A stretch of DNA of 64,000 nt, from positions 19,964,001 to 20,028,000 of the forward strand of contig JBHGNT010000008.1 of assembly GCA_043228905.1 (NCBI GenBank), given 5' to 3'. Under the pieces are notes generated by a model. That model made no database searches and was not told where the DNA came from. It saw only the letters and a program-made list of their open reading frames with translations. Origin of the DNA: Azolla caroliniana. Lineage: Eukaryota; Plantae; Polypodiophyta. Shown piece by piece: positions 1 to 64,000 of this stretch. The stretch's first letter is position 1. Every line of letters starts with the position of its first letter. The translations under genes were made by a program, and so were the position numbers.

Positions 1-19
1 TCGTTTTCTGCTCGGCGTA

Positions 20-1294
20 GTGGCAGCCGACAACTTGGAGCTGATTCAGCTAGATGTCAAAACAGCCTTCCTCCATGGTGATCTTGACGAGGAAATTTAT
101 ATGGAGCAGCCAAAAGGCTTCGTGGCAACTGGCCAAGAACATCTAGTCTGCCGACTCAGGAAGAGTCTATACGGCCTCAAACAGGCACCGCGACAATGGT
201 ACAAGAAGTTCGACGACTTCATCCAATCGATCGGCTTCTCAAAAAGCGATGAGGACCATTGTCTTTTTACCAACACAGCTCAAGATGGATCACCCATCTT
301 CCTCATCATCTACGTGAACGACATGCTAATTTCTGGACGCCACGCGGGCGAACTTGCCGATCTCATTCGGCAACTGCGGTTGAAGTTTGCCATGAAGGAC
401 CTCGGTCCGGCACGACACATCCTTGGCATGAAGATTAGTCGGCATCGCGATAAACGACATCTTTTTTTGTCTCAGACCGACTATATCGGACGTGTCTTGG
501 AACGCTTCAACATGCAATCAGCCAAATCTGCTTCAACCCCGCTCCCCATGAATCTTCGGCTCTCTCAGCGAGACTGCCCGACATCCGGTCCGGAGGGGGA
601 AGATATGAAGTCGGTACCGTATGCACCGGCAGTCGGCTCCCTTATGTACCTGATGGTCGCGACATGGCCTGATATCTCTCATGCCGTAGGAGTCGTTAGC
701 AGATTTATGCACAATCCTGGCCGATCGCATTGGAACGCAGTCAAGCATGTGTTCAGATATCTGGCTGGCACAAAAGACCACGGCATTCTTTTCGGTCCGA
801 ACCGAACCTCAGGCGTAGTCGGTTACACCAACTCGGATTTCGCCGGCTGTATAGACAGTCGGAAATCAACAACCGGATACTGCTTCAAATTCGGCAATGG
901 AGCAATCTCGTGGAAGTCGAAACTTCAGGAGTGCACAGCGACCTCAACGACCGAAGCAGAATATGTAGCTGCGTCCGACGCAGCAAAAGAAGCTTTGTGG
1001 CTCGGTCGGCTGGCGCACACGCTTCGACAAGTCGACCATGACTCGGCTCCAGTTGTCTACAGCGACAGTCAAGGTGTTGTTGCCTTGTCGAAAAATCCGG
1101 TTCACCACAACGCCTCCAAACATATCGACGTTCGATATCACTTCGTTCGGGACTGCGTCATTTCAGGGAAAATCGGTCTAGAGAAAATATCCACAACCGA
1201 CAATGTCGCAGATGGAATGACCAAGTGTCTTTCGGCAGACCGCTTTCGGTTTCTTCGGCATCAGATGGGCGTAACGACAAACCAGTCCGGTTAG
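20..1294 (+). CDS. copia pol C-terminal part (RT + RNase H), probably catalytically dead
   Basis: QLDVKTAFLHG, LKQAPRQW, STTEAEY and HIDVRYHF motifs. YVDD reads YVND and the RNase H YTDSD reads YTNSD. Confidence 0.9.
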   Translation: MAADNLELIQLDVKTAFLHGDLDEEIYMEQPKGFVATGQEHLVCRLRKSLYGLKQAPRQWYKKFDDFIQSIGFSKSDEDHCLFTNTAQDGSPIFLIIYVNDMLISGRHAGELADLIRQLRLKFAMKDLGPARHILGMKISRHRDKRHLFLSQTDYIGRVLERFNMQSAKSASTPLPMNLRLSQRDCPTSGPEGEDMKSVPYAPAVGSLMYLMVATWPDISHAVGVVSRFMHNPGRSHWNAVKHVFRYLAGTKDHGILFGPNRTSGVVGYTNSDFAGCIDSRKSTTGYCFKFGNGAISWKSKLQECTATSTTEAEYVAASDAAKEALWLGRLAHTLRQVDHDSAPVVYSDSQGVVALSKNPVHHNASKHIDVRYHFVRDCVISGKIGLEKISTTDNVADGMTKCLSADRFRFLRHQMGVTTNQSG

Positions 1295-1487
1295 AGCCGG
1301 ACACAGAGCAGGATGGTTCCCGACAACCGACATCATTTCCTTAATGATCGGCTTCAACTGTTCCGACCCGACCAGTTCGGTCTTCTGCCTTCGGACCTTG
1401 CCGACTCGAACAAAGCTGATATGTCCGAGAACCTAAGTCTATACCTGTAATCTTAGATAACCCATGTATACGCCCATTACGGGGGAG

Positions 1488-1762
1488 TGTCGAATACAAG
1501 TGTATAATGGACGTATTCACACTATCCCTTTGGGCCATTTGTGTAATTAGCATAAATGGTAGTTGCCCTAAGTCGGTCACTATATATATTGACCTTGTAA
1601 CCTTTTTGTAAGGTTGGGTGTTGTATTATTGCTTTGTGGAATAAGAAGTCTTTTGTGTCTCTCTCTCTCTCTCTGTGCAACGACTAGAAACTGTCATACG
1701 CAGGTATTCAGCACTAATCGAATGCTTCTTGATCTTCCGCATAGACGACCTCGTCTGCAACA
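1488..1762 (+). repeat. 3' LTR of copia family A (~275 bp)
   Basis: Begins TGTCG directly after the PPT and ends GCAACA. The end is inferred because the partner LTR is outside the window. Confidence 0.75.
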
Positions 1763-1970
1763 GTAACAACATGCCTCCTAGCCTACACTCCTCTACCCAC
1801 CGATTGTCTTGTTTGATCTAGGCCTTCGTTGGCCTTCTTCCCGCCGTTATGGCTTCTGTGCCCCTCGACCCGTTGGCTTTGACTACCCTCTGTCATGATG
1901 ACATTCACATTATGCTTTGAAAGCATTTGAACCCACGTCCTTGCTATACATATGTCAAATCCTTAACCAT

Positions 1971-2186
1971 TGTAATAATATGTTTATATGTATAGTTTTT
2001 AAAATATATCATCTAATATCATAACAATATTCCATATTACTCTAGAATAACCTAGAATATTCTAGAGTGTTCTATATACTAGAAGCTTCTAGAATACTCT
2101 AGAAACCTTCTAGATTATTCTATATTCTAGAACGTTCTAGAATATTCTAGAGTGTTCTATATTATTGTATAAGGACTTATCAATAG
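1971..2186 (+). repeat. TCTAGA-rich, LTR-like segment interrupted by a copia insertion (continues at 30851)
   Basis: Starts TGTAATAAT and has many TCTAGA/CTAGAA palindromic units. Ends in AATAG, which recurs at 30846-30850 as the matching TSD. Confidence 0.5.
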
Positions 2187-2848
2187 TGTAAAAACAAATA
2201 GCATGCGGAAGCAATACAGAACAGAAAACAGAGAACAGAGAACAGGTTGAATGGAGAACTTAACAGTACGCGGGAGAGACAGAGAGATAGAGAGAGAGAA
2301 CAAGAATCTCTATTCAAAAATTATATCAACGATCTGTACATCGTAAGTGTTCAGCGAACACTTTTATACAAGTCCATACGAACTGACAGAAATACAGTGT
2401 ACTTCAATGCTCACTTGAGCGTCTGACACTAACTACGAGAGTATTAACTCCCTAGTAGTCTAGTTGCTACTAGGCTTCCGGTTACTGATGGATCCGGCTA
2501 ACTGGCTCCCCATCTCACCGGCTCTTTTGCTCACCGGGTGCTCATCGGCTCACCAATCCGTCTCGCTCACCGGCTCAGGCTTATTCAGCTGATCCGGCTC
2601 CAATTGAGCCTGCCGCTCAACACTCCCCCTCAAGCTCAACTTGAGGTCCAGTCGTAGTGTCAACATCTGTGGCAACCGGTCCTTCTGCCCGGCTCCTTCT
2701 GGCGTCACTCCGTCTTGCTCGCACTCCTCGTCCGGTCCGGTTCTGTTTGTCGGGACCCTTCTTGTTCTGCGCACCCCGACCTCCTTGGTCGGCTTGTCTG
2801 CTCAACAGGCCCAATTCAGCTCCCTTGCTGATGTGACTTTAGCGCATG
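2187..2848 (-). mobile_element. copia family B 3' LTR (2187-2622) with PPT (2623-2630) and ~220 bp of 3' internal sequence
   Basis: Reverse complement of ~29010-29677. Termini TGTTGAGCGG..TTTTACA, PPT AGGGGGAG on the minus strand, flanked by AATAG (2182-2186). Confidence 0.93.
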
Positions 2849-3719
2849 CACTATGTACAGAATCACACACATTTAAAACAAGTATATCTACTTTGTTGTA
2901 CATTATGATTTATAGTGCTTATAACTTTATGGGTCGAAGCATGCTACGGTGTACCAACTTTTGGCCAAAAATTTAGTACTAAATCGAAGAAGAAAATAAA
3001 CATTAAAAATTGTAAATAAATTTCAAAAAACAAAAAACAAATTCATTACGTCACACTCAAATGCACAAAGATATTATACGTCACACTCGAAATGTCCCTA
3101 GCCATATTTAATACATTAATTGTTGCCCCAGTCTCCTAGGTAGAGTTGTACGAAAGCACACCTGGAGAAGGTATCCATTGTGATAGTTGGTCAGTCTCAA
3201 TATCTCTCTCTCTCTCTCTCTCTGGTATGGGTAGTCGAACGTGTCAATTGGTATGTCTCTCTCTCTCACTCACTCACTCACTCACTCTCTCTCTCTCTCC
3301 TGTCTCGAAGTTGTCAGACAGACAGTGGCAGAAAGTTAAAGAAAGACGACATATCTATCACAAGTCTATCTCTCTCTTTCTCTCTCTCACTCCACCTTCG
3401 AAGCTCTGTTTCTTTCTTTCTTTCTGTTTCTCTCTCTCACTCCACCTTCGATTCTCTGTTTCCCCGCGTAGTTGTTCTTGTGTTCCCCTCTGTGCCAGGT
3501 TCGATCTCTGAACTCTGTATACACAGAGATTTTTGTTTCCCCTGCTCGTTGTATGTGTTGTTGATTTTCCTTCCTTGTGTATGCTCGTTTGTCTCCTCTG
3601 CAGCAGCCTCGTCAACAACCTCTTGCATATAGGTGATTTTGAAGGCTTGGTGTGCTCCCAAGGTGTCGAAATCAACACGGTGTGGTACCTCTGCAAGTTG
3701 TACGACCTCTAGGTATTCT

Positions 3720-4270
3720 CTTTGTTGCATGCCCAACTGGTATGTTTTCTTTTTCTAAATGTTTCCTGTCTGTCTGTTTTTTATTTGCATGTGTATGGCC
3801 ATTTTTAGGGTTTGATTATTCATAGTCTATGTGTTGCATGCCCAACTGGTATGTTTTTGTTTTCTCTGTGTTTCTGTGTTTCTTTTAAAAATGTATGACA
3901 ATATTTTGATCGAGGTGGTTGTGTGTTAGACATGTTTGTACATGCAACATAAATGGAGTTGGCTATGATGAGTTGCTATGTTTTCGTTTTGTTCTTGTTT
4001 CCTGTCCATCTGTTTTATTTTGTGTGAGTTTGACATGGATGAGTGTTTTTCCGACTATTTTGGGTTTTTGTGTGTTTGACATGGCTTGTACATGCGATGT
4101 GATGGAGTTGGCTATGATGATTTACAATGTTTTCGTTTTCTTTGACTTTTGTATCCGTCTGTTTTTATTGTCTGTGTATTTGACATGGATGAGTTTTTTT
4201 CCGACTATTTAGGGTTATTGTGTGTTTGACATGGTTTGTACATGCAATGTGATGATTTGCTATGTGTTGA
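3720..4270 (+). repeat. Degenerate tandem repeats in the presumed 5' intron of the Sola accessory gene
   Basis: GTTGCATGCCCAACTGGTATGTTTT twice; GTGTGTTTGACATGG.TTGTACATGC-like unit three times at ~150-bp spacing. Confidence 0.6.
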
Positions 4271-4338
4271 TCGTAATTGCTTGAGTTTTCTTCTAGTACA
4301 TGCATATTCATTCCCTGATAATTGTGTTGACTAGGACA

Positions 4339-7300
4339 ATGACGAGAAGGACACCCATAAAGAAGACATTGATGAAAGAGAAAGTGAAGACACCAGTGAA
4401 GGAAGGAAGAAGGACACCCATGAAAGAAAGCAAGAAGACACCCACAAGAGAAAGGGTGATGAATTCATCAACACAGAGAAAGAAGATGTACCACTCCATC
4501 AGTCGAGACACACCTCTTGGATGGAATTATTTCCTTCGAGCACGACCTGACGTTTATCCAGAGCTGAGAGAGTGGTTGTTAAAAACCTGGGGGTCAGCAC
4601 ATCCCGACACAAGGCGAGGATTCCACATAAGTGGTTTGAAGAGGGAATACATGAATTTATTGAAGACGAGATACGAACATGTTTATGATACAAATCAAAT
4701 CACTAACAATGAGGTGGGTACTGTTTTTGCACGTGCTTTTGCATGTGAAGTTCAAGGTGGCATTGACGTAAATTGGGAAGATTTTAATCGGCACCGGTCA
4801 GAACATTACAAAGGGTCCTCCAGTACCAACACTGGCTTGAAGTCATCTGGAACCTCTCATGTGGATATTCTAGCTATAACACCTATCCACCAAGTTCTAG
4901 AGGCAAAGGTACGGGCCACAATGACTGAAAAGCATGAACAAATGATGGCCGGTTGCATAGCTTCTATGAGCTCAAGAATACAAACACTACTTGCTGATTT
5001 GGAAGCAGTTAAATCAGCTGAGATACAGGCAGAAAAGAAATTTTCTTCAATAAAAACTACATATGAATGGATTGCATCGACAATCCAAAATTCGGAAAGT
5101 GAGGTGTTGAAAGAGGAGTTGAAGAAAGAGCTGAACAATATGGGCACTCAATTAGGTTCACAGATAAGAGACCTTGATACTTGCAGGAATGCACATGAAG
5201 AAATAGATAATAAGTTGTCAGCCTTAAAGTTGCATTCTGAGAACCTTGCATGCTTGATGCAGGATTTAAAACAAAATGGTTTTGATACTTTGTGTCCATC
5301 TGTAATTGAGCACCCAAGTGGTATAGAAAGTACCATTATTAGTATAGCTATATCACGGTATTGGCTTTAAAAGTTATTTATTTCTACTTCTCTGGTATAA
5401 ATAAGCGAGCAGCTAATATATTATAACTTGTGTTTGCAATCTTCCAGGTGTATATTTTGTGGCCTCGGATTCAAGTTGGAGGCTATGGATGTTGTGATTA
5501 CACCATGCTTGCACACATATCATGTGTTATGTGCTAAGTATCATTTTGAGAAAGAGAATACATGTATGGACTGTAAAACTACAATTGTGGCTGAGTGGTA
5601 CTATGCTTGGGGTTTAAAAGTACACCCATACGGTATGTGGCTCTACTATTCTATTGTTTGTATTATATGATGTCAATTAACATTTGGACTAGAACTAGTG
5701 TATGCCACAATTCATACTTCAAATTTAGTGTAATCTCTAACAACTATTATGTGGAACCCTAATTATGTGGGTTAGTATTGGCAGTACTCTTAATATATAA
5801 TTGGTATGTGTAGTTGAAGGGATATTTTCCAGAATTAGTAGTACTAAAAGGGAACCAGGTACAACATCGTCCAATCTATATTGCAACTTGCCTAGTATTA
5901 GTTTAGTAAACACTATACTTATAGTACACTGTTGACTGTTAGTATTGTTTGTGTAACTTGGGAATTAGTACTAGTAATGTAATTTGGGAACAAGGTGTAT
6001 AGTAAATTGCTGAATAATAGTACAATTATTGTAATTTGGAAATGAGGTGTGTCAAACACATATCACGTTTAGTACTAATATTGTTCAAGATTAATACTGT
6101 TGGTGTAATTAGTACAAGTTATGTAACTAGGTGTGTAGAACACATATCATGTTTAGTATTGCTTGTGTGCAAAATACCAATCTACATTTGTTGGATTAGT
6201 ACTTAGTAAGTACTACATGGTTCATGATTAGTACTAGTTCTGTACTTTGTGAACTAAGTTACTAGTACATTGCTCATGATTAATACTAGTTTTGTAATTT
6301 GGGAACTGAGTAGTACTTTGTTCCTTATTAGTACTAGTTTTGTACCTTATTAGTACTAGATCAGTAATCTAGAAAATAAGTGAGTAGTACATTTTGTAGG
6401 ATTAGTACTAATTGTGTAATTTGACTAAGTCAGTGGTACATTGTTGGTATAGTACATTGTTCAGGATTAGTACTAATTGTGTAATTTGACTAAGTCAGTG
6501 GTACATTGTTCGGGATTAGTACTCCTTGTGTAATTTGCTAACTAAGTGAGTAGTATATTGTGCATGATTAGTACTACTTGTGTAAATTGGGAACTAAGTG
6601 AGCATTACATTGTTCGGGATTAGTACTCCTTGTGTAATTTGGTAACTAAGTGAGTAGTATATTGTGCATGATTAGTACTACTTGTGTAAATTGGGAACTA
6701 AGTGAGCAGTACATTGTTCGGGATTAGTACTCCTTGTGTAATTTGGTAACTAAGTGAGTAGTATATTGTGCATGATTAGTACTACTTGTGTAAATTGGGA
6801 ACTAAGTGAGCATTACATTGTTCGAGATTAGTACTCCTTGTGTAATTTGGTAACTAAGTGAGTAGTATATTGTGCATGATTAGTACTACTTGTAAATTGG
6901 GAACTAAGTGAGCAGTACATTGTTCGGGATTAGTACTAGTTCAGTGATTTAGGAAATAAGTGAGTAGTACATTGTTCAAGATTAGTACTACTTATTAATT
7001 TGACTAAGTCAGTGGTACATTTTTCAGGATTAGTACTTGTGTAATTTGGTAACTAAGTGAGTAGTATATTGTGCATGATTAGTACTACTTGTGTATATTG
7101 TGCATGATTAGTACTAATCGTGTAAATTGGGAAGTAAGTGAGCAGTACAGTGTTCCTTATTAGTACTAGTTCAATAATTTAGGAACTATGTGAGTAGTAC
7201 ATTGTTCATGATTGGTACATTGTGTAAAATGGGAAGCAGCTCTTGTGACCTACATTATATATTTTAGATGATGGTACTAACATTCAAGGTTTTTTTGTTT

Positions 7301-9058
7301 CTTGCAATGAATGTTGTAGTGTCAAGCAACTCCACGCCAGGGAAGGTAATGGAACAACCAGCCCTTGTGCCTAAACCCTCAATATCTGTTGCACATTCCA
7401 AGGTTCAGGGACCATCATTACCAATAACCTATGATTTTTATGATGAGGATGAATGTATGAGAAGGGCCATTGGAGCAGTGGAACATATGCTTCTACAAAC
7501 AAATTTCCCAAGCTCCGGTCAACATCAAGAAATAGAGCCCAATAAGAAGAGAAATGCAGTTTCTTTACAAATAGAGCCCAGTAAGAAGAGAAATGCTGCA
7601 AGAATGTTGTATGGAAACGGCAAGAAAGGCAAAGTTGAATGCAATGGTGAGTCATATAAGTTCTCACCTGTCTGGAGCATTGTCAACCTAATCCATTGTC
7701 TAATACCATGTACTTGTGTTACTAGCTGATGATGAAATGATATTTGGTGACGGAGATACGAGTCCAAAACCTGATCATGAAGACGAATTTATCACACTCC
7801 CAGGTACACGTCAAAAGCTAGACTTTGAAAACAATGATTTAGCTCATAACAACCCTATTTTTGTTGTTATTATAGATCATAACAACATTGTTGAGCACCT
7901 AGATGTTGTGGAGAAGATGACCGAGCCCACCACTTGCAATGGGGTATCTACGGCTGTACAATATGACGATGTAATATTAGGTAAAAATGTGGCCCTAAAC
8001 CCTATGTTCATTGTTTGCAAACTTTTGAGTATGTGAGTTGATACCAATATTCTTTGGAATCCCATTAATTAGGTTTACAAGAGCAGTCTGATTCCCAAGT
8101 GCAATCAAATGAATCGGGAACTTCATGGAGCACAAGTGCAGAGTCAGATTCCCATCAGAGTCAGAATCAAATTAACCTTTGCAAGGAGGCAGACTCTGGA
8201 AGCACATCTTCCACACATGAGGATTGTGAGAAAAACGAAGCATTCATATGTGAAGAGCAATTGGCATGTACAAACAACACTATGTCTAAAGAAGCCTATG
8301 AGTGTGGAAAGAATATGGCAAGTACTGAAGAGAAGATTGAAGCCCATGAAGAGTGTGGAAAGAATATGGCAAGTACTGAAGAGAAGATTGAGGCCCATGA
8401 AGAGTGTGGAAAGAATATGGCAAGTACTGAAGAGAAGACTGATTGTACTGATAATGTGCTAGTACTGTCTAAAGATTCCCATGAGGATCATGGAAAGAAC
8501 ATTGCTAGTAATGAAGAGGATCGTGGAAAGAACATCGCTTTCCCTGAAGATAAGCCTGATTGTACAGAATCCCATGAGGAGTGTAGAGCGAACAACGTTA
8601 CTAATGAAGGTGGGCCTGATTGTACTCAGAGCGAAAAACGTTGTCTTAAGAATGAGGTGACATCCACCGTACAAGAGGAGTTGACCATGACTACTGCCAC
8701 GGTCCACATACAGGAGTCTAATAAGAACGAGTGTATAGGCATCGGTGATGATGATAGGGCAATAAAGATCGCTAGGAGTACAAGCATTCAGGAGATGAGT
8801 GATAATTTGCCTATCGACAGCACCTTTGTGGATTTGTGTACAAGCATTGCAGTTGCAGAAAACATAGTTGCTCTCTCAAGCTTGCCACCAGTACAAGGTG
8901 CCCGCGCATCCACGCCTGTCTCTGATGCCTCTGATGATGAAGTGCCACTTAGTCAGCTCATACCTAAAGGCTTTAAGATAAAGAAGAATGTAAAATTAGA
9001 AAAATCTGGCACCAACAAGCGCATTACAAGATCGTCCAAGTTACCCTCTAGTGCCTGA
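4339..9058 (+). CDS. Transposon-borne five-exon gene: coiled-coil + RING-H2 zinc finger + long acidic tail (~923 aa)
   Basis: Predicted exons 4339-5357, 5448-5632, 7320-7646, 7726-7980, 8073-9058. All introns GT-AG and phase-compatible (2,1,1,1); 2772 nt with no internal stop. Exon 2 encodes C-x2-C-x15-C-x-H-x2-H-x2-C-x10-C-x2-C. Confidence 0.75.
5950..7220 (+). repeat. AGTACT-rich intronic minisatellite (52-bp monomer, 104-bp dimer)
   Basis: ACTAAGTGAG recurs at 6541, 6593, 6645, 6697, 6749 and 6801 with alternating variants; monomers carry GATTAGTACT; the array decays on both sides. Confidence 0.9.
8298..8440 (+). repeat. 51-bp coding tandem repeat (ECGKNMASTEEKIEAHE, ~3 copies)
   Basis: Direct repeats visible in the DNA and in ORF 8099-9058; frame-preserving. 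Confidence 0.9.
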
Positions 9059-10112
9059 TTGTCTTTCGATTGTACTTGAACTTTAGTTGTTAGTGATGTC
9101 TGAAATTGAACTATTTGGATACCAAAATATTGTTTCAATTGCCAATGTAAAAAATCCAGTTCATGAATCTGAAATAGTTATACCAGTGTGAAATCAAGTT
9201 CATGTTTAAGGATTGCTTCTGTATTTTGCTCGTCAACATATATAAAAAACAATGGGAATATACTTTTTGATCTAAGTATTCTTATTTTACAACGTTTTGT
9301 TTCTTTTTTGAGATCATCTCCTAATCCTCGCAAAGTCTTTCAATCTATTATAGATAAAATGCTTGAAAGTCTTCTTAGCCAGAATGTGTGCAAATTGGAG
9401 GGTAACCAGAATGTGTGCAAATTGTTGAAGCAATGTGGGCCATATTTTGATGATATGATCCCAAAGGATGAACCATCCACTAACAATAGTAAGGAAACAC
9501 TTACCTTTTTGAGCTATCACAAATTATTGTTTCAGAAGTTGGATTATTTTGTTAAGGAAAGGAAGGTCTGTAATTTAAAATCCATAGCCTGGATATTCAG
9601 GACTTATATACAAGAAGTTAAAACTCAGATGGCTTCACAGGACATATCATGAAACAAAAAAGGATTCTGAGAGAATAATTTTCATTGTTGTCTTCACAGA
9701 ATTCATCGCCCCCTTTGAAGAATGAACTTACAGTAGAAAATCTTACAATATTAAAGTCTTTAATGAATTCAACTAACAATCTTCTCTTGGTAGCAAAAGA
9801 AGAGCAGATTTATGTGCCAACAGAGGACACACCAACTCTTATACAATATTTTTACTCATTTTAACATGGCTCTGCAAAACTCCTATGCTCAAATAACATC
9901 AAGAAACATGAGCAATATCGGCAATGAAGAAATCCAAGTCCTATTGACAACAGCTAATATATTATGAAAGATAAGTACAAGTGGTTGAGAGGCATAAACA
10001 CTTTGGAAGAAAGACGAAATATATCAATTCATTTGTCAATCATCAAAATTAATAGTGAACTCCAAGTGGATGTTTTTCAGTTTTCTGGTACAATGTATTG
10101 ATAGGGTGACTT

Positions 10113-13100
10113 TCAAGCATTAAATAGAGAGACCTCCCCTAATATGTGCTCATGAACCTCTTGGGGGACCTTGTAGACAGTGTTGTATCCCTTAACCTTG
10201 TGCTTTGCTTGAGTCATATTGAATTTGATCGCAAGAATGGCATCAGCGTAGATTATTGCGATGGGTGCTTCTTTTAGTAATGCATATGTGTTCTTGCACT
10301 GCGGCAACTTTGCATAATAGTTTCCATACACGATAGACTCACCAACGTTGAAATTGTTGCCCCAACCATCCCTCACCACTTCTTTCAATAATGTCTTTCC
10401 TTGCTTGCACACCACAATGTAGTAGTCTTCTAAATCTTCATTCTGAGGATATTTGAGCACTGCAAAATGATCTCCAACTTCCAATAAAACTGCCAAGTCT
10501 TGATTTTGGTTGTAGTATACAATATCGTTTGAATGCACATCCTCTTCAATATCATCTTGTCGTTCAAGCTCAAGCTTCTGTAGCTTCCAGGGCTCCAAGA
10601 TTGATAGGTTGATGCATTTATCCCAAGCTTCATCTAGACACATGGAACAAAAGCATGATAAACTACGGAGTAACAATTGGGTTGTGTCCTTGCGGCTAAA
10701 CCCTAACACACAATGGGTGCTGCGTGTGCCTTTCACGGTTTTACAACCATATGATTTAGTTATATATCGACCTCATCAGCGCGAACTTCAACAAACAATC
10801 TGTTCTTACCATCATTTGACATCTTCCATGTTAGCCACTGCACAACATCATGTGCATTTTGTAACTTAGCGCCATTATTATCCAACTACTCACTTGTAAG
10901 GGCACGTTTGATCACAGCCCCCGCGCCATCATGCTCTCCTTTTCCATGTCCAGACCCGAAGTAATTCCATTGCATGCGAATATTGAATAAGGAGAAATAC
11001 CTGCTTTGGTATCTCAGGTTTCCAACAAAATTAGTACTATGTTGTCAATTGAGAGTACTACACTTCCATTAATACTGATTTAGTACAAATACAAAACAAA
11101 GCATAGCACAATGTATCCATTGAGAACACTCTACACTTATTAAAAGATAAATAGTACTATGTTGTCGACCAACAGTACCTGGCATCCATTTAATACTAAC
11201 TTAGTATGGATATAGCACAAAGTATAGTACAATGAGTTCATGGAAAGCACTCTACATGTATTAACAAATAAATAGTACAAAATGTTCAATATCGGATAGT
11301 ACAATACAATGTGTCCATGGAGAACACAACCCTCCTTAGAAGATCATTAGTACTACAAGACATGTACTTTACATCCCCCAATAAACACTGATTTAGTATA
11401 GATACAACACATAGTACAATACAGTGTGTTCATGGAGAACGCTGAACATTGATTAATAGATAATCAGTACCACACAGTGTGTTTAAAAGATGAGTACAAG
11501 ATGAGTACAATACTATGAGTACAACATGAGTAAATACTGATTTAGTACAATTCTCTTAAGGACGGACAATACTATGAGTACAAGATGAGTACTTTACATC
11601 ATCCTATAAACACAACATAGTACAGATACAACACACAACATAGTACAATGTGTCTATGGAGAACCCTTCACATGGATTAAAACATAATTAGTACAATTCT
11701 CTTAAGGACGGACAATAATATAAGTACAAGATGAGTACTTTACATCATTTTGTAAACACAACATAGTATAGAACCAACACACAACATAGTACAATGTGTC
11801 TATGGAGAACACTTCACATGGATAAAAAGATAATTAGTACAATTCTCTTAAGGACGGACAATACTATGAGTACAAGATGAGTACTTTACATCCTTCTGTA
11901 AACACAACATAGTACAATGTGTCTATGGAGAACACTTCACGTGGATTAAAAGTTACTTAGTACAACATAATACAAACAAAATTAGTATGCATGCATCCAT
12001 TCACAAGTGCAAGATTCGAATAGTTACAAACATAATTAGTATGCATCCATGTGAATAGTATTGTTTGTTAATAGTTACAAACATAATTAGTATGCATCCA
12101 CTAACACAAGAATTACTTCCTTACACATTGCATGATAAGTACTAAACATATGGATTAAAAATTACCTGGCGATAAAGTAGAACGATCGTGCTGCCTTAAA
12201 CTGTGAGGCAGCACCATCAGACCAAACCCAATGACGGTTAAAGGTTAACCCTAGAGAAAATAAATCTGCATGGTGAAGCTTAAAACAATGTTGAACAAAT
12301 AGTGTATCATGCTTTTTATCATCTGAAATGTAAAATATTGATTTCTTATGTAACTCATCGTCTTGCCTCCAAATAGCAAATATGTACAAGTATTGTACAT
12401 TGATCATTGTACCAATGCATTGATTGAACCTCATTTTGAACTTTAAATGTATAGTTTTCTGCAAAATCAATAACGGATACGATGACACCCGTTGGTAAGT
12501 TATTAATACATTCCTTGAACTGTGAATTTTGCCAATAACTCCGAAAGTTATGTGGAATAAACTCCCCAAGTTGTTTATTAAATTCTGAGACAAGGGTAGC
12601 AACACATGTCTCCTTATATACTTCCTTGATACGCTTAGTTACAACTCCCTTGCCAATATTTTCAGTCACATACTCCAAATATTTCCATTTCACGATATGA
12701 CTATTTCCCATATCAAGCTCCTGCCTACAAAATAATGGTAGCGGACAAACCTTACATGTTCTTAATAGACATGTACGACGATGCCACTCACATGATGGTT
12801 CTTTTTCACAAACACAAGACCTCCATAGCTCAGAAACGGATGCATAAGTCATGTTTCGTGCATTACACCTATTATCCTCCCCATTTGGTCTACAAATCTC
12901 ACAAGTGCAGACACATAATTTCCCGTGTATACCCTTAGAATCAGTACGCATTGCATTCACTGCTAGCCTTAACATGTCCATCTTCACATGGTACACACAA
13001 CAACATGTATTCCTCTCATTTAATTTACTAACATAAAATGGTTTCAAACCTTGGAACTTGCGGAATCCAACAGTCAAGCTTGGATGTTGGTCTTTAAAGT

Positions 13101-13832
13101 TCATGTACAATTCAGCCTACATCAACCAATATATATAACAAACATTAATATACACTTGGTCAAAACACAAAGTTATGGAATGTGAATTGATATAAAAAAA
13201 TGGAATACCTCTGTCATCTCCAAGAAGTGTCTAGGGTGAATCTGGTACTTACCCTGACTTATTCGTTGTCTACACACGTCCTTCTTATTTGGTGAGACAC
13301 GCGTATTTTTGGCCCAAAATGAATCCACTTTCTCAATAATCTATTGAGATAAGGCATCACATCGTCGTCTACGTCCCGACCCCAGCCACTTGAATTTGCT
13401 TGAGTGTATATTTCGGCGATGTTTCCTCAAGTTCCTTCTTTGAATACCCAGGGCTAAGGCAACTTTAGTATCACTATATTTTTTTTCTCTCGCACCGTTC
13501 ACAACCATGTGTAGGGCTGCCCTCTTTGCAGCAAGTTTGTCTAAGCTCTCTACACCTTTCACTAAGTCTAGGGATGACTTCATAGACTCCACAATCTCTT
13601 CTGAAACACATTGGTCCCTAAATTTTATTCTCTCCATGTCTTCATTCAAACTTTGATGGTGTAACACTCTACAAATAATATCCCTACGATCCTCTTCACT
13701 AAATCTCTTCGTTATTTCTACCAAATAAACTATGTGAAGAACCAGTCGTCTCTTGTTCCTTTCAGATATGCATGAGTTACTTGACAACTCACTCTCGTTA
13801 GGAACCCCCATTCGGTCACTAGATTTATCCAC
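10113..13832 (-). pseudogene. Sola2-type DDD transposase, spliced, disabled
   Basis: Exons ~13832-13209, 13116-12166, 11000-10113 with GT-AG introns. Motifs SPNKKD, CCCVYH, VIDFAENY, QSMHW, ISDDKKHD, WSDGAASQFK, FGSGHGKGEHDGAGA, C-terminal SCFCSMC. In-frame TAG stops near 13341 and 10886; frameshifts near 12372 and ~10780. Confidence 0.88.
11030..12150. repeat. AGTAC-rich intronic repeats with a 146-bp tandem core
   Basis: TTAGTACAATTCTCTTAAGGACGGACAATA at 11542, 11688 and 11834; AGTAC is dense throughout intron 11001-12165. Confidence 0.85.
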
Positions 13833-16384
13833 AAAAATTAAGTGTCTTGCGAAAGTAGTTAATGTTATATAGACTCAACCAAGAAAACACAATCAAATGT
13901 TTTTAAATGTGGCCTGCAAAGTGAGAAATATTTTGTTTCAAACATTAGAATTACATATCAAATATGACAAATGTCAATTCTAAAAATTTAGTACTGAAAT
14001 ATGAAGAAATGAAACATTTTAGTACTGAAAATAAAAAAATGGATGGAAGGAACCTCCAATGGTGGAGGGAGCGTTGGATATGCCGCCTCGATTTGGTAGA
14101 AGGAACCTCCAATGCCGCCTCGATTTGGTGGAAAAAGCCCCAAATCACCACGACATCAACTGCAATCAGTGGAAGTAAGAAAGTCGTTGTCGAAGAAGTG
14201 ACTATTGGCTGCTACCTAAACCCTCAAAACAGTCTTTGTACCTCAACCTAAACCTAACAAAAACAGAAACCCTAAAAAAATCAGAAATCCTCAACTCAAA
14301 CTCTCCAACCAGACATGGATGTCTGAGATTTAGATTGAAGGAGAATCAGAAACGTGACATGGATGTTTGTCATGAAAAGCTCAGAGGGATAGAGGAAGAG
14401 CAGTATGAGGGGAAGCGCCAAAATCGACGTGAGGGGAAAATAGCCCCCAAAATGGAAGAACATCTCCTCACGTGTTCCCCCCACTCCTTCTACAATAAAT
14501 GACACTTGTACTACAGTCACCCCACTCTCCAAAATCGATTTCCTTTTTCTCTAATTTTTTTTCTGGATTATTCAGTACTAACAGTATTGAAAGTACTGAC
14601 AAATTTTGTGGCCAAAAACAGTACTTTTCTGGTACACCGTAGCGTGCTTTGACCCTTATATGCAAGAATTATACATCTATGTATCGAAATATTTTAAAAC
14701 CCACTTACAAGCACTTTTGTTTTTACACCACTCGTATAAAGGTGAGTGGTTTTCCCTACCACATGGTAAGCACACCACTCAAAAGTAATCCCCTTAAAAT
14801 TGATTGACCTCCACACAATTGGAGTTAGACTGTAGACTAAAGCAATTGACAAAAGGGCAACTTTGTATTTCCATGGTGCCAAGAGGGCTCAAGAGAGAAT
14901 TGTTTATTGTTGCAGTTGATCATTATATATGGAGGGGCTTGGGCTTCTAACTAGCCTAAGCTATGTGGCTAACTATGGGAAATTTTATGTGGAGGCTAAA
15001 TGTTATTGAAAAATTATTATGTTAGCTCAATATCATGTAATTGTTTTAGTGTTTGTTACCAATATGGAACATTGTCTATCTTCAGTCCTTCGAGATAGAC
15101 CTCAAGGGGATTGTGTGGCAAGGTATGACACCACACGAGGCGTGAGCCGTTATCTGTCAGTTATGTAATAATGTGTATCTATGGGTGAAGGTTCACGACT
15201 ACGATCGAGAACTTGAGTGCGCTACTACGCTGACTCTTACCCTACGCTGACACTTACGAATAGCACAAAGATTACACAAGACAGCACGGGTTGCACAGAC
15301 ACAAAGAATCAAAGAAGATAAGATTCTATTAGAAAAAAAAACCTCACGCTCCAAAATTACACGCTACCTCTTACAGAGGATTTCTGCCCTTTATATACAC
15401 AGGGCGTTCAGCCGGTCACGCTTCTCGCGTGAACCGTTACATCTATTTCCTTAACGGTTCTAATACATTTTTCATATTTCACGCATTTATGTCCGGCGGT
15501 TACAATTCTGGTGGACAACATCTGGCACGCCTGGGGAACAGTTTTGAGCTTCTTCCAAGGTTTTCGTGAGTTTTTTGATTTCTCACTTATTAACCCTAGC
15601 CGCTTCCTCACTTATCTTTGCCCATATCTGGGATTCTTTCACATGTAGTTCCTCTAGCCGGCCCATTTCATTGTTCATGTGGACTTCTACTTGATGCGTC
15701 ACCTCGCGTTCTTGTACGAGCTGCTCATCGTACCACGCTTTCTTCTTTTCCAATAACTCTCGGAGTCTGGTGAGATTGTCGCTTCCGACTTTTGGGTTTC
15801 CTTCAGTAGCTTCTTGTTTTCTTCTTTCATGCTGGTGTGCGATGTCATGAAGATTTTCGGCAACAGTATGAGAATTGTGTGCAACGAACGAAATCGAGAA
15901 GGTGCAATGTGGACATGTGAAAGGGGTGAAGGCCACACGCATATGCTAGCATGTTGTAAATAGGATTGAAATGAGAATCGTAAAAGAAAAGCTAGATGAA
16001 AAGTTAAACATGTGCACATGTGATGTGCGCTCAATTGTAAATATAAAATTAAAACTAAAGCCTAGTAACATCTAAGTGCATACATAGGGTGGACGCTAGG
16101 CTTGAACCTTGCACCTCCAAGATAGGAGACAAATTAAGTTACCACTAAAGCCACTAATGAGTGCTTTAAAATTTGTATTTTTTTTTTTCATATTCAGTAT
16201 TTTGTAGGAAGCAAACATATAGAAACCGTGGGCGCAAAACCATGGTTCTAGCTCGTGGGTTTAACCCATGGTTTTTGCATGGAGAGACCTATAAATGCCT
16301 ATAGTTGGGCTTGTGTAAGAGGGAAGTGGTGTAAGTAAGAAAGAAACTTTTAATCAAAGATCTGAGTTCTCCTAATGGTGATTT

Positions 16385-17102
16385 TGTTGAGAACTTGACG
16401 TTCCTTATGTCCCACGCTCGGCGGCAACCGAGATTCTTTACATACACAGAAAAACAGGTAATTAAACGCGACACAAAAGAGGAGAAATGATACACAGGAG
16501 GTATACGTGGAAAACCCCAAAATAGGGGAAAAACCACGGCAGCCCACAAGCTGCAAACTGTCACTATGTAGGAATATACAACAGTGAGATCACTGAGGCA
16601 ACGACCTCGTGCTCTCAGATCTTCGCCACAAGCGGCGGTTACAACAGAGGCAACGACCTCGTCTCTCTCTTTCTCTCTCTCTCTCTCTCTGCACAGTTAC
16701 GTGCTCTGACTTCTTCTTGCACCAACAAGAAATAATAACCACACAAAAACAACAACACTACAAAATTGCCCTAAGTCATATTTATACTAATATGACTTTT
16801 CAGCTATTTACAAATGTAGCCTCGATGGGCTCCATCCGACTCTCCGTAGTCGGGTACTCCCCATCCGGCTCTCCGCAGTCGGGTACTCCTCATCCGGTTC
16901 ATACCGGGCCTACACCATCCGACTCTCCGCAGTCGGGTACTCCTCATCCGGTTCATACCGGGCCTACACCATCCGACTCTCCGCAGTCGGGTACTCCCCA
17001 TCCGGTTCATACCGGTTCGGCCTCGGCCTGTCGGCCTCGGCCGAGTTTGTTCGTCGGCACCGTTCTTCTACCTTCCCATCCGGAGGGACCTGTTTCCCAA
17101 CA
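16385..17102 (-). mobile_element. Solo LTR, copia family C-related (718 bp)
   Basis: TG..CA ends and GATTT TSD (16380-16384, 17103-17107). Empty site at ~31945-31952. Shares GTCCCTCCGGATGGG and TATAAATATGACTTAGGGCAA with the 22128 LTR; contains three 57-bp repeats. Confidence 0.93.
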
Positions 17103-17152
17103 GATTTATCTTGTCTCGTAAAACTAAAGTCAAGGGTTCAATCTCAATCTCA

Positions 17153-17155
<3 letters not shown>

Positions 17156-17230
<75 letters not shown>

Positions 17231-17231
17231 C
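17156..17231. repeat. (CT)n microsatellite
   Basis: Direct reading. Confidence 0.95.
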
Positions 17232-18067
17232 TCATCTATCTATCTATCTTCAATACTTTCTCGCTTACATTGCTAAAAACATCGAATCCTTCTGGTCTAG
17301 GATCCCGGTGGTCCCGCTTCATTTCGCGAACACAGGAGGATTTCCTCGACGTCTTACTTGGTGAACCTGACATGAAAGAGGCGGTAGGAAGGATCCAGTC
17401 GAGGATCGACCGATACTTGCAAATGGCATCCTCAAGTAATCAAGTGGGAGAATTCGAAAGGATGATGCTAATCATCGAACTTACCCATTCATCAAAAGTA
17501 AAATAAAAATAAAAAAATATGATAAAAAATAGAGTTTTAAGCTAAATAGTTCTAGTAAAATAACAAAGATGTTCTATATAAACAACATGGTCTACAATGA
17601 AAATGATGTTATACTAGGCCTAATTTCATTTCCATCAAGTCTTTCGAAGAGAAGCGGGAGGTCAAAGGGTTTCGATGTGGATGTGGCCCGTGGTCCCAAT
17701 GTAAAAATTACCCCAACCATAGCATCTAGTCGACGTAGCTCACGTTCCCTTATCTTCTTAATCTTTTGTAGTCCGTGTCGACTGGTTTTGAAGCCCAACA
17801 TCCGAGGACGTTTGGTTGTTCTTTGCATTTTGGCTTCCTCAAGAGATAGGTTGAGCGACGTAATTGTATCCATATTTATCGTCTCCCCTTGTTCCTGAAA
17901 AATTATACTAGTTACAAGTTGATGAATAGTAAAAGGGTTATGGTTAACACTTTGTAATTTATTCTCCCTATGTTGTTTTAGCTCTAAGATATATCTAGCT
18001 AGTCACTAGACATCTGGGGTATCTAATAGTTTGGAGAGGGTCGTAACATGTCTTGGTATTACGCCCG

Positions 18068-18090
18068 GAGAGAGAGAGAGAGAGAGAGAG

Positions 18091-18149
<59 letters not shown>

Positions 18150-18170
18150 AAGACAGAGAGAGAGAGAGAG
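18068..18170. repeat. Compound (GA)n(GT)n microsatellite
   Basis: Direct reading. Confidence 0.95.
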
Positions 18171-18286
18171 AATTGAAAGGAAAGTATTATATTGCACTGT
18201 AAGATAGATTACAAAGAGTAGGGAGCAGAGAGCTATAGAATGACGTTGAACTAATTTGGTTTTGGGATGATTGATAGATCCCTATT

Positions 18287-18710
18287 TGTTGAGCGGCAAG
18301 CTCAATTGGAGCCAAATCGGTTGAATAAGCCTGACCCGATGAGTGACACGGATCGGTGAGCCGATGAGCACCAAGTGAGCAAAAGAGCCGGTGAGTTAGG
18401 GAGCCGGTTAGCCGGATCCATCAGTAACCGGAAGCCTGGTAGCAGCTAGACTACTAGGGAGTTAATACTCTCGTAGTTAGTGTCAGACGCTCGAGTGAGC
18501 ATTGAAGTACACCGTACTTCTGTCAGTCCGTATGGACTTGTATAAAAGTGTTCGTTGAACACTTACGATCTACAGAGTGTTGATATAATTTTTGAATAGA
18601 GATTCTTGTTCTCTCTCTCTATCTCTCTGTCTCTCCTGTGTACTGTTAAGTTCTCCATTAAACCCTTTTCTCTGTTCTCTGTTCTTTGTTTTCTGTTATT
18701 TGTTTTTACA
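18287..18710 (+). repeat. copia B 5' LTR (inverted duplicate of 30416-30845)
   Basis: TGTTGAGCGG..TGTTTTTACA, preceded by CTATT (reverse complement of AATAG) and followed by a PBS variant. Confidence 0.92.
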
Positions 18711-19332
18711 TAGTATCAGACTTGTGTTTTTACGATGTGTTTAGTGAACACTTTTATACAAGTCCATACGGACTGACAGAAGTACGGTGTACTTCAATGC
18801 TCACTCGGGCGTCTGACACTAACTACGAGAGTATTAACTCCCTAGTAGTGTAGCTGCTACCAGGCTTCCGGTTACTGATGGATCCGGCTAACCGGCTCCC
18901 TAACTCACCGGCTCTTTTGCTCACTTGGTGCTCATCGGCTTATCGATCCGTCTCACTCACCGGCTCAGGCTTATTCAACCGATCTGGCTCCAATTGAGCT
19001 TGCCGCTTCCGCACGCTATTTGTTTTTACATGGTCTCAGAGTTGTGTTTTTACGATGTGTTTAGTGAACACTTTTATACAAGTCCATACGGACTGACAGA
19101 AGTACGGTGTACTTCAATGCTCACTCGGGCGTCTGACACTAACTACAAGAGTAATAACTCCCTAGTAGTCTAGCTACTACTAGGATTCCGGTTACTGATG
19201 GATCCGGCTCACCAGCTCGCCAGCTCACCGACTCTTTTGCTCACCGGGTGCTCACCGGCTCGATGATCCGTCTCGGTCACCGGCTCAGGCTTATTCAGCC
19301 GATCCGGCTCCAATTGAGCTTGCCGCTCAACA

Positions 19333-22127
19333 AGGCGGATCGGCCCCATGGGCATGGTTGACGAGGCGGGTCAGCACGCAATGGAGACGGCCGGCAAGGA
19401 CAAGACTGACGGCACAGAGACCGCGTACACAACAGCTCCAGGACTTCCACAAGCAGGGGTAGTCAAGGTGGAGCCGGAGGTTGGCAAGACAAAGCCGCCA
19501 CGGAATGCTGGTATTGTGGCAAAAAGGGCCACACAGAAATCAAGTGCTGGAAGAAGCGCGCCGATTCGGATAGATCTGGATCCGGAAAAACCGGTCAGGA
19601 GAACTAACAAAGCTCGCATTACACGCAAGGATCAAAAGGATCCGGAACCAGGAAGACCGGTAAGGGGCCATCCTTGGTGATGAAGCACAAGGCAAACTTG
19701 ATGAACAAGACCACTTCCAAATCGGAGGAAGTGTGGTACGTTGATTCTGGTGCGTCAAATCACATGATGAGCCACAAAGAGTGGTTCTCTTTCTTGGAGA
19801 AACCGGAACAACCGGGAGTTGTCGAAACTGGAGACGACACTCCTCACCCAATTGTGCATGTCAGAGAAGTTCCCCTGAGCAACATCGGACAGAGGGGGAA
19901 GCTGATGAACGTATTACACATTTCGACTATCACGAAGAACCTGGTGTTGGTCGGACAGATCTTCGATCAGGGAATGCAGGTGCGGGTTACGCACCTTGGG
20001 TGTTTCATCGAGGAGGAGGGCCAGACTATCGCGCAAGGGTGCAGAGATGGGAGGATGTTCATCCTCGACACCAATGACGTCAGCACCACCTTGTTCGCCA
20101 AAGGACAGAAGGTCGAATCGGACATCGACCTGTGGCACAAGCGGATCGGCCATGTCAATTACCGATAGCTTCAAGACTTGCAAACGAAACAAGTTGTTTT
20201 CGGTTTGCCGAAGTTTAGTGGCCGGAAGGCCCAAGTATGTGATACCGGCCAACTTGGGAAGCAACAACGGCTTACATTCCCCGCCGAATGAAACCGTAGC
20301 CGTAACAAGCTCGACCTTATTCATTGGGATGTATGGGGACCGGCACAGAAAGTGAGTCTTGGCGGGAGTTGATACTTGAGCGGAAGAGCCAAGTCTTCGA
20401 CTGTTTCCGGAACCTCCAAAGCATGGTGGAATGGGAATCAGAGAGGAAGATCAAGTGCCTGCGGTCAGATGGCGGAAAAGAATATTTTTCTGGCCAATTA
20501 AACAGTTATCTGCAGCAAACAAGAATCCGGAGAGAGTTCAGCTGCAGATACACACCTGAGCAAAACGGTGTGGCGGAAAGGAAGAATCGGTCGCTTGTCA
20601 ACGTGGCAAGGGCAATGCTAGAAGAGAAGAGCATGCCCCATTTCTACTGGGCAGAGGTGGTCCGGATGACCGTCTACATCCAAAACCGGATCGGTGACAA
20701 GGTGTCCGCGCATGAGCTGTATTTCGGGCGCAAGCCAAATTTGAGACACCTTCGGATTTTCGGCAGCATAGCATATGTGCATGTGCCGGATGAGAAGCGG
20801 AAGAAGCTGGATGCAAAATCGGAGAAGTGCATCCTCGTCGGCTACTCACATGAGCAAAAGGGGTATAAGTGTTATAATCCCCAGACGAAGCAGGTCCGAG
20901 TTTGTTGCGATGTTGAGTTTGATGAGATGGCATCATGGTATGCCTTACCAGCTCCGACTTCTGACCCCGACCCGATACCGGAAGATGAGGCTAGTGAACC
21001 TGAACCGGAACAGTTAGAAGATGATGAATTTGGGACTCAAGAAGAGAATCCGGAATAGTTTCGGTCGAGTGGGCCGAACGAGAGACTGGGTCAATCCGAC
21101 CAGTCAGAAGAAGAACCAGTGAGTAGTGAAGACTGTGCGGTGCTCTCCCTGCACAAGGAATCAAGGAGAGGGTTCACGTGCAAAGCGAAGGGGAAGAAGA
21201 AGATGCCGGATTATGAAACCGGTAATGATGAGTCGGATTAGAGCGGATCTAACTCCGGACAGGAAAATGAAGAATTTTCGACACTGAAGACAGAACCGGC
21301 CAAGAAGGGCCTCAAACCGGGTAATGGTGGGTTACGCCGGTCAACCCGCCAGAAGGAACCTGTTAAGCGGTACGGGTACAATGAGTACATGGCGCATCAC
21401 TATGCGTACATGACCAAGGTGGCGGAAGTGCGTGAGCCGGAGAGCTACGCAGAAGCGGCAAAGGATGCACATTGGCATGCCGTTATGGAAGAAGAGATGC
21501 GGGCACTTCATGCCAACGATACATGGAACCTGGTTGACCCTCCCCGTTACAATAAACTGATCAGATGCAAGTGGGTGTACAAGGTAAAGTACAACGCCGA
21601 CGGTTCAGTTAACCGATACAAGGCCCGGTTAGTGGCAAAGGGATACGCACAGACCCACGGAATCGACTACGACGAGACCTTCACTCAGGTAGGGAAGATG
21701 ATGACGGTTTGTGTGGTGCTGGCGGTTGCAGCGGCAAGGGGCTGGCATCTTCACCAAATGGATGTGAAGAATGCATTTCTTCAAGGAGATCTTGAAGAAG
21801 AGGTCTTTATGATACAACCCCCCAGTTTCCAGACGGAGATGAACAAGTCGACGGTATGGCGGCTAAAGAAGTCACTTTATGGCCTGAAGCAAGCCCCCCA
21901 AGCTTGGAATGCGAAGATCACGCACCGGTTGCGTAAGATGGGGTTTGCGGCCTCCAAGTCTGACTCTTCGTTGTTCATCTGGCAAGGTCTGGACGGTCCG
22001 GTTTGCATCTTGTTGTACGTTGATGATCAGGTCATCACCGGACCCAGACTCGATGAAATCAGCCGAGTCAAGTCCCAGTTGTCGGATGCGTTTGAGATGA
22101 AGGACCTGCGGGACCTTGACTATTTCC
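19333..22127 (+). pseudogene. copia B gag C-terminus/protease/integrase/RT N-terminus, degenerate
   Basis: Zinc knuckle CWYCGKKGH, WYVDSGAS, LWHKRIGH, LRSDGGKEY, PEQNGVAER, YKARLVAKG, LLYVDD; several stops and frameshifts. Confidence 0.92.
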
Positions 22128-22896
22128 TGTTGGGATTTCGGTCCCTCCGGATGGGATGTCCGGAGATGAATGACGGCAAGCCCGGTTGCGGTTACGGAAC
22201 CGGATGATGAAGAGTACCCGGCATGAAGCCGGATAAAGAGTACCCGGATACGGAGCCGGATGATGAAGACCCCGGTTACGGAGCCGGATGATGAAGACCC
22301 CGGTTACGGAGCCGGATGCTGAAGACCCCGGTTACGGAGCCGGATGATGAAGACCCCGGTTACGGAGCCGGATGATGAAGACCCCGGTTACGGAGCCGGA
22401 TGCTGAAGACCCCGGTTACGGAGCCGGATGACGAATGTACCCGGAGAGAGATCCGGATGCGGGGACATATTTGTGAATATGTTTGCCAAGAGCCCTTGAG
22501 GCTATATTTGTAAATAGCCCAAAAGTCATATGTGTATAAATATGACTTAGGGCAAACAGTCTTATGTTGTTGCTCATTTTCTGTTTTCCACGAAGAGGGA
22601 GCGAAGTGAGAGCAGCCGAGAGAGTGTGAGAGACGAAGAGGTCGTTGCCTCAGTGTATTACCGCCGCCTGTGGCGAAGACTGTGAGCTCAAGGTTGTTGC
22701 CTTGTAGCTTCATCATTGTACATCTCTGCATATAGTGATAGTTGGAGTTTGAGGACTCCCGTGGTTTTTCCCACTTAGGGTTTTCCACGTAAAATATCCT
22801 GTGCACTCTTCTCCCCATTATCTTCGTGTATTTGTAATTCCTGTTTTCTGAAAGTTAATCCTATTTCTCGGTTGTGGCCGAGCACTGCGTATAACA
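22128..22896 (+). repeat. 5' LTR with a 28-bp tandem array (ACGGAGCCGGATGATGAAGACCCCGGTT, ~6 copies)
   Basis: TGTTG..TAACA ends, TATAAATA near 22535, array ~22248-22430. Confidence 0.96.
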
Positions 22897-22899
22897 AAT

Positions 22900-22911
22900 T
22901 GGTATCAGAGC
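22900..22911 (+). promoter_or_regulatory. Primer-binding site (initiator tRNA-Met)
   Basis: TGGTATCAGAGC 3 nt after the 5' LTR. Confidence 0.95.
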
Positions 22912-22927
22912 GACGGTAACACAGAAA

Positions 22928-25900
22928 ATGGAAGGCGGCGGTAGTGGGCCTCCTGGCATGATGGTGTTGAACTCACAGAACTACGCCGACTGGAAGATAA
23001 AGATGGAAGACCTTCTCATCGTCCGAGACCTATACAAACCGATCGACAATGCCGAGATACCCAAGGGGGTAATAGAGTCGGAGTGGAAGCTCCTGAACCG
23101 GAAAGCCGTAGCGACGATCCGGCAATATGTCGATGTAAGTGTCCTGCAACATGTGGCGAACGATACGAACGCCTATGAGATGTGGAAGAAGCTGTCGGGC
23201 CTCTATGAGAGGAAGAATGCGTTGAACCGGACCTCCCTGATGAGGAAGATAGTGAACCTCAAGTACCGGGACGGCGAGAGTATGGTGGAACACGTAAGCA
23301 CGTTCATGGGATTCGTGAACCAGCTTGCGGCGATCAAATTCCCGTTGGAGGATGCAATGCAAGCCATCATCCTGATGTGTACATTGCCGGACAGCTGGGA
23401 GAACTTGGTGGTGACTCTCAGCACCTCCTGCACCGAAGATAACTTGTCCCTACAAACGGTAAAGACAAGTATTTTGAACGAAGAAGCGCGTCGGAGAGAT
23501 AAAGAACCGGTTTCTGATCAGAAGATGCTGCTTACCGAATCGGATCGGGGAAGACAATGGAACCGGAGTCCGCAAAGACGGGAGAAGTCGGGGACCCGGT
23601 CGCAGTCAAGAGGAAGGCCAACATGCTTCCACTGTGGGAAGCCGGGGCACTTCCGGAAGAATTGTCGGCACTACCGAAAGGACAACGGAGCCGACGACAC
23701 CGATTCGAAGAAGTCACCGGAGAGAAACGGTGCATACCGGGGAGCCACGGACCGGAGAGGTCCGGATCGGCGAGGGCAGGACCGGAAAGGAACGACGGCA
23801 CTTGCGGCAAGTGAAGAAGAGATAATGCTTATTACCGAAGAGAAGGAGCTGAACCTTGCCGGTGTAGAGATGACCTGGGTGGTCGATTCCGGAGCGTCGT
23901 TCCACCTGACCCCGGAGAAGAAATACTTCTCATCCTACACAGCCGGTGAGCACGGCTGTGTCCGGATGGGAAATGAAGGCACATGCCGGATTGCCGGCAT
24001 AGGAGACGTGTGGCTGTTGACATCAACCGGATGCAAGATGCTGTTGAAGGATGTGCGACACGTTCCGGAGGTCCGATTGAACCTGATCTCGGCCGGGAGG
24101 CTAGATGATGAAGGCTACACGGGTAGCATCCGGAACGGTGTCATGAAGTTCAGCAAGGGGAGCCTGATAGTGGCTCGGGCCCGGAAGGTCAACACCCTGT
24201 ACCTGATGAATTCCCGGCTATGTCCGGAGGAGCTGAACGTGGCAGCCGACACTGCCGGTGAGCTGTGGCACAAGAGACTGTGCCACATGAGTGAGAAGGG
24301 GATGAAGAGGCTTGCAGAAGACAACCTCATTCCAGTGAAGCATGTGCATCTGGAGAAGTGCACCGATTGCCTGGCCGGTAAGCAGAACCGAACCTCCTTC
24401 CACTCAAGGCCACCGACGAGACGTAGCGCACCATTGGAGTTGGTGCACACTGATGTGTGTCAGGTAGAAACGAAGTCACATGGCGGAGCCCAGTACTTCG
24501 TGACTTTCATTGATGATCACAGCCGGAAGCTGTGGACGGCGCCGTTGAAGACAAAGGACCAAGTGTTGTCCGTCTTCAAAGAACTCCACGCGAGAGTGGA
24601 AAGAGAATCCGGCAAGAAGTTGAAAGCGATACGAGCGGATAACGGAGGGGAATACCGGGGGCAGTTCCAGGAGTACTGTCGCTCGAAGGGAATCCGGCTC
24701 GAGTTTACTGTGCCGAAGACGCCGGAACTAAACGGGCTGGCCGAGAGGATGAACCGGACCATAATGGAGAGGGTCCGGAGTATGCTGGAACATGCGAAAT
24801 TACCCAAGGGGTTTTGGGCTGAGGCAATGTCGACGGCGACATACGTGATAAACAGATCACCCTCAGTACCTTTGGATGGAGACACGCCGCAGAAAGTGTG
24901 GACCGGTAAGGAAGTGTCCTACCGGCATCTGAAGGTGTTCGGGTGTCTCGCATACGTGCATGTGGCAAAGGACCGGAGAGGAAAGCTAGATCCAAAGACC
25001 CGGCCATGCATATTCCTCGGTTACGGCGACGACGAGTTCGGCTACCGAGTATGGGACCCGGTCGACAAGAAGATATTCAGGAGTCGAGACATCATCTTCA
25101 TGGAGGACAAGACACTCGCCGACTGGGAGTCGGAGAAGAAGATGAAGAGCTCCAAGTCGATCGGTGAGGATCAACTCTACGAGGAGCAGTCCCGACCGGC
25201 AAGGGACCGGTTAACACTCGAGGAACCGGCCGAAGAAGATGAAAATGATACCGGAACCGGCCCCGATCCCGAAATGGATTCGGATGAAGAAGAATCGGAA
25301 GAACCGGTTACCGAAGCTCCGGAACGGAGATATCCTCTAAGAGAGAGAAGGGCCCCCCGGAGATTTCCGGAACCAGAGCACGTGCTGCTAACCGACGAAG
25401 GGGAGCCGGAGAGCTTTGAAGAAGCAAAGCATGACACCCAGAGCCGCAGGTGGTTGAGTGCCATGCAGGACGAGATGGATTCCCTGCATGAGAACCACAC
25501 ATATGAACTTGTGGAGTTGCCGAAAGGAAAGCGGGCACTTCGAAACAAGTGGGTGTTCAAGCTGAAACCGGGAGATGCCGGAAACCCCCCGAGATACAAA
25601 GCCAGGATCGTGGTGAAGGGGTTTCAGCAGAAGAAGGGCGTCGACTTCGACGAGATATTCGCCCCGGTAGTGAAGATGACCTCCATCCGGACGGTGCTGA
25701 GCATAGCGGCAAGCATGGACCTCGAGGTAGAACAGATGGACGTGAAGACAGCATTCCTTCACGGTGACCTCGAAGAAGAAATCTACATGCAGCAACCGGA
25801 AGGATTCGATAAGAAAGGGAAGGAGCACCTGGTATGCCGATTGAAGAAAAGCCTGTACGGATTGAAGCAGGCTCCCCGGCAATGGTACCGGAAGTTCGAC

Positions 25901-26974
25901 TCCTTCATGACCGACGAAGGGTACCACAAAACGCAGTCCGATCACTGCGTGTTTGTGAAGAAGTTCGAAGGAGGAGACTCTCTAATACTCCTCCTATACG
26001 TGGACGACATGTTGATCGTCGGACGGGACCAGGTCAAGATACGGACGCTGAAGAAAGCGCTTCACCGAACCTTCTCAATGAAGGACCTGGGTCCGGCGAG
26101 GCAAATATTAGGGATGCACATCATCCGGGACCGGAAGAAGAAGCAGTTGTGGCTGTCACAGGAGAAGTACGTGACAAAGGTGCTTCACCGGTTCAACATG
26201 TCGGAAGCAAGACCGGTCGGGTCAACCCTCCCGGGAAACTGCAAGTTGTCCAGCAAGCAAAGCCCCAAGACAAAGGCTGAGAAGGAGGACATGATGAAAG
26301 TACCATATGCCTCTGCCGTCGGAAGCTTAATGTACGCAATGGTGTGTACAAGACCGGACATAGGATATGCAGTTGGAGTGGTGAGCCGGTACATGAGCAA
26401 TCCCGGCAAAGAGCACTGGAACGCGGTCAAGTGGATACTCCGATACCTGAAGGGCACGGCAAACGTGTGCCTCCGATTCGGCTCCGGTAAGCCCGAACTC
26501 GAAGGCTTTACTGATTCTGATATGTCGGCTGATGCAGATACCAGCCGGTCCACATCAGGGTATGTGATGACGTATGCAGGGGGAGCTGTTTCGTGGCAGT
26601 CGAGGCTGCAGAAGACGGTTGCGTTGTCAACCACGGAGGCGGAGTACATGGCGGCTGTTGAAGCCGGCAAAGAAATAATATGGATGAAGGACTTCATTAG
26701 AGAGCTCGGTATCCAGCAGGAGGAGTACCGACTCTACTGCGACAGTCAGAGTGCCATCCACCTTGCGAAGAACGCGGCCTATCACTCCCGGACGAAGCAC
26801 ATCCAGCGAAGATATCACTGGATCCGGGAAAGGATAGAAGACAAGGAGTTCGCGCTGACGAAGGTCCACACGGACGAGAACGGGTCGGATATGCTGACCA
26901 AAGTGCTCACACCCGACAAGCTGGGAGCGTGCCGGAAGAGAGTCGGATTGGAGAGACATCCCATGCCGAAGTGA
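22928..26974 (+). CDS. Gag-Pol polyprotein, 1348 aa (gag, Zn knuckle, protease, integrase, RT, RNase H)
   Basis: CFHCGKPGHFRKNC, WVVDSGAS, HHCC and DDE integrase motifs, LLYVDD, FTDSD..TEAEY..YCDS in copia domain order with no stops. Confidence 0.98.
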   Translation: MEGGGSGPPGMMVLNSQNYADWKIKMEDLLIVRDLYKPIDNAEIPKGVIESEWKLLNRKAVATIRQYVDVSVLQHVANDTNAYEMWKKLSGLYERKNALNRTSLMRKIVNLKYRDGESMVEHVSTFMGFVNQLAAIKFPLEDAMQAIILMCTLPDSWENLVVTLSTSCTEDNLSLQTVKTSILNEEARRRDKEPVSDQKMLLTESDRGRQWNRSPQRREKSGTRSQSRGRPTCFHCGKPGHFRKNCRHYRKDNGADDTDSKKSPERNGAYRGATDRRGPDRRGQDRKGTTALAASEEEIMLITEEKELNLAGVEMTWVVDSGASFHLTPEKKYFSSYTAGEHGCVRMGNEGTCRIAGIGDVWLLTSTGCKMLLKDVRHVPEVRLNLISAGRLDDEGYTGSIRNGVMKFSKGSLIVARARKVNTLYLMNSRLCPEELNVAADTAGELWHKRLCHMSEKGMKRLAEDNLIPVKHVHLEKCTDCLAGKQNRTSFHSRPPTRRSAPLELVHTDVCQVETKSHGGAQYFVTFIDDHSRKLWTAPLKTKDQVLSVFKELHARVERESGKKLKAIRADNGGEYRGQFQEYCRSKGIRLEFTVPKTPELNGLAERMNRTIMERVRSMLEHAKLPKGFWAEAMSTATYVINRSPSVPLDGDTPQKVWTGKEVSYRHLKVFGCLAYVHVAKDRRGKLDPKTRPCIFLGYGDDEFGYRVWDPVDKKIFRSRDIIFMEDKTLADWESEKKMKSSKSIGEDQLYEEQSRPARDRLTLEEPAEEDENDTGTGPDPEMDSDEEESEEPVTEAPERRYPLRERRAPRRFPEPEHVLLTDEGEPESFEEAKHDTQSRRWLSAMQDEMDSLHENHTYELVELPKGKRALRNKWVFKLKPGDAGNPPRYKARIVVKGFQQKKGVDFDEIFAPVVKMTSIRTVLSIAASMDLEVEQMDVKTAFLHGDLEEEIYMQQPEGFDKKGKEHLVCRLKKSLYGLKQAPRQWYRKFDSFMTDEGYHKTQSDHCVFVKKFEGGDSLILLLYVDDMLIVGRDQVKIRTLKKALHRTFSMKDLGPARQILGMHIIRDRKKKQLWLSQEKYVTKVLHRFNMSEARPVGSTLPGNCKLSSKQSPKTKAEKEDMMKVPYASAVGSLMYAMVCTRPDIGYAVGVVSRYMSNPGKEHWNAVKWILRYLKGTANVCLRFGSGKPELEGFTDSDMSADADTSRSTSGYVMTYAGGAVSWQSRLQKTVALSTTEAEYMAAVEAGKEIIWMKDFIRELGIQQEEYRLYCDSQSAIHLAKNAAYHSRTKHIQRRYHWIRERIEDKEFALTKVHTDENGSDMLTKVLTPDKLGACRKRVGLERHPMPK

Positions 26975-26982
26975 AGGGGGAG
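26973..26982 (+). promoter_or_regulatory. Polypurine tract
   Basis: GAAGGGGGAG just before the 3' LTR. Confidence 0.92.
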
Positions 26983-26984
26983 TT

Positions 26985-27753
26985 TGTTGGGATTTCGGTC
27001 CCTCCGGATGGGATGTCCGGAGATGAATGACGGCAAGCCCGGTTGCGGTTACGGAACCGGATGATGAAGAGTACCCGGCATGAAGCCGGATAAAGAGTAC
27101 CCGGATACGGAGCCGGATGATGAAGACCCCGGTTACGGAGCCGGATGATGAAGACCCCGGTTACGGAGCCGGATGCTGAAGACCCCGGTTACGGAGCCGG
27201 ATGATGAAGACCCCGGTTACGGAGCCGGATGATGAAGACCCCGGTTACGGAGCCGGATGCTGAAGACCCCGGTTACGGAGCCGGATGACGAATGTACCCG
27301 GAGAGAGATCCGGATGCGGGGACATATTTGTGAATATGTTTGCCAAGAGCCCTTGAGGCTATATTTGTAAATAGCCCAAAAGTCATATGTGTATAAATAT
27401 GACTTAGGGCAAACAGTCTTATGTTGTTGCTCATTTTCTGTTTTCCACGAAGAGGGAGCGAAGTGAGAGCAGCCGAGAGAGTGTGAGAGACGAAGAGGTC
27501 GTTGCCTCAGTGTATTACCGCCGCCTGTGGCGAAGACTGTGAGCTCAAGGTTGTTGCCTTGTAGCTTCATCATTGTACATCTCTGCATATAGTGATAGTT
27601 GGAGTTTGAGGACTCCCGTGGTTTTTCCCACTTAGGGTTTTCCACGTAAAATATCCTGTGCACTCTTCTCCCCATTATCTTCGTGTATTTGTAATTCCTG
27701 TTTTCTGAAAGTTAATCCTATTTCTCGGTTGTGGCCGAGCACTGCGTATAACA
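26985..27753 (+). repeat. 3' LTR of the intact copia
   Basis: Direct copy of 22128-22896 at offset 4857. Confidence 0.96.
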
Positions 27754-27758
27754 TTTCC

Positions 27759-29080
27759 TTGGGATCGAGGTGATCCGAACCCCCGACGGCATATTGCTCT
27801 CACAAAGGCACTATGTGTTGAATATGCTGTGCAAGTTCGGCATGACGAAATGCCGACCTATCTCTACTCCCTTGGACTGGAACTAGAAGCTCCGTCCTGA
27901 CTCCAGACCCGCCTACGATGAGCAACGGTTCCGACAAATTGTTGGAAGCCTTATATATTTGATCATCATCCGGCCCGACATCAGCTATCCGGTCAGTGTG
28001 ATTAGCCAATTCATGCAGAAGCCAACCGTAGAGCATCTTCAGTGCGCACACAGAATACTACGGTATGAGAGCGGCATGAAGGACTGGGGACTGTTATACC
28101 AGCGTAGTATAACCGAAGAGCTGGTCGGTTACACAGATGCCGACTGGGCTGGCGATGCATCAGATCGCCGATCAAACTCCAGTTATATGTTTTCCCTAAG
28201 CAGCGCAGCTATTGCGTGGAGCAATAAAAAACAGCCAACAATTGCTCTGTCGAGCACTAAGGCTGAGTATCGAGGTGCTACCATTGCCACCTGTGAAGCC
28301 ATTTGGCTTCGGCGACTGTTGGAAGACCTACGGATCGAGGTACCGACCCTGATTCTGATCTACTGCGACAACATAAGCAGCATGCAGCAAGCCAAGAACC
28401 CCGTATTCCATGCTCGCACAAAGCACATCAAAGTGCACTATGACTTCATGCGTGAGCGTGTCCTGAGCGGTGAGGTCGAACTTCAGTATGTTCACACGGA
28501 TCGGGAAGTTGCCGACATCTTCACCAAACCACTCGGATCAAACAAGTTACAGCACTTCACCGAAATGCTTGGTGTTCAGCATCTCGACGTGCCACACTTG
28601 AGGGGGAGAACGGGCAAAGACACCGGAACGGGCAAAGGCAAAGAGATTGTCGATCGCGCCGGTGAGGGAAGAACCGACGAAGGGAGAGCCAAGAAGAAGA
28701 AAGGAGCCGAGTTGACAAAGGAATTCGACACATCCGAACAAGTCGGAACAAGCGACAGCAGCGGCAAAGTCAAGAAGGACAAAGCCGACTGGAAGAAGAA
28801 GGCCAAGACCCGGACATGGTTTGATGTGGTGAAAGGCCATGAGCCAGACGACGAATCAGGAGCAACCGCTTCGGACAAGAGCTGGAACGAATCGGAGACA
28901 ATCGATTCAGTTCAACAGACAGATTCGGAAGAGCTAGATCAACTCAAGGCCAATAGGACGAGAAGGCAGCGAAAGTCGACGCCAACACGAAGGAATCGGC
29001 GAACCGGCACGCGCCGAAGTCACAACAGCGAGGGAGCTGAATTGGGCCTGTTGAGCAGACAAGCCGACCGAGGAGGTTGA
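27759..29080 (+). pseudogene. copia B RT C-terminus + RNase H with a long charged C-terminal extension
   Basis: Resumes YFL|GIEV across the TSD. YTDADWAG, STKAEY, YCDN, ADIFTKPL, then ~160 extra codons. A stop lies near 27884. Confidence 0.9.
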
Positions 29081-29233
29081 GGTGCGTAGAACAAGAGGGG
29101 TCGTGACAAACAGAACCGGACCGGACGAGGAGCGCGAGCAAGGCGGAGTGACGCTAGAAGGAGTCGGGCAGAAGGACCGGTTGCCACAGATGTTGACACT
29201 ACGATCGGACCTCAAGTTGACCTCAAGGGGGAG

Positions 29234-29677
29234 TGTTGAGCGGCAAGCTCAATTGGAGCCGGATCAGCTGAATAAGCCTGAGCCGGTGAGCGAGACGGAT
29301 TGGCGAGCCGGTGAGCACCCGGTGAGCAAAAGAGTTGGTGAGCTGGGGAGCCGGGGAGCCGGTTAGCTAGATCCATCAATAACCGGAAGCCTAGTAGCAG
29401 CTAGACTACTAGGGAGTTATTACTCTCGTAGTTAGTGTCAGACGCTCGAGTGAGCATTGAAGTACACCGTACTTCTATTAGTCTGTATGGACTTGGATAA
29501 AAGTGTTCACTAAACACATACGATGTACAGAGCATTGATATAATTTTTTAATAGAGATTCTTGTTCTCTCTCACTGTCTCTCTGTCTCTCCCATGTACTA
29601 TTAAGTTCTCCATAAAACCTGTTCTCTATTCTCTGTTTTCTGTTTTCTATCGCGTCCGCACACTATTTGTTTTTACA
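29234..29677 (+). repeat. copia B 3' LTR (variant 2)
   Basis: After PPT AAGGGGGAG, ends TTTTACA, followed by CGCCT. Confidence 0.93.
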
Positions 29678-30113
29678 CGCCTCCGTGTACAGCATCCGGT
29701 TGTCAGTGGGTGCACTTGTTGACGCACCGACATGGTTCTCCTCTACAAGAAGCATCGACTGTAAGTCGAAAAATGACGGCATATTCTCCCTCGTACATAC
29801 TGTTGTCCGGAAAGCTCGGAACTTAGACGCCAGGCCCCCAAGACAAACCTGTACCAACTCGTCTTCCTCTACCGTGACGTTGATAGAGGCAAGCGAGTCG
29901 CAGATCTCTTTGATTCGGGCCGTGTAATCAGCCACCGACATGTCCTTCTGTCCGACATTGCTCAACTCCTGTCAGAGTTGCAGCTTCCGGGATGTAGTGC
30001 TTGCGGTGAGCTGTTGTCTACGCGGTCTCTGTGCCGTCAGTCTTGTCCTTGTCGGCCGCCTCCATTACGTGCTGACCCGCCTCGTCAACCATGCCCATGG
30101 GGCCGATCCGCCT
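29678..30113 (-). pseudogene. Two copia B gag fragments in permuted order
   Basis: 29678-30007 encodes ..ADYTARIKEICDSL..MLYTEA; 30008-30113 encodes the downstream DRPHG.. part. The contiguous homolog lies at ~61020-61400. Confidence 0.85.
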
Positions 30114-30391
30114 TGTTGAGCGGCAAGCTCAATTGGAGCCGGATCGGCTGAATAAGCCTGAGCCGGTGAGCGAGACGGATCATCGAGCCGGTGAGCACCC
30201 GGTGAGCAAAAGAGTCGGTGAGCTGGGGAGCCGGTTAGCCGGATCCATCAGTAACCGGAAGCCTAGTAGTAGCTACACTACTAGGGAGTTATTACTCTTG
30301 TAGTTAGTGTCAGACGCCCCAGTGAGCATTGAAGTACACCGTACTTCTGTCAGTCCGTATGGACTTGTATAAAAGTGTTCACTAAACACAT
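30114..30391 (+). repeat. Partial copia B LTR (variant 2, 5' part)
   Basis: Starts TGTTGAGCGG after CGCCT (30109-30113) and is fused to an inverted PBS/leader. Confidence 0.88.
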
Positions 30392-30404
30392 CGTAAAAAC
30401 ACAA

Positions 30405-30845
30405 CTCTGATACCATGTAAAAACAAATAGCGTGCGGAAGCAATAGAGAACAGAGAACAGCGAAAAGGGTTTAATGGAGAACTTAACAGTACATAGGAGA
30501 GACAGAGAGATAGAGAGAGAGAACAAGAATCTCTATTCAAAAATTATATCAACGCTCTGTAGATCGTAAGTGTTCAACGAACACTTTTATACAAGTCCAT
30601 ACGGACTGACAGAAGTACGGTGTACTTCAATGCTCACTCGAGCGTCTGACACTAACTACGAGAGTATTAACTCCCTAGTATTCTAGCTGCTACTAGGCTT
30701 CCGGTTACTGATGGATCCGGCTAACCGGCTCCCCAGCTCACCGGCTCTTTTGCTCACTTGGTGCTCATCGGCTCACCGATCCGTCTCACTCACCGGCTCA
30801 GGCTTATTCAGCCGATCCGGCTCCAATTGAGCTTGCCGCTCAACA
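30405..30845 (-). mobile_element. copia B 5' LTR (30416-30845) with PBS (30405-30415)
   Basis: Reverse-complement TGGTATCAGAG next to the LTR end. The outer flank AATAG (30846-30850) matches 2182-2186. Confidence 0.93.
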
Positions 30846-31005
30846 AATAGGGATCTATCAATCATCCCAAAACCAAATTAGTTCAACGTCATTCTATAGC
30901 TCTCTGCTCCCTACTCTTTGTAATCTATCTTACAGTGCAATATAATACTTTCCTTTCACTTCTCTCTCTCTCTCTCGCTCATTAACACTCTCTCTCTGTC
31001 TTTAA

Positions 31006-31050
<45 letters not shown>

Positions 31051-34000
31051 GGCGGAATACCAAGACATATTAGAACCCTCTCCAAACTATTAGATACCCC
31101 GGATGTAAAGTTACTAGGTAGGTATATCTTAGAGCTAAAACAACATAGGGAGAATAAATTACAAAGTGTTAACCATAACCCTTTTACTATTCATCAACAT
31201 GTAACTAGTATAATTTTTCAGGAACAAGGGGAGACGATAAATGTGGATACAATTACGCCGCTCAACCTCTCTCTTGAGGAAGCCAAAATGCAAAGAACAA
31301 CCAAACGTCCTCGGATGTTGGGCTTCAAAACAAGTCGACACGGACTACAAAAGATTAAGAAGATAAGGGAACGTGAGCTACGTCGACTAGACGCTATGGT
31401 TGGGGTACCTTTTACATTGGGACCACGGGCCACATCCACATCGAAACCCTTTGACCTCCCGCTTCTCTTCGAAAGACTTGATGGAAATGAAATTAGGCCT
31501 AGTATAACATCATTTTCATTGTAGACCATGTTTTTTATATAGAACATCTTTGTTATTTTACTAGAACTATTTAGCTTAAAACTCTATTTTTTATCGTTTT
31601 TTTTATTTTTATTTTACTTTTGATGAATGGGTAAGTTCGATGATTAGCATCATCCTTTCGAATTCTCCCGCTTGATTACTTGAGGATGCCATCTCCAAGT
31701 ATCGGTCGATCCTCGACTGGATCCTTCCTACCGCCTCTTTCATGTCAGGTTCACCAAGTAAGATGTCAAGGAAATCCTCTTGTGTTCGCGAAATGAAGCG
31801 GGACCACCGGGATCCTAGACCAGAAGGATTCGATGTTTTTAGCAATGTAAGTGAGAAAGTATTGAAGATAGATAGATAGATGAAGAGAGAGAGAGAGAGA
31901 GAGAGATTGAGATTGAACCCTTTACTTTAGTTTTACGAGACAAGATAAATTACCATTAGGATAACTCAGATCTTTGATTAAAATTTTCTTTTTTACTTAC
32001 ATCACTTCCCTCTTACACAAGCCCAACTATAGGCATTTATCGGTCTCTCCATGCAAAAACCATGGGTTAAACCCACGAGCTAGAACCATGGTTTTGCGCC
32101 CACGGTTTCTATATGTTTGCTTCCTACAAAATACTGAATATGAAAAGAAAATATACAAATTTTAAAGCACTCAGTAGTGGCTTTAGTGGTAACTTAATTT
32201 GTCTCCTATCTTGGAGGTGCAAGGTTCAAGCCTAGCTTCCACCCTATGTATGCACTTAGATGTTACTAGGCTTTAGTTTTAATTTTATATTTACAATTGA
32301 GCGCACATCACACGTGCACATGTTTAACTTTACATCTAGCTTTTCTTTTACGATCCTCATTTCAATCCTATTTACAATATGCTAGCATATGCGTGTGGCC
32401 TTCACCCCTTTCACACGTCCACATTGCACCTTCTTGATTTCGTTCGTTGCACACAATTCTCATACTGTTGCCGAAAATCTTCACGACATCGCACACCAAC
32501 ACGAAACAAGAAAACAAGAAGCTACTAGAGGAAACCCAAAAGTCGGAAGCGGCGATCACCGGACTCCGAGAGTTATTGGAAAAGAAGAAAGTTGTGGTAC
32601 GACGAGCAGCTCGTACAAGAACGCGAGGTCACGCATCAGGTAGAAGTCCACATGAACAATGAAATGGGCCGGCTAGAGGAACTACATGTGAAAGAATCCC
32701 ATATATGGACAAAGATAAGTGAGGAAGCGGCTAGGGTTAATAAGTGAGAAATCAAAAAACTCACAAAAACCCTGGAAGAAGCGCAAAACTGTCCCACAGG
32801 CGTGCCAGGTGTTGTCCGCCAGAATTGTAACCGCCGGATATAAATGCGTAAAATATGAAAAATGTATTAGAATCGTTAAAGAGATGTAACGGTTCACGCG
32901 AGAAGCGTGACCGGCTGAACACCCTGTGTATATAAAGGGCAGAAATCCTCTGTAAGAGGTAGCGTGTAATTTTGGAGCGTGAGGTTTTTTTTTCTAATAG
33001 AATCTTATCTTCTTTGATTCTCTATGTCTATACAAGCCGTGCTGTCTTGTGTAATCTTTGTGCTATTCGTAAGTGTCAGCGTAGGGTAAGAGTCAGCGTA
33101 GTAGCGCACTCAAGTTCTCGATCGTAGTCGTGAACCTTCACCCATAGATACGCATTATTACATAACTGACGGATTACAGCTCACGCCTCGTGTGGTGTCA
33201 TACCTTGCCACACAATCCCCTTGAGGTTTATCTCGAAGGACTGAAGATAGACAGTGTTCCATATTGGTAACAAACACTAAAACAATTACATGATATTGAG
33301 CTAACATAATAATTTTTCAATAACATTTAGCCTCCACATAAAATTTCCCATAGTTAGCCACATAGCTTAGGCTAGTTAGAAGCCCATGCCCCTCCATATA
33401 TAATGATCAACTGCAACAATAAACAATTCTCTCTTGAGCCCTCTTGGCACCATGGAAATACAAAGTTGCCCTTTTGTCAATTGATTTAGTCTACAGTCTA
33501 ACTCCAATTGTGTGGAGGTCAATCAATTTTAAGGGGATTACTTTTGAGTGGTGTGCTTACCAGGTGGTAGGGAAAACCACTCACCTTTATACGAGTGGTG
33601 TAAAAACAAAAGTGCTTGTAAGTGGGTTCTAAAATATTTCGATACATAGATGTATAATTCTTGCATATAAAGTTATAAGCACTATAAATCATAATGTACA
33701 ACAAAGTAGATATACTTGTTGTAAATGTGTGTGATTCTGTACATAGTGCTACATGAGAAAAGCCATAAATCTAGAGATACGTAGATGTCAAATTAGAACC
33801 AAGTTTCAGAAATGAAAAAAGTGATCTATTTTCTAATGTACCGGTAAAAGAAATATTGTTCCTCAATGTATTACAAAAACTGTAAATGTATTCGTTGATG
33901 TTAAAAATATATCTCCAAAGGGTATGTATGGAATATAGTTCTACAAATTAATTTTAAAAAATGTTTTTCGTACAATCTCTTAAGGTTCTAGTTTAAAAAT

Positions 34001-35309
34001 ATGTTGTAAATAATAGTTAGACATGTTATACTTCGTCCAATAACTACTCCAATGTATATCACATCTACAAGGCTACGAGATTTTCATTATGGAATTCTTA
34101 TTTTAACAACATGATCTCATGCCTTTCATCACGTGGCCTATCTGTCCTTGTAATACATTAAGTGGAAAATCATGCAAATATGAAGTATCAAGAATTGCGT
34201 CTAGAAATATCAAGAATTTCCTTCCAAGATGATGGGTGGGTTACAACTTTAATTTATGGAATAAGTTGTGATGGCCAAAAAGTTATTGAGTTGATATCAA
34301 TTAAATTAAAACCTATATAAATACTAACGTAATGAAATGGAAAGCAATTTACATTCAAATTACATTTTAAAACAAGTCTCTAGATTATGTATATGAAAAC
34401 CATTTATTTTGTTCATTTTTTCTATTACTTAGGACAAATATAACATGATTTCTTGAGACACTAAACTAATTATTAATTGGACACATTGATTTCCCTATGC
34501 AAAGGCAAAACCTACGTCAAATTCAAAGTCACGTATATATAGTGGTAGAACAACCTGCCATCATATGTTAATATAATTGGCATTGTCTTTTAAAGCACAA
34601 TATACATGTGGGTGAACTTAACATGGTTGTGGTTCTCAAGTGAAATCTACATAAACAAGTTGGCAAATTATATTTCTTTCTATAAAATAGATGTTTAACT
34701 ATAGAATATAAGCCAGATATCTTATATTTTCATGTGCATATAAATAGATGTTGCAATAGTGCATCTTTGATTTAGAATCTAATAATGAAAATTTGTACTC
34801 TTACATCATGAATGAAGGAAATAAGTCAATGCTTAATATGAAAATGAAGTAAAAGTCAAAAGTGTATAGTTCAGAAATGCACTATATTACTTGGGGTAGT
34901 GCAAGAGAAAGTTGTAAGAGAGCGTACAGAAGAAACCCACAAAGGAAGGGTGTAGAGTTCAGGTCTCATAACAGTGTATATTCAAAAAGATTCAAGGCAA
35001 AGAATCAATCAAGTTTAATTGTAGCTATAATAGGAATAGTCACTTTAATAGACCAAGGAGAGGGGACAAATTTATGTAGAAGAAAATAAGTTTTGAGGAA
35101 TAGTTGAAAGAAACCTTGAAAGCCACTAAACATTTTTAGGAAATCAATGCTAGTAGGATACAAAGAGATTCGAGACTAATAAGTAAGGATCAAAGACACA
35201 ATAAGAAAGGATTACGACAGAGTTAGGGATACAAACTCGGTGGTTTAAGGTGTAGTGTAAGAGTAGAGCTACGATCGAAACATACTTGGGTCTTGTACAT
35301 AAGATATTA

Positions 35310-36798
35310 ATGGATAATCATAACATTAAGCTTGAATTGATATCATCGCCAATGTTCAGAGTGGGAGGGATATCATTCGCTCTTGGGACTGGGTTAGTAG
35401 TGTTGTGTATACTGATTGTCACAACAATTGGGTTGTGTATCTACCATTGGGCCCAAGCAGTGAAAGAAGCAATTTTGTCCCATGGAAGTACTACTACCAC
35501 TACTATTGTATCCACACCACCACCTCCTCTTGTGATTCATGACCACAAAAGCTTCTTCTCGATTGATCAAGTATGTGTGTAAATGTCCTTTTCTATATAT
35601 TATACATGCTATTAAATCCAAATCTTCTTATGCTTGATTTGAACTCATTCTTAACCACCCTTTTTAATGCCAAATTTAGCTCTGTGTACTCAATTTAACC
35701 ATGTTTTATAGTGTTATGTTTAGTTCCGTTTACCCCAACTTTTGATCATATTACGTTGGTAATGCTCAATTTAGCTCATTCTAGCCAAAATTCAACCATC
35801 ATGTTTTTAAATGCTTAATTTAGCCCATTCTACTCAATAGTGTCCTTTTTATTTTACTCAATGCTTAATATAGCTTCTCTTACCCAATTTAGCCATTTCC
35901 TAGTACCTAAGTTGGGTACGTTTACCCAATTCAAGCATTTCTAATTCTTCAATTAGCTCAATTTACCCATTGAATCATATTTTATTCTTTCGTAATCTAG
36001 CCTCGTTTACTCAATATGGATCCATCGGGAATGTTAAATTTAGCTCATTCCGCCCAATTTAACAATCTTTTCTTGAGTGCTTAGTTTAACCTGTGTTTAC
36101 ATAATTCTTAACCATTTTCAGTAATGCGTGATTGAGCTACTTTTTACCCGATCTAAACACCCTTTTCAATCTCTCAATTTCGCAATTCTCAATCAATTCA
36201 ACCACGTCTAATATATATGATTTAGCTTTTTGTACTCAATTTAAACATCTTTTTCTTTATGCTTAACTTAGCTGCTTTTACCCAACTTTATCCAATTATG
36301 CCTAATCTACGTGTCTTTTATCCTATTTAACCATCCTTTTTAATGGTTCAATTAGCTACCAAAATTAACTGAGCTGAATCACCCCAAATTACACAATTAT
36401 TCTCGCTTAAGCTAAAATCTCTTACGTTTATAATTTTTGGCCAAAACTAAAATAAAATAAAAATTAGCTGATTAGATTTAATATAATTTATTTTGATTTA
36501 TTTTATTTTTAAAACTTTTTCTATTTTTTTATTTTTTTAATTTAATTTTAATATATTTTAAATTGTATTTTTATCACTTTAATTTTTAAGTTTTTTTATT
36601 TTATTTGGTTTGTAGTTTCCTATGGCTACTGGTGATGTTCCTGTGGTTTACATGCCTGGCCATGAGATGCCAACATTCATTGCTCTTCCATGTCCATATT
36701 ATCCCATTGATTCAACACTAATCTTCAAGAGAAAATTAGAGATAAGAGTGGACAATACTATCGAGTGTGAATCTACCCATCTCGCCAACCCGTTATGA
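35310..36798 (+). CDS. At5g65660-like small single-pass membrane protein (2 exons, 147 aa)
   Basis: Exons 35310-35570 and 36616-36798 with a phase-0 GT-AG intron. Motifs ISFALGTGLVVL..CIYHW and VPVVYMPGHEMPTFIALPCP match the family pattern FPLGT..CCYHW / PVLMPG..PKFIALPCP. Confidence 0.8.
35640..36420. repeat. Degenerate AATTTAGCT/CAATTTAACCAT repeat array in the intron
   Basis: Recurrent short motifs with no clean period readable by eye. Confidence 0.55.
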
Positions 36799-39700
36799 AA
36801 CAAATAAAAAGTATGTCCCCTTGACACGTTGTGAAGACGTCAGTGGGGTCGCACAAAATGTCATCTCTCTCCATATTTAGCTTTAGACCATTACATCACC
36901 TTGTACATACATAACTATCATGGTTTAGCATGCCTAGTCATTTGATTATCGTTCAAGATTGCGATGATTCTGGTGATCTGCACATTGCTTGCCCATGGTA
37001 GGTTCTTGCGGCCATTGTATAGTTGCTTGACTAGTGCAGTTCCATTTCAACCATTGTGCATATGTACTCCAAGCATAGGTTCTTTTTTATCGATTGTCTC
37101 AACAATTGTACACATGTACGAAATAGAGCATCATATATGATGCATACAAACATCATGTCTCCCACTTCCTCCAATGACCCCCTTGCTGTCAATTGTCACA
37201 TGCTTACCTTTGTACATCAATAGCTAGAAAAGTACCCATAAATTCTTTTCACTTCCATGATGGTTGGAGCACTACATATAAACTTTGTACATACATATAC
37301 TTTTCATGCTGATTTAATCCCAAGAGGTTTTTTACTTGACATTGTAAATGATCGATATCTCCATATTACTTCTAAGCAATTGTTGTCAACTAAATACATG
37401 TCATTACTCTCAATCAATTCAAAATGATGCATTTGTACATGTCACTAATCCACTCATTTGCATTCCAAGATGGATGGATTGTCACATGTTCACATTTGTA
37501 TAGAAATTGTCCATTTCTTGTAAATTGTCCTTGTAGGATTGGTTCAATTGCATAAATGTTTATATCTTGGCCATGCAATAATGTTGTTGGTATTTCCATT
37601 AGTAAAGTTTCTTCCAATGCCCACACCCACACGCTTCTCCTTGATTGTGATATTTGATTTGTGTTTCATGATAGATGGAGCATTATATAAGTACCTTTCA
37701 TATAAATTTGTTCTAGTAGTGGCATTTGTTCTTGACATTGTACATTGTACTATTTCACAAACCCATGTGTTAATTATTATCTATATTTCAATTATTTTTT
37801 ATTGCTCATGATGTTCTAAATTCATGCTAGTAAAGATTCCTTTATTGTTGTAACTTAAAATATACCTCTCCTAGTGTGAATCAAATACAAAAATTAAGCA
37901 TTCATCGTCCATATTCTAGATCATAAAATATTGTTCTTTTATTTGTCGTTTGGCATCTATCAATGGGTGATAGGAGGATAAAAGCATAGAGAAGTGAAAC
38001 ATCTACCTAAGAGTAGTGTCGTACCCTAATTGATTGGTTATAGGGGTGATGCCCATGGCACTAATGGAGTCACCTATGTATGTAGCATCAAAATATCCTA
38101 TGCTTGTTTACCATGTCAACATCATCAGGTGCGAATATGAACATGAAATTGTTGGTACAATAATACTTGAAAAACTTAGAGATGATTGGGGAGTGTCAAA
38201 GAACTATACAACCAAAATTAGGACATACGGTTTTAACATGGATTGCACACCTAAATTTAAGAAGTTTAACAAGTGTGACGATGAATCTATAAGAATTAAT
38301 ATTTTTAACTGATGGAGGTTTTTATTGTATTAAGGAAATATTCATTTTATAAGGAACACTTGATTTCTCTTTCAGTATTGTAATGTTTGAATTGGTGTGA
38401 CCATTGAATCATTTCTTCTATTAAAAAATCTTCAACTCTTTTCACAATGGAAAAAAATAAGTTAGCTTGTCGAATATTTAAATACATCGATAATATAAAA
38501 ATGCAAATCTAATATGAATTAAACTTTCTTTTTAGCACTTGTGATAACATCTACACATTGATTAACAATGAGTCCTGTACGTAATAAACACAAACATGTA
38601 AGACATTTTCCTTGTCCATTGTTGACGAACATGCTTACACCAGCCCACTTAAATAGAAGAGGGACATATATGGTCAATGGGCAAAACGAACTTGTGGGAA
38701 GTTTGCACCCTTCATGAGTATTATGCAAAGTTGTATTACCCTTTCAAACAAACAACTATTTACATAGAAGAAATTCTAGGACATGTCTCATTCTACTAAT
38801 ATAATAGCTCTCACTTTTACTACTTAATAAATGCTATCTCTAAGTTCATTTTCAAGAATCAAGATGTTGGGGAAAGTATAGCCAACCCATTGGTTGGCGT
38901 GAAAGTTCTTTTTTCACCTTTATTGCAACACATAGTAGAAAATGGAACACATCCTTTATCCCTCCACTCAACTCAATGTTCGTCTTTCCTTGAATAGTCA
39001 ATTGGTCAACTTTTGTCTCCTTTTATGTGTGTTCGTTATTGAGTCTTTTGGCTATGACAAAAAACATCAAAACATAGCCTCATACATATGACATTTTGCT
39101 TTTTGATGGTCTCTACATCCCTACATCAAGACAACGCCAAATACTTGAGCGCAGATTTAGTGTCCATCAAGTAACTTTTATAATGTAAATGTTGTGAATA
39201 AATGAGAGAGAAAGCATAAGATGAGTGGTATACAATAATCTTTCAATGAGGTTTCTTCTTTTAATATGCTCCATTAGACTCATTCTTCAAAGAGAAAAAA
39301 TCATAGATAACAAATTATCAACAATATGGACAATAATAATATGTTGAGTATGGATGCAATAATAAGATATTGTTAGCAAGGTATAACTTTTACGTTTACT
39401 ACCATGATGATTTTGCCATGTAAATGATGTATCTTCGATCAAGAACAATAATAAATATGCCCATTAGAGGACTTTAAATTTGTGGTTTATTCTCAAAAAA
39501 ATGTTCAACAAAGGCGTTCATGATATACAAACATGATTGATGCTCAACATCGCATAAAGCATAACCGATATCTACAAATTGTGGACCAATTTACTATGTT
39601 TAATATGCATATATAATTTACATTTTAGCTGAACAAGAAATAAGACAAGATGTAAACATGTGAAACAAGCTATTATTGTGTCAGCTTTAAAAAGAAAGAT

Positions 39701-39855
39701 TTAAAAATGTGGAAGTTTGAAAAGCATTCAAGTATCAACAATATCTTTCAAGTTTCAACCAAAATAATAAGATCTAACTAGAATAGATAATTACATTAAA
39801 ATGTCATTAGAATTAGTTTTCACAAACAAAATTTGTCAAAAACTAGCAAAACATT

Positions 39856-41495
39856 CGGAGGAGAGGGTCACGACCTTCTTGTGGGCATGGTGTCACGTAC
39901 AACATCATTTGGTCAAGCACACGCCGGAGACACTAATCGAATGGTCTAGACAACAATTATTTTGGAACCCTCGGGTGCGAACAAGTGACGACATGATGTT
40001 AGGGCAGCTTAAGGGCCTAGCACGGGGAAAGCTGGCGCAAACAGGGCTCCACTCTATAGATGATTGGAGACGCACGGTGGCTTTAGGAGGAGCCTAGGAG
40101 GTCCCATTCCCTCCCCTCAAGGGAGCTATGAAAATGTGGAGATTGATAGTTGAGGCAGTTGATAGGGTTTTGATAGGGGAAGTGAGAGAAGATGCTTGGT
40201 TCAGGCTCTTTGATGAGGCTGGAATGGTTAAGTTGCTGAAGGGTGTGAACGGATCAGGAAGAGATACAATTTTTGGGGAGAGTCAGAGTAGGGGCGCTTG
40301 GCACCCAATCCGCGTGGTGGCGTAGGTTGATAACATCTGGAAGACAGACCCGGATGTTGCTAAGGTGGAACCCCATTGGAAGTTATGGGTATATGGTTGT
40401 CGTCCCCTCATCAAACTAGAATGGGACCCAGGGGATTTCAAGTGGAAACATGATGGAAAATTTCTCCATTTTTTCGAGTACAACACCAAACTGGGCCGGA
40501 ATTTTCAACTGCAATTAGACGGCCCCTTACGCAGTGGTTGGCGTACATTGGGCATCCTTGATGAGGTGCTCATTACCTTTTGGAAGGGTCTCTGGCGTCT
40601 CCACATGCCGGAAAAGATAAAGTGTTTTTGGTGGCAAATCAGTCATAATGTGGTTCCCGTTGGTGAATGGCTAGGTAAACGTGGCAGCCCGTTAGGCTGC
40701 CCACTTTGCCATTCAGCTATTGAGACTATGTGGGATTGCCCTCAAGCTCAAAAGGTATGGGATACAGTGACTTGCCTCCTTACGACATGTGAAGTGGAAG
40801 AAACAACATCGTGGAGTGCTACGACCTGGATTGATCACTCCGTTGATAGGTGGATGGACGCCTTCAATGCGGATAATTGGTGCTACATATGCATGAGAGG
40901 CAAAATCGCCAAGATTCGTTTTGAGAGAAGCTTGCAATCCGCATCCCCTAGGTTCCCAGAAATTTGGATGTTGATCGCAGGCTTCACCATGTGGTATGTA
41001 TGGAAAGCGCGTTGCCTAAAGGTCTTTCAAGATTTGGTGTGACCCCCCAAGGAAGTGATCATGGACATATGGATTGCACTTATCAGCTGCCTACGAGGGC
41101 AATTGGACAAGGTTTGCAGCCATTCCAATGACGTGGTCATTGCTCGTTTGCGCTTTTGGAAGAAATGGCGGAACACGCCTATGGTGACACGAGGAAGTGG
41201 CCCGAGGTGGAACTACCATCCCCCATGCTGGTTGTTTCTGACTCACTTACCACCCTCCCTTTGTTGTAGGCCCCAGGAGTTGTCTCGTACTAGCCAACAT
41301 TGAAGGGCACCGTTTTTAGCTATAGGTACTTACATTAAGTAGTCAGTCTGAAAGGCTATGTAACTAGTCCCATTTTCTTGAACTTGATCGGAGGGAGATT
41401 CCCCGATCTATGTATAAGCCTCCTTGTACATTCTCTTTGTAATAATCCTTCCTAACTAATGGGAAAGTAGCTTCATTTTGGGGGAAAAGAAAAAC
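39856..41495 (+). mobile_element. 5'-truncated L1-type LINE remnant (ORF2 C-terminus, zf-RVT)
   Basis: FWKGLWRLHMPEKIKCFWW..CPLC..WYVWKARC with stops between ORF pieces; GC step at ~39856; A-rich 3' end. Confidence 0.85.
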
Positions 41496-41849
41496 TACAA
41501 TAATGGGTGCAATCTAAATACTTAAAACTGAATTATAATAACATGTGTGGTGATGTCTTAGTAGGTGTCTTGTCTTGTCTACATGTTCATCTAACAGTGT
41601 GTTTTGGTCAACCTTGTTTTTTATTGTTCTTAACCTAACATTCACATATCTCATCAACGAATCCTCCAAATTCAATGTGCTTATCAAAGACAAGTGGCAA
41701 TCATACCTTGAATGAGATTTGGAACATCCTCTACTTGATTTCCACAATTTCAATGACTTAGCTAGTTGAGAACCATTTGTCAAAACTCTCTTTTGAGTAA
41801 AGTTGTTAAAGAAAATTGGAAACATTTGAAAGATGTGATCTTTGAGGTA

Positions 41850-44172
41850 GTATATCAACACTTTCAAAAGTGAGCTTTGGAATAGAATGGTGGAAATTAG
41901 CATGCCATTATAGTATCAAGTTGTTATTGCACAATTATATGAGCAAGTTAGATGCCAACTAAAAACTGAGAGTGGTTTCTCATAATACATTTTAAGAAAC
42001 ATGGTGGTTAAGCAAGGATGTCCATTGTCACCAACACTCCTTGGATTATGCATTGGCAAATTGGAATAAGTGGTGGATAGGGTTGCCAAAGAAGAAGGAT
42101 TAGATGCTTTTATATGTAGATGATGTGGTTATCTTCTCATATAATGTTGATGGTATGCAAGGTTTACTTGGAGCATTAAAAGCATTTTGCCAAAGTAGTG
42201 GACTAATTGTAAATGTGGCTAAAACAAAAATGATGGTAGTGTTAGGAAACAAGTCCCTCCGGATGGGAAGTGAGAAGAACAAAGTTGATGAGCAAACTCG
42301 GCCGAGGCCGAAACCGGATGTGTAGTACCCGGCAACGGAAGACCCGGTGAGAACCGGATGTGTAGTACCCGGCAACGGAAGACCCGGTGAGAACCGGATG
42401 TCTAGTACCCGGCAACTGAAGACCCGGTGAGAACCAGATGACGAGTACCCGGCAAGAGCCGGATGGTGAAGGCCCGGTGAGAAGTGCTCACCGGATGGTG
42501 AAGGCCTAGTAAGAAGTGCTCATCGGATGAAGGGACATATTCGTAAATATGTTTTCTGAGAGTCCATCGGGGCTATATTTGTAAATAGCCGAAAAGTCAT
42601 ATTAGTATAAATATGACTTAGGGCAAACTTAGTAAAAGTAGTAGTCGTCATTCTTGTTGGTGCAAGATTTGAGTGTGTAACTGTGTACAGAGAGAGAGAG
42701 AGAGAGAGAGGAAGAGGTCGTTGCCTCTGTTGTAACCGCCGCCTATGGCGAAGATAGCAAGCTCGAGGTTGTTGCCTCGGTGCTTTACTATTGTACATTG
42801 TGATATAGTGATAGTTTGCAGTCTGTGGGCTGCCGTGGTTTTTCCCTAGTTTGGGTTTTCCATGTAAACATCCTGTGTACTCTTCTCTTCACTGTGTTGT
42901 GCATACATTAATCGTTTTTTGTGTTTGATTCTAGGCTCGGTTGTGGCCGAGCGTTGTTCATCGGGAGCGTGTATTCCTGTCAGGTAGTGTGAACCATCCA
43001 GTGTTACCAATACCCGATGCTTACATACAAGGGAGAACATGTACAATTTGTACAAAGCTTTAAGTATCTTGGTATCGATGTACCATAAATAAATGGTGTG
43101 TATGTTGTGAGTCTAGACTTTAAGATTGTTGGAAAAGTTATTATATGCTGGAAAATAAATGCAACCAAAGTGATCCTCATGGATAGGAAGTGAAACTAAT
43201 GTTATTTAATGACATGGTAACACAAGTTTTGCTTTATGGAGTAGAAGTGTGGGGAGGCACTATCTCTCGTAATACATGGAATGAGATTGAGAAGATTCAA
43301 AAGATGTTTTTAAGGAGGCAATTGAGAGTGAAATACACCACCTCCTATCAAGTTATGCTTTTGGAAACAAGTGTTCGACTTGTAGAGATATTAGCACTAC
43401 ATAAAGTATATAGATACATTACAAAAGTCAAGAATATGCCAAATCATAGATTACCATATCTTGCGTGGAATGTTGGATGTAAACTACAAAAGAATCACAA
43501 AGAGTAAAATTCTCTCATTCGGTTGGGTAGTTGACATCAAAAAATGGTTCAAAAGATGGGATGTGGAAGATCTCCTCGAGCTTTCATGTGATGCTACAAA
43601 ATATGTAGTTATTGAGGAAAGGTTAACAGACCCACTAAGGAAGAAGTGGAAAGATGCTAAAGGACAAAATTAGAATATTACATTGCAAACATCAATCCTA
43701 AATGTTGGGTTCTATATAAGACAAGATGGCTTATTGATCATGTTCAACCTTATCACATTACTAACATGAGTATTACCTGTCATAGAGCCTTAATACTCCT
43801 TCACACTCGGTCACACAACCTAGGTATTTAGGTTGCAATATAGAATAAAATCAGCCAAATATAAAGGTATGCAAGGAAGGGCTAGTGGATGATGAGTATC
43901 AGTTGCTTTTCACATGCTTCACATATAGTGCAATTCATGAAAGCTATGGTGATATATTAAGGGGGGGTGATGACTTGAGTGTCACACTAAAGAGAACACC
44001 TAGAAGGTTGAGATCATATGTGTGTGCCTTATCTATTCATCGAGACTTGGTGCTTCAAAGTATGAATGTCCCTTCTTAGGAAGGAGACACACATACAGAT
44101 AACTTTTGTACTTAGGCCCGTGGGTCAATATTGGCATCTTTATGGATGCTAAAAATATCTATCTATCTATCT
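41850..44172 (+). mobile_element. RTE-like non-LTR retrotransposon remnant split by a solo LTR
   Basis: VKQGCPLSPTL, LLYVDDVV, KTKMMV, FKYLGID, LLYGVEVWG; ends in (TATC)n. The clade call is tentative. Confidence 0.8.
42240..42982 (+). mobile_element. Solo LTR, copia family C-related (743 bp)
   Basis: TG..CA ends, GGTAG TSD (42235-42239, 42983-42987), 40-bp CCGG-rich tandem repeats, motifs shared with the 22128 LTR. Confidence 0.93.
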
Positions 44173-44175
44173 CTT

Positions 44176-44400
44176 CTAATTAGGGCGACTAAGGTAGATT
44201 ATGAAATTGGCCTTAGCTTAGACTAATCTAACTTTGGCCTTAACCTTGGGCCGATTAAGAAATTAGCCTTACCTACCTAGGGTCAATAATAAAATTAATC
44301 ATAGCTAGGGTAGGTTTTTTAAATTGGCCTTAGATAAGGCTAATTTTGGTTTGGGCTTAGCTAGGTTTGATTTATCCCTTCGAAACTAGCTAGATTGGAA
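44176..44400. repeat. Degenerate AAATTGGCCTTAGCT-type short repeat cluster
   Basis: About 6-7 imperfect copies of TTGGCCTTA/TTAGCT. Confidence 0.5.
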
Positions 44401-44689
44401 TGTAAAAATTTTGATATTTTGTAAAAATGTGCATTTTTGCTCTTTTCCACACCATATCTAAGACATTGGCAATTTCTCTATTTCTTTCATAAATATTATT
44501 ATGATGATGAGTTTATACACCCTTCTTTTTTATGTTTTCCCCTTTTGCACTTGCCACATCGAGATATTGGGCATTTCACCATTTCTCCCACAAATAGTAT
44601 TACGATGATGATTTTGTAAACTTACGTTTTTAGTGTTTTTCACCTTTGCACATGCCCCTCCACATTCCTTATTTCTCCTTTAAATAGTA

Positions 44690-44972
44690 GGGAAAAGTAC
44701 CAAGATACCCCTGGAAGTTCGTCTATTTACCAAAATGCCCCTGGAAGTTCCAAATTTACCAAACTACCCCTATGTCCAAAAAAATACACTTTATAAAGTA
44801 AGTACAAAGGACCCAAAGAATCTCTTAAGTAAAGAAATTTGTGTTTTAAGGGTATTCTGGTAAATAGGGCTTGTAGATTTGAGTGTATAATTACTTTATA
44901 AAGTGTATTTTTATGGACATAGGGGTAGTTTGGTAAATTTGGAACTTCTAGGGGTATCCTGGTACTTTTCCC
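44690..44972. mobile_element. Mutator-like MITE, 283 bp
   Basis: ~80-bp TIRs GGGAAAAGTACCA.GATACCCCT.GAAGTTC..TACACTTTATAAAGTAA; perfect 9-bp TSD TAAATAGTA (44681-44689, 44973-44981); 30-bp subterminal duplication in the left TIR. Confidence 0.92.
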
Positions 44973-45499
44973 TAAATAGTATGATGATGATGGTTGCTAA
45001 AATAAAGTGGAAGGTGAAAATGTTTTGTAATTTGTAGTGCACCGACTACATTATAGAATGAAAAAGTGAAAACCATGAGAAGAATCTTGCATGTTGTTTA
45101 CATTGACAAAGCAACATAACATTCTCAATTTGGTTAGGAAATAAGAGGGGTTTTATTGTTATGTGAGTCTTCTTTAGGGAATTGCAGTAAAAGGTTGTTG
45201 ATTAACTTCTTGTTTATATTTCAAGCTACCTACGTGAGGACCATGATTATGGTCAGGGTATTCTAGTACTAAGAGAGGATTACAACAAATATATGTTTAT
45301 TAGAGTGTGATGATCATTTAGAATTGGGTAATATCCTATATAACTATGGTTGGGACATAGTAAATGTAGGACTCAAGACTAGAATATGATGGTACTACTT
45401 GCTACTTGGTATATAGAGTTCCCACTCATTTGTAACAAGCCTATGATTTTTTGGAACTAACATTTAACATGTTTTTCTATTAATAGCAAATCATAAAGA

Positions 45500-45780
45500 T
45501 GTTTTCTTTTTCCAAAAAAACTCCTTCCATTAGTTATGAAATTTTACAAGTGTTATATACAAATCAATGTAGGGATGCAATAGTTCCATCTTATGTGGAT
45601 GCCCACTGACTCAAGAAAGGGAGAGGACGACCAATGTTGGATGAAGGCTAGTCGTTGTCTTTCAACTCCATCGGAACCGCCCTTGAGGTCATCGTATTGG
45701 CGCTTTAGAGTGGCTACAACTTCAGTCCATGACATCAATGTATTGATTGGAGACTCACATGCATAGATATAGAACACATT
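45500..45780 (-). mobile_element. Short L1-type 3'-end remnant, copy 1
   Basis: Encodes ..RQRLAFIQHWSSSPF..IRWNY, similar to the ORF2 end at 41055-41303; T-rich (poly-A) flank. Confidence 0.7.
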
Positions 45781-46992
45781 GAGGATAACACTTGTTTATC
45801 ATATATTTCTTGGAGTACCCATTCTCATCATCAATGACTAGATTTTTGAACATTTGTGCATTTGTTTCCTTTTTCAAAATGCAAACCGTTGTCACGTACT
45901 AAGACATTTTAAAACCACGAAAATTTGACGTTACACACAAAAACTAGGGCGAAATGTCAGTGATAATTCAAGAGATGGAGCGCAAACAACATATGACTAC
46001 CGATATCAAATATGCATGTAAAGAATAGCAGGTTGCAATGCTTTATGAGATGTTCAAAGAATTGTGAAATAATATTAGACTTGCATCACGGCTAAAGTAA
46101 AACTTGGAGGGCTAAATTTACATTGCGAGAAGTGAACAATATGAGTATGTGTGAGCTTTTGGGTAGTGTATTTATTGTTCATTGAAATAGGTCACATGAT
46201 GGATATATGTCCAAGATTGAACAAGAATATTTTTTTAAAAGCTTTGCATATACATTTACTCACCTTTTGACATATATTTATTTCTTGCGATGTTTTGTTT
46301 TCCATCGCACAATCAATTATAGTTATGGCTGAGTGTATTGCAAATGTGCCAAGCCATGGAGAAATATTATACAACTTTAGTTATTATCATTGTTTATCTT
46401 CAAGTTTGTGTAAAAAGTGTTCAGAATGGATTTTTGATGGTGTGGAGAGAGAATATGCATGCGCAAAATGTCGAGACCATTGGATTGTTTTATATTACCA
46501 CAAGACAAACAACTTAACTAGTACTAACTAATTGAACTAATTAATGATCAATGGTTGAGAAACAACAAAATTACTATTGATTGATTGAAGTGGCTAGTAT
46601 ATGGTTGGAATTACTTGGAAAAGCTAGTAGATTTGTCTTAAACTATAGCATGATTTTTATTCTAGACAAAATGAATGTGATGTTCATCAAGTGAAGTGAG
46701 GGAGTTTGCATCAATGGGAACCATACAATAAAGATAAGTATGAAACTAGATTGTCCTTGACTATTAATGTCCCAATAAGGTGTAAACCATAAATAAAAAA
46801 CAAGCTAAAAACAAAGGAAAAGACATCTCCCTTTGTGGGAGTAGTGTATGGAAGGGTAAAACTCCAACAAAATTAGGAAATTACAAAAGTAAATCTATTC
46901 ACCAGGATACCTCTAGGCTCTAACTATATCTACAAGTTCATGTGTGCACAAGCAAAGCAAGGAAACCTTGTAAAAATATTAAGAAGCAATTC

Positions 46993-47682
46993 TCAATGAG
47001 TATCTTTGGAGTCATGTGGATGCACCTTATCATCACCATCACAGGAAGGGTCTTTATAAGCTTGTCTTGAAGAATCAAATATTAAGGGGCTAGGAAAGGC
47101 GAGGAATCTTGGAGTATATTCTCCGGCCATAAAGACAATAGGAGGACATGAAATCTGGGAAAACAAAACACATGAAAATCAGAAAATATTGAAAAATAAA
47201 TAAGAGATTTTATTATCAAACAAAAATGCCATCAAAACATGGAGGTGAGTGAATATGAAAAGCCAACAATAAGAATGTAAAAGCATAAGATGGCAAGCTC
47301 TTACATTATCCATGGTTTTGTTCATGCTCATCATTGATGAGGGATTCATATAGTTATGATTAGGAGAGAAACTAATGTAATTAGCATTAATAGAGGAATT
47401 GATGTGGTTAGTATTAGTGGAAGAATTAGTTGAGGGTGATGGTGGATTGTAAGGATTAATGAGCTTCTTGAGGTGGAACCAATGATAGCAAAATGAGAAG
47501 ATTGCAGAAATGAAGATGATGGTGAGGACCACCATGCCAGTTCCCAATGGAAAAGAAAGTCCCTCTTTCTCATGTGTTGATGTTGACACTTCATATCCAA
47601 ACACTAGGGGCACTTTATCATTGCTTATATTACTACTCCCAACATTAATAGCAAGAAAAATGAGGCCATTCACCCTACCCAT
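46993..47682 (-). CDS. At5g65660-like small membrane protein, paralog 2 (2 exons, 179 aa)
   Basis: Exons 47682-47305 and 47154-46993 with a phase-0 GT-AG intron. LSFPLGTGMVVL..SAIFSFCYHW and PIVFMAGEYTPRFLAFPSP. Confidence 0.85.
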
Positions 47683-49909
47683 CCTTGATTAATGTTCCCC
47701 TTCTAATGGTTAATTTTGTCTTTGGCTTTGGAGATTTTAGGCCTTTATGTTGCTATAACAAATCCTTAGTCTTTACTTACAATTCAGAGTGGATTGTTTA
47801 AGTACCCTAGATTATCCAATAAGTCATGTTTCTAGCCTCACAAAGACTATAATATCATCATCACTCTTCCTTAATGTTACTCAATTGCTCACTCAATTAG
47901 ACCAACAACTTACAACAATTCCCTCAATTTTATTTTTTTACTCTTTGTACTCTCATCCATCTAACTCAATCAACTCATTTTTGTTCCCAATTGTGCTGAT
48001 ATCTTCTCAAGTCCTTAACTATCATGTATAGTCCATATATGGATCTTCAAGTCTTTTTGCTAAATATTATTAACTCTTCTCAAATCCTCACTTATTATGT
48101 AATTATTTTTACTAAGGTTAGTCATACTCGTCATCTACATTCACTTCACAATCCCAATGAAAATTTCTAAGATATTCAATTAGATAATTTGATCTTGAAC
48201 CACCAATGGTTCTTTGCCCTTTGTTTAAGCTAGATTCTAATTGAACTTAGACATGGAATTGAACAAAGTTCTGCTTATTCTTCACTCAAGTCCTCCCCCT
48301 CATTAGGTCTCACTCTTCAAGATCCTTTACTATCCTCTCCTCCTCACTCTGGAAATCATCTTCTTGCACGCTCAAGATCTTGTCCTTTTAAAGGAATTCA
48401 AGTCCTTATCTATATATATTCCTCCCCTCTTTATCTAGCCTTTCCTCAATAGTCCTGGAAATTGTGGTAATGAAATCAATCTAAACACACCACATTCATC
48501 ATTGTTCTACGAGCTCTTGTCAAAAAAAATTGTTTGCTTGATCTTTGTGCTCAAAACCTTGGGTTGAGCCTTTTGAAAATATCCTTTCAAAAGATACTCG
48601 CCATTTGGGAATATCTTGACTTTTTGCACTTTTTGTTATTTGCACTTTGTTATAGGGGTTGTGTTATGAAGATCCCTCCTTGTTAATTATGTTCGAAATC
48701 CTAAAAATGTTTACATTATTAACCAATAATACAAAACCTAATAAAAGATTTGATAACCTAATAGCTTCGAAAATTTTAAACAATCTACTAGTTATGAGGT
48801 GAGTCAACATCTCAACAGAAGATTACTTTTATCTTAACTTCTAGTAATAACATGGAAATTGGTAGGAAAGAGATAAGATGAATGTTGTGTAAGCAAGTTA
48901 AAATTTACACAAGTGGGGTAAATAAGGTTGTGTTTATCTTAACAAAATGTGCATGATCTTGTGTTCTGACAAAGGATATATCATATAACCCTATTAATTT
49001 GAAGGGGCCCACCTTCCACCACCATCATAGTTGCTTGCATGATTTTTTGCGGTCATTCATAAAGGACGGTAAATGATTGGACTCAAAACTTTGTCAATAT
49101 AGCCAATATCATAGAAAATGTGCATATGCTCGATGAGTCACCAATTAGCCTTGGATCATTCTTTAAAACCTGATCTCTTGATGACTTTTGCCATGTGATC
49201 TGTCGATGTAGTAAGATGTGATGCAAATCATATTTCAAAACTATATAAATGATTTGATATAAGAAACTTTAGAAATTAACATGCATGAATTTTATAACTT
49301 TGTCCCACTCGACACTTATCTTGAAGCATTCCACAACCAAAAGTACCCAAACGTACTCATATGTGACCCTTTCATTGATCTTGTACACATACACATGATA
49401 AGAACATTGCATATATGCACATCATATCAATGGAAATCTTCTGGTTTAGTTACATTCCAAAATGTGCACTTGCTGATTTCTATTATCTATCTTTTTGGCA
49501 ATTTCTAATTTACATTCATTCTTCCAATATATCTTTTGAGAATTTCCACTTAGGGGCCACTCTTCCAATTAAAGTTCCCCTTAGGATTAAAAGAATTTTA
49601 GTATTTCCTAGCTAAAGAGTGATGTTATTATTCTTGAAAATCTTTACAAATTGGTAATTCAAGTGGAAGTTATAGATATGTGTTCGAATATTACAAGTTA
49701 CTATTATCAATATAGCACAAAGAATTGTTTCTTAATAATACATTTGAGAAACTATTCATATCCACACGACTTTCCATGAACTTGGATATAGATCCCTCCA
49801 AAAACTAAGGTTCTTCATAAGAAAGAATGAACCAAAAAATGATTCTTCCTCCATATTTAGTGGTTAGTATATAAAATATGAGCTTAAACAATACAATGTC
49901 TTAAGACTA

Positions 49910-51240
49910 TTTTTTTTTTCCAAAGAAGAATATACTCCATTACTTAAAATGACATACAATACACAACTTTAGACATTACCTACTTCCATATGGGCTACAC
50001 CACTTATTTATCTTACACTAAATAGCCCACATGTTTGTTCTCCATGTTTGTCGTGTCATTCACGCCCCTCTATCATCTAATGGGAGGGGGGAACAACCAT
50101 CTCGGGTACTACGTACTGCCATCGTATATCCACTCCAATTTCTACAGCCATCGGTGTAGTACACCATCGTTTTCTAAAATTTAGCCTCATTAAATCTGAA
50201 GTATCATTTGTTCCATCAATCCACTAATATTGGGCCCTCAATGTAGTTATTAAGGTGTGCCATATTAGCTTAATAGATTTTGTTGGAGGCCGTTTGTTTG
50301 CTGAAAATACCCTGGTACATCTTGCGGTCCAAATGTTCCATATGATAATGGGTGCTAGCAACATCCATAGATCTTCAATTTTCTGCTTCTAGGCATTACT
50401 TCTAGGTGCACTGTTACTAGCGATCAATCAAATAGTTCCATTCTCCCCTCTGTACATAGTTGTACATGTGCTATCAAATTTCTCTACGTCATCATCAAGA
50501 CAATTCCAATAAGCATGTCCCCAATTGAGGGTAAATGAGCTAGAGGCATGACAAAGCAATCGTAATGCCCTTCTCCATACAACCGTAGCCTCATGACATT
50601 CCCAAAGACAATGGGAAATGCTTTCTAGTTGTCCACATGCACTACATCTAGGGTCTACATTGGGGCCTTTAGCCCACGCCCCTACTGGCAAGGCTCTATG
50701 CACAATAAGCCATAAGCACATCATTATCTTGCGGTCACCGTTGTCATGTCATATCATTTTCTAGAATTTAGCTAATCTCCTTTCACTAATGCCCTCTTGT
50801 ATCTAAAATTTACGAGTTGCAATGTCTTTGTGTTCTTCGTTTTAGGATAATTTGCCTCCCGATTTTCGTGTTGTATCTGAAAAATTGCACCAACGTGGCA
50901 CCATCACTTTGACCTTGAGTTTTCTAGAAATACATCGCGGGGTCTCATGATAACTTATTTGAATGCCCTTTTGTCGGCCAACACACTGTCGTTGGTTTGA
51001 GCTCACTCGGCTCAGGGTCAACTATCATATCCTTTCCATTTTTTACAAGCAACCTAATCGGCCTTTCAGTTTGATAGGTTGGTTGCTCACATATTACCAT
51101 TCTATGCTCTATTTTGTAGTAGCATGCCTCATTAGATCCAACTTTCATTCCCTTAATTCCAATTAGATAATTTTCAGCATCGATAAGTCATGTCCATTCC
51201 ATTTCAGAGGGACTTATGGCTACATCTTCCTCTTAAGACT
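49910..51240 (-). mobile_element. 5'-truncated L1-type LINE remnant
   Basis: LWLIVHRALPVG..CSACGQLESISHCLWEC (zf-RVT); T-run at 49910-49919 as the poly-A tail. Confidence 0.8.
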
Positions 51241-52257
51241 ATTGTGAAACGCACATACCAAAGGGACACCACACTATTGTAATCTCTATATCAAGTTGTA
51301 CAAGTTTTCATTTTTGTTTATGTTTACACATGAATATTTTTAAAAAAAAATGGTTATACACTTGTATGTTTACACATAAGATTCAATGCATATATGTTTA
51401 TGCTCTGGGATATGCAATGACGAAGCTTGAGGGATAGGGTTCAATATATGAAGACTGTCATGGACATGTCCATGATGCATAACATCACTTTTTCTATCTG
51501 TATTAGATGGTGTGGTTTTGGAAAGATTGGTCAATAAAATGAGCCAGGTAGCCCAAAGAAATTGAACATCATAACATAATGAATCATAAGGGCGTGTGGA
51601 ACAACTATTATGATTGAGGAAATGTTTTGAGATTGTGTTTCTAATCTGAAACGTGTTCCATTTCCTTGGCCCGCGAAGGCTGAACATGAAGGAAGCCCCA
51701 CGTAAAGGTTATCTCACATTAACACACATAAATTTTCCTCATTTATTTCCATGCCTCTAACATATGTATTTTAGAATTTTTGTTAACTAATGCGAAGTAG
51801 TGTTTTTTGGAAAAGAAAAGATAAGATGCAACATTTTGCATATGATATGCAGGCTTGTGAATCCTCAATCTGGCAATCATGGAAAATAAAGCATTTCCTT
51901 CTTCATTGTTAAACTATGAAGCATAGTACTTAATATACTCGAATGCATTGGCAAGCATTCTTTTTCATACGAATGTTAACGAATACGTATGTTATCAAAA
52001 CATTCTTATGTTTTTTTTTACACTTTTTACCTTAACTTTTTTATCTTCAAAAAAATTTACCTTATAATAAATAATGAATACAAAAGTATAGTATTTACCA
52101 TACTTCGAGGGTGTTTACCATACTCGAATGATTGAAACATTCTTGAATGTGAATGCACGCATGGTTCAAACTTCATACTATGCTATAAAGCTTCTTAGGA
52201 GAAGAGTAATGTATGATTTTATATACGAAGGGAAGGTTAGGATTTTATTTTGTTTTT

Positions 52258-52427
52258 TGTTTTTTTTTCCAAAAACAAAACTCCTTCCATTAGTTATACA
52301 ATTTTACATATGAGATTAATATATACAAATCCTTGTAGGGACGCGATAGGTCCATCTTATGTGGATGCTCACCGACTCAATAAAGGGGGAGGTCGACCAT
52401 TGTTGGATGAAGGCTAGTCGTTGTCTT
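52258..52427 (-). mobile_element. Short L1-type 3'-end remnant, copy 2
   Basis: Near copy of 45500-45660. Confidence 0.7.
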
Positions 52428-52599
52428 GATGTTGGGTAGAGAAAAATGAGTAGATATCTAGTGATATAAGCAGGGTCCATAAAGCATGAAAATTGGGTCT
52501 CGCTAAGGGTTTCCATAATGATCATCATAACTTTGATGAGGATATAATTTATTTCTATTTTTATGTTCTAACCAACTATGTTGCAAACAATGGACACAA

Positions 52600-53600
52600 G
52601 TTGTTTGTAGAACAACAAGGAAAGAAGCTTGGAATATCTCCTTGAAATGGATATTCTAATCATCTTTCATTATGCCTACTTTTTGCATTGTCTATTCATG
52701 ATGCAACATTATATTCATAAATGCCCCCTACATAGAAGCCCCATTAGAAAGTATATTAGTACTCAAGCAAACTCCAAACATATAAGTTTTTGATGGTTTC
52801 TCATGTCGGAATGATATCGTAATGGTTCTTAAGGATCCACATAAAACTATTTTTCTATGCAAGTTTGGCACATTTGCCTACAAACAAATACATAATTGTG
52901 CTCACAAATGCCTTGGGTACTTTACCAAAGGGGAATTTAACTCACGTATTTTCCCTACCCCTTCGTTAAGGCAAAGCCACATGTCGATGGTCTATATTGT
53001 GGACTGACATTGAGTGTACACCTTGCTGCTCCCTTCGAGAAATGTCAAAACACCAATTGTTTGAGAACCCATTGAATTGGTGTTGGGTAAACATGAGTCG
53101 GTACTAGATCACATGATGTCAAAACATGACATCATCATGGATTAAGCAAAGATCAACTTCATGTTTGATATGCCACCTTTGACCAACAAAAAACATGCAT
53201 AAGGTTCCATGACCTACATCAACTACTACCCATGATTCATCAAAATGTTCACAATGAAATCAAGTATTACACATGATTCATCAACTATTGAAGGAAATCA
53301 TATGGATAAAGGAATGCAAAAAATCCTTTAAATGAATTAAAGAGTGCCTAACTAAAGCATCAATTCTCAAGTTCCCACACTAGAGCAAGGTTCTCCATGT
53401 TCACATCGGCACTTCAACCTTCGATGTTGAAGTAGTTATAGCCCAACCTAATGTACTTCCCTATAACTGTTTTGCTGAGACACCACCTTATCTGAGTCCA
53501 TAACAATTACTCTACAATGGAAAGGAAGGCACAATACACTATGATCTACGATGCTAAGAAATTTAAACAATACGTATTTGTATATCATTTCTTGTTTTAT
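52600..53600 (+). pseudogene. Highly degenerate Ty3/gypsy RT-RNase H remnant
   Basis: DPHKTIFLCKFGTFAYK, MVYIVD and NYY..FIK-like motifs, with many disablements. Confidence 0.65.
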
Positions 53601-54029
53601 GTGGATCATTGATGGCTTTTACTTAAATCCAATCAACACGACTTGGCAAATGGGGAGAATATCTCACTAGATCATGACACTAATACTACTTCACCCCCAC
53701 CTCAAGCAAACTCTTCCCTTGATCTCAACTACTGCTTTACTTCTCTACTTCTTCTAGCGTGTGTGTGTGTGTGTGTATGTGTGGTTGGCCTCCTCATGAG
53801 TGTTGTAAAGCCTTCCGGAATTCTTCCTCAGTTTTGTTGTAGACAAGGCTTTAGTTCCCGTACCACTTCTTGATGTTGCGGAAACCCAAGTTTGATGTAA
53901 TCCCTTAAGACCTATAAGATCTTACTTAATAAATACCCTAACGAATGCAAACAATGACCACATCACATGATGTTAATGTGACACTCATTCGGGGTGCCAG
54001 TAGGGAAAATTTTATAGTTGAGAATGTTA

Positions 54030-54160
54030 TATATACAAATCCCAATAGGGACACAATAGTTCTATCTTATGTGGATGCCCATTGACTCATTGACTCAAGA
54101 AAGGGAGAGGACGAACATTGTTGGATGAAGGTTGATAGTTGTCTTTCGGCTCCATCGCTT
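54030..54160 (-). mobile_element. Short L1-type 3'-end remnant, copy 3
   Basis: Near copy of 45556-45675, lying just past the chitinase stop. Confidence 0.65.
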
Positions 54161-54181
54161 GTTACCATTCTCACATTATAT

Positions 54182-54700
54182 TTAACAAGAGAGGTTTAAT
54201 CTGGGCTCTATACCCAAGACCGCACAATATGAATTGTACAATTTGATGCGACTTTGTTGGGCGGCTAGGTTGAGAGGCTTGCTTCCAAACTCTAGGCCCC
54301 CGTTGATTGCTTCGATGGTGGCACCAAACCCAGTACCGTTGACCATAGCCTTATAACATGTGGGTGATCCTTGGGTCATCCAGAACCAGGACAACCGTCT
54401 TGAAGGAGATGGGGGGATCTAACACGACGATTCTCGGGGTTGTTGAGTCCATCGAAACTGATGGCATCTCCGACAGCCTCGTAGTTGTAGTTCCACGAGA
54501 GCTGGATGGGGCCACGACCGTACTGTTGGCCGGATGTGCACGGGACGTCGGATGAAGTGTCTGCAGTAAGTGGCCTTGTTAGCCTCAGTCCACATATTGC
54601 CCACCTGGGGTCACAAACAATGAAACACCAATCATCAATCCATATATGGATAGATGGATCAGGATCAATGTGACTTACTTCTGGTCTCGTGTGTGAGTAC
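54182..54700 (-). pseudogene. GH19 chitinase pseudogene
   Basis: HET motif, GT-AG intron 54678-54605, then [47 protein letters not shown] and GFGATIEAINGGLE..LGIEPRLNLSC*, spread over several frames. Confidence 0.88.
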
Positions 54701-56449
54701 TGGTTGAGATAGTAGTCGTATTGGCTGCAGTACTAATCATACGGGGGAGGGCTACAACAGAGATTATTTGCACACGTGGCGCCGCCTCCGCACTGCTGGG
54801 CCAAACACGTGGAAGCTCCGTACAGGAGGAGGAGGAGGAGGAAGAGAAAGAGTGAAGAAACTCAAGTGAACAGAATCAAGTAAGTATACACACAAATAAA
54901 TGTGTCTATTTTTGTGAATGAATATGCAAAGGTGAAAGAGTAGGTGGAGGAAGGAACAAAACATAAAGATGAAAACTTAATAGATTAACTAGTATGGATG
55001 AACATACATGAACGATAGATCTTATTTGCAATATGTCTTTCAAGCTACAACAGAATCCTAACTCACATAAGTCACTAAAGCTACTACAGAGCTTGTATAT
55101 ATCATATAAGAACTCAATATAAAGCATACATTGATTGTATCAAAAACTCTAACCAACACACTGGTGGGATATATTGCTATCTGAAATAACAACCAGAAAG
55201 AACTAAGATATGCCTATGACCTAGAAGGGGGATTCACTACTGGATGCACAGAGAGCATTTGCAAGGCTCTACCTTTTTCGTCTTCATAAACCGCCCTTTT
55301 ATACCTTTATGCAACTTGGACGAAAAAGGAAAGAGAGAAAGAAAAGCCAATTGAGGGCTATGATTTAGGGAGGAGAGGAGATTTAGATTCTGCGGTTGCA
55401 CACCTTTAATCTCGGCATCATCCACGGCAAAAAGGTGCTTCAAAGAGGAACCCGAGCCAAGCGGAACCCAAAAAACACCGCCCGCCCGCCCTGCCCTGCC
55501 CTGCTAGTGGCTGGAGGAGGCTGGGGACGCTCCGCCGGAAGATAGAGGTTGCTTGATATAAGGCTTCATCTAAAGATGTTATTGTGTGTCGTGGGGTTAA
55601 TTGAGAAAACATGAATGAGATCTTATGATAGATCACGTGTGAAAGCCACAATTTGTGTGTTTCGGGTTTCGGGTTTACTTATGATAGATCATGTGCGAAA
55701 GCCAAGTGAGTGAATTGTTGTGTCAGTGTCACACCAGACATAACTTGAAGAGAGATATATGTATGTATGCTCTTGGCAAACTATTGTGTCACATTTGATT
55801 GGTAACTAATGCCATGGAGTATTCATTCATTGCCTTGAAGGGAAAGAAATAGACTCGTAGACCTTGCTTGACTCGATGGATAGACTCTCACGTATGTATG
55901 TATGGTTTCTTTACAAGTCAGCATAACATGAGATCCTAGTAAATATGTGCACCATTATGGTCTAATGTGGCATCCCTCAACAACGAAAACAATATGATTT
56001 CCTTCACTACCAATATTGTTATTCTCAACATATTCAATTGGTATGGTGAATTTTGTTGGAAATAGTTGAGACACTCGCACACAATGATGATCATATAACA
56101 CAACTATAGAAAAGGAATGACAATAAATCATAAGATCATAGAACATAATCAAAGAAAGAGACAAAAGATAGATAGAGAACCAATCAAAATGTTCGAGATG
56201 ACAATGGTACTATTCACAATACTCACTAAATCATGTACACTCAAAATCTCCCAAAATGACCAACAACCTCCAAGCAAATACATATGGTTTTCACCTTGTC
56301 ATTTCTATCTTTACTCATCATGAGACTACAATCACGTATATCTTTTCCGTTCTCCTAGGATAGACACAGAAAAACAAATTGATTAAGAAGCCACATATCA
56401 CCTCACATCAAGGGTAGAATGGCTAAGTTTTTTGAGATTTGGGAATAAC

Positions 56450-59108
56450 GAGGTTGGATATGCATTTGGACACAACAAACCACACATTAAACTCTTTGAT
56501 GGCAACTTCATTGCAATCAAACAAATTCATGATCACCTACATAGCTAAAAACGTAATATCTATAAATAAACTCACAAACAACAACGTCTAGAGAATTCAT
56601 CACAAACATTCACACAAAGGATGTCTTAACTGATAAGGTTGTTTTGTGTCATATGCTTAAGAAGCATATCAATACACAATTTAGACACATCCAACTACAC
56701 CACCCTATTATGGCACCATCAATTAGGCCACCTTAACCATTAGACAATGGTTCACATGGCCAACCTACCTAAAAAATCCAAACTATTCCTTTGTGAAGGG
56801 TGTATCTTTGGTAAGCTCTCTAACCCTCCTTTCCCTCGACACCCTTCAATGAACACCAGACCCCTCCAACTAGTACATGTGGATTTATGTGGTTCCTTAT
56901 CAACTCCATACCTATCTTGAAATGCACCTTTCTGAACATTCATAGATGGTTTTAGTTGTTTCACAATCATCACAAACAACAACGTCTAGAGAATTCATCA
57001 CAAACATTCACACAAAGGATGTCTTAACTGATAAGGTTGTTTTGTGTCATATGCTTAAGAAGCATATCAATACACAATTTAGACACATCCAACTACACCA
57101 CCCTATTATGGCACCATCAATTAGGCCACCTTAACCATTAGACAATGGTTCACATGGTCAACCTACCTAAAAAATCCAAACTATTCCTTTGTGAAGGGTG
57201 TATCTTTGGTAAGCTCTCTAACCCTCCTTTCCCTCGACACCCTTCAATGAACACCAGACCCCTCCAACTAGTACATGTGGATTTATGTGGTTCCTTATCA
57301 ACTCCATACCTATCTTGAAATGCACCTTTCTGAACATTCATAGATGGTTTTAGTTGTTTCACAATCATCACTTTTCAAAATATAAAATCTAGTGATCGAG
57401 TCCTTAAAAGATTCAAGGCTTGTTATAAACTTGTAACAACACAACAAGATCTATCCCATAATGTTTCCAATCAAATAACTATAGAGAATTTACGTTCCAA
57501 AATTTTCAAAACTATTTAAAATATCATGGGATACAATAGAGATTTACAATCTCTTATACCCCTCCACAAAACTCAAGAGATGAACAATCAAACCAGTAGG
57601 ATGCTCACAATTGCTAACTCTCCTAGAACATATTGGGAAGAGGTTTCATATATTAAATAAGACATATAATATATTCTATTACGATAACCCACTTTCATTA
57701 TGGTTTTGTAAAAGTCCAAATTATACTCAAACCTAATCTAGTCTTGGGATGTCCATATTATGCACTCATACCACTAGATACTTTATCTACATTACATAAG
57801 CATGTAGTCCACACATTTCCCCTCCATCTAGTTTATTACGTGCATAACCATAACCACACATTTTCCATAGTTTTTCCTAAGCTTATGATGAGTATGTGTG
57901 GGTTGATTATGAAAGGAACAAGAATATGAATTGTAATATTTAAATCTACGGTGTGGGATAGCTATTAAGTGTGGTATCACTTGATCACATCAAATAAAGC
58001 ACTCAAGTGTGAATATACTAGGTCCTAGGGTTTTTGCCTGTATAAGGAGGCTAGTTACCTCCTTTTTAAAGAAGGCTTCACTTATGTGGAGACTATGATA
58101 CTATAGCTATTGCTCTTGTTAGCTAAGCATGTGTGTTCCTAGGGGTGATTGGGTGGTTTGACACCACTCTTTCCCTTCTTTAGTTTATAATTCCTTATGT
58201 TTTGCTTAATTAATTTGTTAGACTCTTAACATAGTTGTTCTAATTTCACGCCTTGAGAACCCAAACAACCACAACAAAGTGAGCCACAAGTTCCAATCAT
58301 AAATACCAATTGTACCCAACCTTCTAGAAAGTATTCATAATGTGAAACCTTCATGCACCTTGATTATTCACGTTAACACTCTCGCAAAATTTTTTTCCCA
58401 TTACAAAGATCCTTATGCCTTTATGGTAAAATTAGAGACTTTGGTAATGACGACAAAGTAATTCAAAATGTTGTCAAATGTCTCGTCTCCCACTAACGAA
58501 CAATGTGTGGAACATAACAATAAGCTCTACACCCATTTCTAAGAAAGTCTAAACTAGTTGAGATCTCTTTGATCTCATTAGCAAATTAGATGCTCTTAAT
58601 GTAGATAAAAGATGTGAAATAGAGCTCACTTTCTTTGTACCCATCTGCCTTTATGTTAGATAAAGTATTCCTTATTATCCATTGATTATAGATGAGGCAA
58701 TGCAAAGTCCATATGGTGTTGAATGGAAATCCACCAACCATGGACAAAGATCGCGAGTTTCTCTGAACTCATCTCCCTGTTAATCATATCAAACATTCGT
58801 AATTATCCTTTGACTATCGATGAGGCAATGAAAAGTTCATATTGAATGGAAAGTTGCTAACCTTTGAGAAAGAACGTGGATCTCTCTCTTTTAATAAAAA
58901 ACTCTAGTGGCACTTTCAATATGTTGTTCACCTATCTCATGCAAATGGGCGTTGAAGAGAAAAGTACACCGTGGTTGTATAATTGCATGTAAGGAAGCAT
59001 GTCTTGTGGCTCATAGTTTCTCTCAAACAAAGGACTTGATATTAAATCACCAATTCTTTGCATGACATCCTCAAGGCACGCCATTCTTGACATCAAGGCA
59101 TATCGTTT
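56450..59108 (+). mobile_element. Old degenerate copia pol remnant
   Basis: LWHHQLGH, CEGCIFGK and PLQLVHVDLCG integrase motifs; a KAR-like RT start near 59070. Boundaries approximate. Confidence 0.7.
56572..57367 (+). repeat. 398-bp tandem duplication
   Basis: 56572-56969 and 56970-57367 are near-identical, with TCAC microhomology at the junction. Confidence 0.93.
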
Positions 59109-60185
59109 TGATATAGAAACTATATGAAAGCTTGTCCATCCTAATGGGGGAGACAGATGGCAAGCCGAAATCGGCTGAGAGACCAAATGGAGTCGGTCGA
59201 ATGAGAGTCGGTCGAATGGAGTCAATTGAATGGTCCAATGCATTTATACATACATACATATATGTATGTATATATAGTTGTGAGTGGACTGATGAATATT
59301 ATTATCTAAGAGCGAGAGAGAAGATAATATCAGAGAGAGCACACAACCATGTGTGTGTGTGTGAGAAGCGCAAGAGAAGAACTGTGACTGAGCGCGAGAG
59401 AAGAGCATGAAGCAGAGAATTGAAAGAGAGTGAGAGGGAAACAAAGAAGAACGGAGAAAGAGAGTGAAGAAAGGAAGAACAAATGAAGATAGGGAGATAG
59501 AAGAAAACAATAAAGACAAGAAGAAAAAGAGGCTTTGTGGTGGACAAGGTTGAAACCCTAATTAAGGTCTCATACAACGACTTGGTGTACACCATATCCC
59601 AAAATAGGTTTTGTCATTTCATATTGTTGTTGTGTGAGCTTCATCCTCTCTGCAGTTTTCCTCGTGTTTTATATTCCTTGATTCATAGTGAAATTTGTGT
59701 AATCATTTCTGTACACTCTTGGTTCATAGTGAAATTTGGTGGCACTCATGGTTTTTTCCTTGATTTGGGATTTTCCACGTAAATCCAGTGTCATTTATTT
59801 TCTGTTCTGTGTTTTCAAAATATCCCGTGTTTATCTTTGAGTGTAATCATATCAAATTGGTATCAAGGCGCAAGGTTCTAGATGGAAGGGGGTGTGAGTG
59901 GCTTTCCGGGAATGATTGTCCTGAACTCACACAACTACTCAGATTGGAAGATCAAAATGGAAGATCTTATGATAGTCAAAGATCTCTATGAACCCATAGA
60001 AAAAAGTGATATATCCATAGGGGTAATAGAATCTGAGTGGAAAATCCTAAATAGAAAGGTTGTGGCATCTATAAGGCAGTGTGTAGACGTAAGCATCCTA
60101 CAACATGTAGCAAGTGATACAAATGCCTATGAGCTGTGGCATAAACTCTTTGTCCCGTATGAAAAGAAAAATTCCCTAAACAAGA
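59109..60185 (+). mobile_element. copia family C-related 5' LTR (59109-59854), PBS (from 59858) and gag start (from 59882)
   Basis: TGATAT..ATATCA ends and TGGTATCA. MEGGVSGFPGMIVLNSHNYSDWKIKMEDL closely resembles the 22928 gag. Cut by an LTR at 60186. Confidence 0.85.
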
Positions 60186-63100
60186 TGTTGAGAGACAAGC
60201 TCAACATTGGGTGCATAAACGGGTGCGTAACCTAGTGTGTAGATTGGGTGCATAAAACCGTACACAAAATATGGCTGTAGTGGTATGTAAACCGAGAGGC
60301 CGTTAGAATGTTATTCCTCGTAAGGAATAATTTTGGGGGTAAGTGTAGGATGCTCATATATGACCAGTCAGGTACTGTAAGTACTTGTGTTAGCCCAATA
60401 GTCAGTGCTTGTATAAAAAGGTGCTCACTGAGCACGAAGAATGTACAGAGAACATACAGAGAATTATTTTTGAATATAGTTACGTTTTCTGCTCTCTCTC
60501 TCTCTCTCTCTCCCCCCCCCCCCCCCCCTCTCCTTCTCTGTGATTTCTGTGTTTTATCGAACTGTCGTAATTCCGAATCGTATACTCAGTAGCTTACGCA
60601 TACGCTTCCGCACACGTATTCTTTTACATGGTATCAGAGCGCGAGGGTTGAGACTCCTCTGCAGTCGACAGAAAGGCTTGCGATAAAGACAAAGTTAAGT
60701 TATTGTTTTTTTTTCGTAAAGGATAAGACAACAATATGGACAGAGGAATGGGAAGCTCGCTACCAACATAGAAGCTCGATAGGAGCAACTACGCATCTTG
60801 GTCATACAACATGCACCAATATCTGCTTGGTCATGGTTGCTGGAGTTATGTCGAAGGAGTTAATGATGTAGCACCCGAATCAACACACAGATTTTTCGGC
60901 TTGGGAACAAATGGCAAACAGAGTTCTTTACTGCTTCGCGTCCTGTATGAGCGACCAACTCTTGAGCTACATTCGGGATGCTAAGATGCCAAAGGATGTG
61001 TGGGCGAATCTCAATAGGATTTTCGCTGCTAGCACAACGACCAGGAACCTGCAGCTCAGGTAGGAACTCAGTAATGTCCGACAGAAAGATCTGTCTATAG
61101 CCGATTACACGACCCAAATCAAGGAGATCTACGACTCTCACGCCTCCGTCAACGTGAACGTTGAGAAGGACGAAATGGTGCAGGTTTTTCTTGGTGGGTT
61201 AGTGTCAAAGTTCGGAGCGTTCCGGATGGCGGTCTGCTAGCTTCAGTCGATGTTGCTAGTGAGGAAAATCACGCGGGTGCGTCAACGAGTACGCACACCG
61301 ACAACGAGATGTTGTACACGGAGGAAGATGGGCCTCGTAGTTGTGGCGGACGAGGCGGATCGGCTCACAATGGAGGTGACCGAAAAGAGCAGAACGTGTG
61401 GCATAATCAAAATGCCGGAAGCAATTCCGAACCCTTTGGAAGTAGGGTGAGTCATAGGGGTGCCGGAAGCCGACAAGAGAAGGCCGCGACAGAATGCTAG
61501 TACTGTGGCAAGAAAGGCCATAGGGAGAGCAAGTGCTGGAAGAAGAGAGCTAATTCGGACAAAGCCGAATCGAGCGGAAGAGACACAGGAAGGCGTCAGA
61601 AATTGCACTATGCTGAAGGGGCTCCGAACGAGCCAGAAATGGATTGGGCCCAGCCTTCGTAATGAAGCACAAGGCCAATTCGATGGTACCTCAAAATCGA
61701 GCGAGGTGTGATATGTTAATTCCGGAGCATCAAATCATATAACGAGTCATGAGGAATGGTTCTCGTATTTGGAGAAACTGGAAAAGCAAGGAGTGGTCGA
61801 AACAGGAGATGACACTCTGAATACCATCGAACATGTCGAAGAAGTTCCACTGAGCCACGTCGGGTAGAAAGGGAAACTTATGAATGCGTTGCACTTCCTG
61901 ACAATAACCAAGAACCTGGTGTCGTTCGGTCAGATCGTCGACCAGGGGATGCAAGTTTGATTCACGCACCTTGGGTGCTACATCGAAGAGGAAGGCCAAG
62001 TTATCGCGCAAGGGCGCCGTGAAGGGAGGATGTTTATCCTCGACACCAATCAAGCTGGAACAACGTTGTTCGCTAGAGGACAGAAGGTCGAGTCGGACAT
62101 CGATCTATGGCACAAGCGGTTCGGCCAAGTTAACTTCCCATGGCAAATGCAGACGAAGAACATTGTTTTCAACTTGACGAAATTTCGGGGCCGTAATGGC
62201 CAAGTCTGCGAAGCCTGCCAATTCGGGAAGCAACACTGACTTCCATTCCCCAATGAGCGTAATCGTAGTTGATATCCGTTGGATTTGATCCATTCAGATA
62301 TGTGGGGACCGGCATAGAATCTGAGTCTCGGTGGAAGCCGTTACTTCGTAACCTTCATCGATGACGTCACTCGACATACCTGGGCATGCTTAATCGTGAA
62401 AAAGAGCAAAGTCTTTGTGTGGTTCTTGAAGGTGAAAAACCTTGCGAAAAGGGAAACAGGGTGTAGGATCAAGTGCCTCCGGTCCGATGGCGGGACAAAG
62501 TACTTCTCCGTCCAATTCACGAGTTATCTATAGAAGGAGGGAATTTGACGCGAATTCTCATGTAGATATACGCCGGAGCAGAACGGCGGAGTCGAGCAGA
62601 AGAATCGGATGATCGAAGAAGCCACTAGGGCAATGCTTGAAGAGAAGCATATGGCGAAGTTTTACTGGGCTGAAGCCATAAGGACGACTTTTTATTTGCA
62701 GAATTAGACTTCTGCTAATGGAGGAGTGTCGCCACATGAGTTATATTTCGGAAAAAAGCTGAACTTTGCACACTTGAGTATTTTCGGCAACATTGCATAT
62801 GTGCATGTGCCGAAGGAGAAGAGGAGGAAGTTGGACGTCAAAGCCGAGAAGTGTATCTTGGTCGGCTATTCAAACGAGCAGAAGGGGTATAAGTGCTATA
62901 ACCCCTAGACAAAGGAAGTTCACGTAAGTCGAGATGTCGTGTTCGACAAGTTTTTTATTTGCAGAATTAGACTTCTGCTAATGGAGGAGTGTCGCCACAT
63001 GAGTTATATTTCGGAAAAAAGCTGAACTTTGCACACTTGAGTATTTTCGGCAACATTGCATATGTGCATGTGCCGAAGGAGAAGAGGAGGAAGTTGGACG

Positions 63101-63815
63101 TCAAAGCCGAGAAGTGTATCTTGGTCGGCTATTCAAACGAGCAGAAGGGGTATAAGTGCTATAACCCCTAGACAAAGGAAGTTCACGTAAGTCGAGATGT
63201 CGTGTTCGACAAGTCCGCTTCGTGGTACTTACCTTCACCTCCAATACCTCATGATTCCATTCTGAATTTTGAAGAAGAGGTCAGCGAGGCAGAGATGCTT
63301 CTGCCTGATGAGGATATCGAAGCTCTAACAGAGAATCCGATCTCATTTCGGCTAAGTGGGCCGAATGAGGGGTTGGGTCGAGATGGCCAACCAAATGAAG
63401 AGGCGACGAGTTGTGGAGACTCGGTCGTGTTGTCCCCGCATAAACAACCGAGGAAACGTTTTAAGTGTAAAGGAAAAGGGAAGAAGAAAATGTTCGAATA
63501 CTATTTCGGCAGTGCCGAGTCAAACTAGACCGAGTCAGATTTCGAACCAATCGAAAAGGAATCTCCATGGAAGAAATCGGCCGCGTAAAGTCTCAACTTG
63601 CGGCATTGTTCGAAATGAAGGATCTTGGCGACCTTCATTACTTCCTCGAGATCGAAGTGATCCGTTCCCCTGAAGGCATATTGATGAGTCAACGTCATTA
63701 TGCGCTGAATATGCTCTTCAAGTTCGGGATGGTAGATTGTAAGCCCATCTTGACCCCTCTAGATAGAAACGTAAAGCTTCGCTGAGATTCGGGAAAGGTG
63801 TGCGACCCGACATGG
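60186..63815 (+). mobile_element. Degenerate copia family B-related element
   Basis: LTR 60186-60628, PBS TGGTATCAGAGC 60629-60640, gag from ATG 60736, protease and integrase with many stops. Most of RT is deleted near 63570-63590. Confidence 0.9.
62689..63214 (+). repeat. 263-bp tandem duplication in integrase
   Basis: Identical 60-aa ORFs at 62726 and 62989. Confidence 0.93.
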
Positions 63816-64000
63816 TGTCGTGAAGATTTTCGGCAATGGTGTGAAAATCGCATAAAACATACGAAATCAAGTATGAATAATATAAAACAATAATAGTAAA
63901 AATACTATTTTAATATCTTGGTACAAAAAGATGGAGGTCTTCAAGAGCTTTCGAATGCACTTTACTACATAACAAGCGGACATGTAAATCTCAAGTTATG
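63816..64000 (+). mobile_element. Probable terminus of another LTR family inserted in the copia RT
   Basis: Copia homology stops at TGTCGTGAAGATTTTCGGCAA; the same 21-mer occurs at 32468-32488 (reverse complement) and, with one mismatch, at 15843. Confidence 0.55.

Follow-up and report, generated by a model that had tools for sequence, protein, structure and literature searches.

The closest described systems to the element reported here are found among the Sola and the Mutator-like transposons. The terminal inverted repeats (TIRs) of Sola2 reportedly have GRG ends, a rule that is said to come from the original Sola description. VANDALs are Mutator-like elements, and in MuDR the genes mudrA and mudrB are convergent. 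Sola2 transposons display a characteristic run of DDD motifs, an AT-rich target site duplication (TSD) of 4 bp and short TIRs (PMC3627910, PMC10741241), and in amoebozoan Sola2 families the TSD follows the rule AWWT (PMC3627910). In Sola2-Fanzor1 of Dictyostelium and Polysphondylium the Sola2 transposase is accompanied by a second gene, and derivatives that have lost the transposase occur (PMC3627910). Sola1-1_Ec32 of Ectocarpus carries an opposite-strand accessory gene for which an action on the element's own DNA has been proposed (PMC12477816). The moss and fern Sola clusters 4006-4009 have TIRs of 26-32 bp, a 4-bp TSD and lengths of 9.9-11.2 kb (PMC12973397 Table S2). In VANDALs, the VANC proteins bind motifs in tandem repeats of introns and have variable regions that bear repeats (PMC5735166). 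Proven transposon counter-defences against plant silencing are few (PMC12973397).

The window analysed here is a stretch of 64,000 nucleotides from Azolla caroliniana, and the features of the Sola2-type element within it are given in Table 1. The TIRs are identical in 24 of 26 positions (GGG...CCC), a match with a chance probability of approximately 4e-12 at two fixed borders, and no further TIR copy was found within the window when up to 5 mismatches were allowed. Their GGG ends fit the GRG rule of Sola2. The TSD is AT-rich and 4 bp long but falls outside the strict AWWT. When the flanks were joined they aligned with the inverted paralogue at 31947-33749 with 96.4% identity over 1809 columns, leaving a single TTAT, so that the borders, the TSD and the empty site of the original prediction are all confirmed. 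In run X19, two contigs with different flanks ahead of position 2931 were detected. An artefact or a chance repeat is ruled out by the empty site, the depth and the homologues.

Table 1. Features of the Sola2-type element and of its empty paralogous site, numbered from the first letter of the window.
Feature	Position	Strand	Remarks
Whole transposon	2931..14655		Sola2-type element in the 64-kb window
Left TSD, TTAT	2927..2930	+	Joined flanks align to empty paralogue
Left TIR, 26 bp	2931..2956	+	GGG start
Second gene, coding exon 1	4339..5357	+	Basic N-terminus, helical domain, coiled-coil hairpin; homologues known
Second gene, exon 2	5448..5632	+	RING-H2, C3H2C3, aa 341-382
Second gene, exon 3 (predicted)	5814..5858	+	GT-AG, open frame; both sites kept in L003
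Second gene, intron 3	5859..7319	+	Tandem repeats, 52/104 bp, rich in ATTAGTAC(T/A)
Second gene, exons 4-6 (predicted)	7320-7646, 7726-7803, 7876-7980	+	
Second gene, exon 7	8073..9058	+	Acidic tail with 17-aa tandem repeats, basic end
Spacer between both stop codons	9059..10112	.	Deepest plus-strand RNA signal
Transposase, exon 3, motifs	10113..11000	-	HGKG..D (third Asp at 10930), predicted C-terminal BAH-like domain
Transposase, exon 3, lesions in window copy	stop 10888, frame break near 10763	-	
Transposase, intron 2	11001..12165	-	146-bp and ~120-bp repeats rich in TAGTACAA
Transposase, exon 2	12166..13116	-	Clustered cysteines; DFAENY with Asp at 12468 and SDG with Asp at 12218; window copy has a frame break near 12371
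Transposase, exon 1	13209..13811	-	Stop at 13343 private to window copy
Right TIR, 26 bp	14630..14655	-	
Right TSD, TTAT	14656..14659	+	
Empty paralogous site, one TTAT	33659..33670	-	Other arm of inverted duplication

The transposase gene consists of three exons on the minus strand, and its product aligned in pieces with five homologues at 30-68% identity. The Sola2 motif set DF.ENY, QS.HW, ISD...HD, SDG...QFK and HGK...DG is present, and DFAENY, SDGAASQFK and HGKGEHDG agree by eye with the published Sola2 alignment (PMC3627910 additional file 10), which upholds motif by motif the earlier assignment to Sola2. A Mutator-type transposase, by which VANDAL/VANC elements are recognised, is not what these Sola2 motifs indicate, and no MULE family was matched in a Pfam search. 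Seven RNA reads from one of four runs had intron 1 spliced out, in line with the spliced DDD transposase foreseen, and the donor of intron 2 was used in one contig (depth 2.7). Two stops and two frame breaks have disabled the transposase of the window element, which belongs to a multi-copy family.

The transposase is predicted from its structural model to end in a BAH-like domain. The model of the C-terminus had a pLDDT of 83.7, and in a fold search of 48,161 chains the top 10 were BAH-bearing proteins, six of them by their titles (Z 5.3-6.5 and all below 8, rmsd 2.8-3.9, 78-94 aligned residues). The best two Foldseek matches were BAH proteins as well (E 0.014 and 0.065), and a Pfam search of the C-terminus gave no match.

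On the plus strand, the presence of a gene convergent with the transposase was borne out, whereas the five exons originally proposed were replaced by a model of seven coding exons, all GT-AG, which form one intact frame of 914 aa with start and stop. The protein contains, in this order, an unclassified helical domain (N-domain, ~aa 58-157), a coiled-coil hairpin (~aa 197-313), a RING-H2 and an acidic tail, and 36% of aa 1-50 are K or R. The RING-H2 already recognised in the prediction has the C3H2C3 spacing C-x2-C-x15-C-x-H-x2-H-x2-C-x11-C-x2-C. It matched Pfam zf-RING_2 with E 4.5e-05 and 24.1 bits, which is under the cut-off of 27.3, and the homologue P0044 clears zf-RING_11 with 27.3 against a cut-off of 27. 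The RING-H2 is predicted to be a ubiquitin ligase. No TnpB-like, ParB or methyltransferase family was found by Pfam (E ≤1) in five stretches of the second gene, and a Fanzor or methylase cargo is thereby ruled out.

The N-domain is confidently modelled and unclassified. Searches of Pfam, of solved sequences and of ESM Atlas clusters gave nothing above noise, and its role is therefore a guess. Its profile had three matches among the solved sequences at chance level (E 0.6-0.7), and the ESM Atlas returned one Streptophyta cluster at 0.77 plus coiled-coil look-alikes, with no usable match for the N-domain alone. In fold searches with the exon 1 model, the matches were taken up by the coiled-coil hairpin and not by the N-domain. 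Comparison with the transposase profile (probability 0.6%) gave no sign of a TnpA-like descent from the transposase. Exon 1 had no match in a weak search of proteins with lengths of 595-2000 aa, and neither a relative nor the TIR was found in viral contigs or prokaryote genomes.

RNA from relatives was sparse, with 105, 76 and 150 reads, each of approximately 12 million records. Over the second gene and the transposase the reads mapped to opposite strands, neither of the large introns had any, and the plus-strand signal over the spacer between the stop codons is likely 3′ untranslated. The reads were mostly 90-95% alike, and 73-89% continued into unlike sequence; nine reads at 4973 ran on as the 62%-identical P0051 type. 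Of the predicted junctions, to which mapping had been suggested, that of transposase intron 1 was seen, and splice junctions of the second gene were not seen in the four runs.

Both genes were present at similar, high depth in DNA runs from three organisms, contig depth being no more than a rough guide. The second gene and the transposase reached 124 and 144 versus 156 and 134 in run X1 (flank 3), 1846 versus 1646 in X5 (flank 31), and 2955, 2166, 2397 and 2553 versus 2975 and 2133 in X9 (flank bin 12.6). The 3′ end of the transposase was found in the same convergent order in two of eight loci (L002 and L005, 83% alike in the second gene), which count as one copy because stops and one deletion are common to both. 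A one-off capture, put forward as an outcome that would overturn the prediction, accordingly did not hold, and very probably the two-gene element exists at the level of the family. A derivative joined from 8259 to 14485 (run X5) had lost the transposase and kept most of the second gene; loss of the transposase also occurs in Sola2-Fanzor1 derivatives.

The second gene is under purifying selection. Over aa 1-401 the dN/dS was 0.24-0.47 in all eight loci, similar to the transposase control (0.37 and 0.41), although dS may be inflated by methylation-driven transitions; four of the eight loci had stops in this part, and the tail compared with L003 had a dN/dS of 0.85. Distinct exon 1 sequences fell into three clusters, with 31 members at 96% identity, 37 at 62% and 12 at 60%, and the order of N-domain, coil and RING was preserved down to 22% identity (P0044, P0061). 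A tree of 22 exon 1 proteins, which carried long-branch warnings and is read no further than this, placed three subfamilies close to the window and the Adiantum models in a more distant group. Among 20 proteins looked up, all five named homologues were partial Adiantum nelumboides models with scattered locus tags, which look like transposon debris.

It is quite improbable that the second gene is a passive Pack-type cargo, a RING gene taken from the host in the distant past, with selection and RNA stemming from a host or domesticated copy. Part of the RNA does come from the 62%-identical type, many copies are broken, and RING domains turn up as singletons among proteins accessory to MULE, CACTA and hAT clusters (PMC12973397 Table S6). 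Against this, the dN/dS was as low as 0.24 and 0.27 for L001 and L003, copies only 3.5-5.7% apart at synonymous sites, the gene is complete with start, seven exons and stop and is no fragment, and no named cellular gene was found. Probably, the second gene has been retained because it is useful to the element. Of the dedicated accessory protein originally proposed, conservation and linkage (within a group of close species) have been borne out, and the dedicated role would follow from these and not from function.

Intron 3 of the second gene and intron 2 of the transposase both contain arrays with TAGTAC(T/A), and there is no alignable sequence common to the two arrays. Intron 3 contains 43 copies of GTAC (mean 13 and maximum 23 over 200 simulations), transposase intron 2 contains 30 (mean 9, maximum 20) and the region next to the right end 8 (mean 1.4, maximum 5), the simulation being a weak null because tandem amplification inflates counts. 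In the unalignable intron of L007 the motif was still present 9 times. The second protein may act on its own element by binding these arrays in both introns; the helical N-domain would be its DNA-binding part and the RING-H2, as a ubiquitin ligase, would loosen host silencing at the arrays. The anti-silencing outcome is suggested by analogy to VANDAL/VANC, and such motif-guided, self-targeted anti-silencing has in our judgement somewhat less than an even chance of being right.

As a counterpoint, TAGTAC(T/A) could be the transposase's own site, since it recurs close to the right end, and transposases are able to activate copies of their own element (bioRxiv 10.64898/2026.08.24.746577). A rather unlikely reading is that of a MURB-like partner in transposition, in which the N-domain or coil binds the transposase and the RING tunes its turnover or handles repair at the cut; the arrays would then contain sites for the transposase, and the BAH-like domain would serve to read chromatin. 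The convergent two-gene layout, the depth of approximately 1:1 and the enrichment of the motif by the right TIR are consistent with it, as are the direct binding of MURB by MURA, the pairs cited for Harbinger and CACTA, and the GTAC words near the end of catalogued moss elements (PMC12973397). Most motifs, however, lie in introns 3-4 kb inside the element, where they are unneeded for cutting, and the derivative without transposase keeps most of the second gene, which neither the partner nor the anti-silencing reading requires.

RING ligases act in trans on proteins, and array growth is frequent in AT-rich introns, so that the gene might be selected in the element for a broad action on the host, such as genome-wide breakdown of a silencing or defence protein or a bias in transmission, with the arrays as by-products of slippage. 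This is very improbable, given that a single core motif recurs in both arrays, unrelated as they are, and again in a further intron that cannot be aligned, and that broad anti-silencing is described as rare in plants (PMC12973397). The self-targeted reading in its fullest form states that in fern and moss Sola2 a fusion of an unclassified DNA-binding domain and a RING-H2 ligase strips silencing factors at intronic TAGTAC arrays of the element and that the BAH-like domain of the transposase reads histone marks. In all these particulars it is unlikely; if true, it would be an anti-silencing route that evolved independently of VANC, of TnpA and of the Sola1 elements with a methylase. The N-domain could be a new sequence-specific DNA-binding module, and the family brings together a single candidate effector, a single candidate target motif and an intact gene, which allows a direct test of ubiquitin-based self-activation in plants whose genomes are large and rich in repeats. 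Should the second gene be only a passive cargo, the result would be of use in annotating a superfamily that is poorly catalogued in plants.

With VANDAL/VANC the element shares intronic tandem arrays of a short motif and an accessory protein whose core is conserved and whose variable part carries repeats (PMC5735166, PMC10398659), here the 17-aa repeats of the tail. Motif binding has been shown for VANC (PMC5735166), whereas TAGTAC(T/A) is a candidate binding motif, and no likeness of the second protein to VANC proteins was found. The resemblance to MuDR noted in the prediction is confined to the layout of two genes facing inward from the ends; MuDR differs in its transposase superfamily, long TIRs and TSD of 7-12 bp (PMC10741241). 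The two-gene layout is less new than the cargo, because Sola elements with a second gene have been described before: the Fanzor1 cargo is a TnpB-like protein in an element with unlike ends and TIR lengths (PMC3627910), and Sola1-1_Ec32 is a Sola1 element of 21.5 kb with ParB-like and DNA methyltransferase functions and without a RING (PMC12477816). What stands of the undescribed two-gene Sola2 is the RING cargo, of which no description was found in the literature searched; passages from PMC5751038, 10.1101/2021.09.26.461848 and 10.1101/2021.11.30.470311 contained nothing on this cargo or on BAH in transposases. Among the moss and fern clusters, three representatives start with GGG and have TTTTGGC-like words just inside, and the TIR of Ceratodon cluster 4006 agrees by eye with that of the window in 18 of 26 positions (PMC12973397). 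The Sola domain is the only one listed for these clusters, and the accessory-domain table has no Sola row (PMC12973397). Relative to the accounts of Sola2 in PMC3627910 and PMC10741241, the window element shares the DDD motif run, the AT-rich 4-bp TSD and the short TIRs, and adds a RING gene with seven exons, intronic motif arrays and a C-terminus predicted to be BAH-like.

Sola2 is a known group of transposons, and the two-gene Sola2 element in the window is real. The inverted repeats of 26 bp at its ends agree at 24 positions. An inverted duplication carries the insertion in only one of its arms; the other contains the same flanks with a single TTAT. The flanks of the occupied and the empty arm were 96.4% alike in the alignment (1809 columns), and the terminal repeats, the TTAT target site duplication and the empty paralogous site of the original prediction were confirmed. 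With one TTAT in the empty arm, the insertion must be both real and younger than the inverted duplication. Contig pieces from sequencing run X1 differed, among those listed, by 0–6 letters per 140–530 from the window copy, which points to a young copy.

Positions of the Sola2 element, parts of it and other features in the window
Feature	Position	Observation
Sola2 element	2931–14655	26 bp inverted repeats at the ends, TTAT flanking each side
Spacer	9059–10112	deepest plus-strand RNA signal; DNA depth lower in 3 of 4 runs; length varies among copies; candidate 3′ UTR, additional exon or captured fragment
Open frame in spacer	9173–9652	159 codons; no Pfam match
C-terminal region of transposase	10113–10520 (minus)	predicted beta-rich domain ending the transposase; best fold matches are BAH domains
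Inverted duplication	14644–19438 and 30008–33749	arms 94–97% alike; surrounds the LTR elements; may be a large foldback
Copia-type LTR retrotransposon	22128–27753	two identical 769 bp LTRs; 1359-codon open frame; likely 5 bp TTTCC duplication; nested within an older copia element; a very recent insertion
Very high-copy repeat	2186–2849, 18286–19333, 29007–29678, 30113–30846	~280–670 bp, found in either orientation; far deeper than the Sola2 element in 4 of 4 DNA runs
Two-copy tandem duplications	56572–57371 (398 bp), 62689–63214 (263 bp)	exact or near-exact; recent duplications or assembly artefacts
zf-RVT-domain open frame	40326–41042	LINE fragment

The transposase has three exons on the minus strand, and a query with exon 2 returned 20 homologues out of 174 candidates (35–49% identity), proteins of Klebsormidium and Ceratodon among them. 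When compared by eye with the published Sola2 alignment (PMC3627910), the motifs RVSP..KD, N.CCC.YH, DFAENY...QS.HW, ISDD..HD, SDGAASQFK and HGKGEHDG occurred in the same order, in agreement with the spliced Sola2-type transposase that had been proposed. The window copy is interrupted by two stops (13343, 10888) and two frame breaks (near 12371 and near 10763). At 13343, nearly all of the contig depth in each of the four DNA runs departs from the window copy, as does most of it near 12371 where listed, so working transposase copies exist or existed in the family. The C-terminal 215 residues gave a well-folded model (pLDDT 83.7), and two fold searches ranked BAH-bearing proteins at the top with middling scores; a BAH-like domain, unproven, is predicted here. 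Since the same region has a counterpart in most transposase homologues, this domain may be lineage-wide. A contig of run X19 (depth 2.7) joined the exon 2 donor (12166) to 7953, a site that lies inside the second gene in antisense, which hints at splicing of a read-through transcript.

The second gene is on the plus strand as predicted, with seven exons (GT-AG) instead of five, forming one frame of 914 aa. The protein begins with a basic stretch, followed by a compact helical domain (mostly pLDDT 85–95 in the model), a coiled-coil hairpin of two helices and a C3H2C3 RING; its tail is acidic, contains 17-aa repeats and has a basic end. Conservation of the splice sites was complete in the metagenome locus L003 (11 of 11 positions covered), with 6 of 7 kept in L007 and 3 of 5 in L002, a broken locus. 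In the homologous protein P0036 (Adiantum model) the coil is joined directly to the RING, and gene calls without splicing in the 60% subfamilies mostly end at the end of exon 1. The full search of 1.84 billion representatives found 30 relatives and a profile search 7 out of 6558 candidates; five of the 20 proteins looked up were organism-named, all of them hypothetical proteins of Adiantum nelumboides, which makes a fern the probable host of the element.

Expression was followed in about 12% of each of three polyA runs (organism B). Over the second gene and spacer the first mates mapped to the minus strand; over the transposase they mapped to the plus strand, and none fell in either large intron in these portions. 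Assuming the usual stranded protocol, this means that the two genes are transcribed convergently. The RNA reads were few and derived from relatives, some running on as the type of homologous protein P0051. Of the predicted junctions, transposase intron 1 was skipped by seven reads with seven start places (run X23), and no second-gene junction was seen in the sparse reads.

Among the matches listed, 20 runs contained the window stretch or part of it, 14 with at least half its words (12 studies). Coverage reached 30 of 30 bins in each of the four DNA runs examined (three organisms), where single contigs over the second gene and the transposase had like depth. Gene contig depth, a rough guide only to copy number, was ~40 to 200 times that of the right flank in three of these four, and in two X19 contigs the left TIR had flanks other than those in the window. 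A deletion derivative in run X5 (joint 8259 to 14485, depth 838) had lost the whole transposase and kept most of the second gene. Within the eight metagenome loci with second-gene relatives, L002 and L005, counted as a single copy, displayed a second gene 83% alike and, after it on the opposite strand, the 3′ end of the transposase, the two joined by one internal deletion; a TIR was reached in none of the eight. The genes were found together in other copies, by like depth and in this convergent locus. The dN/dS of second-gene aa 1–401 was 0.24–0.47 in all eight loci, that of the tail 0.85 and 0.30, and four loci contained stops. The second protein probably serves the element; passive capture of its gene is improbable, and a broad host-directed effect slightly more so.

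A 2025 survey (PMC12973397) lists moss and fern Sola elements of 10–11 kb whose ends are similar, with no accessory annotation for them, and two-gene Sola elements are known in which the cargo is different (PMC3627910; PMC12477816). The architecture had been put forward as unrecognised, and the literature searched held no description of a RING-type second protein, on whose novelty the full sequences of the surveyed elements and Repbase may bear, nor of TAGTAC(T/A) arrays in Sola2 elements or a Sola2 transposase with a BAH-like domain.

The second gene's intron 3 and the transposase's intron 2 both consist of tandem arrays, with differing units, and direct comparison found no alignable likeness between them. 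TAGTAC(T/A) is dense in both, is kept in the otherwise unalignable L007 intron, and shows enrichment close to the element's right end and not at the left (3 versus a mean of 1.1). Tentatively, the second protein would act in motif-guided anti-silencing of the element with the RING as putative effector, both binding and ligase activity being predicted and any effect on methylation putative. Ranked below this, and rather unlikely, is a partner of the transposase similar to MURB, the MuDR accessory protein. For motif-guided anti-silencing the comparison is with the VANDAL anti-silencing proteins (VANC), whose targets are described in PMC5735166 as an arrayed motif in element introns; the present element has the same motif-array anatomy, which makes the likeness to VANC an analogy.

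Follow-up and report, generated by a model that had tools for sequence, protein, structure and literature searches.

A second gene for a RING-H2 protein in a Sola2 transposon of Azolla caroliniana and its candidate link to intronic TAGTAC arrays

Does an intact accessory gene beside a dead transposase mark a takeover by the host, or does such a gene belong to the transposon, and what might its protein do there? The question is raised by a 64-kb window of Azolla caroliniana DNA (the whole stretch analysed), in which a Sola2 DNA transposon of 11.7 kb (2931-14655) carries an accessory RING gene in addition to its transposase. The element ends in terminal inverted repeats, the left one of 26 bp and beginning with GGG (2931-2956, + strand), the right one at 14630-14655 (- strand), which agree at 24 of 26 positions when compared by eye; a near-identical end is found at a related locus, L005. 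They are flanked by TTAT (2927-2930 and 14656-14659), and an empty site with a single TTAT in the window's inverted duplicate (33650-33700) confirms this as the target-site duplication. The insertion is young and sits within another repeat, a duplicate with 94-99% identity between its arms. CACTA ends considered at 2849 and 33748 were dropped for lack of a matching duplication, the actual ends being 2931 and 14655.

Sola2 termini read GRG. Both ends of the present element are GGG, which fits, and the plant Sola rows in the tables of PMC12973397 agree. The short terminal repeats and the AT-rich 4-bp duplication that characterize the Sola2 elements of PMC3627910 are found here as the 26-bp repeats and TTAT. 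Compared by eye with the Repbase alignment of that paper (Additional file 10), the translated transposase reproduces, in unchanged order, the motifs that surround the catalytic Asp residues: GF.KF..L.P, C.C.YH, DFAENY..Q.EVQS.HW, SDG.ASQ and W..F...HGK...DG.G..KR. A Pfam search of the window gave no match for the transposase.

That the transposase gene (10113-13874, - strand; exons at about 13874-13209, 13116-12166 and 11000-10113) is dead had been recognized in the initial annotation, and we agree: there are two stops (13341-13343 and 10886-10888) and two frameshifts (near 12371 and 10763), and at both frameshift sites the extra bases are missing from contigs of other copies. Its intron at 13117-13208 is spliced in seven RNA reads of a relative. 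The annotation went on to treat the contrast with the open accessory frame as special, and suggested that the gene may be selected for or on its way to domestication. For this copy neither idea was supported. Under domestication the host would retain the accessory gene while the transposase is lost. The contrast, four lesions in 2501 nt of transposase against none in 2697 nt of accessory gene, does lean towards domestication, but at P = 0.054 and post hoc; at about 1% divergence, and with indels ignored, 0.9 accessory stops are expected and therefore P(none) = 0.40. Because the contrast is borderline and exon 1 is broken in 5 of 12 related loci, domestication is unsupported. The window copy is moreover one of many; it inserted recently, its terminal repeats and target duplication are undamaged, and few RNA reads are at least 99% like it. 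When set against near-identical contigs of run X4, its accessory exons show no less divergence than the transposase, with 35 differences in about 1980 nt and 18 in about 1890 nt, respectively; of the 15 changes listed, 9 are replacements and 6 are silent. We regard domestication as highly improbable; the survival of an intact accessory gene next to a dead transposase is probably due to chance.

The accessory gene itself lies on the + strand, in exons at 4339-5357, 5448-5632, 7320-7646, 7726-7803, 7876-7980 and 8073-9058; its start codon may be upstream of 4339. Five exons and 923 codons had originally been proposed, and the segments of that model do join at GT-AG borders with a sole, terminal stop, but its fourth exon (7726-7980) read through positions 7804-7875. 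This stretch is most likely an intron, since the similarity of L001, L004 and L005 stops at its GT donor and read-through meets a stop in all three. The relatives, from which exons 4 and 5 are drawn, would thus indicate six exons and 899 aa. Another in-frame intron may lie within exon 3 (7518-7574), which encodes a conserved DEDECMR motif and is matched by paralogue RNA reads at 7443-7474. Splicing, without which the proposed gene would have been in doubt, is seen in the paralogous family: 17 RNA reads use the exon 2 acceptor at 5448, so that the family is transcribed and intron 1 removed. All reads from the accessory region are in sense orientation, and the RNA reads contained no splice joints for introns 2-5.

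Several observations bear on whether the gene is the transposon's own. The frame lies within the element, and relatives 60-96% identical repeat the layout, the exon arrangement being identical in L001, L004 and L005, which bears out the earlier view of a transposon-encoded protein. In L001 the gene stands tail-to-tail with the transposase end and in L005 it lies 1.2 kb inside a terminal repeat; linkage to a transposase was found in only two of the 12 related loci (L001 and L008) and to a terminal repeat in one (L005). Judged by these sequences, the accessory gene is a standing second gene of the transposon family, which is probably one of ferns. The family is under purifying selection. Values of dN/dS are far from the value of 1 that would have spoken against the annotation's proposal: 0.34-0.39 for exon 1 against six loci (upper confidence limit at most 0.54) and 0.17-0.21 for the RING, the most constrained part, against five, with the upper limit below 1 in 14 of 15 locus pairs, although the six loci represent about two subfamilies and are hence not independent.

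Purifying selection extends across dS 0.7-0.8 between element families, and this is difficult to reconcile with an ordinary host gene that was captured by the element and now travels as a passenger. Capture does have something to recommend it: the element holds a decayed, probably captured segment (9173-10090, + strand) that matches a transcript from elsewhere, is absent from L001 and gave nothing in a Pfam search, and two distant homologues, P0018 and P0021, are intron-less. A homologue also exists in Adiantum nelumboides (MCO5596278.1), but this gene model, annotated as a "hypothetical protein" of 159 aa, spans the N-terminal part only, and the check for an ordinary host gene turned up no named host family among the homology matches. 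We therefore consider capture quite improbable. P0018 and P0021, at 23-25% identity, have the Trp domain, coiled coil and RING-H2 in the same order in one frame (hhalign 97.8%). P0019 and P0022, two of the 15 matches of one homology search, were discarded as repetitive chance matches, and P0017 and P0020 were left aside. A search for spliced full-length homologues of 645-2000 aa found none among 7988 candidates, which is weak evidence, and none of 127 candidates on viral contigs qualified. No description of this accessory gene came up in the literature searched, which did not extend to Repbase Reports or to the original Sola paper.

All the protein features listed in the initial annotation were recovered from the translated gene. 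Exon 1 encodes basic T-P-x-K/R repeats (aa 1-51), the Trp domain (aa 52-161) and a coiled coil (aa 197-313, predicted helices with pLDDT ~95); exon 2, the RING-H2 of C3H2C3 type; and exon 6, acidic repeats (76 D/E per 350 aa) followed by a conserved basic C-terminal motif. The 110-aa Trp domain has a confidently predicted fold with no match in Pfam, the PDB or viral structures: the best of 48,161 chains reached Z 3.3 and Foldseek returned nothing at E 0.001 in the PDB and viral libraries, which does not by itself prove a new fold. A structure search with the exon-1 model found generic coiled coils only, a profile search against PDB sequences likewise (best E 0.002), and an atlas search yielded nothing for the Trp domain, while P0018 matched generic RING clusters under 0.9. 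The domain is charge-neutral (15 K/R, 14 D/E) and matched no known DNA-binding fold; together with a RING lacking Trp and Pro, these features speak against a motif-binding reading. The C-terminal motif is kept in L001, the sole relative showing tail conservation, where the acidic region is not conserved; we take the tail to resemble viral nucleosome acidic-patch motifs. In acidic-patch binders an arginine anchor engages H2A E61/D90/E92 (PMC9040877).

The RING matches Pfam zf-RING_2 at E 4.5e-5 (24.1 bits, just under the 27.3 cut-off), aligns with the Hrd1 and Arkadia RINGs, and has the C3H2C3 pattern and spacing, with all eight zinc ligands present in each of the six intact sequences of the alignment (the window and L001-L005). 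A substrate domain, a coiled coil and a RING form a common ligase layout. One could accordingly picture a ligase or pseudo-ligase acting at the protein level and unconnected to the TAGTAC arrays described below, in which the Trp domain would hold a substrate, such as the transposase or a factor of host defence, and the RING would mark it for degradation; domain order and the constraint on the RING fit this well. The helix Trp and the Pro after Cys7 are important for active RING E3 ligases, however, and their loss, already pointed out in the annotation, is evident here: relative to Hrd1, Trp is replaced by His and Pro by Met, the window family having Met or Leu at the latter position and the distant P0018 retaining Pro. 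On the other side, Phe precedes Cys2 and Lys occupies the linchpin position, as described for active RING E3 ligases with a hydrophobic residue before Cys2 and an Arg/Lys linchpin (PMC13061254). Ligase activity is putative and, on these residues, doubtful, and a purely protein-level role would leave the conserved motif arrays and the basic tails unexplained; we think it unlikely.

TAGTAC occurs 81 times in the element, counted by strand, where a Markov null gives 7 (maximum 16 in 60 runs); tandem duplication adds to the excess over this null. Seventy-two of them fall in the two long introns, 51 in accessory intron 2 (5633-7319), with its 52-bp tandem repeats, and 21 in the tandem repeats of a transposase intron (11001-12165). 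The two arrays do not align to one another. Intron 2 of L001, L003, L004 and L005 has 13-20 matches where about 1.3 are expected, and in L001 and L004 it shares with the window 20-bp matches only and is otherwise non-alignable. Further copies lie 43-80 bp inside the termini, and the transposase could therefore be the binder. CACTA TnpA is a transposition cofactor. The accessory protein might similarly, or like maize MURB, bind the transposase or the ends and steer integration or its timing, the arrays acting as loading sites for the transpososome. The two-gene layout, the copies close to both termini and a basic C-terminal tail that could tether the protein to nucleosomes are compatible with such a function, as is the precedent of MURB, which binds the MURA N-terminus and is required for insertions to be heritable (PMC12973397). 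Yet the array introns lie 2.5-4.3 kb from the closest element end, and transposase reads (mainly in run X7) vary independently of accessory reads (mainly in X5), albeit both come from paralogues. We judge a cofactor role possible but somewhat unlikely.

The reading that we prefer, plausible though tentative, is that the standing second gene of this Sola2 family encodes a protein that binds the intronic TAGTAC arrays, alters chromatin and keeps the family active. The Trp domain, dimerized through the coiled coil, would read the TAGTAC palindrome, and the basic N- and C-terminal tails would anchor the protein to chromatin. T-P-x-K/R is a cell-cycle phosphosite consensus, and the N-terminal repeats may be such sites. 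The RING might ubiquitinate a neighbouring silencing factor or histone, or serve as a non-catalytic partner, and the local change in chromatin would leave the element family transcribed and mobile. Selection would operate through amplification of the family, the window copy being merely young and not yet hit.

Few systems have established sequence-specific transposon anti-silencing, and how silencing is removed after binding was described as an open question in 2017 (PMC5735166). If our reading is correct, a Sola2 protein that couples a candidate motif-binding domain with a RING would provide a mechanism open to direct testing and contribute to explaining the persistence of DNA transposons in large fern genomes. 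Should anti-silencing fail, the 110-aa Trp domain would still stand as a conserved, confidently folded domain unmatched by any family or structure in the libraries searched.

Comparison with known systems places the element in a broader context. It differs from the Sola2 elements presented in PMC3627910, where the second genes described are Fanzor1, in its 11.7-kb length, RING-bearing second gene and intronic arrays. Of similar size are Sola elements of 10-11 kb known from mosses and from the fern Cibotium (four rows of Table S2 in PMC12973397), which share the 4-bp duplication and 26-32-bp GGG repeats, that of Ceratodon cluster_4006 closely resembling ours by eye. In that supplementary file the whole word "Sola" appears in no other rows than these four, without any accessory gene being described, and the RING rows of Table S6 examined are all MULE, CACTA or hAT. 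Ectocarpus Sola1-1_Ec32, as portrayed in PMC12477816, is likewise a large Sola with an accessory gene opposite the transposase strand, a ParB-methyltransferase gene proposed to modify its own element, but it is Sola1 and the protein is unrelated. Transposon-borne RINGs are also known from Chapaev transposases and RAG1, the latter an active ligase (PMC4411706); in those cases RING and transposase make up one protein, whereas here a separate gene encodes the RING.

Another parallel is with VANC of Arabidopsis VANDAL elements, which binds short motifs accumulating as tandem repeats in the introns of its own element (PMC5735166). Binding of the motif by VANC proteins leads to sequence-specific hypomethylation. 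Both are element-encoded proteins with conserved and tandem-repeat variable parts, and the multiplication of a short motif in non-coding tandem repeats is found in the window element as well. VANC-related Pfam families gave no match at E up to 1, a comparison at Pfam level only. VANDALs are Mutator-like and the present element, known from its sequence, is Sola2; a RING is present, and one motif is common to divergent families. It is tempting to imagine, as a bolder and rather improbable extension of our reading, a sequence-specific anti-silencing enzyme in the Sola2 elements of seed-free plants, in which a domain of unmatched fold reads TAGTAC and a RING attaches ubiquitin either to the chromatin of the element itself or to silencing proteins of the host. 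The VANC strategy would then have arisen a second time, here with the catalytic part built in.

The accessory gene at 4339-9058 (+) is a trait of a Sola2 element family. In the window it shares with a transposase pseudogene (-) a unit that runs from 2931 to 14655, is bounded by 26-bp terminal repeats starting with GGG and matching at 24 of 26 positions, and is flanked on both sides by a duplicated TTAT; an empty site, with TTAT present once, lies at 33650-33700 within an inverted duplicate of the element's flank. Sola2 target duplications are 4 bp long and AT-rich according to PMC3627910, and the transposase, compared by eye with the alignment in Additional file 10 of that paper, agrees motif by motif. 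For mosses and the fern Cibotium, PMC12973397 lists (four supplement rows) Sola elements 10-11 kb long whose ends are similar, and Azolla is described as rich in Sola in PMC6786969. The inverted duplicate is long (2848-2930 plus 14658-19438 versus 30008-33749), 94-99% identical and ends in CACTATG. It encloses several copia-type elements, received the Sola2 insertion, and is possibly a foldback element. A copia-type retrotransposon at 22128-27284, with an open frame of 1359 aa (22895-26974), is a very recent insertion, since its terminal repeats are identical over the 300 nt compared.

Relatives of the accessory protein are encoded by 12 loci from 600 metagenome candidates. In L001 the gene is complete and lies tail-to-tail with the end of a transposase; in L005 it sits 1.2 kb inward of a near-identical terminal repeat; L008 (3192-4788) is derived by internal deletion, with accessory intron 2 fused straight to the last transposase exon. 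Exon 1 recovered 8 proteins among 1286 candidates (37-96% identity), and those homologues that extend to the exon end terminate at nearly the same position, give or take a few residues. Searching 1.84 billion representatives with a profile of the protein's Trp domain gave 15 matches, two of which, P0018 and P0021, combine Trp domain, coiled coil and RING in a single frame and can be aligned at 23-25% identity over both exon 1 and exon 2. The protein family is real and probably undescribed; its sole named homologue is an Adiantum nelumboides gene model, which points to a fern as the probable host. That the gene is a captured host passenger seems to us highly unlikely.

An intact accessory frame beside a dead transposase had suggested selection or domestication to the initial annotation. 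The first part stands for the family as a whole: dN/dS is 0.34-0.39 for exon 1 (versus six loci), 0.17-0.21 for the RING (versus five; 0.38, with a CI to 1.24, versus the decayed L008) and 0.15 for the transposase end (versus L001), with the upper CI below 1 in 14 of 15 locus pairs, drawn from non-independent loci of about two subfamilies. The transposase is indeed dead: two stops (13341-13343 and 10886-10888) interrupt it, as do two frameshifts, near 12371 and near 10763, where the extra bases have no counterpart in contigs of other copies. The post hoc probability that all four lesions fall in the transposase is nonetheless borderline (P = 0.054), and that of zero stops in the accessory gene at 1% divergence, indels ignored, is 0.40. 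The insertion is young, judging from the near-identity of the duplicate arms and from contigs of sequencing run X4, which differ from the window copy by 0.6-2.3%; the accessory exons are no nearer to these contigs than the transposase. Five of the 12 loci (L007 and L008 may be a single locus) have a disrupted exon 1, the last exon of L004 contains a stop, and L001 carries a frameshift that may be an assembly error within a run of Cs. The 7 loci with an intact exon 1 are the contigs of high coverage, and the 5 disrupted ones have low coverage (Fisher P = 0.0013), a contrast subject to the caveat that collapsed multi-copy contigs appear intact through averaging. Given the borderline lesion probability, the young insertion, the undiminished accessory divergence and the broken relatives, domestication of the window copy is unsupported, and we hold it to be the least likely reading of all.

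As for the gene model, the GT-AG introns and the absence of internal stops in the proposed five-exon, 923-codon frame hold, but one more intron (7804-7875) is most likely: in L001, L004 and L005 similarity breaks off at the GT donor that corresponds to 7804, and reading on from there leads to a stop. The predicted protein would then most likely have 899 aa. Before the ATG (4297-4338) the reading frame remains open and a short in-frame stretch is common to L001-L003, L005 and L006, so translation may really begin further upstream, or a 5' exon may be present there. In the acidic exon, 51-bp tandem repeats occupy 8292-8626; X4 contigs vary in length there, so the acidic tail is variable among near-identical copies.

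The features ascribed to the protein (basic TP repeats, Trp-containing domain, coiled coil, RING-H2, acidic tail, basic C-terminus) were all recovered. Four N-terminal T-P-x-K/R repeats, which we take to fit the CDK consensus, appear as S/T-P-x-K in relatives of 37% identity. In L001 the final 40 residues are conserved and the acidic region is barely alignable; the former include RITRS, which presumably resembles viral arginine anchors. Such anchors are documented for viral nucleosome tethers in PMC9040877. The Trp domain (aa 52-161), annotated as unknown, yields a best model with mean pLDDT 90 and pTM 0.85 (7 sequences; five models span 56 to 90), and the domain has no match in Pfam, PDB or viral structures. 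The RING keeps eight of eight zinc ligands and has Lys as its linchpin and a hydrophobic residue just before Cys2, the last two being criteria set out in PMC13061254; relative to Hrd1 it lacks the usual Trp and Pro, as had been noticed, and P0018 retains the Pro. We consider it unlikely that the protein acts at the protein level as a ligase or pseudo-ligase.

RNA was compared using about 12% of each of three poly(A) runs. Accessory-region reads are all sense, and transposase reads come nearly all from the opposite strand. In run X5, 17 reads start at the exon 2 acceptor with upstream letters whose translation, made by eye, gives the exon 1 end of the paralogue P0006, indicating that intron 1 is spliced in the P0006 family; in run X7, 7 reads splice the transposase intron 13117-13208. 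No splice joints for accessory introns 2-5 were seen in these portions of the runs. Most reads are less than 95% alike to the window copy, and the runs may derive from a related species, so the evidence for expression and splicing concerns relatives rather than the window copy specifically. Between the two genes, 9173-10090 (+) holds decayed reading frames that have no Pfam match and are missing from L001. Stranded poly(A) reads that match it at >=90% extend into different flanking sequence and contain additional letters near 9379 and 9712; the segment therefore resembles a transcript captured from elsewhere that has undergone deletion.

The element contains 81 strand-counted matches to the motif TAGTAC, versus 24 in the other 52 kb and 7 under a Markov null; of the 81, 21 are the palindrome TAGTACTA counted twice, and 72 lie within the two long introns. 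The counts are inflated by tandem duplication, and recurrence across non-alignable introns is a stronger point. TAGTAC is among the commonest 6-mers of intron 2 in all five loci examined, intron 2 of L001 and L004 has only 20-bp matches in common with that of the window, whose two arrays show no mutual alignment. The gap between the genes in L001 (4721-5458) has 8 matches and that of the window copy none. Going beyond the anatomy, our leading but tentative reading is that the accessory protein would bind the element's arrays and that the array-bound protein would alter the element's chromatin and so keep the family active. A few TAGTAC copies lie near the termini, so the transposase could also be the binder. 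It is somewhat unlikely, in our view, that the accessory protein is a transposition cofactor like MURB, a comparison drawn from PMC12973397.

Large Sola elements with accessory genes (PMC12477816) and RINGs fused to transposases (PMC4411706) are already known; we found no description of a separate Trp-domain/coiled-coil/RING gene in Sola2 in the literature outside Repbase Reports and the founding Sola paper. The proposed binding of the accessory protein to its own element's arrays invites comparison with VANC, whose targets, as presented in PMC5735166, have the same arrangement of motif as the Sola2 arrays.
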